Assembly (NCBI GenBank): GCA_963815075.1
Contig: CAWFFK010000004.1
Span: 12,589-76,588 of the forward strand
Source of the DNA: an uncultured Bacteroidales bacterium
Lineage (GTDB): Bacteria; Bacteroidota; Bacteroidia; Bacteroidales; VadinHA17
Length of the DNA stretch: 64,000 nt
Reading direction: 5' to 3'
The notes below the pieces were generated by a model. The model was given only the letters and a program-made list of their open reading frames with translations. It was not told where the DNA came from and made no database searches. Shown here one piece after another: positions 1 through 64,000 of this stretch (position 1 is its first letter; every line of letters starts with the position of its first letter). The position numbers and the translations under genes are program-made.

Positions 1-1003
1 TATTTTCAATCAAACTTGCTGCGAATCCAACTAAACCCGCTATTCCAGCTTCTCCACATCGTTCAATGAAATTATTTCTGATGATGTGGTGACCAATTTG
101 TTCAATATCTAAAGAATGTCTGCCGTAAATATTTCCACTACAAATTCCTACACATTTGGCATCTGTGATATGGCAATTTTGTATAATCCAACATTTGCCA
201 AAATGAGTTCCGATAAGTCCCTTCTGAAATGAATTTGGTGGAGCCCAATAACATGCTGCATGTTGCATAGTGAAACCGCTGACAGTTATATATTGTAACC
301 CTTGTACCTCGGGGAAAAAGATGCATTCACGAACGTTAATCTCTGAAAGTCCTTCGTTTGGATTACTATTGTCGAAATGAGCCCATATTCGGGTAATGCC
401 ATTTGTGGTTTCGGTGTACCAGGTTTTGGCCTTGCTTACCATCTCATCCTTATTCAGAGTTTCAAAGTAGGGCTCTCCCTCACTATAGACATCTCCAAGA
501 TGATATTCCTTACCAAATTCCAACCAAATGGAATTATCCGTCATCTTGTACTTGGATTTTAAATCGCCATAAATCGTCATTTTATAAGGGTTAAACTCAC
601 CAAAAAATGAATCAGGTAATTCCACCAACCAAATTTCATTTCCCTGATTCTGCCAATTTGTAATTCGCTCTGACCCTTTAATAACTGGAATTTCGCCCGG
701 GTATGCCTTGTATGTAATTCTACAATTTTCGGAAGTACCACCGAGCAAGGGATTAACCCATTCCCGATAAACTCCACTCCTAACGAGACAGGTGTCTCCA
801 GCTTTCATCTCAATTGCAGCTTTTTGAATCGTGAGAAATGGTTTTGTTATGGTTCCAGGGTTCTGGTCGGAACCAGTAGTTGCAACGTAATATGTTTTAC
901 CTGAAAAAGCTTGTTGAGCCGACATCCTCTGAGCAGAAATCAAGAAAATAATGATTATTGAAAATGTAATTTTCCAAGTTGAGTTTCCGAATAAAATCTT
1001 CAT
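1..1003 (-). CDS. GH120-like beta-helix glycoside hydrolase (beta-xylosidase family), 3' end runs off the window
   Basis: Not in the ORF track. Manual translation from ATG 1003 stays open to the window edge: signal peptide, then KTYYVATTGSDQNPGT..KPFLTIQKAA..GVYREWVNP..RITYKA..IKGSERI..LPDSFFGEFNPY..HLGDVY..EINVR..WAPP..DAKC..IGHHIIRNN, motifs I recognise from GH120 XylC-type enzymes. Confidence 0.85.
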   Translation of the reverse strand, partial: MKILFGNSTWKITFSIIIIFLISAQRMSAQQAFSGKTYYVATTGSDQNPGTITKPFLTIQKAAIEMKAGDTCLVRSGVYREWVNPLLGGTSENCRITYKAYPGEIPVIKGSERITNWQNQGNEIWLVELPDSFFGEFNPYKMTIYGDLKSKYKMTDNSIWLEFGKEYHLGDVYSEGEPYFETLNKDEMVSKAKTWYTETTNGITRIWAHFDNSNPNEGLSEINVRECIFFPEVQGLQYITVSGFTMQHAACYWAPPNSFQKGLIGTHFGKCWIIQNCHITDAKCVGICSGNIYGRHSLDIEQIGHHIIRNNFIERCGEAGIAGLVGFAASLIEN

Positions 1004-1183
1004 AACGTCATATATTAATTTGCATAATAATTAGGGCATCTCTAAAAACACATTTTTTAATGCCTGATATTTCATATGAATAAGTAATTGCATTGTTGTA
1101 TAATTAAGACTTTCATGTTGTTTTTAAATTACCCGAAAGAAGAAAAACAGTATTCAGATGGCGTTGAGTTCACTTTGCCACGA

Positions 1184-2638
1184 TTACCATACATACGTAC
1201 CCACTGCCCCTTTTTCCAAAGCAGTCGAAACAGATTTTCCTCCGGCACGAATATTAAATTTTTGAAGTACTTTTGCATCATTGAGGACAATCAAAACAAA
1301 CTGCCCTGAAGGAGTTTTAAACGATACATTAGGTAAATTGGCTGGTTCATTCGAGTCAATTCTTACTGAACCAGGACGTACAAACTTTGCAGCATGAGCA
1401 AGAATGTAATAGGCTGGATTCCGGGTTATACTATTTCCATCGATTGTTATAGTCCCGAGGCACTTATCGCACCCTCCACGGTCGGTGTGAGGACTGTAAT
1501 TCGGATTAGCTGCCATGTTCCATTCCAGTACATTGCGACACCAGTTGCGTGTACCTCCGATAATGAGTGTACCCACATGCCAAACAAGGTCCTCTGCCAA
1601 ATTACCTGGCGCGCCCACCCACTGCTCAGTAAAGTAGAGGTTTTTGTCTGGGAAGGCCTTATGAACATCCGACAATACATCTATAGTCCCAGCATACAGG
1701 TGAAATGCTGAGCCGTCAACATATTTTGCTGCTTCCGGATCATTTAAAATGGAAAGCGGATAATCGGGCCTGTCAGCATTATGATCGTACACAATAATTT
1801 TAGTTTCGATGCCGGCAGTAACAAAAGCAGGACCAAGATTTTTCTTAATAAATACTGCCTGATCCCCAGCCGTCATGTACATACTGGGGTTATTACCCGC
1901 ATGCAGAGGTTCGTTTTGAACGGTTATGGCATCGATCCGGATACCTTCAGACTTCATAGCCAGAATATATTTCACAAAATATTTCGCATAGGCATCAAAG
2001 TATTCCGGTTTAAGGCTTCCCCCACGAGTATCGTTGTTGGTTTTCATCCAGACCGGAGCACTCCATGGGGAACCCAGAATTTTGATATTTGGATTAATAG
2101 CCAGAATTTCATTTAACACAGGAATAAGGTGAAGCTTATCGTATCCCAGATCGAATTTGGTCATTTCCACATCTGTTTCACCCGCCGGGAGGTCGTTGTA
2201 GGAAAAAACCTTTTCATCCATATCTGACGATCCAATACTTATCCTGAGATAGCTAATCCCAATATCATTAACCTCTGTCGAAAAAAGTTCTTTTAATAAA
2301 GCAGCCCTGTTTGCAGCATCCATTCTATGAATAAGCATGGCACTGCCGCCGGTGAGGCAATTCCCAAACCCATCGATCGTCTGATAGGTTTTAGCAGTAT
2401 CAACTTCTATGGTCGGGGTTTGATTGCTTGTTGAACTAAACAGCAAACTCACATCCTGTTTCTGAAACAGTATTTTTGATTCGGGACTGGTAAGCCAAAA
2501 AGCCACATCGGTTTTTAAGTTTTGCTGCAAAGTATCAGCCATCAACGGCATATTTTCCGATAATGCTCCGTGTTTACATCCTAAAAATAGGATAAGCACG
2601 AATAGTATTGTTACTTGGAATTTTGAGGCTTGTTTCAT
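1184..2638 (-). CDS. GH30 glycoside hydrolase lipoprotein, probably subfamily GH30_3 (endo-beta-1,6-glucanase-like)
   Basis: Lipobox FLGC; motifs YLRISIGSSD, SPWSAP, VQNEP (acid/base), FHLYAG, YFTEQW (nucleophile). Subfamily is a by-eye call. Confidence 0.8.
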   Translation of the reverse strand: MKQASKFQVTILFVLILFLGCKHGALSENMPLMADTLQQNLKTDVAFWLTSPESKILFQKQDVSLLFSSTSNQTPTIEVDTAKTYQTIDGFGNCLTGGSAMLIHRMDAANRAALLKELFSTEVNDIGISYLRISIGSSDMDEKVFSYNDLPAGETDVEMTKFDLGYDKLHLIPVLNEILAINPNIKILGSPWSAPVWMKTNNDTRGGSLKPEYFDAYAKYFVKYILAMKSEGIRIDAITVQNEPLHAGNNPSMYMTAGDQAVFIKKNLGPAFVTAGIETKIIVYDHNADRPDYPLSILNDPEAAKYVDGSAFHLYAGTIDVLSDVHKAFPDKNLYFTEQWVGAPGNLAEDLVWHVGTLIIGGTRNWCRNVLEWNMAANPNYSPHTDRGGCDKCLGTITIDGNSITRNPAYYILAHAAKFVRPGSVRIDSNEPANLPNVSFKTPSGQFVLIVLNDAKVLQKFNIRAGGKSVSTALEKGAVGTYVW

Positions 2639-2797
2639 AATTTATTATTATTATGTTATTAAACAATTAGAACTGCCATACAGTCTTGCGCTTGAATAAC
2701 CTTAAATTCAAGCACTTTTTGTGCTGAGAAATAGCGATCAGCACGCATTCCGAATACAGGTGATGTAATACAACCTACTACCATTGAACTGAGTCTT

Positions 2798-4333
2798 TTA
2801 TCCATACCACTCGCGTTGTCTGTTCTTGAGATTATTGAGTGTCTCAACGCAGATATTCACATCATTTACAATCTGAAAGTCGAACATACCTACACAGATA
2901 AAGTCGGCACCATTTTCAAAAGCCCAGTTAAATCCATCTTTTGGTTCAATAGCACCGGCTGCCAATACTTTGTAACCCATTACCGGGACTTTTGCCCTGT
3001 TCACAAATTCAACAGTGCGTTCAGGGAAAAGACAGAACATATTATTATGAAACCTGTTATGGTCAAGGTATTCAACCCCATCAACCTCAAAAGGGAAGCG
3101 ATATTCACGAGGATGGGCAGACCAGTATTGATCGTGGTGCATAGTTTTCATATAATAATCAGGAATAATGTCATTATCTTCGCAAGCTATCAACGAATCG
3201 ATAGAATGAGAAGCTAAGCCTGCTGTGATGTGTTGACTCCTGATTTTATCCATCATCTTTTGGATAATATCTATTTTATTATCCCGTACAAGCCAGTCGC
3301 ACCAGTTTCCCTGAATCTGAATGATGTCAACTCCAAAATCAATAGCCTTATTAATGAATTCATAATAATCATTCTTTTCCATGTTTGGGCCTACCTGAGA
3401 AATCACTTGAATCTTGCTACCGGTCATCTTTTTGTACTTGGCAATAAGAGCATTAGTCGGGAAACCAATGTTTATAGTGTTGACGCCTGATTTTTCTGCA
3501 AGTATCAGTGTTTCATATATTTTCTTTTCAGTATTATAAGCTTTGAACAGCGATGGCACATAAAGCAGATCGCGGGAATGAGCCCAGCCACCTATGAGGT
3601 TACCTCCTAAAACAATCCGGCTTATCTCATGATTGCCGATCTTCCCCTTTGGCAAAGTACCCTTCAATTCACTCAGCGCTGACTGGTTCAACTGGATTGT
3701 TGCACCTGACATCACATCAATATTATATTTTTTATTGCTTTGTGATGCCCACCATCCCATAAAACCCAACAAAGGTAATGTTGCAATATTCTTGATGACT
3801 TCACGACGTGAGTGAGAAAAAGGGAAATCTTCTTCCTTTTCAGATTTGGTTTCCTTTTTTGATTTCTTAATCAATTCAATCAAAAGATCAATTCCAAATC
3901 CTTTCTCTTTGTAGAAAATAAGGAATATAAGAACAACAGCCTCTATAAAGATCTTGTCCACAATAAAGAGATGGCCATCGCCGGTGTAAAATAAAGAGGT
4001 CCCAAAAGGGGGATAGGCAAAATAGTAAAGTGCCAGTAAAATAGAACCAGCTAATGCGGCAAAACGTGAAAAAAAACCAACGAACAATGCAGTTCCTATT
4101 AATATCAAACCAAAAATATTAAGTATATCAACTACCCTTAAAATTTCAGGTGAGGATGCCATCCAGTGAAAAATGCCAGAAAGTGGTCCCGTAGAATTGG
4201 CTAAATATGAATATGAACTCCAGTTTGGGATAACAAGTTTTGAGATCCCTTCATACAGGAAGTGCCACCCAATGGCCACCCTTAGAACAGTAAAAAAGAT
4301 CTTCTTCCAATTAATTTGATATATATTTTTCAT
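2798..4333 (-). CDS. DoxX/DoxD-like membrane domain fused to an aldo/keto-reductase-like barrel, with an internal twin-arginine motif
   Basis: N-terminal LRVAIGWHFLYEGISK DoxX signature and four hydrophobic helices; SRREVIK plus a hydrophobic stretch at about aa 175-197; then LPKGKIG..ISRIVLGGN and a C-terminal PVMGYKVLAAG..F.WAF..GADFICVGM, resembling the AKR fold. Confidence 0.7.
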   Translation of the reverse strand: MKNIYQINWKKIFFTVLRVAIGWHFLYEGISKLVIPNWSSYSYLANSTGPLSGIFHWMASSPEILRVVDILNIFGLILIGTALFVGFFSRFAALAGSILLALYYFAYPPFGTSLFYTGDGHLFIVDKIFIEAVVLIFLIFYKEKGFGIDLLIELIKKSKKETKSEKEEDFPFSHSRREVIKNIATLPLLGFMGWWASQSNKKYNIDVMSGATIQLNQSALSELKGTLPKGKIGNHEISRIVLGGNLIGGWAHSRDLLYVPSLFKAYNTEKKIYETLILAEKSGVNTINIGFPTNALIAKYKKMTGSKIQVISQVGPNMEKNDYYEFINKAIDFGVDIIQIQGNWCDWLVRDNKIDIIQKMMDKIRSQHITAGLASHSIDSLIACEDNDIIPDYYMKTMHHDQYWSAHPREYRFPFEVDGVEYLDHNRFHNNMFCLFPERTVEFVNRAKVPVMGYKVLAAGAIEPKDGFNWAFENGADFICVGMFDFQIVNDVNICVETLNNLKNRQREWYG

Positions 4334-4435
4334 TTAATGCAGCTTAAAAACAGATTAAAATATTATTATTTAATGTAATATTATTGTATAAGTGTTTAAT
4401 TATTCCGGTAAGGGAACCTTAAATGCACCAATAAA

Positions 4436-6046
4436 TCATTTTTCATGTACTCCAATATCATATTTCTTGCCTTGTGGAAGTTTATTTCCGAAGAAATCAA
4501 GTCCTCCAGGATTGATATCAAATACTTCTGAAAGATTTATTCCTGCATCAATGCATGGAGAGCCAGATTGTAGCATGTATTCATACAATTGCCGAATCTT
4601 GGTAGGATCAGTAAGTTTTTCGCCACTCGCTATATAAGTTAAAAGCGGATCTTTATTCATTCCAACTGGTTTGTTGTTTAATGTTTCCTGTCCCTTGCTC
4701 CTCCAAGCTTCTAAACTTGTTGCCCCGTCCCAGTTACCTGCATTATTATAGTTCCAGTAGCAGTTGCCCTGAAAGACAGCATTTGGCTCCATTCCCTCAA
4801 CGAATGCCCCTGTCCCTCGTACTAAGAATATATTATTACGGAAAAAAAAGGAACCTTTCGTTTCAGGGGATTTAATACAAGGACGTCCTGAAGAATTATA
4901 AAAAACATTATTATATACCTGCATATTTCGCTGTGCGATTGAATGCCAAATCCATATCCCACCACCATTTTGCTGACCATCATTCTCGCTGATACAATAA
5001 CGTACCGTATTGTTCTCAAGCATATGAGTTTCAGTGGTATCCCACGCGCACAGCAGAAAACCGGGACCAGAATTATTGTAGCTATAGCAATATTGGAAGG
5101 TGGAGTTCTTGGTTCCACTGTCGAAATCGAATCCGCCTCCATCAGCGTATATATGGCCATCGCTTAATCGTCGACTTTTATTGTCATGACTGATACAATA
5201 TTGAACAGTCACATCCTTGCATGAGTTCATCCATATACCGACCGGACCATTACCTCCAGTATGATAATAATCACCTCCATTATCAGCCGATTCGCAGTAC
5301 TCAACAATAGCTCCCTCTGTGTTCGCTATATGAATCCCGCTGCCACTAATGTCATCTCTATATTTGGCAGGATCGGAGATGCCTTGATTATGAATAGTCC
5401 GGCAATATCCTATGTAAATATTTTTATTTCGTACCCTTTCTCGGGAACGGTAATCCACTTCAATCCCAGTAATTCCATTGTCGTGCGCATAAACGTTAGT
5501 AGCCCTCACATTAATGCTTCCTCCAGAAATCATCAATCCAGCCCTCTGGAATCCTTCCACTTCCACATTATCTATAACTACATCTTTGCATGAATCCACA
5601 AGAACGCCGATACCTTGCTCATTAGTGTTTCTACCGGACCCGGTTACCATTATATTCTGAACCATAATGCCAGTACAACCGGTTATTTGAATACCATGTC
5701 CATTGCCTCCATTTATTCTCGCACAATCTTTTGCTCGCGCAGTTACACCATCATAAGCAAAAAAGGAGCCCAAAATTAAAGGGTTGGTTGCCGAACCTCC
5801 ATCGTTTGAATCCAGAATAAGATTACCTGGGAAAGTAATGCCTTGCTCGAATAAAATCCTATCTCCCGCTGCAAACATTGTACTGTTTACTTTTGAAATA
5901 GTAGCCCATGCCGTTGTCCTGGTTTTACCATCATTGTTATCATTGCCCTTTGGCGATATATAATAATCTGTTGCGATTAAAGAGGCAGGAAAGGCTACCA
6001 GCATCAAAATTATCGTTGCTGATTTGAAAAAAAATCTGGTTTTCAT
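4436..6046 (-). CDS. Secreted right-handed parallel beta-helix protein, copy A (putative glycoside hydrolase, GH136-like motif)
   Basis: Signal peptide; YYISPKGNDNNDG..AWATISKVN..GDRILF N-terminal cap; beta-helix repeats; DGGGFDFD..QYCYSYNN..GFLLC; C-terminal SPCIDAG..DIGVHE. Confidence 0.75.
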   Translation of the reverse strand: MKTRFFFKSATIILMLVAFPASLIATDYYISPKGNDNNDGKTRTTAWATISKVNSTMFAAGDRILFEQGITFPGNLILDSNDGGSATNPLILGSFFAYDGVTARAKDCARINGGNGHGIQITGCTGIMVQNIMVTGSGRNTNEQGIGVLVDSCKDVVIDNVEVEGFQRAGLMISGGSINVRATNVYAHDNGITGIEVDYRSRERVRNKNIYIGYCRTIHNQGISDPAKYRDDISGSGIHIANTEGAIVEYCESADNGGDYYHTGGNGPVGIWMNSCKDVTVQYCISHDNKSRRLSDGHIYADGGGFDFDSGTKNSTFQYCYSYNNSGPGFLLCAWDTTETHMLENNTVRYCISENDGQQNGGGIWIWHSIAQRNMQVYNNVFYNSSGRPCIKSPETKGSFFFRNNIFLVRGTGAFVEGMEPNAVFQGNCYWNYNNAGNWDGATSLEAWRSKGQETLNNKPVGMNKDPLLTYIASGEKLTDPTKIRQLYEYMLQSGSPCIDAGINLSEVFDINPGGLDFFGNKLPQGKKYDIGVHEK

Positions 6047-6072
6047 TTTTTAAAATACTTAGGTGTATAATC

Positions 6073-7560
6073 TTAATTACTTGAATTTGATACTATAAGA
6101 GTCAGAATTGAATGGCCCGGGCTTTTTGCCTGTGTCGCTTTCCCTGTTAACCATGTTTTAAATTCGATGTCTTTCTCTGTTTGATTCAGTACTACAACAA
6201 TAATCTTCCCATCAGGATTAATAAAAGCCGTAGACAACAACCGGTCATCGTTTGAAGAGCTGATAATACGCTTTGCCCCGGGGAAGATGAATTTTGAGAA
6301 ATGTCCAATGTAATAGAATGAATTCATATAAAAGACTTCTCCTTTTCGTGTATCCCCAATCATGGGAGCCATACAAAAATTACTTACATGGTTTGGTCCC
6401 CCTTTCTCATCTACTATAAGATTCAGGTCTACCCAGCCTACAGCCCAATTGTTAAGATCCATAATCATTGAAAGAGCATATTGCTCACCCCAGTGCCACT
6501 CATTTATTCTGTTTTTGTCGAATGAAGCAACCGTACCTTCCGTAAATAATAACTTTTTATCAGGATAACTGTCGTGAACCAGCCTTACGTTATCAAAATG
6601 GTTGCCCACATACCAGTGGAATGCCATACCCCACACATATTTTGCTGCTTCAGGATCATCATAAACCGCTTTTGCCCTTTGGTACATTATACCCCGGTTA
6701 TGGTCCCAAATCATCAGGTTTACTTTTGACAAATTATTCTTATGAAGAGTGGGACCAAGATGATTTTTGATAAAATCACATTCCTCCTTACCTGTAAAGA
6801 TACATGATTCAAATCTTTGTACTGACATAGGCTCATTCTGAACGGTAATCCCCCAGATATTTATCCCCTCTGACTTATATTCTTCGATAAACCTGACAAA
6901 ATATTTTGCGTATGCTCCTAGATATTCCGGTTTTACTTTACCTCCCTCAAGCATATTGTTGTTAGTTTTCATCCAGGCGGGAGGACTATAAGGAGAACCA
7001 AAGATTTTTAACTCTCTTTTGGTTTTCCCCATAGCTGCTTTAATCAGTGGTATCCTGAATTGCCTGTCATGTTCAATCGAAAAGTGGGTTAAGGCAGTGT
7101 CTCCCGGAACCTCATCATAAGCGTAACTTCCACTTGACCAATCGGCGCTGTTTATTGTAGTACGGCAGAGCGAATAACCAATACCTTCTTCAACAGAAAA
7201 ATATGCATTCAGAATTTCATCCTGCTTTGGTTTAGGAAGTTTGTAAAATGTTTCTGCCGAAGCATCGGTAAACGTTCCCCCGAATCCTTCGATGGTTTGA
7301 AACTGTTTATCCGGGTCGACAATTATGGTTGGAAAAATCTCGTCAGGTTGTGGCAGATTTTCAAATGTCAAAGTGTCTTTGAGCTGAAGCCTGTCATTTG
7401 TGTTTTTTGCTGTAACATAGAGAATAGCCATCTGTGGGGGAGCTTTTCCAACAGCTATGTCAGAATTTTCCTTAACTGATAATCCTTTTTCGCCCCGATT
7501 GTAATGACATGATAGTAAAAGGACTGACAGACAAACGAATAAAGAATAAATTTGTTTCAT
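6073..7560 (-). CDS. GH30 (GH30_1/glucosylceramidase-like) lipoprotein, copy A
   Basis: Start moved to ATG 7560 (MKQIYSL), giving 495 aa like its paralogue at 9256-10743; lipobox LLSC; catalytic QNEP and FTE retained. Confidence 0.85.
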   Translation of the reverse strand: MKQIYSLFVCLSVLLLSCHYNRGEKGLSVKENSDIAVGKAPPQMAILYVTAKNTNDRLQLKDTLTFENLPQPDEIFPTIIVDPDKQFQTIEGFGGTFTDASAETFYKLPKPKQDEILNAYFSVEEGIGYSLCRTTINSADWSSGSYAYDEVPGDTALTHFSIEHDRQFRIPLIKAAMGKTKRELKIFGSPYSPPAWMKTNNNMLEGGKVKPEYLGAYAKYFVRFIEEYKSEGINIWGITVQNEPMSVQRFESCIFTGKEECDFIKNHLGPTLHKNNLSKVNLMIWDHNRGIMYQRAKAVYDDPEAAKYVWGMAFHWYVGNHFDNVRLVHDSYPDKKLLFTEGTVASFDKNRINEWHWGEQYALSMIMDLNNWAVGWVDLNLIVDEKGGPNHVSNFCMAPMIGDTRKGEVFYMNSFYYIGHFSKFIFPGAKRIISSSNDDRLLSTAFINPDGKIIVVVLNQTEKDIEFKTWLTGKATQAKSPGHSILTLIVSNSSN

Positions 7561-7615
7561 AATGAGCAGTTTTTTGTATTTTTTTAAATATGTATAATTT
7601 ACTATTCCTAATAAA

Positions 7616-9229
7616 TCATTTTTCATGTACTCCAATATCATACTTCTTGCCTTGTGGAAGTTTATTTCCGAAGAAATCAAGTCCTCCAGGATTGATATCA
7701 AATACTTCTGAAAGATTTATTCCTGCATCAATGCATGGAGAGCCAGATTGTAGCATGTATTCATACAATTGCCGAATTTTGGTTGGATCAGTAAGTTTTT
7801 CGCTACTCCTTACATAAGTTAAAAGCGGATCTTTATTCATTCCAACTGGTTTGTTGTTTAATGTTTCCTGTCCCTTGCTCCTCCAAGCTTCTAAACTTGT
7901 TGCCCCGTCCCAGTTACCTGCATTATTATAGTTCCAGTAGCAGTTGCCCTGAAAGACAGCATTTGGCTCCATTCCCTCAACGAATGCCCCTGTCCCTCGT
8001 ACTAAGAATATATTATTACGGAAAAAAAAGGAACCTTTCGTTTCAGGGGATTTAATACAAGGACGTCCAGAAGAATTATAAAAAACATTATTATATACCT
8101 GCATATTTTGCTGTGCGACTGAATGCCAAATCCATATCCCCCCACCATTTTGCTGACCGTCATTCTCGCTTATACAATAACGTACTGTATTGTTCTCAAG
8201 CATATTACTTTTAGTAGTATCCCATGCACACAGCAGAAAACCGGGACCAGAATTATTATAGCTATAGCAATATTGGAAGGTGGAGTTTTTAGTCCCGCCG
8301 TCGAAATCGAATCCGCCTCCATCAGCGTATATATGTCCATCGCTTAATCGTCGACTTTTATTGTCATGACTGATACAATATTGAACGGTCACATCCTTGC
8401 ATGAGTGCATCCATATACCGACCGGACCATTACCTGCAGTATGATAATAATCACCTCCATTATCAGCCGATTCGCAGTACTCAACAATAGCTCCCTCTGT
8501 GTTCGCTATATGAATCCCGCTGCCACTAATCTGACCACGTCTATATTTGGAAGGATCGGAAATGCCTTGATTATGAATAGTCCGGCAGTATCCAATGTAA
8601 ATATTTTTGTTTAATCCCTTTTCTCGGGTTTGGGAACCCACTATAATCCCAGTAATTCCATTGTCGTGCGCATAAACGTTAGTAGCCCTCACATTAATGC
8701 TTCCTCCAGAAATCTTCAATCCAGCCCTCTGGAATCCTTCTACTTCCACATTATCTATAACTACATCTTTACATGAATCCACAAGAACGCCGATACCTTG
8801 CTCATTAGTGTTTCTACCAGACCCGGTTACCATTATATTCTGAACCATAATGCCATTACAACCGGTTATTTGAATACCATGTCCATTGCCTCCATTTATT
8901 TTCGCACAATCTTTTGCTCGCGCAGTTACACCATCATAAGCAAAAAAGGAGCCCAAAATTAAAGGGTTAGTTACCGAACCACCATCGTTTGAATCCAGGA
9001 TGAGATTACCTAAGAATGTTATGCCCTGCTCGAATAAAATCCTGTCACCAGCCGCAAACATTATACTGTTTACTTTTGATATAGTAGCCCATGCTGTTGT
9101 CCTGGTTTTACCATCATTGTTATCATTGCCCTTTGGCGATATATAATAATCTGTTGCAAATATCGGGCTTGATATAACGACCAGCATTAATATTATCGCT
9201 GCTATTATGTTAATAAATCTGTTTTTCAT
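7616..9229 (-). CDS. Secreted right-handed parallel beta-helix protein, copy B
   Basis: Near-identical to 4436-6046 outside the signal peptide. Confidence 0.75.
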   Translation of the reverse strand: MKNRFINIIAAIILMLVVISSPIFATDYYISPKGNDNNDGKTRTTAWATISKVNSIMFAAGDRILFEQGITFLGNLILDSNDGGSVTNPLILGSFFAYDGVTARAKDCAKINGGNGHGIQITGCNGIMVQNIMVTGSGRNTNEQGIGVLVDSCKDVVIDNVEVEGFQRAGLKISGGSINVRATNVYAHDNGITGIIVGSQTREKGLNKNIYIGYCRTIHNQGISDPSKYRRGQISGSGIHIANTEGAIVEYCESADNGGDYYHTAGNGPVGIWMHSCKDVTVQYCISHDNKSRRLSDGHIYADGGGFDFDGGTKNSTFQYCYSYNNSGPGFLLCAWDTTKSNMLENNTVRYCISENDGQQNGGGIWIWHSVAQQNMQVYNNVFYNSSGRPCIKSPETKGSFFFRNNIFLVRGTGAFVEGMEPNAVFQGNCYWNYNNAGNWDGATSLEAWRSKGQETLNNKPVGMNKDPLLTYVRSSEKLTDPTKIRQLYEYMLQSGSPCIDAGINLSEVFDINPGGLDFFGNKLPQGKKYDIGVHEK

Positions 9230-9255
9230 TTTTTAAAATATTTAGTTGTATAATC

Positions 9256-10743
9256 TTAATTACTTGAATTTGATACTATAAGAGTCAGAATTGAATGGGC
9301 CGGACTTTTTGCCTGTGTTGCTTTACCCGTTAACCATGTTCTAAATTCAATGTCTTTCTCTGTTTGATTCAGTACCACGACAATAATCTTTCCATCAGGA
9401 TTAATAAAGGCCGAAGACAATAACCGATCATCGTTTGAAGAGCTGATAATACGTTTTGCCCCAGGTCTGATGAATTTTGAGAAATGTCCAATGTAATAGA
9501 ATGAATTCATATACATGACTTCACCTTTTTGCGTATCTCCAATCACTGCAGCCATACATAAATTACCTACATGGTTTGGACCCCCATTCTCATCTACAAT
9601 GAGATTCCAGTCTACCCAGCCAACGGCCCAATTGTTAAGATCCATAATCATTGAAAGAGCATATTGCTCACCCCAATGCCACTCGTTTATCCTATCTCTA
9701 TTGAATGAAGCGACCGTAGCTTCCGTAAATAACAACTTTTTATCAGGATAACTGTCGTGTACCAGCCTTACGTTTTCAAAATGGTTACCTACATACCAGT
9801 GGAATGCCATACCCCAAACATATTTTGCAGCTTCCGGATCATCATAAACCGCTTTTGCCCTTTGGTACATTATACCCCGGTTATGGTCCCAAATCATCAG
9901 ATTTACATTTGACAAATTATTTTTTTCGAGAGTTGGCCCAAGATAATTTTTAACAAAGTTGCATTCATCTTCTCCTGTAAAAATGCAGGATTCCCACGTT
10001 TGTACCGACATTGGTTCATTCTGAACAGTTAAGCCCCATATGGGGATTCCTTCAGAATTGTATTCTTTAATAAACCTGATGTAATATTTTGCCCATGTCT
10101 CGAGATATTCGGGCTTTAATTTACCTCCCCGAAGCATATTGTTGTTTGTCTTCATCCAGGCAGGAGGGCTCCAGGGCGAAGCAAAGATTTTTAACTTGTT
10201 ATTGGTTTTTTCTATGGCTGCTTTAATCAGAGGTATTCTGAATTGCCTGTCATGTTCAATCGAAAAGTGGGTTAAGGCTGTGTCTCCCGAAACCTCATCA
10301 TAAGCATAACTTTCGCTGGAAAAATCAACACTGTTTATATGTGTCCGGCAGAGCGAATAACCAATACCTTCTTCAACAGAAAAATATGCATTCAGAATTT
10401 CATCCTGCTTTGGTTTAGGAAGTTTGTAAAATGTTTCTGCTGAGGCATCGGTAAAAGCACCACCGAATCCTTCGATTGTCTGAAACCTTTTATCCGGATC
10501 AACCATTATAGTTGGAAATTTCTCGTCAGGTTGCGGCAGATCTTCAAATGTCAAAGTGTCTGTGAGCTGAAGCCTGGCATTTGTGTTTTTAGCTGTTAGA
10601 TAGAGAACAGCATGCTGTGGTTGAGCTTGAATATTTGTTTTGTCCAGATCTGCCTTAGCTGATAGTCCTTTATTGTCAGTATTGAAATGGCACGAAAGTA
10701 AAAGGACTGACAGGCAAGCTAATAAAGAATAAATTTGTTTCAT
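9256..10743 (-). CDS. GH30 (GH30_1/glucosylceramidase-like) lipoprotein, copy B
   Basis: Lipobox LLSC; GFGGAFTD, NSVDFS, ASPWSPP, VQNEP, FHWY, FTEA, WVDWNL, GGPNHV motifs. Confidence 0.88.
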   Translation of the reverse strand: MKQIYSLLACLSVLLLSCHFNTDNKGLSAKADLDKTNIQAQPQHAVLYLTAKNTNARLQLTDTLTFEDLPQPDEKFPTIMVDPDKRFQTIEGFGGAFTDASAETFYKLPKPKQDEILNAYFSVEEGIGYSLCRTHINSVDFSSESYAYDEVSGDTALTHFSIEHDRQFRIPLIKAAIEKTNNKLKIFASPWSPPAWMKTNNNMLRGGKLKPEYLETWAKYYIRFIKEYNSEGIPIWGLTVQNEPMSVQTWESCIFTGEDECNFVKNYLGPTLEKNNLSNVNLMIWDHNRGIMYQRAKAVYDDPEAAKYVWGMAFHWYVGNHFENVRLVHDSYPDKKLLFTEATVASFNRDRINEWHWGEQYALSMIMDLNNWAVGWVDWNLIVDENGGPNHVGNLCMAAVIGDTQKGEVMYMNSFYYIGHFSKFIRPGAKRIISSSNDDRLLSSAFINPDGKIIVVVLNQTEKDIEFRTWLTGKATQAKSPAHSILTLIVSNSSN

Positions 10744-11128
10744 AGTTCTGAGTTCTTGATAATTATTTTGAATTGATATAAGTGACTATTTTTTGATTAT
10801 TAATAAATTCCATGTTGCAGTTTTTAGCTCCTATTGATGATGTATCCAGATATTTGTGATCAACTCTTCCACGTTATTAAAAGGATATATAAAAAATTAT
10901 GGTTTGCCGGAATAATTTAAAAAATAATGAATCTCCTTGTGCCCGCGTGGAAAAGACTGTTGATGGTTATCTGTGCATAAGCCAGATTCATAGACGGGAT
11001 TCCAGGGAATGATAACCGGTAAAAATCAACCATTGTTTTTTCTAAGCTGCTTCTTCACTTTTTCCACATTATATCCCAACTAGTTAAGTTGAGTTTATTA
11101 ATAAGTCAACCCAACAATGGTAATATTT

Positions 11129-11174
11129 GAAAGGATAGGAAATTCAGGTAAACCCTGAATTTCCCGATCCTTTC
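11129..11174. other. Long stem-loop downstream of susD1
   Basis: GAAAGGATAGGAAATTCAGG-TAAAC-CCTGAATTTCCCGATCCTTTC; no U-tract follows in the gene (minus) direction. Confidence 0.7.
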
Positions 11175-11203
11175 TTTTTAATTTGGATTTATATGCACCA
11201 GGA

Positions 11204-12640
11204 TTAATAACCAGGATTCTGCGTTAAATTAGGATTTCTGTTCCTTTCATCCTGAGGAATGGGCCATAATAGATCACGGGGAGCCACAGCATTAGTATAA
11301 CCCAAATTTTGCATTGTGCTTATTGCTTTCCCTGTACGTAAAAGATCATACCAACGATAGCATTCAAATGCTAGTTCCAGTCTTCTTTCCAATAGGATAG
11401 CCTCAGAAACAGCATCTTTGGATACAAGATTTTTAACAGGTAAATTAACCCGGTCTCTAACTATTTGCAAATCATCTAAAGCACCACTTATATCATTGAG
11501 TTCATTTTTAGCCTCAGCTCTCAGTAGAATGGTTTCAGCCAACCGAATAACATACCAATCGTCATCACTTGCCCATCCACTTGGATGTCTCCATTTGAAA
11601 GGAAAAGGTACTATATCCCCGTAGACGGGATCAACCCAATATTGTCCAATATTTTCAAAGATTATAGATGAATGCAAACGGATTGAATCACCCTCTTCTC
11701 TGAAGGCATTGACTAGATCAACAGATGGTGTATTAAATTTTCTCCAGGTATCGCCACTAATTGATGGAGGACACCAAAGCTGGTATGTCCATGTTGTATA
11801 ACTGGGTTTTGCATGTTGAATCTCAAAAATAGATTCCGAATTATTATAATGATCTCCATCGAACAATTGATCATAATCGGGAAGAAGCTGATAAACACCA
11901 GAAGAAATAACTTCGTCACAATACTCCTTTACTTTATTCCAATCAGCAGGAGTTTTTGCTGCATACACCTGAGCAAGCATTGCATAGGCGGCACCCTGAG
12001 TTGCATGTCCTCCTTTTTGCGTCGAAACATCTGCTTTTGGTAAAACACTTATACAATATTCCAAATCATTGATTATCTGAGCATAAACCTCATCCACTGG
12101 AGCCCTGAACAGGTTAATCGTTTTAGGATCTGTCGACTCTGTCGGGGTTATCGTAAGTGGAACCTCACCAAAAATACGGACTAAATTAAAATAAGCAAAT
12201 GCCCTCAGAAAAGAAGCTTCACCTTGAATAATCTCTCTTCGGTTACCTACATCTAACTTTGGATCGATAATTCCAGGTACATATTTTAATACAGTGTTAC
12301 ACCTGTTAATTGCATCATAGAATCCGGTCCAGAGAGTAGGAATATACATTATAATAGGATCTCGGGTAAAATTATCAACTTTGAAATTATCTGGATTGTC
12401 TCCACCTGCATAATTATTATCACTGCTTACATCCAACATAATTGTCATATCCCAGTTGGTTTCAGAACTTATTACTGTACTATAGCATCCTACAAGTGCA
12501 TTCTCAGCATCTGTAGCGGACTTAAAATAGTTTTGAGTAGAAATAGTGGATTTGGGTACAGTATCAAGAAAATCTTTAGTACATTGATTGAATATTAAAG
12601 TAATCAATGCCACTATAATATATTTATAAAGTGTTTTCAT
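11204..12640 (-). CDS. susD: SusD/RagB family glycan-binding lipoprotein (PUL1)
   Basis: Lipobox FNQC; GEASFLRAFAYFNLVRIFGEVP, IRLAETILLRAEA, ERRLELAFE..RWYDLLR, PIPQ.E..NPNL.QNPGY. Confidence 0.95.
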   Translation of the reverse strand: MKTLYKYIIVALITLIFNQCTKDFLDTVPKSTISTQNYFKSATDAENALVGCYSTVISSETNWDMTIMLDVSSDNNYAGGDNPDNFKVDNFTRDPIIMYIPTLWTGFYDAINRCNTVLKYVPGIIDPKLDVGNRREIIQGEASFLRAFAYFNLVRIFGEVPLTITPTESTDPKTINLFRAPVDEVYAQIINDLEYCISVLPKADVSTQKGGHATQGAAYAMLAQVYAAKTPADWNKVKEYCDEVISSGVYQLLPDYDQLFDGDHYNNSESIFEIQHAKPSYTTWTYQLWCPPSISGDTWRKFNTPSVDLVNAFREEGDSIRLHSSIIFENIGQYWVDPVYGDIVPFPFKWRHPSGWASDDDWYVIRLAETILLRAEAKNELNDISGALDDLQIVRDRVNLPVKNLVSKDAVSEAILLERRLELAFECYRWYDLLRTGKAISTMQNLGYTNAVAPRDLLWPIPQDERNRNPNLTQNPGY

Positions 12641-12686
12641 AATTAATTATATTTATTTGTTAATAAACATTATCATTCAATAGAAG

Positions 12687-15600
12687 TTAAAAATTAACAT
12701 TAAATCCAAAATTGAAAGTCCTGACATTTGGATACGTTCCATAATCCACTCCCAGTGAAACAGCGTTGTCAATTTGACCCCCAACATTTCCAGCCCAGCT
12801 AACTTCAGGATCATAACCGCTATATTTTGTAAATGTTAAAAGGTTTTGAGCAGATACAAAAACATTGAGACTTGTGATATGAGCTTTTTTAAGAAAATCA
12901 GAATTTAAATCATAGCTTAATGTAACATTCTTAACCCTAAGATATGTACCCTTTTCAACAAATCTTGATGAAGCTAATGAATTGTCGGAATTGCCAAAAA
13001 TGGCCTTCGGGATATCTGTAACATCTCCTGGGTTTTCCCATCTTCTTAAAGTAGCTGCAGATTGATTTTGCACCTGTTCCATGGCTTCCAGTTTCAATCT
13101 TGTACCATTAAATATATCATTCCCATAAACTCCCTGAATGAAAATTGATAGTGAAAGCCCTTTATAAGAAAAGTTATTGTTTATTCCAAAGACAAATTTT
13201 GGATTTGGATTTCCAATTACAACTCTATCCGAGTCAGCACTGAACATATAATCCGAACTTACACTGTTCCTTTTGTAAATGATATTTCCTGTTTGTGGAT
13301 CAACACCTTCCGAATAATATCCATAAAACACACTCAATGGTTGGCCTTCCTTAATTATTGTAATATTTCCTCTTTCCCTTATTATGCCGGCAGTATACAT
13401 AATTACGTCTTCTCCTCCAATATCTATAACTTTGTTTCTATTAAGAGAGAAGTTCAAATCTGTATTCCAGTTAAAATCACCAGTAAGATTGTATGTGCTT
13501 AGCTCCAATTCGAATCCCTTATTGTTTATTTTACCAATGTTTTGTATCCCATTTGAAAAGCCAGTCGAGTATGGTAAATTAACATTTAAAAGAAGGTCTG
13601 ATGTATTCTTAAAATAAACATCAGCCGTTAACTTTATTCGGGACTTGAACAAGGATAGATCAATCCCAATATCAGTCTGCTTCGTCGATTCCCACTTAAG
13701 ATCTGAATTGCCGATAGAATTTGGATAGCTTCCTGGATAAATAGTACCATTGAAAGGATAAACACCGCCTAAACTAATCAATCCCATATGAGCATAATCA
13801 CCGATACCGTTTTGATTACCGGTTAGTCCAAAACTGGCCCTTATTTTCAGGTCATTAACAGCTGTGATACCGGAGAAAAACTCTTCCTGAGAAATTCTCC
13901 AACCCACTGATGCTGAGGGAAAGTATCCGTATCTATTGTTGGCCCCGAACTTTGATGAACCATCTGAACGAAAATTGCCGGAAAAAAGGTATTTATTGTC
14001 AAATGCGTAAGTTATTCGCACCAAATAAGACTGAAGTGTCCACCCTGATGCGTTAGTACTTCCACTAACTAACTCGGCGCCTGCATTAAGCGTCTGAACT
14101 TTATCATCAGGAAATCCTCTCTTTGTTAAATAAGAACTCTCCATTTTTGCTTCCTGCCTTGTTATTCCTGCTAAAGCTGTAATGGCATGTTTCCCGGATG
14201 AGTAATTATAATCCAAAATGTTTTCGTTCAGCCAAATCATTTGCTGTGATCTATTTGCAACGGCATTCCCACCTTGTGATCTATTGTATTCACTATGTGC
14301 CTGCAGGTCGAATTGATCGTAATTTCGATAATTTGCATCAATAGCTAATGAAGTTCTAAAACTGAGACCTTTTGTAAAAGCAACTTTAACATACATATTG
14401 CCAAGTAAACTTGTAACTCGTGAACTAGCATTGCTACCATACATGTAAGAATATGGGTTGTCCCATCCTCCCTGGTGTGGGTTGGATCCAAAATCACCGT
14501 TGGCTTTATATTTAGGCGTATAGGGGGTGGTATAAGCCAGAGCATCCAATAACAAACCTTGACCATGTACAGGGTCAGTTGATCCGATATCACTGCTTTT
14601 TGATGAGCTTAAATTGATATTGGTACCCGCTGTTAGCCATTTAGTCATTTGATTGTCAATGTTGACTTTAAATGAATACCGTTTATAATCAGAAGGCTTC
14701 AAAATTCCTTCGCTCTTTCTGTATGCTGTTGATATATAATATTTGGTATTTAGATTTTCTCCCGAAAAAGAAAGCTGATTATCACTTGTATGTCCTGTAA
14801 AGAAAATTTCATCCTGCCAGTCAATATTAGTAGTAATCGTATCAGGATTAATAATCGGAGCCTGTCCGGCATTAATTTTTTCTTCATTTAACAGCTGAGC
14901 ACACTCCTTTGCGTTTAGAAGGTCAAGCATTTTTGTGGCGTTGCTTATACTATAGACTGATCTGAACGAAATAACGGGTTTTCCTGACTTAGACCCTATC
15001 TTGGTATTAATAAGCACTACACCATTGGCTGCCCGGGCTCCATATATAGCACACGAGGCAGCATCCTTCAGAATCTGCATAGATTCAATATCAGCAGGAT
15101 TTAAATCGCTAATTGAAGTGGTCGGGGTACCATCTACCACGTATAATGGCTCATTCCCAGCAGTTATAGATGTGGCTCCACGGACCTGTATTGAAAAATC
15201 TCCCTGTGGTCTGCCTGATGCCTGAATTACCTGTACTCCTGCCGCTTGTCCTTCAATTGCCTGTGATAAATTTACCATGCTCCTCTTTTCTACCTCATCC
15301 ATCTTAACGGTGGAAACTGAAGTAGTAATATCCTTCTTTTTCTGTGTACCATAACCTATCACCACAACCTCCTCCAGGCTAGACATTGAGGGGGCTAACG
15401 TAATATCAATAACTGTTTTACCTTGAGTAGGTACTTTCTGAGGTTCATACCCAATAAAAGAAAAGATAAGAACAGCATTAACATCTGGTAAAGTTATAGC
15501 ATATTTACCATTTATATCTGTACTAGTCCCAGTTCCCGTGCCTTCAATCTGAACATTTACCCCGGGTAAGGGGATCCCATTTTCATCAGAAACAGTCCCG

Positions 15601-15989
15601 GTAACTGTTAATTGCTGTAATAAATTCACAGGAGCAATTACAATCAGATTATTGGCCAATACTTTAAAGGAGAAGTCCGAATTTTTGAATATCTCACTTA
15701 AAATATTATTAAGTGGTTCATCGGTCTTATCTATGTTTACGATGATTCCTTCAATAGCATCATCACGGTACAAAAACTTATAAGAGGTTTGCTTTTCAAT
15801 AGAACTAAAAAATTCTTTCATGCTTGAATTCTTCAATTGAATAGTAACCTTCTCAGATTGAGAATAGCCGTTTGCTGCAAAGCTTGCAAAACTAATGAGC
15901 AATAAAAAAATAGTTAGTTTCATGAAGAGGGGTAGTTTAGTCAGGTCAAAACATTTGTAACCTGATAATGAAAATTGAAATTTTTTCAT
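12687..15989 (-). CDS. susC: SusC/RagA TonB-dependent transporter with N-terminal STN signalling domain (PUL1)
   Basis: STN-like N-terminal extension, LEEVVVIGYG, LKDAASCAIYGARAANGVVLI, LKWEST, terminal Phe. Confidence 0.95.
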   Translation of the reverse strand: MKKFQFSLSGYKCFDLTKLPLFMKLTIFLLLISFASFAANGYSQSEKVTIQLKNSSMKEFFSSIEKQTSYKFLYRDDAIEGIIVNIDKTDEPLNNILSEIFKNSDFSFKVLANNLIVIAPVNLLQQLTVTGTVSDENGIPLPGVNVQIEGTGTGTSTDINGKYAITLPDVNAVLIFSFIGYEPQKVPTQGKTVIDITLAPSMSSLEEVVVIGYGTQKKKDITTSVSTVKMDEVEKRSMVNLSQAIEGQAAGVQVIQASGRPQGDFSIQVRGATSITAGNEPLYVVDGTPTTSISDLNPADIESMQILKDAASCAIYGARAANGVVLINTKIGSKSGKPVISFRSVYSISNATKMLDLLNAKECAQLLNEEKINAGQAPIINPDTITTNIDWQDEIFFTGHTSDNQLSFSGENLNTKYYISTAYRKSEGILKPSDYKRYSFKVNIDNQMTKWLTAGTNINLSSSKSSDIGSTDPVHGQGLLLDALAYTTPYTPKYKANGDFGSNPHQGGWDNPYSYMYGSNASSRVTSLLGNMYVKVAFTKGLSFRTSLAIDANYRNYDQFDLQAHSEYNRSQGGNAVANRSQQMIWLNENILDYNYSSGKHAITALAGITRQEAKMESSYLTKRGFPDDKVQTLNAGAELVSGSTNASGWTLQSYLVRITYAFDNKYLFSGNFRSDGSSKFGANNRYGYFPSASVGWRISQEEFFSGITAVNDLKIRASFGLTGNQNGIGDYAHMGLISLGGVYPFNGTIYPGSYPNSIGNSDLKWESTKQTDIGIDLSLFKSRIKLTADVYFKNTSDLLLNVNLPYSTGFSNGIQNIGKINNKGFELELSTYNLTGDFNWNTDLNFSLNRNKVIDIGGEDVIMYTAGIIRERGNITIIKEGQPLSVFYGYYSEGVDPQTGNIIYKRNSVSSDYMFSADSDRVVIGNPNPKFVFGINNNFSYKGLSLSIFIQGVYGNDIFNGTRLKLEAMEQVQNQSAATLRRWENPGDVTDIPKAIFGNSDNSLASSRFVEKGTYLRVKNVTLSYDLNSDFLKKAHITSLNVFVSAQNLLTFTKYSGYDPEVSWAGNVGGQIDNAVSLGVDYGTYPNVRTFNFGFNVNF

Positions 15990-15996
15990 AACTTTG
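15989..15996 (+). promoter_or_regulatory. Bacteroidota primary-sigma -7 box, antisense to susC1
   Basis: TAACTTTG matches TAnnTTTG exactly and overlaps the susC1 start codon; no clear -33 box. Confidence 0.5.
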
Positions 15997-16000
15997 TTAG

Positions 16001-16078
16001 GTTAAATGGTTAGTTTTAATTTCAGTTAGACAGATCATTTTTCATAGCGAAGGATGCTGCGAACATCTTTCGCTTTTT
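16001..16078 (+). ncRNA. Putative cis-antisense sRNA (DonS-like) in the fecR-susC1 spacer
   Basis: Bounded by the -7 box above and a plus-strand hairpin AGCGAAGGATG/CATCTTTCGCT (16046-16074) running into a T tract. Ends are approximate. Confidence 0.45.
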
Positions 16079-16125
16079 GATTTCAGTTTACCTCATAGGC
16101 ATTAATATTAAACTGGTTTATATGA

Positions 16126-17232
16126 TTATTTCTTTGAAATTGTAATAAGATTTTGCTTAATGCTGTAATTAAATGGAGTAATGGTAACAAGTGCATTAAG
16201 AACCTGTTCAAGTGTTTCTTTATCAAATTTTCCGCTAAACCTTATGGTATTCAACACTGGATAATTAACTACAATCGTCACATTATACCAACGTTCAATT
16301 TTTATTACCAGACTAGAGAAGGGTTCATTATCAAAAATCAATTTATTCTCCTTCCACGAAATGGTTTGCTCAGTCTTGGACGAAGACTGAAGATTTATTG
16401 TCCGGAGTTTTACAGGAGCAATTTCTGATCTGAACAAAGCAGATGAGTCATTTGTCTGAAAACTATTTTTGGATTTTACAAATACAGCACTCTGATTAGG
16501 TTTAAGTATAATTGGATTACCCTTTTCAGTTTTGTCAGCACTTGCATAAATTTCGACAACTCCTGAAATAAGGGTTGCCTCTTCAATATCTTCATCCGGA
16601 TAGGCCTTTAAATTAAAGGTTGTACCCAAAACTTTGACTTTTAACCCGGATGTAGTTACATAAAAGGGTCTTAGAGAATCTTTGGTTATACTAAAGAATC
16701 CTTCGCCTACCATGGATACAGAACGACTATTTGGGTTAAACTCAGAACTAGAATACTTTAAGATTGAACCTGAATTTAGTGTAACAACAGAACCATCAGG
16801 CAAAACAACACGCGATTTTGATCCATATGGAACTTCCACCATCTGAATCAGTTCAGCTACAGTTGCAGAATGTGAGGTTTTATTCAGATAATATGAATGA
16901 ACCAGCCAGGAAAACCCAAATGCAAGAACAAATACAGCGGCATATCCTATAACTAACCTGACATAACCTGAGAATATTACTTTATTCGGGCTTCCTGTTA
17001 CTGGTTTTAATAAAACACCAACCCTACTAACTATCTCGTTATAAATATTTTCAGAATTAACGCTATTATTAACTTCTGATGATTTATCCCACATATTTTG
17101 ATAAAATTCCAAAACTTCAGATTGAGGCTCTTTCTCTTTTAAATAACTCAATAAAAGAGTCATCTCTTCATTTGTAATTGTTCCGAGATAGAATTTCTCA
17201 ATATACTTTTTTATTAGCATCTTATTTCCCAT
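16126..17232 (-). CDS. FecR-family anti-sigma factor
   Basis: Single TM helix, VPYGSKSRVVLPDGSVVTLNSGS, GEGFF, VKVLGTTFN, SWKENKLIF; start taken at ATG 17232. Confidence 0.92.
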   Translation of the reverse strand: MGNKMLIKKYIEKFYLGTITNEEMTLLLSYLKEKEPQSEVLEFYQNMWDKSSEVNNSVNSENIYNEIVSRVGVLLKPVTGSPNKVIFSGYVRLVIGYAAVFVLAFGFSWLVHSYYLNKTSHSATVAELIQMVEVPYGSKSRVVLPDGSVVTLNSGSILKYSSSEFNPNSRSVSMVGEGFFSITKDSLRPFYVTTSGLKVKVLGTTFNLKAYPDEDIEEATLISGVVEIYASADKTEKGNPIILKPNQSAVFVKSKNSFQTNDSSALFRSEIAPVKLRTINLQSSSKTEQTISWKENKLIFDNEPFSSLVIKIERWYNVTIVVNYPVLNTIRFSGKFDKETLEQVLNALVTITPFNYSIKQNLITISKK

Positions 17233-17398
17233 AATATATATATTTTGTATTTGGTTGATAGTTTCCGTGACAAAAAATGAATAAATATTCAAAAAAAATA
17301 CAAAACACTATCAATGTGAATGTTATAATTTAAACAATTGTAATAGTTTTAAGAGAGAAAATGTCTAAATTGATTTATGTTCAAACCTAACGCAAAGA

Positions 17399-18010
17399 TC
17401 AATAATAATGAATCTTATATTTATCCCTTAAAAAATCCAGAGCTCTCCTGATTTGTGTATCAACTGTATTCTCAGTAATATTCAATTTATTTGCAATCTG
17501 CTTGTAGGTTAATCCTGAAAACCGGCTTAGTTTAAATATCTCCTGCTGTCGATAAGGAAGGTCCATTATAACTGTTTCTATAAAAGAAAGCAACTCATTA
17601 TACAATACATCATCCTTTGTTGCTTCACTCAAATCAAATGAATTAAAAACGAAATGGTCGATAGCTGCCTTTTTGTAAACCTTCTGCCTGAAATCCTGAT
17701 ATACCATGTATCTTGCTATTGTAAACAGGTAGGAAGCAAGGGATTTATTTTCATCCACCTGTCCCCTTTGTTCCCATAGTGCTACAAAAACCCGTTGAAC
17801 AGTTTCCTCGGCATCATCCGAAGATTGATGAAGACTTATACAGAAGTTATAAATGCGTTTATTGTATCGTGAAAAGATTTTCTCGAAGGCAGGAATTGTC
17901 CCCTTCTGTAATCCAAGTATAAGTGTTTTTTCATCCAAGATTGGTATGCTCTTCTTTAGTTGAACCTGTAAATGTATTAAAAATTTAATGTTGTTGTAAA
18001 ACTGTGACAT
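17399..18010 (-). CDS. ECF sigma-70 factor (Bacteroidetes expansion type)
   Basis: AFEKIF, DAEETVQRVFVALW, SYLFTIA, LP.RQQEIFKLSRFSGLTYKQIA..L.I.ENTV; true start may be TTG near 17938. Confidence 0.92.
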   Translation of the reverse strand: MSQFYNNIKFLIHLQVQLKKSIPILDEKTLILGLQKGTIPAFEKIFSRYNKRIYNFCISLHQSSDDAEETVQRVFVALWEQRGQVDENKSLASYLFTIARYMVYQDFRQKVYKKAAIDHFVFNSFDLSEATKDDVLYNELLSFIETVIMDLPYRQQEIFKLSRFSGLTYKQIANKLNITENTVDTQIRRALDFLRDKYKIHYY

Positions 18011-18168
18011 TCCAAAAAAATTCAGGAATCTATTTCAGATTTATCAGATTTAATAATTTGCCTTGCAGGCAAATTAAGGGAGGAGTCGGACTGCAGGGGT
18101 GTAGAGCTCAGGGATCAATGAGCAAAGCGAATTACCCACGCCTCTGTGAGGGGGAGAAAGGGTGAGTG

Positions 18169-18204
18169 GGAGAATAGGAGAATAGGAGAATAGGAGAATA
18201 GGAG
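18169..18204 (+). repeat. Octamer microsatellite (GGAGAATA)x4.5
   Basis: Read directly; lies in the purine-rich spacer between the two PULs. Confidence 0.9.
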
Positions 18205-18205
18205 G

Positions 18206-18243
18206 AAAAACAAAAAACCATGCGAAGCATGGTGGTTGTTTTC
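18206..18243 (-). terminator. Intrinsic terminator after GH95, ending the PUL2 enzyme run
   Basis: Minus strand ACCAUGC-UUC-GCAUGGU followed by UUUUUGUUUUU. Confidence 0.75.
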
Positions 18244-18310
18244 TATTTGCAAAAATGGTATTCAGTTCTTATTATTAACAACTTATACTTTCAAATAGAG
18301 GTGTCCGAAT

Positions 18311-20761
18311 CTATTGTTTTCTTATTTCGAAAATATCTCCCTTTTTGGTTGACAAATCATATTCGTAAACTTTCCTTAGTGCTAAAGGGGACAATGTTTT
18401 CTCAGAATGTATCAAAGGTTTCAGGGGATCGGCGGTTTTATAGAACGGATTAGGGTTCTGACCATTAGCTTCCTTAAGTCCTTTACCTTTAAGTGGCATG
18501 TAAGATCTCAGACGACAGTTACCTCCAAGAGAAGATTTTATTTTAGCGGATGCTAATTCGCCATTTCTCCATTGAATATCTGCTTCAAAACCACCCCTGG
18601 CTTTCAGTCCTTTAACACTTCCATTCTTCCAGTCATTGGGTAGCGCCGGTAACAAATGAATAGCTTCATCCTGACTTTGCAATAACATTTCAGCAATACC
18701 AGAAGTACAACCAAAATTACCATCAATCTGGAAAGGCGGATGAGCATCGAAAAGATTCGGATAGGTGCCCCCCTCCTGTTTTCCGTCGGGCTGGATTGAA
18801 GGGGTTAACTGGTCTTTAATCAATTTATATGCATGATCACCATCAAGAAGACGTGCCCACAAGTTTACTTTCCATCCCATGGACCATCCTGTTGATTCAT
18901 CTCCTCTTGCTATCAGAGATGTCCTCGCTGCAGAAAACAGTTCAGGTGTTCTGTAGGGAGAGATCTGGTTGGACGGGAAAAGGCCATATAGATGAGAAAC
19001 ATGCCGGTGTTTGTCATCCTGTTTGTCCCAGTCATACATCCATTCCTGCAACTGTCCCCACTTTCCGATCTGCATTGGAGGAAGACGTTTCAAAGCTGCA
19101 TCCAGTCTCCCTACCAGTTCCATATCAGTATTAAGGAGTCTGGCAGCTTTTATAGTTTTTGTGAACAGATCAAATACCAACTGGTTGTCCATGGTTGTAC
19201 CGGCAGATATTGAAGATTCCGGATGTACTGACGGAGAATTCTCAGGTGATACCGAAGGGCTGACAACAAGCCACTTATGCTCAGGCTCTTCAACCAGGAA
19301 ATCGAGGAAAAATATACAAGCCTCTTTTGCATCCGGGTAGGCTGACTTCAGAAACTCATTATCACCATTGAAGTCATATTTGTCGAATAAATGCTGGGAA
19401 AGCCAGGCTCCACCCATGGGCCACATTCCCCAGAAAGCTCCGTCGACCGGTCCATTGATTCGCCAGATATCTGTATTGTGGTGCAGTACCCATCCCCGGG
19501 CTCCATACATATCTTTTGCTGTTTGTCTGCCTGTCTGAGAAAGTTCGTGCACCATCTGTATAAGTGGTTCGTTCATCTCAGTAAGGTTGGTGATTTCCGA
19601 TGGCCAGTAATTCATCTCGGTATTTATATTTACTGTGTATTTGCTATCCCATGTCGGAGTGAGCTGGTCATTCCAGATACCCTGCAGGTTGGCAGGCTGG
19701 CCACCGGGCCGTGATGAAGAAATTAACAGGTAGCGGCCGAACTGAAAGTATAATGATACCAATTGCGGGTCATTACCTTTGGCGAATTGCTCAAGCCGGA
19801 TATCGGTAGGATTGTTAACAGAACTGGTTACTCCAAGATCAAGGCTTACCCTGTTAAAGTAGTTCTGATAATCAGCAATATGATCACTGACTGCCTTGTC
19901 GTAATTTTTTTTCAGAGCATTCTGCAGGTATGTGTTAACCCTCTCATCGGCATTGGCGGTTATATCATTATAATTCTTAAAATTGGATGCCATTGAAATA
20001 TAAATGGTTGCATCATCAGCATTGGAAACATTCAGGGTCGTATCGACGGCAGACACAGCGCCTCCGGTAGTTAAAATCTTTATTTTTGCTTCAAATTGTA
20101 CATTCCCTTTTACATTTTCAAAATCATTTGTTTTTCCCGCTAAAACCAGTTCATTATTTCCTGAAGTCGAGACAGTTACTTTGGATGGCCTGTCCAGTGT
20201 TGCCGAAAAACTAACTGAGCCGGGTTTGTCAGCGGAGATCCTTACAATAATTACCTGGTCGGGGAATGAAGAAAAAGCCGTTGTTTTGTAATTTACTCCG
20301 TTCAGGCTATAACGGGAAGTTACTATAGCTTTTTCAATATTAAGTTCCCGATAGTATCCGGTATAATTTTCATGTCCCGGAAATAATAGTTTAAGGTTCC
20401 CGACAGTCTGGTATGGCATCCCCTGAGAAATTTTGCTAATAAATTTCTGGTTGATAAGATCCTGCGCCTCCTTGTATTTACCCTCAAAAATTAATTTTCT
20501 GACCTCTGGCAATGCCTCTTTGGCATTTGGATTATCATTACGGTTTGGCGATCCGGCCCAAACGGTGTTTTCATTAAGCTGAATAACTTCCTTACATGGA
20601 TCTCCAAATACCATGGCTCCCAAACGTCCGTTTCCTATTGGTAAAGCTTCGACCCATTGTTTAGCCGGATGGATGTACCAAAGCTTTAATAGGGATTCAG
20701 TCTGGGCAGTAACATTAAGAATTGACGCCAGACTGATTAACAAGATTATGATAGTCTTCAT
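18311..20761 (-). CDS. GH95 alpha-L-fucosidase / alpha-L-galactosidase
   Basis: [66 protein letters not shown]; start taken at ATG 20761. Confidence 0.95.
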
Positions 20762-20797
20762 AGGTGGTTGGTAGTTAGTTATTCGGTCCATCTATAA

Positions 20798-22144
20798 TTA
20801 ATTTTTAAACCGGATCCAGTCAACCTCAACAGGATTATTATCTTTCAGCACTACAACCAGGTTATGAATACCCTTTTGATATTTTGACAATCGTGCATCA
20901 ACTGTGTTCCAGCCTGTACCTTCAGGTATCTTTACTTCAGCAAGTAAGATGCCGTCTGCTTTGTCTATACGGATTTGCAGGGTACCTCCGGTTTGCGAAA
21001 AGGCTTTTACCAGGACCGATTTAAGCTTTTTATTTCCAAAATCAACGGTATTGTATTGTATCCATGCATTCTGTTTGTCGAGTATAGTCTTCCAGCCATT
21101 AAATGTATTGAGTGTATCAAGGAAAGAAACGGATGCTCCATTATTGCTTATCTGGCTATACCGGTCGATTTCAATTTTTTGCATGGCATTGGTTACTCCC
21201 ACACCGCGTAAAGTGGGTGTTACTTTCCTTATTGTACCGTCCGGGTTAAAGAAGAGGCTGTCTATCCTTACAGACCTGTTTTTATCAAATTTTGGTGACA
21301 AGTCATTATTATGATAAAACAGGTACCATTGATTATTGAATTCGACAATTGACTGGTGGATAGTCCAACAACCTGTTGGAGATTCGTCCATTATTACACC
21401 AATCACCTTAAAAGGCCCCATCGGATTATCAGCAATTGCGTATTCCAGCCTTTCGATTTTATTCTGTACATGCGGGTAGGTCATATAATATATGCCTTTC
21501 CTTTCGAACAGGAAAGGACCTTCCTTCAACCCTTTCCCGGGAAGATCGCCAACCACCTGCGGAACAGAAGCAAGTTCAAGCATGTTCTCTTTCAGCTTTG
21601 CAACAAATAAATTCCCCATTGAATAGTATAAATATGCCTGTCCGTCTTTATCGATAAACGGACAGGGATCAATGCCATGGACATTTTTTATTGGTTCGGG
21701 CTGTGGTGTATATGGCCCGGTTGGATTGTCTGCAACAGCAACCCCGATTCCAAAGCCTCTGCCAGAGCTACCCCTGGCATTAGCAGGGAAATAGAAATAA
21801 TACTTCCCGTTTCTGGCAATGCAATCAGGGGCCCACATGCTGAAAGAGGTTGAATCAACCCATTTCACTTTATCCTGACTTAAAATAACGCCATGATCGG
21901 TCCAGTCGGTGAGGTTTGAAGATGAGAATACATGATAATCCTGCATGCAGAACCAGTCTTTGCGGGCAAATTCCTTAGGAGCAGGTATATCATGCGACGG
22001 GTATAAATAAACCTTACCTTTAAAAACCCTTGCGGAAGGATCGGCAGAAAATTGGTCCCTGATAATTGGATTCTGTGCAACTAATCTATTTAGTGAGAGT
22101 ACCGTTAATGCAAAAACCAATAAAATACGCATGTAATTCTTCAT
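20798..22144 (-). CDS. GH43 xylosidase/arabinofuranosidase with C-terminal CBM6-like module
   Basis: ADPSARV, YPSHD, MWAPD, IDP, EGP, HQSIVEF; C-terminal WIQYNTVDFG..VDWIRF. Confidence 0.88.
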   Translation of the reverse strand: MKNYMRILLVFALTVLSLNRLVAQNPIIRDQFSADPSARVFKGKVYLYPSHDIPAPKEFARKDWFCMQDYHVFSSSNLTDWTDHGVILSQDKVKWVDSTSFSMWAPDCIARNGKYYFYFPANARGSSGRGFGIGVAVADNPTGPYTPQPEPIKNVHGIDPCPFIDKDGQAYLYYSMGNLFVAKLKENMLELASVPQVVGDLPGKGLKEGPFLFERKGIYYMTYPHVQNKIERLEYAIADNPMGPFKVIGVIMDESPTGCWTIHQSIVEFNNQWYLFYHNNDLSPKFDKNRSVRIDSLFFNPDGTIRKVTPTLRGVGVTNAMQKIEIDRYSQISNNGASVSFLDTLNTFNGWKTILDKQNAWIQYNTVDFGNKKLKSVLVKAFSQTGGTLQIRIDKADGILLAEVKIPEGTGWNTVDARLSKYQKGIHNLVVVLKDNNPVEVDWIRFKN

Positions 22145-22249
22145 AATTTGAGTTTTATCAGTTATAACAGAAATTGATGATAATCCATTAAAGAAAATTC
22201 AATAAACTTATCCTGGATCAGTTTCAAACCTGTCATAAAATTGTTATAA

Positions 22250-24856
22250 CTATTCAGATACCATTTCATTTACGGCATTTGATAGAAATATATATGCAGA
22301 ACAGATGTTTATTACATATTCATTTTCACCCCAGAAGAAAGGCCAATCCTCTTTGTTTTCAAGGAAATCAGGCTGGAACAATAACAAGCCCGGAACCACA
22401 CCACCGGCGATAAATGTGAAATCAGCCCTGTTGTTTCCATAGGCAACTTCCTTGGAATGTGTTCCGACAGCTGAAACAAAAGAAATATTTGAATACGGGT
22501 GACAGCCGAAGATATAATTCAGACCCTTGTAAACATATTCCGGACTAATAATATCAGGAAAATACTTATTAGCATAATAATTGGTGATGGCAAAGCTTAT
22601 CACACCGCTGTTTCCTCCCCATCCTCTTGACGTGATGGGAACTCCATAAGGATTTTCTTTACCATAACCGTCAATCGTTTCCTTATACTTAACGATATAA
22701 CCTCTTAATTTGGTTTTAAAGTCATTGCTCATATATGGCAATGCCTGTAATGCTTCTGATATACCTCCTCTGCCGGCAACTGATCTGTCGAGAGACGGCC
22801 ACAATAATTCGATAAACCTCTTTGAATATTTATCTTCTTTTGTTGTGATAAATAATTGAAGCGCCGCGGACATTTCACTTGCAGCACCAAACATCTGTCC
22901 TCCGGGTTGATTAGTATTCTGAGGCTTATCGAAGTTTTCATCCCACATTTTCTTTGCTGCGGCTAAACATCTGTCCGCCAGAGATTTATTGTAATCTTTC
23001 AGTGCACGATTTGCTGCAGCCAAAGCAGCAGCAGTTGAATAGTCCAGAAAAGCAGATCTGTTAGTGAATGCCCATCTGTCATCCATTGTTCCGCTTGACT
23101 TTCCATCTGATTCGTAAGGTTTAAGATCAGGATTATAAGGAAGGTTATCTGTTTCATCCACAGCGTCACCCAGATGATGATACTGGTGAAGGTTTGGAAC
23201 GACGATTCCTCTCACCGGATGGCCTATATTTTCAACCTGGGCAACAACGTTCAATGCTCCGTGTTCTATCTGCTGCAGAATATCCGGTTTGCCGTCAGGA
23301 CGATGAATATCAACGTAGCGGGTTGCCTGATCAACAAATGTTTCATCGCGGTCTACTTTGAATTTTTCCCAGGCATCAACGAAGTTCAACAAAACACCCA
23401 CGTGTGATAAGGTCTGAATATCAAAGTCACCTGCATCAAACCATCCACCGACATTTAATCCGGGAATACGTTCATAATCTTTATATTTAGTATCGGTAGT
23501 CGGTCCCATACTGTAACCATCAAAGTGCTTATGATTTACAGGGGCCTGAAGCGCATCATCCAGAAATGGAGCACCGTGCCAGACCCGGTATGCTTCATTA
23601 ACCATCATGTGATCCATCTGCACAGGGAAGTATACATCCAATGTCGCATGCCATATATCGCTATAGACATTGGGATCAATTACAAAGGTATTGGTTGATT
23701 GATCACCGTACTTTATAAAATAAATGCCAGGATCTTTGACAGACGTAAAATCGAATTTAAGATAATTATATCGTAAATAATTACCCCATTGAGTCACATC
23801 TGCAGTTAATTTCTCAATAAATTTCCCCTCAGGAGTGACCTGGAAAAGTGAAGCATTTTTTAATGGAGCATCATTTTTATCAAGCTCAATAACAGCGACC
23901 TTTTCCTGACCAGGACAATAACCGACCTGAGAAAACCCGATAACTGGGACTCTTTTCCAGTTTGGTATTGCATGTGGTTCAAGATACCATTGCAGCACAT
24001 TCCCTGTTTTTTTTGAAGGAATTAAACTGCGTACAATAAACCATCCGTTTTGTGCCAGATTACGTCCGTCAAAGAGCATCAATTCTGCGTCCAGTGCCTG
24101 AATCTTCACAAAATTTTCAGGATCTTCAGGTGCCAGTAAAATTGTTTTACCCGTTGCAAGCGGACCCGGAACAATAAATTCATTTCTTCCCCTGTCATCA
24201 AAGGTTGAATGACCTGCATATTGAAGTATTTTATTACTCAGCGGTTCCATTTTTGTAGAACCCGATGGGTAGAGGGGAAATTCCCCTGGCTTTCCATCAA
24301 CCATGTAGGTTTTTCTAAAATATGAAGAAGGTATAAATTCGAGGTTTAAACCTGCACGACCTTCAAGTTTTTCAGGAAGAGGCTTATCAAGAATAACAGT
24401 TATAAGCACTCCATTATCTTTTGGTGTAACACTTATTTTTGAATCAAAATCATAATCCTTGTATCTCAATCCCAGACTAATTGTGTTGGTTGCCTTGTCA
24501 ACTTTCCGGTCAACCACAGCAGGCACCAAATCCCATTGTTCAGGGGTATTCTGTAGCCTTACAGCTCCACCTGTGGCAGTCCTGACACCATGATGGATAA
24601 GTTCTATTCCGGCATTCTTTTCATCATTGAACATCCCGTTATACTGATTGCTAAAGACAAATACGTTTACTCCGGGAGTTTCAAAATATCCCAGATCATT
24701 TAAATGCAGTGTTTGACAGAAAGAGTTGTCTGACAATAAAATGAAAGATATTGTCAGTGAAAAAGTTAAAAATAACTCTTTGAATACTGCCTGAATACCA
24801 GGTACATGATGTTGCACTTCAATAACACTACTGTTGTATTTAGCATCGTTTTTCAT
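22250..24856 (-). CDS. GH9 glycoside hydrolase with a long N-terminal extension and Ig-like domain
   Basis: SQVGY..KVAV (Ig-like), GGWFDAGD, NYIFGCHP..SFVSAVG, ENEYVIN. Start uncertain. Confidence 0.85.
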   Translation of the reverse strand: MKNDAKYNSSVIEVQHHVPGIQAVFKELFLTFSLTISFILLSDNSFCQTLHLNDLGYFETPGVNVFVFSNQYNGMFNDEKNAGIELIHHGVRTATGGAVRLQNTPEQWDLVPAVVDRKVDKATNTISLGLRYKDYDFDSKISVTPKDNGVLITVILDKPLPEKLEGRAGLNLEFIPSSYFRKTYMVDGKPGEFPLYPSGSTKMEPLSNKILQYAGHSTFDDRGRNEFIVPGPLATGKTILLAPEDPENFVKIQALDAELMLFDGRNLAQNGWFIVRSLIPSKKTGNVLQWYLEPHAIPNWKRVPVIGFSQVGYCPGQEKVAVIELDKNDAPLKNASLFQVTPEGKFIEKLTADVTQWGNYLRYNYLKFDFTSVKDPGIYFIKYGDQSTNTFVIDPNVYSDIWHATLDVYFPVQMDHMMVNEAYRVWHGAPFLDDALQAPVNHKHFDGYSMGPTTDTKYKDYERIPGLNVGGWFDAGDFDIQTLSHVGVLLNFVDAWEKFKVDRDETFVDQATRYVDIHRPDGKPDILQQIEHGALNVVAQVENIGHPVRGIVVPNLHQYHHLGDAVDETDNLPYNPDLKPYESDGKSSGTMDDRWAFTNRSAFLDYSTAAALAAANRALKDYNKSLADRCLAAAKKMWDENFDKPQNTNQPGGQMFGAASEMSAALQLFITTKEDKYSKRFIELLWPSLDRSVAGRGGISEALQALPYMSNDFKTKLRGYIVKYKETIDGYGKENPYGVPITSRGWGGNSGVISFAITNYYANKYFPDIISPEYVYKGLNYIFGCHPYSNISFVSAVGTHSKEVAYGNNRADFTFIAGGVVPGLLLFQPDFLENKEDWPFFWGENEYVINICSAYIFLSNAVNEMVSE

Positions 24857-24992
24857 GGTTCGGTCTTTTAGCTTATTGTTTTCCAAATTTTAAATTTATC
24901 GATTATGTTACAGGTTGTTACCTGAATGACAGAAATTCTCTGTTACCGGAATATCATTCCATATTAAATTCCTTATCAAAATAAATCTTTCA

Positions 24993-26558
24993 TCAATGAT
25001 TTGAAATATAACCGGTCCTGAACCAGTCAAAATCAACAAATCCACCGGGAGTTTTTGCAGCATAGTTAAACAATCCGAAGCGATAACCCATAAAGTGAGG
25101 CATTGAATATTCCATTTTAAGCTGTGTTCCAATAGGTATCCATGTTTTGCCATCGGGGCTGTAAAAGAAATTTGCAATATCTGCCTTGTCCCTGAAATCA
25201 CATTCAGCTTTCAGATAAGCGGTTTTTTGTGTAAATGGAACACTCTGAACGTCGACAGGCTTACCGGTTTGGGCGCTGACCATAACAACCGATCTGGCTC
25301 CATTAATATTTCTGACTCCTATCAGGCCGAATTTTTTCTGTAAAAGGGCAAGTCCTGCAAAGTCACCATCCTTCATGTTTAAAACATCAATTGATACAGA
25401 ACCTGAGCATTCGGGCCCGAAGGTGCGCTGTGTTAATGTATTTCTTGCGGAAACGAAAATGGTATCAATACGGCCTGTTGTCAGCCGAAGGTAACCTTTT
25501 CGTTGAGTAACCGACCAAAGTTTATTGTCGGGATTGTGGTTCCATTGCCAGACCAGAGGAAGGGCAGGCTCTCCCTTACGACGATTGAATTCATCTGATG
25601 CCACAATACCGGGAATTAACCCTTTGCTGGCAGGAAGATCAAGATTATCGGGCACTTTGCCATCAATGCCCAGGACAGGCCATCCTTCCACCCATTTTAC
25701 CGGAACGAGATAAGGGATACGTCCTACCGACCCATAATCGCGGAAGAGATAAGCAAACCATTTGCCATCGGGGGTGTCAATGAGCCCCCCCTGGGCTACA
25801 CCCTTATCCTGCAGGGCAAGCCTTCCTTCCCACGGGCCGGTAATCTTCTCAGCTCTGTGAATGACAACTGTCCTCATCCCTCCTCTTGGCCAGGTGATAT
25901 TAAAAAGATAATATTTACCCATAACTTTAAACAGTTGGGAACCTTCACCGAGTCCGCTGTCGGATCCTGACGGTATACTGGTATTCTCGATGAGAACCTG
26001 ATCTGTACCTGCCATAAGACCGGTGAGATCAGCATTCAGTTCGACTTTTCTGAGTTTAATATTTCCATAAATCATATAAATACGGCCGTCATCGTCGAAA
26101 AACAGTGTATTGTCATGAAGACTCGGATTGAAAGAAATTTCTTTCCATGGCCCTTTTTCGATATCCTTTGTTGAATATATATATGTCTTATCAGTGGTCT
26201 GAGAAAAGGTACTGACATAATATACACCGTTATGGTAACGGATGCAGCTGGCCCAGGAACCTCTCCCATAGGAATTCTTCCCATTACTTAGGTTCAATGC
26301 ATCGACATCGTCCAGAATTTGGTAGGCATAGTTTACAATCTGCCAGTTTATCAGGTCCTTTGATTTCATTATTGGTACACCCGGACTCATGTGCATCGTA
26401 GTGCTGCTCATATAATAGGTGTCCCCAACCCGGACCATTGACATATCGGGAACATCGGCAAAAATAATGGGGTTTTGAGCATGCTCTGGCTGTGCGGAAA
26501 CAGTGATATTTAAAGAAGCAGCAACAAGTGCCAACAAGCTAAAATATATAGTCTTCAT
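24993..26558 (-). CDS. Two-domain GH43 (beta-propeller plus beta-sandwich), GH43_10-like
   Basis: NPIIFADVPD, SSTTMHMSPG, GSWAS, EGS, AQGG, WQWNHNP, ARNTLTQR, FMGYRFGLFNY. Confidence 0.88.
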   Translation of the reverse strand: MKTIYFSLLALVAASLNITVSAQPEHAQNPIIFADVPDMSMVRVGDTYYMSSTTMHMSPGVPIMKSKDLINWQIVNYAYQILDDVDALNLSNGKNSYGRGSWASCIRYHNGVYYVSTFSQTTDKTYIYSTKDIEKGPWKEISFNPSLHDNTLFFDDDGRIYMIYGNIKLRKVELNADLTGLMAGTDQVLIENTSIPSGSDSGLGEGSQLFKVMGKYYLFNITWPRGGMRTVVIHRAEKITGPWEGRLALQDKGVAQGGLIDTPDGKWFAYLFRDYGSVGRIPYLVPVKWVEGWPVLGIDGKVPDNLDLPASKGLIPGIVASDEFNRRKGEPALPLVWQWNHNPDNKLWSVTQRKGYLRLTTGRIDTIFVSARNTLTQRTFGPECSGSVSIDVLNMKDGDFAGLALLQKKFGLIGVRNINGARSVVMVSAQTGKPVDVQSVPFTQKTAYLKAECDFRDKADIANFFYSPDGKTWIPIGTQLKMEYSMPHFMGYRFGLFNYAAKTPGGFVDFDWFRTGYISNH

Positions 26559-26593
26559 AAATTGATATAAATGAGTCTTAAGATAGTAACAAA

Positions 26594-28484
26594 TTATTTT
26601 ATTACGGAAAACTTTTTTGTTGATGTACCATGTTTATTTTTGATTGAAAAAATATAAACACCATTTTCTAAAGCAGATATGTCAAAAGAAAGTGGAGAAT
26701 ATCCGTTATAATCCACAAACGAATTTAAAATTTTTCTACCCGTCATGTCATAAACAGTAATTTCAGTTTGCCCTGCAAATGTCTGACTCAAACTAACATT
26801 TATATTGTCTTTTGCCGGATTAGGAAAAATCTTTATTTCACTATTACCATTTTTAAATTCCGAAATTCCGGCAGTGGCTTTTGCAAGTAGAACAGCCGTT
26901 GTAGAAAGTGCAGGAACTGTTATGAATAAAAGAATTTGAAATGACTGTTACAATGTTCTTTTTCAAGGCATTGTCGGTGTGCAATTTGAACGTTTCAGTT
27001 GCAGGCAAGTCTGACAATTCTAATGCAGAATAGGTTCCGTTACCTGCTGAAAACCCATTTATAATTATGGTTGCATAACGTGGCGTATTCATGTCGCGGT
27101 TCACAATAATTACTGTCATCGAATCGGCTGATTCATTCACGGTAGTATAGGCCGAAACTGTATTTTCGAGCGAAGATGTACTTGAAACACTATAAGTTTT
27201 TGCGTATCGGCTATATAAGTGCAATGTTTCCCACATACCTGTTTCCCAATTCCAGGGAGAGAACAATTCAACACCATTGTTTGCGAATGTACCAAGCGCC
27301 GAACCATACACTACAGAGCAAACATTCGGGTTTTTAGAAGAGGGTCCCCATTCACTGATACCAAGGGTGATACCATGATTCTCACCGAAATATTTAGTAA
27401 GCCAATCGTTAATACGTTGAAAAATGTATTCTTTAGTTTGTGAATTGTCCCAGCCTCCATCAATTGTTTTCACCCCATTGGCCCCGGGATATTCATAATT
27501 TTTATCGTAATAAATCCTGTGTAGCTGCAAAGCCTCTAAATCGGAGGCTGCATACGGATAATTATGCAAATCCACTACATCGAGCAGCCGGATACCGCTT
27601 GCTTTTTGTTCATCAGCTAAACATTTTATAAAATATTCAAGCCAGCAATAGTATTTTCCGTCTATTGTTAATCCCTCATTTCCCCATTTATACCATTGCC
27701 ATTCACTGGTAGTAACCGGCCCACAGATTTTAATTTCGGGGAATAAGGCGCGTGCTTTTTTGGCAACTTCTATAAACCTGTCGATGAATTCCGAAGCGGG
27801 AATAAGAGTGGACATCACATCGTCGTGAGTTCCATTCCATATGTCCGGTTCATTATCCATACTCCAATAAAGAAATTGGTTCTTGTTCAATCCGATTCCA
27901 TTGGCTCCAAACCAGTGGTTTAAAATTTCCACTGTTGAATCGGCAGGCCAATTCATCAGGTATTTTGAAGGATCCCCTTCAACCAGTGCTTTGCCATTAG
28001 GATTAGCTGTATTTGGAGTACCGCCTCCAGCCAGATTTTGATTAACACCCTCCCACCACTGCGAATTGTTGAAGCTCCAGTCGTCGAAATTATAGTCCTT
28101 ACTCGAAGCGACTTTACCGATCAGTTGAAACGCCCACATTACCTGCATACCGGGTTGATTCGCCTCAACTTTTTTCGAAGTTGCGTCCCAATCGTTACTG
28201 TAAACATTGTTATACCAGTCGGGGTGACTTGTAATCTTCCTGCGCCAGTTATATTTTGTGGCATTATTCCCCCCGTTCATGCGGGCAAAACATAAACCGG
28301 CATCTTTATAAAATTCAGCTGGTTTGTCAAAACTTTCATTCCGCCCATAGATATATGGAGAAACAGTTTTCTTATTCACACCAGCATCTATTGTAATTGT
28401 AACATCCTGTGCATGAACTGAAGTCAGTAATAAACTACTTTCCAGAACCAACATATGACTTATTTTTATAAATCGATTTTTCAT
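26594..28484 (-). pseudogene. GH44 endoglucanase/xyloglucanase with type-A T9SS C-terminal domain, split by a frameshift near 26925
   Basis: GGNNATKYNW, MDNEPDIW..THDDV, GISEW in the long ORF; the alternate frame continues ITVPALSTTAVLL..IKIFPNPAKD..VYDMTGR..LENGVYI..KKFSVIK to the stop at 26594. Confidence 0.85.
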
Positions 28485-28543
28485 GCAAATTATTTGTTTA
28501 GATGCTTATATATCTAAGGCTCTTTTATACTTCGTAATTTTTT

Positions 28544-30589
28544 TTACTTAACCTCAATAAACTCAGGTTCAAACGGTGCAATCGTAAAATTATCGCTGTA
28601 ATCTTTATCAAAAAGTATGCTTCGTGCATTTCCTTTCATCTGAATTTCTTTTGGTTCACCGCTTACATTCAGGTATAAGAAATGGTTTTTATCAATCTGA
28701 CGTGCCATTACCCCTGATGGAACATCAGGGCCTTTTTTAATGCCAAGCTCATCAATCAGATCGTCGACCAGACCGTCAAGCACGTTTTCATTTGCAGGCA
28801 AACCAACATAAATTGCCCGGCCTTTCCCGTATTTATTAGAGGTCATAATTGGATAATCCTTATCGAGGCTGGTAATGGTACCGATAACTTCTGCGCCTCT
28901 GAGATCAATATTATCGAACCTTGCCGATTCAGTATCAGTGGCCTTCCCTTTATAAGTAACCTCAAGTTTCTTGCCTTTGTATCCTTTTCGTGAAATTTCG
29001 TTTATGGCCCCGGTTTCTTCGTAACCACCCAGCCGAATTCCAAATACATCGCTTAACCTGCCCGGGCGGGTAGATGCAAAAACTTGTCCCGTTGTATCAA
29101 CTATGGCTGAATTATCAGTCATAATAACTGTTCCTCCGTCTTTCACGTAATCACGGATCTTAGTGGCTGTTGCTTCATCCATTACGGCAACACCGGGAAC
29201 AAACAATAATTTGTAATTCAATGAACTGCGGCTAATCTCTACAACACGTGCATCCATGTTGCGCCAATAAAACATATCGAAGCAGGCTTGTAGCTGGTTA
29301 TCATGTTGTTCGGGAAAATAAGCACTTGCAATCTGGCTGGGGAACGAAAATGCAAGCCCGACTTCTGCCTGAAGTTTGTAAGGGAAGTATTTTTCAATCT
29401 TTTTAAATTCTGTGGCAATTTGTTTATATTCATCGTATTTGCGGTTTGGAACGCCATCCCAGTCAAGCATTCCTTCCAGATACTGTTCCTCACCAGCCCA
29501 CATACTCTGCCATGTCCATCCGCAAACCATCTGGTTGCCATACATTAATGTTGCATAAGCCGATTTTCTGATGGAATTAGGAACGGCTGTCATTGTAGTA
29601 AATTCAGTACACCAGAAAGGATTTGTGCTTTCGAACTGAATACGGGAAATTCCAAACAAAGCATTCATAACACCAGAGTTGGTTGTTAATGAAAGTCCCG
29701 GGTAGAAACCACAGCCTTCGCGTGTCATTTTTCCGGAATAAGCTATTTGGGAATAGTCAAAATACTTCATCGGGCTGTAATACCATGCATTTGTATTAAC
29801 CAATGCATTGGGTGCATTGGTATTTACCCTGTCAATGACCTTAAAAAGCAACTGATTAATTTCATCTGAAACAAAACGCCTGAAATCGAGCATTTTTTCA
29901 GGCACATCGGTAGGGTGGGTTGCTACAGGGAAGCCAATTTCTTCAAACTGGTTAATCCTTCTCGACCATCGTTGAGTTGCCCAGGCTTTGTTTAAATTAT
30001 CTACTGTGGAATATTTTTTCTTTAACCAGTTTACAAACCTTTCTCTCGCAGTTTCTGAATAAGATATCCGGCCATCACCAGATTCATTGTCGATACCAAA
30101 AGCCAGTAATGCAGGATGTTTCCCATACCTCTTTGTAAGCGTATCTGCGTAACGTAATGCATACTTTTGATACATAGGATCTCCGATATCTTCCATGTAA
30201 CGATGGTTAGGATAGAGGACATCCCCGTTGGCATCAACAATATCAATTGAAGGATAATTGTGATGTAACCAGATGGGCGCTGGCCGTATAGCAATATCAA
30301 GAATGACCCTGATACCGGCCTGGTTCATCATATCCATAACATTATCAAACCATTTAAAATCAAAGTTTCCATCCGAAGGTTCATAACTATCCCATGCCAG
30401 ATGACCCATCCGGACAATGTTAAACCCGGCAGCTTTCATAAGCTGTATGTCATCTTTTATTTTTTCAGGTTGCTTATTATCATGAGGATGATAGTTGGCG
30501 CCGACATATAACTTCTGGGCATTCATAAAAAAACCTGTAAAGCAAAGAATCGTTGCTAAAATCAGAGTCTTGTTTCTTCTTGCTTTCAT
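28544..30589 (-). CDS. GH42 beta-galactosidase-like enzyme with signal peptide
   Basis: GANYHP, DIQLMKAAGFNIVRMG..AW...EP, IDNE, LNKAW, WCTE, GEEQY..G; C-terminal trimerisation-like domain. Confidence 0.85.
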   Translation of the reverse strand: MKARRNKTLILATILCFTGFFMNAQKLYVGANYHPHDNKQPEKIKDDIQLMKAAGFNIVRMGHLAWDSYEPSDGNFDFKWFDNVMDMMNQAGIRVILDIAIRPAPIWLHHNYPSIDIVDANGDVLYPNHRYMEDIGDPMYQKYALRYADTLTKRYGKHPALLAFGIDNESGDGRISYSETARERFVNWLKKKYSTVDNLNKAWATQRWSRRINQFEEIGFPVATHPTDVPEKMLDFRRFVSDEINQLLFKVIDRVNTNAPNALVNTNAWYYSPMKYFDYSQIAYSGKMTREGCGFYPGLSLTTNSGVMNALFGISRIQFESTNPFWCTEFTTMTAVPNSIRKSAYATLMYGNQMVCGWTWQSMWAGEEQYLEGMLDWDGVPNRKYDEYKQIATEFKKIEKYFPYKLQAEVGLAFSFPSQIASAYFPEQHDNQLQACFDMFYWRNMDARVVEISRSSLNYKLLFVPGVAVMDEATATKIRDYVKDGGTVIMTDNSAIVDTTGQVFASTRPGRLSDVFGIRLGGYEETGAINEISRKGYKGKKLEVTYKGKATDTESARFDNIDLRGAEVIGTITSLDKDYPIMTSNKYGKGRAIYVGLPANENVLDGLVDDLIDELGIKKGPDVPSGVMARQIDKNHFLYLNVSGEPKEIQMKGNARSILFDKDYSDNFTIAPFEPEFIEVK

Positions 30590-30748
30590 TTTATAGTTAT
30601 AGTTTTCGTTTAAAACATTTGTTCAATAGAAAATTCAGCTTAATCAATATTGCCGGACTGCCAATTGCGGATTGAAAGTTAAATAACTTTAAAAAAAGAA
30701 TCTCAACAATTATATTGCAAAAATACTTTATGACAAAGAATATTTTTC

Positions 30749-31963
<1,215 letters not shown>

Positions 31964-32033
31964 CTACAAGTTTAAATCAGTCTCGAGAAGAATTCCTTAA
32001 CCTGTTCAGATACCCTGCAAATCAGTTATATAG

Positions 32034-33767
32034 TCATTTGATCGAAAAATAGCATTTGCCATATATATCACGAGTATCCTTGCTGTTTTTCCCGCGGATA
32101 TATACAACATAATCACCTTTGCTGTCTGATGTATAAAATGAAATTGTCGTTTTTTTGTCAGCAGATAACTGAATATCCGGATTCCAGTATAAAAGATTCC
32201 TTCTGTCAGGTATTCTTGAATCATTTGACCTTTTACTGTAATCGTATCCGGTATATCTATCAGAAAATAACTCATAGGTAAAAAACATGCTGTTTTTGTT
32301 CAGATCAAGTCCGGCAAAATTTTTATTTTTGGAATAAACACTAATAATGCCAAAGTATCTCATGCCTGCGACTACATAGTCCAGGTTAATTACTTCAACT
32401 TTTTCAATTCTGTTCAAGGGTATTTTTAAAAGCTGGTCATCATTATTAACATGAACATTGTCCAGAAAGATCAATGGCGGACAATTTGAAAGATCTATTC
32501 TTTCCATGCTTATTAGCGAAGTCTTCCCTTTTCCCTTTATTATGGTCGCTTCAGGAATAATCTCACTGATGAATTCTTCAATGTTAGGCAATTCAATATA
32601 TTTTTCCGTAAAGTAAACTACCTTTTTGCTGCCATAAAAAGCAATCGGTTCTGTTTTTGCACGTTGTGAATCTGATAATGTGTCCTTATTCAACAGAAAC
32701 CTTTCACTAAGTTGCAGATCGATTGCCAGATCTTTAATAAAGTGCATTTCTTCTTCATTCAGTTTGAAGGCAACATAAGGCAATTTAACAGGCTTGTTGC
32801 AATAGCCGTTGTCGATTAGTATTTCTGAAGACAATGAACCGGAGTATTCCGACTGAATAAAGAAATCGTGTGGTCCCTGCATATACGGAAGTGAAAAGAC
32901 GAACCTGCCCTGTTCGTTTGTCTTATAAATTGAAAAGTATTCTCCATGTTTAGGTTCTGAAAGACTAAAATAAATGTCTTTTTGAGGGAGTTTTGTGGAT
33001 TTGTCAATAATTTTGCCTGAAATTGTGATTCCTCTGATTTCCGGTAAATATTCAATGTAAGAGAGGTCACTTTCCTCAGAGGTTGATTCAGGTTTGCATG
33101 AGTGAACCGCTGTATCAATAGCGCCGACTCTTGCAACAGAAATGTAATACCTGTTAATGTCAAAGAACTTTCTGTCGTTTAATTGAAACTCAACTTCTGC
33201 TTTTTCCCTCTGTTTATATTCATTTTTGCTCATAGTGCATCTAACGCCGTTAATCAGAGTCTTTGGTGTCAGGCTTTGCTCTGCTGTCGCTGGAGGAGCT
33301 GATAATTCAGATGGGCCTTCATCTGTTTCGGGTCGGAAGGGATTAACAATTTTAATAAGCAGCCAGGCATAATCACTGGCTGAAAAATTCCGCATCCATT
33401 TCGTATAAGCACGTAAATAATAATTACCTGAAAGTATGTTGCCCGGGATATTTATAACACCTGATGTTCCTGGTCTGGTAAGCTTTAGTTTCATCTGTAC
33501 CAGCTTGTTCCCGTTCCATCTGATAAGTTCAACGTATAACACATTGCTCCATTCCAGAGAGTCAAGTTCGCTTGCACTTGAATATTCGGCTATGAAATAG
33601 ATTTTCTCATTCACGCAATAAATATTTCGATCAGTGAAAAGTCTGATAGTTTCACCAGATACAGCTGAGGTTTTTGAAATTGTAATGCCTGATTGCGCTG
33701 TCTGACAGTAGATGGTATGGTTAATCAGATAGCTAAAAACGTAAATTAAAAAAACTTTCTTCATCAT
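32034..33767 (-). CDS. Secreted hypothetical protein with an MG2-like N-terminus and a TonB-plug-like segment, no beta-barrel
   Basis: LFTDRNIY..EKIYF..GNYYLRAYTKWMRNF; PLIFLDNV..IEKVEVI..GIISVYSK; PDRRNLLYWNP..FYTSD. Confidence 0.6.
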   Translation of the reverse strand: MMKKVFLIYVFSYLINHTIYCQTAQSGITISKTSAVSGETIRLFTDRNIYCVNEKIYFIAEYSSASELDSLEWSNVLYVELIRWNGNKLVQMKLKLTRPGTSGVINIPGNILSGNYYLRAYTKWMRNFSASDYAWLLIKIVNPFRPETDEGPSELSAPPATAEQSLTPKTLINGVRCTMSKNEYKQREKAEVEFQLNDRKFFDINRYYISVARVGAIDTAVHSCKPESTSEESDLSYIEYLPEIRGITISGKIIDKSTKLPQKDIYFSLSEPKHGEYFSIYKTNEQGRFVFSLPYMQGPHDFFIQSEYSGSLSSEILIDNGYCNKPVKLPYVAFKLNEEEMHFIKDLAIDLQLSERFLLNKDTLSDSQRAKTEPIAFYGSKKVVYFTEKYIELPNIEEFISEIIPEATIIKGKGKTSLISMERIDLSNCPPLIFLDNVHVNNDDQLLKIPLNRIEKVEVINLDYVVAGMRYFGIISVYSKNKNFAGLDLNKNSMFFTYELFSDRYTGYDYSKRSNDSRIPDRRNLLYWNPDIQLSADKKTTISFYTSDSKGDYVVYIRGKNSKDTRDIYGKCYFSIK

Positions 33768-33825
33768 TCTTTCATTGTCATTTATTTTAAATTGGCATTT
33801 TAGTTATAAAGTGTTTTAATGCATG

Positions 33826-35079
33826 TTATTCCCAGAAATCGGGTCTTTTAGTAGTCCCTGTACCACTTCTGAGATTCTTCCTGCAATCAATACAAGCATT
33901 TTTCAGGTCAACAAAATAATAACAACCAAACATGCCACAAATTGAATAAATATAAAGCGGAGGTTCAGGAACATTTTTTGATCTTAATATTAAATTCAAT
34001 AGAGCTTTTTCAAGGGCTTCACCTGCAACACTGGCAGATAATGATAATGTAGTGCAAGTTACTCCTTCCCCCTGAACAAATTTGTTAAAAGGATCTTTCA
34101 AAAACAGGCGTTTTTCGGAACAGGAAGAAACCCAGAAAAAGCCCAAAACCTTCTCATCGGGATTGCCGGGATTAGATATATTCGATTTAAACTGGTTAGG
34201 CTGAGTTGTGTAAAGCTGACCTGTTCCTTTCGATTCCATCTCCTTTTGATGCCAATAATCATATGCATCTTTGTTTAATGCAAATTGTTTTACAGTTGCG
34301 CAGTACTTTATTACTAAATCTTTTGAAGTGCTTGATTTAAAATGCAGAGGTATTTTTTTTATAATGTTATGTGACAGGTCAACTGTTGATGATGTGTAAA
34401 AACCATCTGCAATTTTTGTTGCCCAGCAATAATAAAGACTATCCGAAGAATTAAGAGCCAAACTTACTGTTTTTCCGTCATAAATACCGCATATCTTATA
34501 TCCGGCATGCACCTCCGATGTTTCTTCTATTTGCCACTTATAGAACTTAGGTGCATCATCAGGAACATTCAGATCTGCATAAAACTGAAGACCCTGAATA
34601 TCTTTGCTGGAATTGGGATCTAAATGAAATTCTTCAATGGTATAAATACTATCAACAGGTGCAGTTTTAAGAAGTGTCTGATAATCCGATTCGTAGTTTT
34701 CTCCGGAAGGTGTGCTGAATAACAGTTTGTATTGGTTATTATAGCTCAGGAGTGCATCATCGATAGTTGCCACATATTTCCCTTGTGATACTTCAGAAAA
34801 AACGAACTCATTTCCGAAATCATCCACAACTTTGACCTGGCAATTTATTACTGGTATGCTGGCAGGATTTGAGATGGATGAAGCTCTGGATATTTTTATC
34901 TCCTGCTTTTCAAGGCCTTTAATAATGCTTCCTTCAACAACCAGCATATTACCCTCTCCCTTGTAATTTGGCTCAAACGGGCTGATGCAACTAATTGCAA
35001 ACAAGGTAAAGCTCACAATGAATATGACTAAATGATTACTTTTTAATGCAATTACTTTTTTCATATTGATTCTTTTCAT
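33826..35079 (-). CDS. DUF4249-like lipoprotein
   Basis: Lipobox AISC, LVVEG.I, VKQFALNKDAYDYW, SNI...EKVLGFF, C-terminal CIDCR..GTTKRPDFW. Confidence 0.8.
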   Translation of the reverse strand: MKRINMKKVIALKSNHLVIFIVSFTLFAISCISPFEPNYKGEGNMLVVEGSIIKGLEKQEIKISRASSISNPASIPVINCQVKVVDDFGNEFVFSEVSQGKYVATIDDALLSYNNQYKLLFSTPSGENYESDYQTLLKTAPVDSIYTIEEFHLDPNSSKDIQGLQFYADLNVPDDAPKFYKWQIEETSEVHAGYKICGIYDGKTVSLALNSSDSLYYCWATKIADGFYTSSTVDLSHNIIKKIPLHFKSSTSKDLVIKYCATVKQFALNKDAYDYWHQKEMESKGTGQLYTTQPNQFKSNISNPGNPDEKVLGFFWVSSCSEKRLFLKDPFNKFVQGEGVTCTTLSLSASVAGEALEKALLNLILRSKNVPEPPLYIYSICGMFGCYYFVDLKNACIDCRKNLRSGTGTTKRPDFWE

Positions 35080-35097
35080 TATTTGAAACCGGTTGTT

Positions 35098-37875
35098 TTA
35101 ATCATTCAGATAATTTCCGAATTTGTAGTTCCATGAAAGCGTAAATATCGGAACGCCGAAAATAGAGAGTTGATGCCCGTGAACCTTACCGTTTGCGGAG
35201 TCAAAATAAACTGAATACGCATTTCTGCGTCCCAGGGCATTATATAAATTGAGCGACCAACTACTATGAATAGGCTTCTTCCTTATAAGGTTCCCTTCAA
35301 GGTTAATAGACAGGTCCAACCTGGCATAATCAGGTATACGGTATTCATTTCTTTTTGAATAATTCAGCACCTCCTGGCCTTCCGAATAATAAATCGATAG
35401 CGGAACAGTAATTGGGCGGCCCGATGTATACACAAAATTTGCCGAAGTACTTAAACGATGTGTTGTTCTGTAATTCAGTACCAGATTAAAACTATGCGGC
35501 CGGTCATAATTGGAAGGATATTCCAAACCGTAATTTATCTGATTCTCAGGAAGGCCGCCATCAGTCTTAATAAGGGACCTCGAATAGCAATATGATACCC
35601 AACCTGTGGTCTTTCCGCTATTTTTACGTATCATAAACTCTATTCCGTTTACGTGTTGTTTTCCTTGTAGTACCTCAGTTTCTATGGGATAAGATGAAGT
35701 AAAATCCGTACCATCTTTATACTCAACCTCATTGTTGATCCATTTATGATACAATTCTAAAGAAGCTTCAATGCTGCTGTTCTTTAGATCCCGAAAAAGA
35801 CCTACTGAAATCTGATCCGCAACTGGTGGTTTGATGTGGTAATCACATAATTTCCATTTATCATCAGGAGAAATGGCAATGGTATTTCTCAACATGAAAA
35901 CATACTGGTACAATCTGTTGTATGAAGCTTTTAGTGAGCTATAATTGCCCAGTTTATAATTCAGGGCAAATCTGTATTCCGGACCGGAATAAGATTTAAT
36001 CAGATCTCCTTTATGGAATATCTTAGTTCCTGTTATGTTATCAATGGTTCTGTTATTTTCCGAATTATATAAGTTAATTGTAGCAGGACCATATAAACTA
36101 AAGAAACTATATCTTAGCCCTCCTGAAACGGTCAGGTTACTGAACAAAGCAAACTCATCGGAAATATAGAGTGCCCCCTCAAGCCCTCTTTCTTTTCCAA
36201 GGTAGACAGTCGCCCTGTTTGATATTTCGCCGTACGGGGAAATATCGCCACGATCCAGATCATAATAAATTTCACTGGCTCCGAATTCAATTTTGTGATC
36301 AGATTTACTTAAGACAGAAAAGTCTGCCCTGGTTTCATAGTGATCTATCCTGTACTTTTGCATGTATGCAGTAGACAGGTTGGATTTATCGACATTTTCA
36401 AATGAGTAACTGCTATTAATAACCGCCACATAAACCGATAATACTGAAGAAAATATGTGTTTCCAGGCTAATGAAGCTCCTCTGTTCGAATAATTATAAT
36501 CATTTAACGATGACAGAGTGAACTTGTCTCTGCTCATATATATAAATGACTTTAACAGGTTTTTATCATTAATTTCGGCATTTACAGAAAAGGAACCATC
36601 ATAAAAAAACGCACTGCTATTCTTTATATCCTCGTTCTGTATTTGTTTAAGTATCCAGTCTGAATAGGAACTCCGGAAACTGGTAACTATTGATACTTTA
36701 TCCTTTATTACCGGGATTTCAAGTGAAGCATGTGCAGTTATCGGACTTATCCCCCCCTGTCCATAAATCTTCCTCTTATTTCCCTGTCGGGTTGTTATAT
36801 CAAATACCGAAGACAGCCTTCCACCAAACCTGGCAGGAATATTACTTTTATATAAGGTGAAATCATTAATGATATCAGGATTGAAGGAGGTAAAGAATCC
36901 TAATAAATGGGATGTATTGTAAACAGGGATCTTATTGATATAAAACATATTCTGATCTTCTGCACTGCCTCTAACATTGAACCCTGAAGAACCTTCACCC
37001 ACATTTAGCACCCCTGGTAACATTTGTGCCACTTTAAGAACATCCTTTTCTCCGAAAGCAACCGGAATTTCTTTTATTGATTTCACTGAAATCCTTTCAA
37101 AACCCATTTGCATTCCTTTTACACGATCCAAACGATTGGCGGTAACCTTAACCTCATCCAAAGCAATGAGCTCTTTTTTCATTTGAATGGTAATAGAGCC
37201 ACTTGAATATACCTGAAGATAATAATCCTGCTGTTTCATTGACATGTAATGGAAATTGGCCTTATATTTCCCAGGTTTCAGTGCCAGCTTAAACCCGCCT
37301 TCAAGATCGGTAACTGCACCGCTTTTAAGTTCTTCAATATAAACTGTTGCACCTATAAGAGGCTCTGAATCTGAAAAATCAACAATCCTTCCGGTAATAA
37401 TACATTTTGCAGAGCCAGTAGTCTTTTGCTTGTCGCCAATTTCCAATACTTCGATAGGTGAAATCATCTTGCCTGCCTGATACCTCTTTTCAGAATCGGT
37501 AATATTTTTCGAATCTTCAGAATCATTATTCTCAACTTCGGATATCCTGTAAGCCGGCAATTCTGTTGTAATTTGCATACCCTGGTAAACGTAAATGCTG
37601 TTATCTTCAATGAATAGTTGGAGCCCAGTCTGTTTTAACTGTTCATTGAGCATTTGCGCAAGGTCAACATCAGTACCCGAAAAGGTAATTCTCACATCTT
37701 TTATCCAATCCTGAAGATAATAAAATCTCAGGGGAGTTTTTGTTTCAATTTCACTAACAAAATCTTCAAAAGGAATATTGTTATAATTGCCAGTTACAAG
37801 CCTATGATCAGACTGCTGTGCTGTTGCTATAAAATAAAGACTAAGGGCCAAACAGGTGATAATGATCTTTTTCAT
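35098..37875 (-). CDS. TonB-dependent receptor (non-SusC type)
   Basis: CarboxypepD_reg-like domain, IPVAFGEKDVLK..LPGV, FNVRG..DQN, HLLGFF..FN, YDRPH, RIPDYARLDLS; start taken at ATG 37875. Confidence 0.9.
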   Translation of the reverse strand: MKKIIITCLALSLYFIATAQQSDHRLVTGNYNNIPFEDFVSEIETKTPLRFYYLQDWIKDVRITFSGTDVDLAQMLNEQLKQTGLQLFIEDNSIYVYQGMQITTELPAYRISEVENNDSEDSKNITDSEKRYQAGKMISPIEVLEIGDKQKTTGSAKCIITGRIVDFSDSEPLIGATVYIEELKSGAVTDLEGGFKLALKPGKYKANFHYMSMKQQDYYLQVYSSGSITIQMKKELIALDEVKVTANRLDRVKGMQMGFERISVKSIKEIPVAFGEKDVLKVAQMLPGVLNVGEGSSGFNVRGSAEDQNMFYINKIPVYNTSHLLGFFTSFNPDIINDFTLYKSNIPARFGGRLSSVFDITTRQGNKRKIYGQGGISPITAHASLEIPVIKDKVSIVTSFRSSYSDWILKQIQNEDIKNSSAFFYDGSFSVNAEINDKNLLKSFIYMSRDKFTLSSLNDYNYSNRGASLAWKHIFSSVLSVYVAVINSSYSFENVDKSNLSTAYMQKYRIDHYETRADFSVLSKSDHKIEFGASEIYYDLDRGDISPYGEISNRATVYLGKERGLEGALYISDEFALFSNLTVSGGLRYSFFSLYGPATINLYNSENNRTIDNITGTKIFHKGDLIKSYSGPEYRFALNYKLGNYSSLKASYNRLYQYVFMLRNTIAISPDDKWKLCDYHIKPPVADQISVGLFRDLKNSSIEASLELYHKWINNEVEYKDGTDFTSSYPIETEVLQGKQHVNGIEFMIRKNSGKTTGWVSYCYSRSLIKTDGGLPENQINYGLEYPSNYDRPHSFNLVLNYRTTHRLSTSANFVYTSGRPITVPLSIYYSEGQEVLNYSKRNEYRIPDYARLDLSINLEGNLIRKKPIHSSWSLNLYNALGRRNAYSVYFDSANGKVHGHQLSIFGVPIFTLSWNYKFGNYLND

Positions 37876-37912
37876 TTGATAAACTATGCAACTAACGGAT
37901 AATTTTAATGGT

Positions 37913-38632
37913 TTATAATAAAGCATTACAATAGGTTAATAATTTTTTTATTTTTTCATCACCGTTTTTGGCAACATTTATATGGTTGTTTCTAATGTAT
38001 TCCTTTACCCGGGCCTTTATCTTATTCGGAAATAATTCAGTGAAGGATCTGTTATTTTTGTATTTTTTTAATGATCCATCCAATATCAGGTAATTTTCTT
38101 TCTCACTTTCGGTAAATTCATTGAAGCCCAAAAAATTTATTCTGTTGGAATCAGATTTTTTTTTGAACCAGTAATACAAGCATTTCACTTTTTCAGTATC
38201 AAAGACAAGCTGGTAAAATCTTGGTTCTCCCAGGAAATTAAATTTCGAGAAAAATTTATCACCAAGACTGAAGGCTGAAATAAAATCATTAAGAGGAACA
38301 ATCTGCTCTATTGAATTATAATTTTTAATACTAAGTACTAACTGTTGATCGTATATATCGTACTTCATTTCAACACCTTTGTATACGTCACCTCTATATA
38401 CAAGCGTGCCATTATAAAATTGGTCCTGTAATAGAAATTGGTGACCAATCTTTCTCCAGTATTTATCTTCATAAAGAAAGCCGTTATCCAAAACCTGATC
38501 AAATCCATATTCATCAATAAAGGATTTGTATAACTTTTTATAATCAGTTCTGGCATCACGAGATTGCTCCTGAGCAAAGAGAGAGAGAGAGCTAAACAGA
38601 ACAAACAGTGAAAAAACCAAAAGATATTTCAT
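37913..38632 (-). CDS. Secreted hypothetical protein, first gene of the TBDR cassette
   Basis: Signal peptide from ATG 38632; GHQF..G..Y.G..Y..V.MKYDIY.QQLV motif. Confidence 0.65.
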   Translation of the reverse strand: MKYLLVFSLFVLFSSLSLFAQEQSRDARTDYKKLYKSFIDEYGFDQVLDNGFLYEDKYWRKIGHQFLLQDQFYNGTLVYRGDVYKGVEMKYDIYDQQLVLSIKNYNSIEQIVPLNDFISAFSLGDKFFSKFNFLGEPRFYQLVFDTEKVKCLYYWFKKKSDSNRINFLGFNEFTESEKENYLILDGSLKKYKNNRSFTELFPNKIKARVKEYIRNNHINVAKNGDEKIKKLLTYCNALL

Positions 38633-38725
38633 GAGATTCCAATCACGATTTTTTAAAAATAGAGTAAATATTACTGTTATTTTATATAATTCTGTTGAAT
38701 TTTGAGAATCTGGGAGTAAAATCAT

Positions 38726-41323
38726 TTATGGCTGAATAGTAATCATTGCCATTTTCAGGTCCCTGGTATCCGAACTGTTCCCATACCATATTTCATAATC
38801 TCCGGGAGTGACAGCCATTTTTCCACTCGTCCGGTCGAAGAACTCGAATGAAGCTGAAGGCAGGTTAATAACTGCCTGACCTGATTTTCCGGCAGCCAGT
38901 TCAATCCTCCTGAATCCCTTCAATGTTTTAAGAGGTCCATCTGTATCATTAACTTTGTGCACATAAACCTGAATGATTTCTGTTCCCGTCCTTTTCCCTG
39001 TATTTGATACAGGAATAGTAACTTCAACATTTCCGTCCTTGCTGATCTTATTTCCCGAGATTTCGGCATTCCCGATTGAGAAAGTTGTATAGCTCAGTCC
39101 AAAACCAAATGGGAAGAGCGGATCAGACATATAACGATAAGTCCGTCCTTTCATCGAGTAATTTTCGAAATCGGGCAATTGCTGTGAGTTCCTGTAAAAA
39201 GTGACTGGTAATTTACCCGATGGGTTAAAATCGCCAAAGAGTACATCGGCCACAGCCTGACCACCAGATTCTCCTCCATACCAGGCCTGCAGAATAGCAT
39301 CGCAGCTTTCGGTTTCGGGTAATAATGCAATGGCAGAGCCGGAACAGTTAACGAAAATTACCTTCTTGCCTGCTTGTTTCAAAGCTTTTAAGCAATTACG
39401 CTGAACCAAAGGAAGTTCTATATCCGTTCGGTCGCCACCCTTGAAACCGGGGTATGATACGGGCATTTCTTCTCCCTCGAGCTGTGTCGAAAGTCCGCCA
39501 ACAAATACTACAACATCAGTTCCCTGAAGTTTCTTTAAAAGGCCGGCATAATCTACATCTATTTCTTTACCGAAATTAAACTCGAGGTTTGCCTGCCAAT
39601 CGTTCAACTGGGCATAGCGGATTTCAATTTTATATTTCTTACCGCTTTCTACCCTGAATGGTTGTCGTGAAGGAAGTGTCCTCCAATTATCATACTTTTT
39701 AACAGATTCTCCATTTACCAATAATTCAAAGTGTCCGGTAGCTCCACATTTGAATACAATTTCTTCATTTTGAGATGCCTCGAACTCAGTTTCATATTTG
39801 GCCGAAAAACCTTCCAGCCGAACCCCCGGCGCAAATTCGTGCTGCCCGGCTACGGTTAATTTTATCGGGTCAGCAATCTGTTGTGTAGCAACAATATTGC
39901 CCTTAAAGTCAATATTATTCCAGTAAGTGGCTTTAAACCCTTTTTTACCGTCAATCGAACATTTCGGAAAATAGCTTTCGATTGCTTTATCTTCAACCAG
40001 ATCGCATCCTTTGTCATATATAATCCTGTCAGCCGAAAGTTTAGAAGTAATACCGTCGAGAATAGTTATTGTCCTTACCGGTGTTCCATTATAATTTCCC
40101 CATAACATCGGTTTATCATTGGCATTTGGGCCAATTACAGCTATTTTCCTGTTTGATTTCTTTAAGGGAAGTATATTGTTTTTATTCTGAAGAAGTGTCA
40201 TTGATTCAAGGGCCATATCCAAAGCCAGTTTTCTATGTTCATCATTATTTACAACCGACACAGGAATTTTAGCCCAGGGCACCAGTGCATCATCATCCAT
40301 CTCGCCCAGGTCGAAACGGCCAACCAAAACCCTCAACAAATGCTTGTTTATTTCTTCTTCTGTAATCAAACCTTTTGCAACAGCATCGGGCAGTTTCTTA
40401 AAAGCGTGGCCAATCCATTGGCACTCAACATCAGTTCCTGCCAAAACGGCTTTGGATGCAGCATGGACTGCATCAGATGATACCTTATGGCTGGTATAAA
40501 AATCAGCTATAGCTCCGCAATCGGAAACGACCAGGTACTTAAAGCCCCATTCATCCCTTAAGATCTTCTGGAGCAATCGTGAATTTCCACAGCATGGCTC
40601 ATCATCCAGACGCTGATAGGCGCACATCACCTCGCGGACATCGGCTTCCTGAACCAATGCCTTAAATGCGGGAAGATAGGTTTCCCATAAATCGCGGGGG
40701 TCAATGTTGTTGAGGTTTAGTTCATGACGGCTCCATTCCGGTCCTGAGTGCACAGCATAATGCTTGGCACAAGCCAGCAACTTTTTATATTTTGAATCGG
40801 ATGGTCCCTGCAATCCTTTTACCACAGAGATTCCCATCCGTGACATCAAATACGGATCTTCACCGTATGTTTCCTGACCTCTTCCCCAGCGTGGATCGCG
40901 GAAAATGTTAATGTTGGGAGTCCAGACCGAAAGACTAAGGAACCGTTTGTTTTCTTGTCCTTTTTGTTTTGCCTCGTTGTACCTGGCGCGTGTTTCGTCA
41001 GAAGTGGCATTAAATATACGATATACCAATTGGTCATCAAATGATGCTGCCATACCAACAGGTTCCGGAAAAACAGTAACATTACCATTATTGGCGAGAC
41101 CATGCAATGCCTCGCTCCACCAGTTGAATTCTTTTATGCCCAGGCGTGGTATTGCATCAGATATGTCGCACATCAGGGCTGCTTTTTCACTTAATGTTAA
41201 ACGGGCTATCAGATCATGGGCCCGTTCTTCAGAACTTAAACCTGGATTTTGATATGGGAATTGCTGTCCCAAAAGGTCTAATGTCAGAATTATCCCAAGA
41301 GTAATAAATAAGACTTTTTTCAT
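38726..41323 (-). CDS. GH3 beta-xylosidase/glucosidase with PA14 insertion and Fn3-like domain
   Basis: WWSEALHG, RDPRWGRGQETYGEDP, KHYAVHSGPE, VVSDCGA (nucleophile), LEGEEM, GGDRT; start taken at ATG 41323. Confidence 0.93.
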   Translation of the reverse strand: MKKVLFITLGIILTLDLLGQQFPYQNPGLSSEERAHDLIARLTLSEKAALMCDISDAIPRLGIKEFNWWSEALHGLANNGNVTVFPEPVGMAASFDDQLVYRIFNATSDETRARYNEAKQKGQENKRFLSLSVWTPNINIFRDPRWGRGQETYGEDPYLMSRMGISVVKGLQGPSDSKYKKLLACAKHYAVHSGPEWSRHELNLNNIDPRDLWETYLPAFKALVQEADVREVMCAYQRLDDEPCCGNSRLLQKILRDEWGFKYLVVSDCGAIADFYTSHKVSSDAVHAASKAVLAGTDVECQWIGHAFKKLPDAVAKGLITEEEINKHLLRVLVGRFDLGEMDDDALVPWAKIPVSVVNNDEHRKLALDMALESMTLLQNKNNILPLKKSNRKIAVIGPNANDKPMLWGNYNGTPVRTITILDGITSKLSADRIIYDKGCDLVEDKAIESYFPKCSIDGKKGFKATYWNNIDFKGNIVATQQIADPIKLTVAGQHEFAPGVRLEGFSAKYETEFEASQNEEIVFKCGATGHFELLVNGESVKKYDNWRTLPSRQPFRVESGKKYKIEIRYAQLNDWQANLEFNFGKEIDVDYAGLLKKLQGTDVVVFVGGLSTQLEGEEMPVSYPGFKGGDRTDIELPLVQRNCLKALKQAGKKVIFVNCSGSAIALLPETESCDAILQAWYGGESGGQAVADVLFGDFNPSGKLPVTFYRNSQQLPDFENYSMKGRTYRYMSDPLFPFGFGLSYTTFSIGNAEISGNKISKDGNVEVTIPVSNTGKRTGTEIIQVYVHKVNDTDGPLKTLKGFRRIELAAGKSGQAVINLPSASFEFFDRTSGKMAVTPGDYEIWYGNSSDTRDLKMAMITIQP

Positions 41324-41367
41324 AAGAATTTTATTAATACATCCAATCCCGGACGTTAATTTTAAAC

Positions 41368-42870
41368 TCATTTAACCGGTATCTCAAACTGTGTAAAAGA
41401 ATGTGCCGGAAAACTATAACTAATTGTGTTCCCCTTAAATTTAACCTCTTTTGAAGCTATACTTACAGCCTCTTCATTCCTGGTAGTTCTGTTTGTCAAT
41501 GACTTTCCGTTTAACTCGTTAGCTTTTGCAACCCCGGTAAAATTACCCGACTGCAATACAATATCTGCAGGCATAGCATTTGTCTCATTCCTGTTGACCA
41601 CATTTACCACCAGCATCTTAGCTGATTCATTTAATACCGCAGTTACGTCAAGATAAGGAATATCATTAAATATCTTGTTATTATACTTTTCGCAGTTTGT
41701 ATAAATATCGAGCGAGGTACCATGGCAATTATTTGAATATAAGTAGAATGCCTTGAATAATGCGTTCCTGAAATCACCTTCAGGTGATCTGCCTACGAGG
41801 CTTGACAGCATGGTAATATTTGCCATCTTCACGATATCGGCATGCCGTATAAATGAGTTCAGATGTTGGGCTAGCACTAATGATCCTGTAAGGTTATCGC
41901 CTCCGCCTGAATATTCATCAAATGAAATATATACTGGTCTCTTTGATCCTGTCTTTAGCATTGCCTTCTCAATCAGGGCTTTTACCATGTCAATCTTTTT
42001 ATCAACATCAATACCCAGCGACATCACAGCAGGGAAACTCCTGTCGCCTGCCAACACCTCTGCTGCGTATCTGTGAACAGAAAGATAATCGATCTTACCT
42101 GCCATATGTTGCAGTACATAATCATTCCAGTCGATCCAGCTATTATCTGCGGTATAATTTGAAGCGCCTGAAGCAATAAATTTAATATTTTTATCCATCA
42201 GTTGCATCAATTTGGCTGCCTCCAAAGCAAACTTGCAATAGTCTTCAGCATTTTTCTGACCCAGCTGCCATGGCCCGTCAATCTCATTTCCAAGTGCCCA
42301 GTACCTAATATTATAAGGCTTTTCATTACCATACTTCCTCCTTAGGTCTGAATAGTAGGTTCCATTTCCATAGTTACAATATTCTACCCAATGCCTTGCC
42401 TGATCAAGAGTGCCTGTTCCGCCATTTATACAAACAAAATTTTTAGCACCGATAAGTCTGCAAAACTTTACATATTCATCAGTTCCCATCTGGTTCCTGT
42501 CCACCTGATTCCAGGCAAGGTCGAACCTTACGGGACGTTGAGCTTCTGGTCCGATTCCGTCTTCCCAGTTATAGCCCGACACATAATTTCCTCCCGGCCA
42601 TCTGAGTACAGGTATTTTCAGTTCCCTGATTAGCTGGATGAAATCTTTCCTGAATCCGTTCTCATCAGCTAAAGCAGAGGCAGGATCATAAATAGTCCCA
42701 TATACCACAGTACGTATTGGTTCAATAAAAGCTCCGTAAATGTTCGAATCAATTACGCTTATTTTGCGGTCAAAATCAATTTTAATCACAGCCGGTTCCT
42801 GCGACAGAAGATTCCCGGATACCAATCCGAATAAGATAATGCAACAGGCTAAATTTCTCAGGGTTTTCAT
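41368..42870 (-). CDS. GH51 alpha-L-arabinofuranosidase-like enzyme
   Basis: IYGAFIE, LRWPGGN, YNWEDGIGP, WALGNEIDGPWQ, ISFDE. Confidence 0.9.
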   Translation of the reverse strand: MKTLRNLACCIILFGLVSGNLLSQEPAVIKIDFDRKISVIDSNIYGAFIEPIRTVVYGTIYDPASALADENGFRKDFIQLIRELKIPVLRWPGGNYVSGYNWEDGIGPEAQRPVRFDLAWNQVDRNQMGTDEYVKFCRLIGAKNFVCINGGTGTLDQARHWVEYCNYGNGTYYSDLRRKYGNEKPYNIRYWALGNEIDGPWQLGQKNAEDYCKFALEAAKLMQLMDKNIKFIASGASNYTADNSWIDWNDYVLQHMAGKIDYLSVHRYAAEVLAGDRSFPAVMSLGIDVDKKIDMVKALIEKAMLKTGSKRPVYISFDEYSGGGDNLTGSLVLAQHLNSFIRHADIVKMANITMLSSLVGRSPEGDFRNALFKAFYLYSNNCHGTSLDIYTNCEKYNNKIFNDIPYLDVTAVLNESAKMLVVNVVNRNETNAMPADIVLQSGNFTGVAKANELNGKSLTNRTTRNEEAVSIASKEVKFKGNTISYSFPAHSFTQFEIPVK

Positions 42871-42891
42871 AGTTAATACTTTAAAATTTTA

Positions 42892-44847
<1,956 letters not shown>

Positions 44848-45037
44848 TCATTTAAAATTGGTTAAATAAACGATAGATAATTTGAATTAGGAATAAGGTA
44901 AAAGTCACAATTATTTATTGAAGAATAGTTTAAATTTTGTGCAAATTGTGACTGAAAATTAAAGAATGAAAGGAAAAATCGAACCTGGTTTTCGTTTATG
45001 CAGCAAAGTGATCTTGCAGAATATGTAAACGAACGGG

Positions 45038-48000
45038 TTACTTTAATTTCCTGATAAATTGAGAAGGAGAAATCCCGAATTGCTTCTGGAAACTGGTTGC
45101 GAAATATGATGGAGATGAGAATCCGACAATGTATGATATTTCATTGATTCTGTAACTTCCTTCCGACAATAACTCTGCTGCTTTTTTAAGCTTTACCAGC
45201 CTGATATATTCTACTGAATTCAGGTCCGTCAGGGCTTTTACCTTTCTGTAAAGAGTTGAAACGCTGGTTCCCAATATATCTGCTATCTTTTCCACACTTA
45301 AATCATTCTCAGAAATATTATCCACTAATATGGAATTTAGTTTTCTAAGGAATTCCTCGTCAGTTTTATTTATTGCAACTGATTTGAAATGAGCAAGAGG
45401 AGAATTTATGAAATTTTGCTGATTGAGACTCCTGTTTTTGATAAGATTAAGAATCTGGGCTTTTAAGAGTTCTGTTGCGAATGGTTTTTCGATATAAGCA
45501 TCTGCCCCTGAATCAAGGCCTTCTATCCTTGCATTCAGATGTATGGTGGCAGTAAGGAGTATAACAGGTATATGGCTGAATTCTATGTTAGATTTAATCT
45601 GTCTGCAAAGTTCATATCCGTTTATAACTGGCATAATAACATCGCTGACAACCAGAATTATATTATATTTCTTAAGTGCCTTCAGCGCTTCGTCGCCATT
45701 ACAAGCAAGGATGACGTTATGATCACCGGATATTTCTTTAGCTATAAATTCCCCCATTTCAACTTCATCCTCTACAAGAAGAATGTTTGGAGAAGTGCTT
45801 TCAAGAGAACCAAAAATTTCAAACTCATTATGTTCACTCAGATTCAATTCATCAGGCTCATATATATTCCTTGAAATTGATTCTTCCTGGTACCTGGTTA
45901 GTTCCAGAACAAATGAATTACACTGCCTTAAATTAGCATCAAGATAAAGTCTGCCATTATGAAGTTCCGCCAGTGACCGGGCCAGAGAAAGTCCTAGTCC
46001 TGTACCTTTTTCCCCCGGTTTATCAAAGTCTATCTGATAAAATGGCTTGAAAATTTTTTCACCAAGTTCTTTTGGTATTAATTTACCATCGCTGTTTACA
46101 CGTATCCTTAATACATCTTCCGGATTTGTTTCGGTTTCGAAAAATAAATCAACTTTCGATTCGGCAAATTTAAAAGCATTTGATAACAGATTACTTAATA
46201 TTTTTGTTATTGCTTCCCTGTCCACAGCCAGACTATAATGATTTACTGCCGAATGCAGCTGAACCGATATCCGTTTTTCTTCACTGTATGAAAGGAATAA
46301 ATTGAATGTTGAATTAACCAACTCAAATAAATCAGTTTTAATAAAATTGAGTTTAAACATTTCTTTCTCAGTCTTCCGGAAATCCAGAAGCTGGTTGGTA
46401 AGGTTCATCAGCCTGTCGGTATTTCGATTAATAATTGAAAGGTTTTCTTCAGTATCCTTTGAATTTGTAATTCCCGACTGTAATATCCTGTCCAGGGGCC
46501 CCTTGATTAAAGTCAGAGGTGTACGCACCTCATGAGTAATATTAGTAAAAAAATTAATTTTTGCATTAAGTATCTCCTTCTCCTTTTGGGTTTCCAGTAT
46601 ATCTATCTTTCTTTGTTGTTCCAGGGTTTTCTTTTTTAAATAAAAGCTAATCAGCGTAAATATGATTGATACTAAAATAAGAATGTAGAGAGCATAAGCT
46701 GGAAGTGAGAACCAGAATGGAGGTGAAATATTAATATCCAGAAGAGCTTCATCAGAGCTCCAGATATTGCCATCAGAAGAAGAAATAACCCTGAACCTGT
46801 ATTCTCCGGGAGAAAGATTGGTATAGTAGACCTTCCTGTTGCCTGATATCAGAACCCAATCAGGATCAGAGCCTTCCATTCTATATTTATACTCTGTCAG
46901 ATTAGGACTCGTATAAGCTGGAGATACAAAGTCAATACTAAAAGAAGACTGATTATATCTTAACGAAATCCGCCTGGTCTCAAGAAGTGATTTGAAATCG
47001 CGCGATCCTGCAGAATTATCAATAAATTCTTTACCATTAACCTGGAATCCTGTAAAATAGACAGGCGGATTGTATGTGTTTACTTTTATATCAGCAGGAT
47101 AAAATGAAATCAGGCCGCTAACTGTGCCGAAATACATTTTACCATGTTTATCCTCATAGGCTGAATTATAACTGAACATATTATCCAAAAGACCATCGTC
47201 TTTTGTATATGTTTTAAATTTATCTGAAGAAGGATCCAGACAAAGAAGACCCCTGGTTGATGTTATCCAAAGATTTCCGAGACCATCCTGCAGGATAGCA
47301 CAATATATTGCAAAATCAATATCCTTGCCAGGTACATATCTGGTAATTTCTTCTGCTGCCCCGTTAATAAAGCTGAAACCATTACCTTCTGTAGTGAACC
47401 AGATCTTATGATTGGTATCCTCATAAATTGAGGTAACATGCTCATCCCTCAGACCTTCATAATCTCCTTTTTCAGACAATATTTTTTTACATATCCCCGA
47501 TAATCTGTCATATTTATACAACCCTTTTCCATAAGTTCCTATCCAGATATTTTTTTGGGAATCCTCAAATAAACAATGGATAAAGGTTCCTGCTGCCACA
47601 TTATCCAGGAATCTGAATGACGATGTCTCCCGGTTAAACTGATATAATCCTATGGTGCTTCCCGCATAAATTGTCCCATCAGTTGTTTTCAGGAATGTAA
47701 CAAATGAATTTGTTCTGAAACCGCTGCTCTTATCATTCATTTCAAAATGACTTTTTAACTTTTGTGCAGGGATGTTTAAGATATATATTCCAATATCGTA
47801 GGTTCCAATCCAGAGGTCATCAGCATCAACCAGTAACCCCTGGATATTTCTGCTGTTTATATTAACATGATTATAACCATCCGTATAGCTGGAAAACAGC
47901 CCCGTTTGATCATCAAATTTCATCAGACCGGCATCTTCGGTACCAACCCAGATATTTCCATATGAGTCAGCATGAATCTCTCTTACAACACTCCCGTTAA

Positions 48001-49039
48001 GTGCTCCGGACAGCCCTGTAGGGTAATACTTTTCAAACGGCTTGTTTTCCTGTGCAAGGTAATTGGCTCCTCCGTAAAAAGTCCCTATCCAGACACCCCC
48101 TTCTCTATCCTTAATAATTGTACGGACTGCATTGTTTGAAATGGAAAAAGGATCTGAACCAACCTTATGAAGATTTGTGACATAGCCCGTCTTCAGGTTA
48201 TAAATAAAAATACCAGTTTCCGTACCAATCCAGATTTCCTTGTCACTGTTCAAATATGTTGTTCGTATAAAGATATTATTCCATTTATTGTCTTTTTCGA
48301 ATAAATTTATTACTCTCCCGGTATTTGGTTCAAATTGCCTTAAGCCTGCAATATTGGTAGATACTATCAGTCCAAAATTGCCTGCATCCAGGATGTTTCC
48401 AAGTTGAACAGAAGCAGATATTTCTTTTTTGGTAAGAATCATGTACCCGATAAAACTATCACTTCGTGCATCATATTTATAGATTTTACCATCAGTGGCC
48501 GACACCCAGACATCTCCCGCACTTGTCAATGAAATATTTCTTGGTTCAAAGTATTTAACTGAAGGATAAAAGTTTAGCTTTTTACTCCTTTTATCATATC
48601 TGTATAACCCTGAATAAGTTGCTATCCATATACAATTTTTATTATCAGCCTTAACATCAATTACCATTCCTCCAATTTTGTAATTTTCTGATTCAATTGT
48701 CCCAAAATAATCATTATCAGGCAAATAGTAACAGACTCCCTCCGAGGTGCCAATCCAGATACAGCCCTCACCGTCTTCGCATAATGATATAATGAAATTG
48801 TTTTTAAGGCAATTTGAAACCGACGGGTTGTGAAGGAAAATTTTAAACTGAAATCCATCAAACCTGCTTAGTCCCTCTTTGGTGCCAAACCAGATAAAAC
48901 CTCTCCTATCCTGCATGCAGGCCATGACAGTATTATTCGATAAACCATTATCATTCCTGTAATGCCTGAAATAAAAGGTTCTTCCACTGGTAACCAGGGA
49001 TAATAATGAAACAATAAATGATATAATGAAAAATCTCAT
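45038..49039 (-). CDS. Hybrid two-component system sensor/regulator (HTCS)
   Basis: Beta-propeller repeats, YTNLSPGEY (Y_Y_Y), TM helix, THEVRTPL, GTGLGL, receiver SDVIMP, AraC HTH VGFSSPSYF. Confidence 0.96.
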   Translation of the reverse strand: MRFFIISFIVSLLSLVTSGRTFYFRHYRNDNGLSNNTVMACMQDRRGFIWFGTKEGLSRFDGFQFKIFLHNPSVSNCLKNNFIISLCEDGEGCIWIGTSEGVCYYLPDNDYFGTIESENYKIGGMVIDVKADNKNCIWIATYSGLYRYDKRSKKLNFYPSVKYFEPRNISLTSAGDVWVSATDGKIYKYDARSDSFIGYMILTKKEISASVQLGNILDAGNFGLIVSTNIAGLRQFEPNTGRVINLFEKDNKWNNIFIRTTYLNSDKEIWIGTETGIFIYNLKTGYVTNLHKVGSDPFSISNNAVRTIIKDREGGVWIGTFYGGANYLAQENKPFEKYYPTGLSGALNGSVVREIHADSYGNIWVGTEDAGLMKFDDQTGLFSSYTDGYNHVNINSRNIQGLLVDADDLWIGTYDIGIYILNIPAQKLKSHFEMNDKSSGFRTNSFVTFLKTTDGTIYAGSTIGLYQFNRETSSFRFLDNVAAGTFIHCLFEDSQKNIWIGTYGKGLYKYDRLSGICKKILSEKGDYEGLRDEHVTSIYEDTNHKIWFTTEGNGFSFINGAAEEITRYVPGKDIDFAIYCAILQDGLGNLWITSTRGLLCLDPSSDKFKTYTKDDGLLDNMFSYNSAYEDKHGKMYFGTVSGLISFYPADIKVNTYNPPVYFTGFQVNGKEFIDNSAGSRDFKSLLETRRISLRYNQSSFSIDFVSPAYTSPNLTEYKYRMEGSDPDWVLISGNRKVYYTNLSPGEYRFRVISSSDGNIWSSDEALLDINISPPFWFSLPAYALYILILVSIIFTLISFYLKKKTLEQQRKIDILETQKEKEILNAKINFFTNITHEVRTPLTLIKGPLDRILQSGITNSKDTEENLSIINRNTDRLMNLTNQLLDFRKTEKEMFKLNFIKTDLFELVNSTFNLFLSYSEEKRISVQLHSAVNHYSLAVDREAITKILSNLLSNAFKFAESKVDLFFETETNPEDVLRIRVNSDGKLIPKELGEKIFKPFYQIDFDKPGEKGTGLGLSLARSLAELHNGRLYLDANLRQCNSFVLELTRYQEESISRNIYEPDELNLSEHNEFEIFGSLESTSPNILLVEDEVEMGEFIAKEISGDHNVILACNGDEALKALKKYNIILVVSDVIMPVINGYELCRQIKSNIEFSHIPVILLTATIHLNARIEGLDSGADAYIEKPFATELLKAQILNLIKNRSLNQQNFINSPLAHFKSVAINKTDEEFLRKLNSILVDNISENDLSVEKIADILGTSVSTLYRKVKALTDLNSVEYIRLVKLKKAAELLSEGSYRINEISYIVGFSSPSYFATSFQKQFGISPSQFIRKLK

Positions 49040-49081
49040 TCCTGTAATTTATAAAACTTCTATGGAGTATTGAAGATTATT

Positions 49082-49089
49082 CAAAGATA
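49082..49089 (-). promoter_or_regulatory. -7 box upstream of the HTCS gene
   Basis: TATCTTTG on the minus strand about 43 nt before the start codon. Confidence 0.55.
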
Positions 49090-49214
49090 ATTTATGGATT
49101 AACATTAAACATAAAATTCTGATCTTAAATGAAAGTATCATGATAATGAAACATGTTAATTTCATTTGTGAGCATTTGAAGTGAGGATTGTCATTTCCTA
49201 TGGGATCTTCTTTT

Positions 49215-49323
49215 GAATAAGAAAGAGGCTGGTCTCACCTGAAAGACAGCCTCTTTCTAATAAACCCAAGTCTAACTAACCAATACAAAGTAATACTAAC
49301 TACACAAATATTGCTTTGGCATA
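49215..49323 (-). ncRNA. Putative trans-acting sRNA between susD2 and HTCS
   Basis: Separated from susD2 by a terminator, G/U-rich body with repeated GUUAG, own terminator-like hairpin AGAAAGAGGCUG..CAGCCUCUUUCU (49220-49258). Ends approximate. Confidence 0.45.
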
Positions 49324-49355
49324 TCAGGCAAGAAGTTACAATTAAGAATCAGTAG

Positions 49356-49391
49356 TTAATTAAAAGAATCAGCCAAATGCTTCAAATAATC
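49356..49391. repeat. 36-bp block, copy 1 (32/36 identical to 55013-55048)
   Basis: TTAATTAAAAGAATCAGCCAAATGCTTCAAATAATC, followed closely by GTCAGGA as in copy 2. Confidence 0.85.
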
Positions 49392-49409
49392 AGTCAGGAG
49401 TACTTTCAG

Positions 49410-49442
49410 AAAAAAAAGGGGAATACTCACTGGTATTCCCCT
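49410..49442 (-). terminator. Intrinsic terminator after susD2
   Basis: AGGGGAATAC/GTATTCCCCT stem with an adjacent A run that reads as a U tract on the minus strand. Confidence 0.8.
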
Positions 49443-49504
49443 CAATTTTTTAGATAATGTCAGGATAACATTACATCACCAAAATGTAATCTGATTTCCT
49501 TGCA

Positions 49505-51334
49505 TTACCGGTATGCCTCATTTTGATCGCACAATTTATTTTTCAATATTTCATCAGTTGGAATTGGCATATCCATCTTTAAAAGAACGAAATCAAAATT
49601 ACGGTAAGTATTCCATGCATCCTGTACCAGAGGGCTGGTGTTCGGATAACCTACCCCTTTTGGATAATTGATGTTAATGTGATCCTCCATAAACCCTGAA
49701 CGTATCAAATCCTGAGCAAGACACCATTCAGCATTGAATTCCTTACGACGTTCCTGGCCCAGGGCTACCAGCCATACCGGAGAAGCAAAACCTTTGGCAG
49801 CTTTTAACGAGGTATAATAAGTCTGCGCATCAGGAACAGTTACTGTGGCTGAATTGAATGGAAGAGGATAAGCAGCAGGCTTTACTATATCAGTAGCGCC
49901 GTTAGCTAAAAAGAATTGAGCCATGTTTTGATAATAAGGAAGGTAGGTAGCAGTTAATGCAGCCTCCTTACCAACTTCCAGATTACCCCAGGCGCGGTCA
50001 CGAATTTGATTAATATAGCCCCAGGCGGTTGCATCATTGGCACCATTCAAATGGAACAGGCATTCTGCGCGGTCCAATAAAACATTTGCATAACGTTTGT
50101 AATAGATCTGTTGAGGGCCCCATGGTGCCTGATAGTTTGCACGGGTTGTACGGAAATATTTTAAAGTCCAGATGGAAGGAGCAGCTTCACCACCCATTAA
50201 AAAATGATAATGAGTATTTAATGAATCACCAACTGAATAATTCACCTGAAGATATGGATTGTAACCATAGTTAGTGGCAGATCTCCATGCAGGATCAATA
50301 TTTGTTACTTTACCGGTGACAGCTGAAGCTTCACGACGTTTATCGCCTGGTTCATAACAACTCCACCATTCCCATGAAAGGTACAAGGTACCCCATCCAC
50401 CCACAGATGGAGGAGCTACAAAATGGATCATCCAGTTGTGAGCCTGGGATAGATTGGACCATTGGTTCCATTGTGAACCTTCGTCAAGAACTTCTTCCCA
50501 GATACATTCTTTTGTCCAGACAGCTCCCGGATCATACAAAGTAGTAAATGAAGCATTTAACTCATATTTACCACTCTGAATTACCTGTAATAAAGCGGCA
50601 TCTGCTAATGTGTAGTTAGCCTGAGCTTCATCAGGAACACGATATGCTTTCCACATATAAGCTTCTCCAAGGTATGAAAGGGCAAAACCTTTGGTACAAC
50701 GTCCATACTCTCCACCCATTGGGTCCCAGTCAAGTTCATCAGCTGCTGCTTTCAAATCATCAATGATGAAATCCCACATTTCTGCGAATGTTGCAGCACG
50801 GGCTTTTTCCGGAGTGTTAATATAGTTTTCGCCAGTTGCCAGCATAGGCACACGACCGAAAGCTTTTGCCAGCCACATATAGTAGAAAGCACGGATGCAT
50901 CTGGCCTGACCGTCAAGCGAAGTTTTTACAGAAGAAGTAATTTTATCTGCGCTACCAAGACCGGCGAGGAAATCGTTGCAACGGGAAATTGCTGTATAGG
51001 CCTGTCTCCACCCGCTCAACAGTTCCGGGCTACCAGGAGTCCAATTTTGCTGGTTCCAGTCTTTGTCCCACCCTGTTGCCTGAGTATCCATTGTCGGGTG
51101 GCCACCTATAAACAAGTTTGGTTTGATACCCCAGTCTCCGTCGATATCTGTCGGAAGCATCATAGTATAGCAACCAATAAGACCGGCTTTAGCATCAGCA
51201 TCTGACTTAAACATTTGATCGGCAGCCAGAATGGAATAGTGATCCACCGACAAATAGTCCTTTTTGCAGGAGGTTATTCCTAACAGAAATAACACACTTG
51301 AAACTGTAAAAAATATTTTTGATATATTTTTCAT
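49505..51334 (-). CDS. susD: SusD/RagB family lipoprotein (PUL2)
   Basis: Lipobox ITSC from ATG 51334; GQARCIRAFYY..FGRVP, RYANVLLDRAE, ERRKEFNAE, PIPTDE..QN. Confidence 0.92.
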   Translation of the reverse strand: MKNISKIFFTVSSVLFLLGITSCKKDYLSVDHYSILAADQMFKSDADAKAGLIGCYTMMLPTDIDGDWGIKPNLFIGGHPTMDTQATGWDKDWNQQNWTPGSPELLSGWRQAYTAISRCNDFLAGLGSADKITSSVKTSLDGQARCIRAFYYMWLAKAFGRVPMLATGENYINTPEKARAATFAEMWDFIIDDLKAAADELDWDPMGGEYGRCTKGFALSYLGEAYMWKAYRVPDEAQANYTLADAALLQVIQSGKYELNASFTTLYDPGAVWTKECIWEEVLDEGSQWNQWSNLSQAHNWMIHFVAPPSVGGWGTLYLSWEWWSCYEPGDKRREASAVTGKVTNIDPAWRSATNYGYNPYLQVNYSVGDSLNTHYHFLMGGEAAPSIWTLKYFRTTRANYQAPWGPQQIYYKRYANVLLDRAECLFHLNGANDATAWGYINQIRDRAWGNLEVGKEAALTATYLPYYQNMAQFFLANGATDIVKPAAYPLPFNSATVTVPDAQTYYTSLKAAKGFASPVWLVALGQERRKEFNAEWCLAQDLIRSGFMEDHININYPKGVGYPNTSPLVQDAWNTYRNFDFVLLKMDMPIPTDEILKNKLCDQNEAYR

Positions 51335-51361
51335 AATGTTAATCATATTTATGTGTAACAA

Positions 51362-54300
51362 TTAGAATTGAATGGTCAAACCAAATGAAAAAATTCGTGG
51401 GTTAGGATAACGTCCTGTATCCAAACCTGTAAAGAGCACACTTCCTTGTCCGGCTTCAGGATCACCATATTTGTTGTAACTGGAGAAGCAGAATAAGTTT
51501 TGGATAGAAGCGTAGATACGTGCACTTTCAAAGTGTATTGAATTCAACACATTACTGCTAAGATTATACCCAATCTGAACATTACTGACTCTAAAGAAAT
51601 CCCCTTTTTTAACCCACTCGTCAGAACCACGCATGTTGTAATTCAAATCCAGAAATGACAATCTCGACATAGTGGTGCTATGATTTTCTGGTGTCCATGC
51701 ATCTGCTGCAACCTCTTTTAAGACGTTGGGCGTTGTACTGTTATCACTCGGGAACATGTTAGATAATGTCATTGCAGAGTAAGAATAGATTTTTGCGCCA
51801 TATACTCCATAAGAGTAAATTGAGATATCCCAATTCTTATAAGCAGCGTTTAAGGTCAAGCCGTAGTTTAATTTAGGAAAACCATTACCTAAGACAGTCC
51901 TATCCATATCATCAATAAATCCATCACCATTAATGTCTTTATACCTGAAATCACCAGGAACAGTCGTTGACCCATTATTGTATCCTCCAGGGTGACCTGC
52001 AGCTATAGCAGCATCGTTGTAGGTATTAATTTCATCCTGAGATTGGTATATACCATCTACCTGATATCCCCAGAAAGAACCTACGGCATAACCTTCACGA
52101 CAAATTGAGTGACCGTTCCAGTGCGTACCTGAAGTAGCTCCTACTGCAGCTTGATTGGAACCGTCAGGACTCCCATTAGGCCATGATGAGTTTTCACTGA
52201 ACAGATCAGCACCCATTTTTATAATTTTGTTTTTTAAGGTTGAACCTGTTAACAGGGCACTGACATTCCAATCAGGATTAATTTGCTTCTTATAGCTTAG
52301 ACTGAATTCAAGACCTTTATTCTGAATATCTCCGTAGTTGGTATATACCTGGGTGTAACCGGATGAAGGGCGTATTGACTGGTACAACAACAAATCTTTA
52401 GACGTCCTGATGAAATAATCTACGGTAACAGTCAGTTGATTTTGCAATAAACCCAGGTCAATACCTATGTCACTTTGTTCATTGGTCTCCCATTTCAACC
52501 TGGGATCAGTTAATGTTGGGGCATAACCGGTAGCTAATTGTCTTGAAGTATTCATTCCTGATTGTCCGTTCTGTCCATAAAAAAAGTATTGAATCTTATC
52601 TGTAGTTAATGCTGTAACAGATAGATCTGTCGGACCTCCTGAGTTACCGGTCTGTCCCCAACTCAAACGAAGTTTCAAATTACTTATAGTCGGATTGCTT
52701 CTCAGGAAATCCTCCTGTGAAATACGCCATGCAACAGCAGCTGACGGGAAGGTACCCCACCTGTTATCGGCACCGAAATTAGAAGAACCATCCCGGCGCA
52801 CGGTTCCATAAAGGATATAACGATCCTTCAAAGTATATTGGAGACGACCGAAGTAAGATAATCCACGGGTTTGAAGGTCATAAGCACCAAGTCCACTCCT
52901 TGCAGTAGGATCTTTAGTCAAACTGACATCACGGATATTAGCTGCAGGGAAATCATTTCCGGAGGCATTACTCCAGTTTCCGAAGCCCTTGTTTACGGTA
53001 TTACCTGCCATTAAAGTCAAATTGTGAATTTCATTCTGCCAATTGTAAGTCAGATAACTTTCAATAGCAAGATTGTTATAATTGCTATTGTTGATTCCTA
53101 AATAATACTTGGCATCGTAATTCCACAATGGAATCTCTGTTACCCCGTCAGACAAGTAACGTTTATGATTACCCGAAAAGCGATACCAGTTGACTGTGGA
53201 ATAATTATAAGATGCTATTGTTTTGAAAGTTAAACCATTAAACAATTTAATATTGGCATTAACACTGAGAAGCACCTGGTTAAGTTTGGTTATACCATTA
53301 TTTTCCATCTGAACAGCATAAATGTTATCACCCAGATTCCCATCGTTTGAGCCAACACCGCCTTGTTCAGCAATACCAAAAGTTCCATTTGCGTTTTTAA
53401 CTTTAGGACTTACAATCTGATTAGTTATGGGGTCAACATAATCCATTGTGGGACACGTGAAAGCCCAGTCACGTTGAGAAGAAAGGTTCCCGTTATTACC
53501 ATTAGCAAAATTACTACCATGTGATTCTGAATGAATGAAATTGAGATCACTACCGATCTCAAGGAAATCAGCCACTCTGTTAACTATATTGGCACGACCG
53601 GTCAGACGCTTGTAATTTGAATTTATAACGATACCGTCATTATTCAGATAACCTACTGATAAGTTAGACTGGGTCTTTTCCGTACCTCCTGAAGCTGAAA
53701 GATTATATTGCTGTTTAAGGGAAACGCGCGTCATTTCCTTTTGCCAGTTAATGTCGTTTCTTTGACCGTCATATTGAGCGGCCCAGATTTGGTTAGCCAG
53801 AATTCCACCATCGTTTGCGCGCGCTGTACGTATATTTGCTGCATACTGGTCAACATTACAAACATCCAATGTATTAGCTAATGTTTGGACACTAAAGTCT
53901 GATGAAAGAGTAAAACGTGTTTTACCTGTTGTACCATGTTTAGTAGTAATCATGATAACACCATTAGCTCCGGCTGCACCGTATATAGCTGTAGCAGAAG
54001 CATCTTTTAATATTTCAATGCTCGATACATCATTTGGGTTAAGAAAATTGACGTTTGTGCCTACCTGTACACCATCTAATACATAAAGCGGATTAGCGCT
54101 ACCGTTAATGGTTGCAACACCACGAATATGAATGGCTGAGTTTGCATCTGGAGCACCATCTTGTGCTGTAACAACAACACCCGCGGCCTGTCCTTTTATA
54201 CCTTGCAAAATGTTCGTAGGAGCTTTTTTCAACATTTCGTCTCTGGTAACTGAAACAACAGATCCGGAAATATCACTTTTCTTTGCAGTACCATAACCAA

Positions 54301-54724
54301 CAACAATAACCTCTTCCAGATTTAACACCACCGGATTCATTATAACATCAATGGTATTCTGTCCTTGTATCTGAACTTTTTCAGTAGTATAACCAATATA
54401 AGTAAAAACAAGGGTTTTAGCTGAATTTGGAAGAACAATAGAATAACTTCCTGTTGCATCAGTTATCGCACCTACTGCAGTTCCTTCAACGGATACGTTA
54501 ACGCCTATAAGAAATTCATTTGTCTTAGCATCCCGAACGGTACCAGAAACTTTCTGTTGCTGATCACTGACAGCCGGACTATAAGCTAAACCTAAATCCA
54601 GCCCTAAGGCATTAAAAGTGGTTAAAATACTTAAAATAACAGTTAGTTTTAAAGGCAGAAGCAGTCCTCTTAGTTTCCCATGTGGAAAACAATAGGTCAT
54701 GAAATAAAAACAGTATTTCTTCAT
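51362..54724 (-). CDS. susC: SusC/RagA TonB-dependent transporter (PUL2)
   Basis: LEEVIVVGYG, ILKDASATAIYGAAGANGVIMITTK, LKWET, terminal Phe; no STN domain. Confidence 0.95.
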   Translation of the reverse strand: MKKYCFYFMTYCFPHGKLRGLLLPLKLTVILSILTTFNALGLDLGLAYSPAVSDQQQKVSGTVRDAKTNEFLIGVNVSVEGTAVGAITDATGSYSIVLPNSAKTLVFTYIGYTTEKVQIQGQNTIDVIMNPVVLNLEEVIVVGYGTAKKSDISGSVVSVTRDEMLKKAPTNILQGIKGQAAGVVVTAQDGAPDANSAIHIRGVATINGSANPLYVLDGVQVGTNVNFLNPNDVSSIEILKDASATAIYGAAGANGVIMITTKHGTTGKTRFTLSSDFSVQTLANTLDVCNVDQYAANIRTARANDGGILANQIWAAQYDGQRNDINWQKEMTRVSLKQQYNLSASGGTEKTQSNLSVGYLNNDGIVINSNYKRLTGRANIVNRVADFLEIGSDLNFIHSESHGSNFANGNNGNLSSQRDWAFTCPTMDYVDPITNQIVSPKVKNANGTFGIAEQGGVGSNDGNLGDNIYAVQMENNGITKLNQVLLSVNANIKLFNGLTFKTIASYNYSTVNWYRFSGNHKRYLSDGVTEIPLWNYDAKYYLGINNSNYNNLAIESYLTYNWQNEIHNLTLMAGNTVNKGFGNWSNASGNDFPAANIRDVSLTKDPTARSGLGAYDLQTRGLSYFGRLQYTLKDRYILYGTVRRDGSSNFGADNRWGTFPSAAVAWRISQEDFLRSNPTISNLKLRLSWGQTGNSGGPTDLSVTALTTDKIQYFFYGQNGQSGMNTSRQLATGYAPTLTDPRLKWETNEQSDIGIDLGLLQNQLTVTVDYFIRTSKDLLLYQSIRPSSGYTQVYTNYGDIQNKGLEFSLSYKKQINPDWNVSALLTGSTLKNKIIKMGADLFSENSSWPNGSPDGSNQAAVGATSGTHWNGHSICREGYAVGSFWGYQVDGIYQSQDEINTYNDAAIAAGHPGGYNNGSTTVPGDFRYKDINGDGFIDDMDRTVLGNGFPKLNYGLTLNAAYKNWDISIYSYGVYGAKIYSYSAMTLSNMFPSDNSTTPNVLKEVAADAWTPENHSTTMSRLSFLDLNYNMRGSDEWVKKGDFFRVSNVQIGYNLSSNVLNSIHFESARIYASIQNLFCFSSYNKYGDPEAGQGSVLFTGLDTGRYPNPRIFSFGLTIQF

Positions 54725-55012
54725 AGTAAATTAGAGTTAGGTAAATAATTAAATGATTTTTTAAACTAAATACATGTTCTTTAGTTAGTTAATAATGAAA
54801 AAATTCAATTTGTTTAAAAATCAGATCTAAAATTTCTGTCAGGTTACTGGTTTGATTTTACTTTGTTTCATAGGCAAATAAATAATTAATTCAGGTTAGT
54901 TATCTTATACTTTGTTATCTCAAACTTTGTCGGATGATGGAAAACTCTTTCAAAAAAATTAGAATCAAACAGGTTTATCTTTCAAAAACAAGATAATAGT
55001 TAACATTTGTGT

Positions 55013-55048
55013 TTAATTTAAAAAATCAACCAAATGCTTTAAATAATC
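55013..55048. repeat. 36-bp block, copy 2, upstream of susC2 (candidate regulator-binding/promoter region)
   Basis: TTAATTTAAAAAATCAACCAAATGCTTTAAATAATC. Confidence 0.85.
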
Positions 55049-55305
55049 GGTCGGTCAGGATTTTTAGAAAACCTGATTTTTTTTGAATGAAATTTCAAAT
55101 GAAGTGATGAATAATTGCAGAAGCCGTACCTCTCTGCCACATTTGGACAGTCAGGTTTTAATTAATATATATGACTATATTATTGGCATTTATAACCGCA
55201 AAGTTCGAAACGCAAACACAAAGTACGCAAATGCAATATTTTGACATGCATCTCTTTGGGATCTTTTTATAAATCCTTAACAAACTCAAAGAGTAGTTAT
55301 TTTGT

Positions 55306-56919
55306 CTATTGTATTCTGGCAAGCGATCCCCTTAAAGGCGTCAATGCCGGTCCTGGCCTTCCCATGAAAAAGCCGGGTTTTTGTTCGATCGTCAGGCTGA
55401 TATTTCCGTTAAATTCCCTGAACCGGCAGGTAATAGTCTCTGAACCAAGACTTTCTTCAACAAACCGAGCAGTTATCTCAAGAGTATTATTATCAGTCCA
55501 GGCATATCTCGTTGCCGTTTTTATCACTGGCTGCATTACCTTATAATTTGCATCAATTGACTTCGAAGTACTACGGGGAGGGGCTAAAAGAGATGAAGAT
55601 TTTGCATCTGACATTTTCCAGTTTACAGATCCGCACTTTATAACAGATATGTCATTATCTCTATTTAAAGCAAAGCTGCATTCCTCACCCTTAAAAGTAA
55701 AATAAACAGATTTTATATTGAAATCATTATCCCCCAGTAAGAACTCCTTTCCAGATATTTTCCCTGGTAAATCAGATGCAGTTACTTTTGAATCATCCTG
55801 CTTAATGCTCAATGCTGACTGTTTTTTCTGTAATTCGGCATAAGAGGCCGGATCTGATGAAATTGATTTATTGGATTTTATTGCCGGGATCAGATAATTA
55901 TGAACCAGGTTCATTTCTTCCTGGGTATTTCGTGCATTAGCCGTCAGAACCACTATTGCATCCTGATCAGGGATCAGCACTACAAATTGCCCTGCCATTC
56001 CGTCAAGGCGAACAGTATTATTCCTCCCACGCCACATCTGGTAACAGTATCCCTGACCCCAGTCATTCTTATCTTTTGGCATCTTATTAGACGGGTCCCC
56101 ACTCTCAATCTTGAAAGATGTTGCTTCTTTAACCCATTGTTCAGGAACAAGCTGTTTTCCATTCCATCTTCCGCCCTGTATCAGTAATTGTCCAAACTTT
56201 GCCATGTCTTCCGTACGAAGCCTGAGTCCTATCATACCAAGGTTTATTCCCTGTGGATTCATATCCCAGTCGATGCCACAAATGGACAGGGGATCAAAGA
56301 TCCTTGGCTTCAGGTAATCGAACAGGGTTTGACCGGTAACCTGCTGGACAATAGCCGAAAGCATAAAGGTTGCCATATTATTGTACAGGAATACTGTTCC
56401 CGGTTTATGAACAGGCTCAAGGGAGATAAATGTCCTTATCCAGTCATCATTTGCGCCCGCACCCATCAGAGCCGGCTCCTGACCAACAGACATGGTAAGA
56501 AGATTCTGAACAGTCAATTCCCTCATATACTTACCAATGGTATCAGGTAAAGAATACGGAAAGAAGGAAATAATCTTGTCAGACAGCTTCAGCCTGTTTT
56601 CTGAAACAGCCAGACCTATGCCTGTTGCGGTGAAGGTTTTGCTGGCAGAGAACATAATATGCCTGAATTCAGGGCCGTACGGATTCCACCAGCCCTCTGC
56701 AATTACCTTGCCGTGTCTTATGAACATAAAACTGTGTATTTCCTGGCGACCTGTATCCACTGCGTTTATGAAATCTATTATTCCAGCTGAAGATACTCCC
56801 TCCGATTCAGGGGTGCTTCTTGGTAGCTGACTGATATTCTGCCCGGAAATATCAGCTAATAAACCGGCATTAACCAGCAGTATTAAACCGGCAACAACTA
56901 CTTGTAATATTTTTTTCAT
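55306..56919 (-). CDS. Secreted serine hydrolase, beta-lactamase/class C-like fold
   Basis: SxxK (FSASKT), LLTMSVG, PGTVFLYNN, YLKPRIFDPL, DMAKFGQL, GYCYQMW. Confidence 0.85.
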   Translation of the reverse strand: MKKILQVVVAGLILLVNAGLLADISGQNISQLPRSTPESEGVSSAGIIDFINAVDTGRQEIHSFMFIRHGKVIAEGWWNPYGPEFRHIMFSASKTFTATGIGLAVSENRLKLSDKIISFFPYSLPDTIGKYMRELTVQNLLTMSVGQEPALMGAGANDDWIRTFISLEPVHKPGTVFLYNNMATFMLSAIVQQVTGQTLFDYLKPRIFDPLSICGIDWDMNPQGINLGMIGLRLRTEDMAKFGQLLIQGGRWNGKQLVPEQWVKEATSFKIESGDPSNKMPKDKNDWGQGYCYQMWRGRNNTVRLDGMAGQFVVLIPDQDAIVVLTANARNTQEEMNLVHNYLIPAIKSNKSISSDPASYAELQKKQSALSIKQDDSKVTASDLPGKISGKEFLLGDNDFNIKSVYFTFKGEECSFALNRDNDISVIKCGSVNWKMSDAKSSSLLAPPRSTSKSIDANYKVMQPVIKTATRYAWTDNNTLEITARFVEESLGSETITCRFREFNGNISLTIEQKPGFFMGRPGPALTPLRGSLARIQ

Positions 56920-57097
56920 ATTACCTTATCTTAATTTATAATTTTATTATTCCCAATACCATATAACACAATACGCAACAGGATTTCAATGGTGTATTAG
57001 TTAAACATAAATAGATGATTTTATTTACCTGTAGAAAGTTCATATTTAAAAGACGAATAAAATAACTTCAATCACTATTATTTAAGTCGGTAAGACG

Positions 57098-57180
57098 CAA
57101 ATATAAATGATTTTATTCATACCTGAGTTCATCTATTGGACATTCATCCTATTCTTCCACCAATGTTTTTAATAAATTTG
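57098..57180. promoter_or_regulatory. Divergent -7 boxes for the serine hydrolase (57098-57105, minus) and the MFS gene (57173-57180, plus)
   Basis: TATATTTG on minus and TAAATTTG on plus, both matching TAnnTTTG. Confidence 0.5.
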
Positions 57181-57203
57181 TGATGTCTTTTTATAATACA
57201 TTC

Positions 57204-58451
57204 ATGTCGGACCTTAAAAATCCTGCATCCTTACAAATTTTATCTGTTTCTGAGAAGAGACGGATCAGGGTAGCTGTTTCATCGGTCTATTTTTGCACAG
57301 GACTCTGTTTTGCCTCCTGGGCAAGTCGTATTCCGGATATAAAGACCGCTTTACACCTTAATGATGCAATGCTTGGAAGTATTCTTTTTGCATTACCCGT
57401 TGGACAATTCGCAATGATGCCATTTTCAGGCAGACTGGTTACCCGGTTCGGGAGCCATAGAATACTGGCTTTCGCTCTTACAGCTTATGCTCTTTGTCTT
57501 AATAACATAGGACTTGTAAGGGAAGGATGGCAACTCGCAATTGCGCTGTTTATCTTCGGTCTGGCGGGTAATCTGACAAATATTTCCATCAATACACAGG
57601 GAGTGGCAGCCGAGCATATTTATGAACGTCCCATAATGGCATCATTTCACGGAGTATGGAGTCTTGCCGGTTTTACAGGCGCCCTTATCGGGTTGCTTAT
57701 GATCAATCTGAAAGTCACTCCCTACTGGCATTTTATTACTGTTATTGTACTGGCATTATCAATATTCGCTATTAACTATCCTTCCCTGGTAAAAAGCAGT
57801 GCAGATGAAATAACCGGTGTGCCGAAGAGAAGGTTTTTTACAAAGCCCGATGGAGTACTCCTCCAGCTTGGAATAATCGGCTTTTTCAGTATGGCCAGCG
57901 AAGGAGCCATGTTCGACTGGAGTGGTGTATATTTCAAGGATGTGGTGAAAGCCCCGGCATCGCTTGTGGTACTGGGTTATACTTCATTCATGATAATGAT
58001 GGCTACGGGACGCTTTGTTGCCGATAGGATGATCTCAAAAATTGGTCGGAAGAAGCTGCTCCGGATTTGCGGAATAATGATCTCCACGGGATTGTTCATT
58101 TCAGTCCTGTTTCCATATCTGGTACCATGTACGATTGCTTTCATGCTGGTAGGGTTAGGCGTTTCCAGTATAGTTCCTACTGTTTACAGCACAGCTGGAA
58201 AGAATGGCAGGGTGCCACCCGGTATTGCTCTTGTAACAGTATCAAGTGTCAGTTTCCTCGGTTTTCTTATGGGACCACCTCTTATAGGACATATAGCTGA
58301 GTTAGCAGGACTACGTTATTCTTTTGCCCTGATTGGTTTTTTTGGAATTGGTATCGCCCTTCTTGTCAACAGGATAAAAGCGTTCAAGGCAGAACAGCCA
58401 GTCCCTGCGGAACAGACAACAGATCAGCTACCACCTTTCCCGGATATGTAA
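57204..58451 (+). CDS. MFS transporter
   Basis: About 12 hydrophobic helices; ASWASRIP, MASFHGVWSL, EGAMFDWS, GFLMGPPLIG. Start moved to ATG 57204, downstream of the -7 box. Confidence 0.9.
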   Translation: MSDLKNPASLQILSVSEKRRIRVAVSSVYFCTGLCFASWASRIPDIKTALHLNDAMLGSILFALPVGQFAMMPFSGRLVTRFGSHRILAFALTAYALCLNNIGLVREGWQLAIALFIFGLAGNLTNISINTQGVAAEHIYERPIMASFHGVWSLAGFTGALIGLLMINLKVTPYWHFITVIVLALSIFAINYPSLVKSSADEITGVPKRRFFTKPDGVLLQLGIIGFFSMASEGAMFDWSGVYFKDVVKAPASLVVLGYTSFMIMMATGRFVADRMISKIGRKKLLRICGIMISTGLFISVLFPYLVPCTIAFMLVGLGVSSIVPTVYSTAGKNGRVPPGIALVTVSSVSFLGFLMGPPLIGHIAELAGLRYSFALIGFFGIGIALLVNRIKAFKAEQPVPAEQTTDQLPPFPDM

Positions 58452-58494
58452 GGAAAGGCGGAAGGCGGAGATTTAAGGTTCCCCTCCTGGGAGA

Positions 58495-58536
58495 GGTTAA
58501 GGTTAAGGTTAAGGTTAAGGTTAAGGTTAAGGTTAA
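58495..58536 (+). repeat. Hexamer microsatellite (GGTTAA)x7, with two more units near 58614-58625
   Basis: Read directly. Confidence 0.95.
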
Positions 58537-58704
58537 GACAAAATTATAACATTAGATATTAACTTAAATAGTTGAAGAATTAGCCCCCCTGCGGGGGGGT
58601 TGGGGGGTAATAAGGTTAAGGTTAAGGCGGGAGGCAGAGGATGAAGGCCGTGCCTACCGCTACCAGATGTGTTGCTTGCGGGTAAACCTTTTTATCAGGT
58701 ACTT

Positions 58705-58731
58705 TGTTATAATGTTATAATGTTATAATGT
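58705..58731 (+). repeat. Octamer repeat (TGTTATAA)x3
   Basis: Read directly; about 75 nt upstream of the gene at 58806. Confidence 0.9.
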
Positions 58732-58805
58732 AAAAACAGAAAATCTAAAGTGATTATTGGTACAGAGCAATTAAGAAGTAATTCATTAACAGATTTTTTT
58801 GAAGC

Positions 58806-59456
58806 ATGAAAAAAATAGTGCTGATTGGTGCCAGCGGGTTTATAGGTTCAGTGATACTCAATGAGGCGTTGTCCAGGGGTCATAAAGTTAAGTCAGTAGT
58901 GCGACATCCTGAAAAGATCATGGTATCACATCCCAATCTGATGAAAGAAAAAGGTGATGCTTCTGATCCTCAACTTGTAAGCAGGCTTTGTGAAGGCAGT
59001 GATGTTGTCATCAGTGCTTATAATCCGGGATGGAAAAATCCTGATATTGCCAGTGACACTTTAAGGGTCTACCCCACTATTCTAAAGGGTGTAAGGGAAT
59101 CAGGTGTCCGAAGATTGCTCATAGTCGGAGGTGCCGGCTCACTTTTTGTCAAACCCGGAGTCAGACTTATGGATTCCGGCAGCATTGCGGAACCTTTCCT
59201 GCCAGCAGTCAGAGCTCTGGCAAAATTTTATCTCGAGATTCTTTCAGAAGAAAAGGCTGTTGACTGGGTTTTCTTTTGTCCTGCACAAAAGATCATTCCC
59301 GGAAAACGTACTGGTATTTTCCGACTCGGAAAAGATGACCTGATATATGGCAATGAGGGCAAAAGCAGTATCTCTGTTGAGGATTATGCAGTCGCCATGA
59401 TGGATGAAACTGAAAATCCTGCTCATCATATGGAGAGATTTACAATAGGTTACTGA
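58806..59456 (+). CDS. NAD(P)H-binding oxidoreductase (NADH-flavin reductase/YwnB-like)
   Basis: IGASGFIG Rossmann motif, RLLIVGGAGSL, ISVEDYAVA, H..ERFT. Confidence 0.9.
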   Translation: MKKIVLIGASGFIGSVILNEALSRGHKVKSVVRHPEKIMVSHPNLMKEKGDASDPQLVSRLCEGSDVVISAYNPGWKNPDIASDTLRVYPTILKGVRESGVRRLLIVGGAGSLFVKPGVRLMDSGSIAEPFLPAVRALAKFYLEILSEEKAVDWVFFCPAQKIIPGKRTGIFRLGKDDLIYGNEGKSSISVEDYAVAMMDETENPAHHMERFTIGY

Positions 59457-59530
59457 AAAAAATTTCTGATACCCCAGGGCAAAACCTGACGCAATTTCTT
59501 TTCTTTTCCTCCGTGCTTTGATTATGAAAA

Positions 59531-60760
59531 TTATTTTTCGATCACTGACTCAAAGAACGCTTTCATTTCTGCAGCATAATAAACTCCATATTTATAGAAT
59601 GTAGCTTTGGTCCTTTCATCGGGCTTCCAGTCGAAAAATGCATGACTGGCTCCTCCTATCTGCACATATTCAACTCTTTGCCCGGCTTTAACCAAAGCAT
59701 CAACAAAAGCTTTTACATCAGGGTCCTTAATCAAAGGATCGTTGGTTCCGCGTGTAAGATACTGGGGCACTGACCTTTTCTTTGCATCCGGTATATTGCT
59801 GATGGGAGCAATTGCGTCTTTCCATGAGTCGTTGGCAGCAGGATCGTCTGAATATACGTTTAAAAGCTTGCCGCTGAAAACTCCGTAACTGGGCGCAGCG
59901 GCTTTAATGGATGCCATCAGTTCGGTTCTCAACTGTTCAACAGTCTTGTTTTCAGGAATATATGACGGCTTAAATTCAAATACCCCGGTAGTTTTTCCAA
60001 ATCCTCCTGATCCGATCTTATCCGCCATTAATGAACATGCTGCTGACAGATGCCCTCCGGCACTATCACCTGTCAACCCTATTTTGTCAGGATCGCCTCC
60101 ATATTCAGCTGCATGTTCCCTTATATGGGCAATGGCGCCAAATACGTCCTCCATCAGGTTAGCCATAGTATTGCCTACTGCATCACCATCGGCTTTACCG
60201 GCCCATCTGTAGTCGATGCTGAAGACAACGAATTTTCCTCCCTTTGTAAGCTCCCGGGCAAGTCCCCTCATTATATTTTCGTCATTGGAAACCCATCCTC
60301 CTCCGTGAATTATAACTATGCATGGAAGGTTTTTGGCCCCTTTTGGCGAATAGACATCGTATTTCAGAGGCTTCACACCCGGTTTTGCATAGACGACATC
60401 CTGTGTTACATTAATATGGTCCACGGCAGATTTCTCAATGAAGGAAGCTCCTATATGCATATCCCTGCTGACAGTCACTTTGAATGGTGATGTCATAAAT
60501 TCCGTATACATCTGTCCCCACATTCCCGGTACGGAAAAATAGCCGGCATCTAGTACAAAACCGGCATCGGGTGTCGCAGTGACGGTAACCACTGTTCCTT
60601 CAGGGTATTTACCATCGGCTGGCAATGCCGGATTGAGTTTATAAGTTCCGTTTACGGGCTTATCTGCCACTACGGTAAAAGTTTGTGAGTTCATTGTCAT
60701 GGATACTGAAAATAAAACAGCTGAACTGAGGATCAGGTTTCTTATAAAAGTCATTTTCAT
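59531..60760 (-). CDS. Secreted alpha/beta hydrolase (HSL-type esterase) with a small N-terminal beta-repeat domain
   Basis: HGGGW, SIDYR, GDSAGGHL, DPL..D, SHAF; N-terminal GTVVTVTATPDAGF repeat-like domain. Confidence 0.85.
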   Translation of the reverse strand: MKMTFIRNLILSSAVLFSVSMTMNSQTFTVVADKPVNGTYKLNPALPADGKYPEGTVVTVTATPDAGFVLDAGYFSVPGMWGQMYTEFMTSPFKVTVSRDMHIGASFIEKSAVDHINVTQDVVYAKPGVKPLKYDVYSPKGAKNLPCIVIIHGGGWVSNDENIMRGLARELTKGGKFVVFSIDYRWAGKADGDAVGNTMANLMEDVFGAIAHIREHAAEYGGDPDKIGLTGDSAGGHLSAACSLMADKIGSGGFGKTTGVFEFKPSYIPENKTVEQLRTELMASIKAAAPSYGVFSGKLLNVYSDDPAANDSWKDAIAPISNIPDAKKRSVPQYLTRGTNDPLIKDPDVKAFVDALVKAGQRVEYVQIGGASHAFFDWKPDERTKATFYKYGVYYAAEMKAFFESVIEK

Positions 60761-61142
60761 TTTTTTATTGATTTTGATTGACAAGATAATATAATAAGGT
60801 CAACTATTAACTAAGAATATAAAACCGGATCTCAGTAAGATCTTCAAATCTACTTAGCCAGTCTAATTATATTTCATTATTTGATTCAAATATATGGAAA
60901 TCTCTCGGTTTTTTTCGAGAAAACTCTGAGATAAAACAAAAGATATAGCATAATGGAAATACAAAACTGCTTATCAACACCCGATCGAGGCATGATTTAC
61001 AGATATGCCATGGCTGACTTATGTCAGTTAAGAACACCTTAATTCACTGTACCCCGGATTCTGGTAAGGGTAACACGAAATTACTAATCTTATCTGTATT
61101 TTAATAAATGCTATTTCGCCTTACAAAACTTTTTCCGGAAAT

Positions 61143-62102
61143 CTATTGTAGTTTTATTTTGCTTTCATCAGATTCCTTTTCTTTTTTGTTTTTAGGATTA
61201 AAAATTCTTACCCCTAAAGATACCTGGTGACTTCCAAAGGTGTTCAAAGAAACGTTGCTGCTAAAATTGTAGGAATAATTTAACATTATACCATCATATA
61301 CTTCTCCCCCTACTCCTGCGCCAAATACTCCACCCGTTCTGAATACAATATTTCCCCATAAACGTTTATTCCACGTAACATTAGGAGCTATTTCAACCTG
61401 CATAGGTACATGCTGGCCACCTCTTAGTATAAAAAATGGTTTTAAATCCCATTTATTATTCATAACAAAGTCATATGAAGCATGTAACAGAAAGTTTTTT
61501 AAAGGTTTATATACCATATCTGAATTGGCATACCTGACAGTTCCAAACATAACGTTAGAGAAGAGAATACCCATTTCTGCCTGCTTGTATCTGTATAAAG
61601 CACTTATATCGGTGGCGAATTTGATTTTTGATTGTTGCATTCCATAAATTAACGCCATGTCGGTGACATATGTCGGATCGTCGAAATACTTGGTAAGATC
61701 AATGGAATTTCTATAGAACCCCACTGATAAACCAAAGTTAATGTAGTGATCTCTTAATATGTTTACTTCGTACGTATATGTCCCCAGAATCAGAGTCTGT
61801 TTAAAAATATCAGTCTTGTCATAAAGATACCTTCCTCCAAACCCTACCTTCCCAATCTTATCATTGTAACTAAGCTGATAAGTCCTGGGACCTCCATCTA
61901 TTCCGGTCCAGTCGGCACGATAATCCATGAAGATAGTCTTACCATTATGAATGCCGGCATAAGCAGGTGATAAGCTGAAAGGATTAACGCTGTAACCTTC
62001 CATGAAAGGAAACTGCTGACCGAAAATGGTCGTTGGTATAAATACCATCAGGGTGATAATAAGCTTTTTCATTTTATTATTTTTAGATTTTTTCAATTTC
62101 AT
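61143..62102 (-). CDS. PorP/SprF family T9SS outer-membrane protein
   Basis: NPFSLSPAYAG, YRADWTGIDGGPRT, YSYNF..GSHQVSL; directly follows a type-B CTD gene. Start may be 62072. Confidence 0.9.
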   Translation of the reverse strand: MKLKKSKNNKMKKLIITLMVFIPTTIFGQQFPFMEGYSVNPFSLSPAYAGIHNGKTIFMDYRADWTGIDGGPRTYQLSYNDKIGKVGFGGRYLYDKTDIFKQTLILGTYTYEVNILRDHYINFGLSVGFYRNSIDLTKYFDDPTYVTDMALIYGMQQSKIKFATDISALYRYKQAEMGILFSNVMFGTVRYANSDMVYKPLKNFLLHASYDFVMNNKWDLKPFFILRGGQHVPMQVEIAPNVTWNKRLWGNIVFRTGGVFGAGVGGEVYDGIMLNYSYNFSSNVSLNTFGSHQVSLGVRIFNPKNKKEKESDESKIKLQ

Positions 62103-64000
62103 CTGACAATGTTTACTACACCTTTAATAATACCTTTCGTTGAAGATCTTATAATGTAATAATACGAAGCCGAAGGAAGCGGATAACCATTCCATGTTCC
62201 ATCCCAATCGTTTTTGTAGCTATCTGACTTGTAGACAGCCTGGCCATACCTGTTGTATACAGTCACCTGCAATTTACCATAATCTTCAAGGTGAGGGATA
62301 TACCAGTAATCATTCATTCCATCGTTGTTAGGAGTGAAAAGGGATGTGATTTTATCAAATGTGGGAAGGGTACTGACTGCTTGTATTACATCGGTAGCAG
62401 GATTCCAGTTCTGATCACCTTCCTGTATAGCGGTGATAGTAAAGGTTCCGTCTTGATTAATTAACAGTGTATTACCATCCACACTTGCTATGTTCGGATT
62501 GGATATTTCAAAGCTAACCGGCAATCCGCTTGATGCTGTTGCATCCAGCGTGTAATCCTGTGTCATTCTCAATCCGGAAGGTATCTCAGCGAAGGTTATA
62601 ACCTGGTCGGCTTTACCTACTGTGAGTACTCCATCCACATAAGTGTAGTCGTAATTACTATCTGATCCTCCGGTGATTACTATCGGATATGTTCCGACAT
62701 CTGCCAATGCAGGTGCTCCGTCGCTGCTAATTATGACACCCGGAACAGGATCTCCTGCTACAAGGCCACTAACAGAGAACTCTGTTCCTGCAAAAATAAG
62801 CTCAGTTCCATAAGTTTTGGAAAGATTATGAGCAGTGATGGTCAATCCTTTAGAAGTAATGTCTGCAATTAGTTCAGGCTGTGCCAAAGTATAGTTATCT
62901 GCACTTACTCCCGATATTGCAAAGCCGGAAGTTGTAACCGGTTTACCCATGCCGACATTCTTATCTGCAAAGGCTCCAGTTGCATCAGTAGTGATCAGGC
63001 TGATAACATCTGTTCCAGCGACGCCTGCAAGGCTTGCACTTCCGGTATTCAAAGTTGCAACAGTTGTTCCGTCATAGGTTTTATTATTAGCTGTTACACC
63101 AGAAATTGTAAGCGGTGCAGGAGTAATATCTGCCGTGAAGGTTGGCTGGGTCAATGTATAGTTGACGGCATCATTGCCTTCGATGGCAAAACCCGAGGTC
63201 GTTACAGTCTTGCCAAGACCGATATCCTTGCCGGCAAATGTACCTGTTGCGCCGGATGATACCAGGCTGACGTCATCTCCTGCCAGAACTCCTTCCACAG
63301 CTGCATTATCGGTATTTAAGACTGCGACTGTTGTTCCATCGTAGACTTTATTTTCAGCTGTTACGCCCGTTATGGTAAGGTTGATGGCAGTTATGTCAGC
63401 CATTGCCGTCGGTTGGGTCAGCGAATATTTGTCAGCATCGGGACCGGTTATGGTGAACCCGGTAATGACCACTGTTTTACCGATACCGACTGTTTTGTCA
63501 ATGAAGGCTCCGGTTACTCCTGTCGATTCAAGAGTCACAACATCCGTACCTATAACACCTTCCAGCGTAGCCCCTGAGATATTCAGAGTGGCAGCTGTTG
63601 TACCGTCATATAACTTATTGTCAGCCGTAACACCGCTAACTGACAGCCCGAATTCCGTGATGGTGGCTGTTGCTGTTGGTGACCCGGTAAGAGACAACGA
63701 GTAATTTGATGCATCGCCACCTGATATAGTTGATCCGGTAAGTCTGACCGTCTTTCCTGTACCAACGGCTACGTCATCGAATACTGCAACAGCATTTAGT
63801 GTTACGTCATCGGTGCCTGCCACTGTGAGAAGTGTCAGATTATTCAACATTATAGTAGCTGAAGTAGTGCCATCGTAGACCTTATTGTTTGCTGTAAATG
63901 AGCCTCCGATAGTAAGTTCTCTGACGGTTATATCAGCTATTGTTTCAGGTGCTCCAACCAATGAAAGAGTATAGTTACCAGCATCATTACCTGTCAACGT
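62099..64000 (-). CDS. Large T9SS type-B substrate (adhesin-like) with YDG repeats, MBG and Ig-like domains; 5' part outside the window
   Basis: Four NK.YDGTT repeats, MBG-like SKTYG..YVDGVLTV, and CTD FTPNNDGMNDYW..YNRYG..WDG..YYY; frame open to the window edge. Confidence 0.92.
   Translation of the reverse strand, partial: TLTGNDAGNYTLSLVGAPETIADITVRELTIGGSFTANNKVYDGTTSATIMLNNLTLLTVAGTDDVTLNAVAVFDDVAVGTGKTVRLTGSTISGGDASNYSLSLTGSPTATATITEFGLSVSGVTADNKLYDGTTAATLNISGATLEGVIGTDVVTLESTGVTGAFIDKTVGIGKTVVITGFTITGPDADKYSLTQPTAMADITAINLTITGVTAENKVYDGTTVAVLNTDNAAVEGVLAGDDVSLVSSGATGTFAGKDIGLGKTVTTSGFAIEGNDAVNYTLTQPTFTADITPAPLTISGVTANNKTYDGTTVATLNTGSASLAGVAGTDVISLITTDATGAFADKNVGMGKPVTTSGFAISGVSADNYTLAQPELIADITSKGLTITAHNLSKTYGTELIFAGTEFSVSGLVAGDPVPGVIISSDGAPALADVGTYPIVITGGSDSNYDYTYVDGVLTVGKADQVITFAEIPSGLRMTQDYTLDATASSGLPVSFEISNPNIASVDGNTLLINQDGTFTITAIQEGDQNWNPATDVIQAVSTLPTFDKITSLFTPNNDGMNDYWYIPHLEDYGKLQVTVYNRYGQAVYKSDSYKNDWDGTWNGYPLPSASYYYIIRSSTKGIIKGVVNIVR

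Follow-up and report, generated by a model that had tools for sequence, protein, structure and literature searches.

A candidate small RNA with complementarity to susC leaders, placed behind a duplicated HTCS-linked repeat in a Bacteroidales PUL

The window, i.e. the whole 64,000-nucleotide stretch of DNA analysed here, comes from the genome of an uncultured Bacteroidales bacterium (G000; 88% complete, 17 contigs). Pfam annotation reveals two PULs on its minus strand. PUL1 encodes an ECF sigma factor, FecR, susC1 (12687-15989) and susD1. PUL2 has the order susC2, susD2, a gap of 465 bases, HTCS, and then esterase and glycoside hydrolase genes. The non-coding unit considered here sits between the susD2 terminator and the HTCS gene, on the same strand as susD2 (Table 1). 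Other features of the window are a GH30 and beta-helix gene pair duplicated in tandem with near-identical intergenic spacers (4436-10743), intergenic simple repeats at 58451-58806 and 18010-18311 (TTAACC-type hexamer runs; 9-mer runs), and a 294-base gap (26558-26853) that resembles, and may be, a remnant of a type IX secretion C-terminal coding tail. The genome also has a tandem array with a 243-bp period (contig C12:34363-37782) and a hairpin array with a 73-bp period (C6:~338500-338900).

Table 1. Positions in the window of the unit, its neighbours and its predicted targets
Feature	Position	Strand	Basis or remark
HTCS (hybrid two-component regulator), likely activator	45038..49039	minus	Pfam; repeat linkage to HTCS family
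Canonical TAnnTTTG -7 box of the HTCS gene itself, downstream of T2	49082..49089	minus	seen in most HTCS orthologues shown
Predicted sRNA, ~112-115 nt	49213..49327	minus	5′ part weakly structured, G/U-rich, C-poor; terminator
Terminator hairpin T2, GAGGCTG/CAGCCTC type common in the genus	49216..49258	minus	-23.5 kcal/mol, z -5.63
Conserved core UUGGUUAGUUAG, predicted seed	49272..49283	minus	identical at 12/12 positions in four relatives
First GUAGUUAG word, secondary seed	49295..49303	minus	matches GH95 leader and C2:77838 susC leader
Alternative -7-like box, one mismatch to TAnnTTTG	49305..49312	minus	would give +1 ~49300, ~85 nt
Degenerate -7 box position	49332..49339	minus	same register as the TAnnTTTG boxes in the homologous divergent promoters; +1 predicted at ~49327
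Operator-like direct repeat (GATT-n-TTTAA-type half sites, 21-bp period)	49356..49397	minus	copy of element upstream of susC2; likely HTCS binding site
Terminator T1, closes susC2-susD2 transcript	49410..49443	minus	hairpin and U-run, z -4.05
susD2	49505..51361	minus	Pfam
susC2	51362..54724	minus	Pfam
susC2 translation-start region (-18..+13), best predicted target in the window	54711..54742	minus	32-nt imperfect duplex over AUG
Second repeat copy, in susC2 promoter	55013..55054	minus	matrix match
susC1 leader, target first proposed	15988..16004	minus	weak support
GH95 leader word upstream of likely start 20761, possible target	20771..20779	minus	word match and scoring

A preliminary description of the locus proposed a ~105-nt minus-strand unit flanked by two hairpins. 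Both hairpins are real, the size fits the -7 register discussed below (+1 ~49327), and the sequence words quoted at that time are all in place. The T1 (49443-49416) and T2 (49258-49220) hairpins fold far better than shuffled sequences, which the 69 nt preceding T2 do not (z -0.13). T2 was missed by a simple terminator scanner; its U-tract is broken in G000 and clean in most orthologues. The unit is a discrete conserved stretch of DNA. Rfam searches of the whole window at gathering scores give no match, E-value scans (E<=10) of the susD2-HTCS gap return hairpin noise only, and none of the Bacteroides sRNA models in Rfam matches the unit. A conserved 5′ hairpin is not supported (z -0.13 to -1.68, double changes in 2 of 34 pairs), and a leader peptide was rejected, as the ATG of its 8-codon reading frame is present in three of six aligned copies. 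No alternative anti-terminator structure is seen in the unit.

The preliminary description overlooked that 49397-49356 duplicates the repeat upstream of susC2. With an operator matrix trained solely on four susC promoters from other genomes, the 7.9 million positions of G000 yield 58.5 bits at the susC2 promoter, 52.9 at the unit and 14.8 at the next site, and these two are the only sites in the genome to exceed 15 bits. HTCS motifs have been described with ~21-bp half-site spacing (PMC3878776, available part of the text), and the ~21-bp spacing that the unit shares with the adjacent PUL promoter fits this motif type. A genus-wide search with 49200-49400 as query finds long matches in 5 of 211 other genus genomes; short matches, to its first 40-70 bases, map upstream of susC genes. 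Among 45 loci with relatives of the HTCS, 14 have near-full-length matches to the unit, all at HTCS identity of at least 81%, and with more distant HTCS orthologues the repeat points away from the HTCS gene. The repeat tracks this HTCS family and is a likely binding site of the adjacent HTCS, which would act as activator. Recent duplication, no less than function, could explain why the two promoters share it. Since the unit carries a copy of the control element upstream of susC2, it is likely to specify a sugar-induced small RNA, and the induction linked to PUL2 that was postulated earlier thus gains support from the repeat common to the two promoters.

The homologous promoters also suggest where the RNA would start. 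Of 12 divergent promoters 11 were displayed, and 8 of these have a perfect TAnnTTTG box 52 nt past the first half-site. At this offset seven of 11 unit promoters have GTAATTTG, and the G000 unit has GTAACTTC; every one of the 11 unit promoters shown has a degenerate -7 box, that of G000 most of all, and the seven susC copies are similarly degenerate. The 52-nt register therefore places +1 near 49327 and predicts a length of 112-115 nt. The alternative +1 at ~49300 assumes a 4-nt gap between box and start, by analogy with the FopS-10 oligos. A sigma-70 promoter scan was also run, but the sigma-70 model is inapplicable to Bacteroidota. Several loci (L314-L329, L347, L348) show what is apparently the ancestral layout, with the HTCS gene divergent from an operator-bearing promoter. 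The operon downstream of several of these divergent promoters presumably starts with RpiB-like and transketolase-like genes, as named from their translations, and it may hint at the inducing sugar.

There are 11 distinct orthologous units (G000 included, identical sequences collapsed) and a second copy in the relative G218. Four relatives, which are kin and not independent, were used to gauge conservation. The core (49283-49272) is identical at 12/12 positions in all four, at HTCS four-fold-site identities of 0.79, 0.81, 0.63 and 0.68; 16-18 of 18 positions are identical in 49312-49295, 36-42 of 42 in the operator, and 11, 8, 9 and 7 of 11 in 49294-49284, which holds the 7-bp block proposed to pair with susC1. 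By this comparison the unit body, and not just the promoter, is under selection. GGTTAGTTAG is intact in 8 of the 11 distinct units; L341, L343 and L345 have short bodies that are devoid of it, and L350 has lost T1, repeat and promoter altogether. In two relatives (G092 and G117) the gene upstream of the unit is not susD but an FG-GAP-repeat gene, and similarity begins at the repeat; thus the unit is not a susD 3′ UTR. It moves as a module with the HTCS gene. Among 71 loci with susD2 relatives, part of them viewed to 330 bases, the unit is seen behind the closest ones only. Close paralogues are absent from G000 besides the susC2 promoter (one full copy), matches in 40 random relatives are the common GAGGCTG terminator or chance only, and model matches outside the genus are at terminator level only. 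The reach of the unit is limited, since only a small subclade of uncultured Bacteroidales has it (5 of 211 other genus genomes).

Alternatively, the unit may simply be a duplicated HTCS-responsive promoter and terminator that serves the HTCS gene, by inducible read-through or by insulation from susCD transcription, or a vestige, with no trans targets at all. In orthologous loci the unit is always directly upstream of HTCS, its body varies from ~20 to 50 nt, the core is missing from 3 of 11 units, and G/U-rich stretches are generally enriched before terminators (GGTTAG, 12/480 versus 15/2914 leaders). However, selection acts on the body and not on the promoter alone, the HTCS gene has a separate -7 box beyond T2, neither an anti-terminator alternative nor a conserved leader peptide is seen, and the second copy in G218, on another contig, has no HTCS in the ~300 bases to the contig end. 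This explanation is unlikely, though less so than the other alternatives considered below.

For target prediction, 2914 genes were called in G000 and their leaders (-60..+20) scored with accessibility taken into account. The scoring program, home-made and IntaRNA-like, replaced a plain RNAduplex ranking that proved too crude. Most start codons are automatic calls; three were hand-corrected, those of susC1, GH95 (for the scoring with +1 at 49327) and the second ECF-type susC. The positive control is the FopS-like RNA of the genome (contig C8, described below), which ranks all nine susC leaders within the top 124 of 2823. With +1 at 49300, the unit ranks the same nine leaders 2, 5, 26, 32, 84, 107, 363, 590 and 1793 of 2823. 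Their mean energy is equalled by 1 of 133 shuffles (5 of 154 with +1 at 49327) and the rank-based AUC by 11 of 133; with 35 susC leaders of relatives, 2 (mean) and 3 (AUC) of the 133 shuffles do as well. At the word level, the core complement CTAACTAAC occurs in two of nine own susC leaders, six of 36 susC leaders of relatives and none of 2817 other leaders, and CTAAC in 5/9, 16/36 and 84/2817, respectively. About six of 458 natural pre-terminator segments, that of the unit included, reach its susC-complementarity score; the FopS-like RNA and two antisense-to-susC units are among the segments with higher scores.

When the orthologous RNAs are scored in their own genomes, class pairing is significant against shuffles in G218 (2/95), G117 (3/99) and G099 (1/244), and non-significant in G092 (12/100) and G137 (28/103). 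No single target was found that is strong across all carrier genomes. With +1 at 49327, the susC leaders at C2:77838 and C6:122860 are equalled by 8/154 and 5/154 shuffles, respectively; the C2:77838 type is the best susC leader in G092, G137 and G099, and is unremarkable in G218. Leaders of genes other than susC are also among the top ranks, and that of Thx is rank 1. The leader of a POT/PTR2 peptide transporter (C6:36166) ranks 3, 1, 1, 1, 1, 27 and 18 with seven orthologous RNAs, but it was rejected as a conserved target because the cognate pairs are weak in G092 (53/163 shuffles), G137 (129/160) and G117 (20/171); the case shows how easily A/C-rich leaders match. Words and shuffles taken together, the seed fits a generic susC-leader word rather than a specific pair with susC1, and these comparisons lend modest support to complementarity with the whole class of susC leaders. 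Pairing with the class beats the shuffled controls modestly, and pairing specific to susC1 does not.

The unit might instead act mainly on the mRNA of its own susC2, in an incoherent feed-forward arrangement whereby HTCS induces both and a long duplex covers the start codon. The earlier observation that AACUAAC-type words recur in the susC2 leader is correct, and the imperfect 32-nt duplex at -18..+13 has a raw energy of -22.4 kcal/mol. It ranks 5 of 2823, is equalled by 0/133 (+1 at 49300) or 3/154 (+1 at 49327) shuffles, and is kept in G218 (4/95). It should be pointed out that susC2 was picked after the scan among the best of nine susC genes. The pairing is also weak in G092 (53/100), G137 (35/103) and G099 (41/244), and an operator-bearing susC was not found in G117. 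A role mainly in feedback on susC2 is improbable. These ranks bear as well on the substrate hierarchy across PULs that was first suggested. The susC genes of other PULs are indeed in the top ranks, but susC2 outscores susC1 (rank 5 versus 32), and hierarchy thus becomes one option beside self-feedback. The GH95 leader match that was also listed holds if the second ATG (20761) is the start (1/154 shuffles, one of five genes tested).

The class pairing invites comparison with FopS. In the available part of PMC11697453, FopS of B. thetaiotaomicron (RF04319) is described as 14 paralogues of ~65-70 nt that have a single-stranded seed and a terminator and block susC translation. The likeness to FopS paralogues drawn by the preliminary description does not extend to membership. 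There is no RF04319 match at E<=10 in 49000-49560, in a search of the genome or at three orthologous loci, and the paralogue search finds one full copy of the unit in G000 (an 88% complete genome) and two in G218, compared with 12-15 FopS paralogues per genome. The unit resembles FopS in its single-stranded 5′ part (z -0.13) and intrinsic terminator (z -5.63), and in a predicted U/G-rich seed complementary to susC translation-initiation regions. Unlike FopS, it has no UUUUUCAU anti-start seed, with a degenerate UUUGUAU at the aligned place, is longer than 65-70 nt, and lies within a PUL behind an HTCS-type repeat, whereas FopS has a canonical sigma-ABfr promoter. The FopS northern probe has no match in the unit with three mismatches allowed.

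A FopS-like sRNA of the genome's own is found at C8:269382-269456 (L273:1383-1457, minus), with an RF04319 score of 37 bits (E 5.6e-4), below the gathering score of 56 bits. It has the anti-start seed and is divergent from a sensor-kinase gene. Of 101 genomes of the genus 98 have a match, and an alignment of 11 copies shows 40 invariant bases in the seed. The upstream region contains a TAnnTTTG box as well as an invariant TTGGCACG-n-TTTG stretch, which we take to resemble a sigma-54 site; sigma-54 is encoded in G000. The element suggests, by its sequence, FopS-type control beyond the Bacteroidaceae. A GGUUA...GGUU pattern is common to the unit and the 3′ half of this RNA, and the predicted pairing across the susC class is weaker for the unit. 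Alignment of the unit body with the 3′ part of the C8 seed is significant for four orthologues (1-83 of 2000 shuffles) and non-significant for the G000 copy (183/2000), G099 (588/2000) and the second G218 copy (1006/2000); either common descent or convergence on the same targets could account for the likeness. Further GUUAG-rich stretches before terminators are candidate sRNAs with a similar seed (C9:~109540-109620, plus; C15:~64109, C7:~182905 and C15:~239464, minus). One of these lies between an ECF sigma gene and fecR, and one has TAnnTTTG ~100 nt upstream. In addition, some loci with susD2 relatives (L047, L054, L058, L070 and others) have TTAGTTAG-type words just past the susD stop and before the terminator, possibly 3′-derived RNAs with the same seed.

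Action through a protein, e.g. titration of an RNA-binding protein rather than mRNA pairing, is another way to read the body. G000 encodes an RRM-1 protein (C10:120690) that looks RbpB-like, RbpB binds the single-stranded 5′ regions of FopS (PMC11697453, available part), and a repeated short word that tolerates changes in length fits protein binding. The conserved word is, however, the exact complement of a word specific to susC leaders, and titration seems quite improbable.

The version first put forward, in which susC1, the ECF-type neighbour, is the specific target and is blocked by a 7 + 5-bp duplex at its start codon, fares worst. The duplex does form (-10.5 kcal/mol without accessibility) and its pattern occurs twice in the genome, but it was chosen post hoc. 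With accessibility the best-scoring susC1 site is at -47..-33, away from the start codon, and 11/133 (+1 at 49300) or 26/154 (+1 at 49327) shuffles do as well; the 7-bp block is unchanged in only one of five relatives, and five carrier genomes (72-97% complete) yield no susC1 match at E<=1e-80. With the other ECF-type susC at rank 363 of 2823, the block unconserved and susC1 within the shuffle range, ECF-type susC genes are not borne out as specific targets. The susC1 side of the 7-bp block is moreover the reverse complement of the TAnnTTTG box of an antisense RNA that resembles the DonS type, PUL-associated cis-antisense RNAs (PMC7366714, PMC10994844, in part), and such a box is present at both ECF-type susC genes. 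This promoter box in the target word explains the 7-bp match independently, and specific control of susC1 is highly improbable. The two DonS-like units (15989-16078 of the window, plus; G000 C9:~110826-110895, minus) each have a perfect TAnnTTTG box over the start codon and a terminator within the fecR-susC gap.

Comparison with other known PUL RNAs relies on the available parts of the same and one further source. Like DonS-type RNAs, the unit is PUL-associated, about 80-130 nt and complementary to susC leaders; unlike them, it lies downstream of susD2 on the same strand, with no overlap of a susC 5′ end and with imperfect complementarity. SrcF of Segatella copri is 272 nt and is repressed by HTCS-Inu, and its direct targets are undefined in what is available of PMC13750123. 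By that description the unit may be set beside SrcF as intergenic and tied to an HTCS and PUL expression, but in the unit a shared copy of the operator points to activation, and a seed for susC leaders can be discerned. GibS has promoter motif 2 and non-susC targets (PMC7366714, in part). The unit is like GibS in being weakly structured and, by prediction, sugar-responsive and trans-acting, with long AU-rich seeds near start codons, and unlike GibS in its HTCS-type repeat and in having susC leaders as predicted targets. As far as these partial sources go, the RNAs known to control PULs comprise cis-antisense RNAs (DonS), paralogues expressed globally (FopS) and an RNA that is repressed by an HTCS and whose targets are undefined (SrcF). 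An sRNA that shares an activator site with the susC of its PUL and has an anti-susC seed was not seen in the literature covered, which for the most part excludes subscription papers.

We favour the unit as an HTCS-co-induced, trans-acting sRNA, FopS-like in action without FopS membership, that would be directed against susC leaders as a class, although we regard the case as evenly poised. The adjacent HTCS, on sensing its sugar, would switch on both the unit and susC2 through the shared repeat, and a stand-alone RNA would end at T2. Its G/U-rich GUUAG seed would pair with the CUAAC-rich leaders of several susC mRNAs and lower their translation, that of susC2 included. From the DNA we infer that the unit is transcribed and where its RNA starts, that the HTCS binds and activates it, and that the RNA pairs with its targets and represses them. 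Hierarchy, through the susC genes of other PULs, and feedback, through susC2, both score in the top ranks.

More tentatively, and with some doubt, a glycan-sensing HTCS may have acquired a FopS-like seed module downstream of a second copy of its operator, to give a substrate-induced, PUL-specific sRNA that represses the importers of competing PULs. If real, the RNA would provide a simple route for one sugar to down-regulate the importers of others, or to limit its own uptake. If the capture is true as well, it would represent a direct RNA mechanism for substrate hierarchy among the PULs of Bacteroidota, one whose birth would be traceable from an ancestral divergent promoter.
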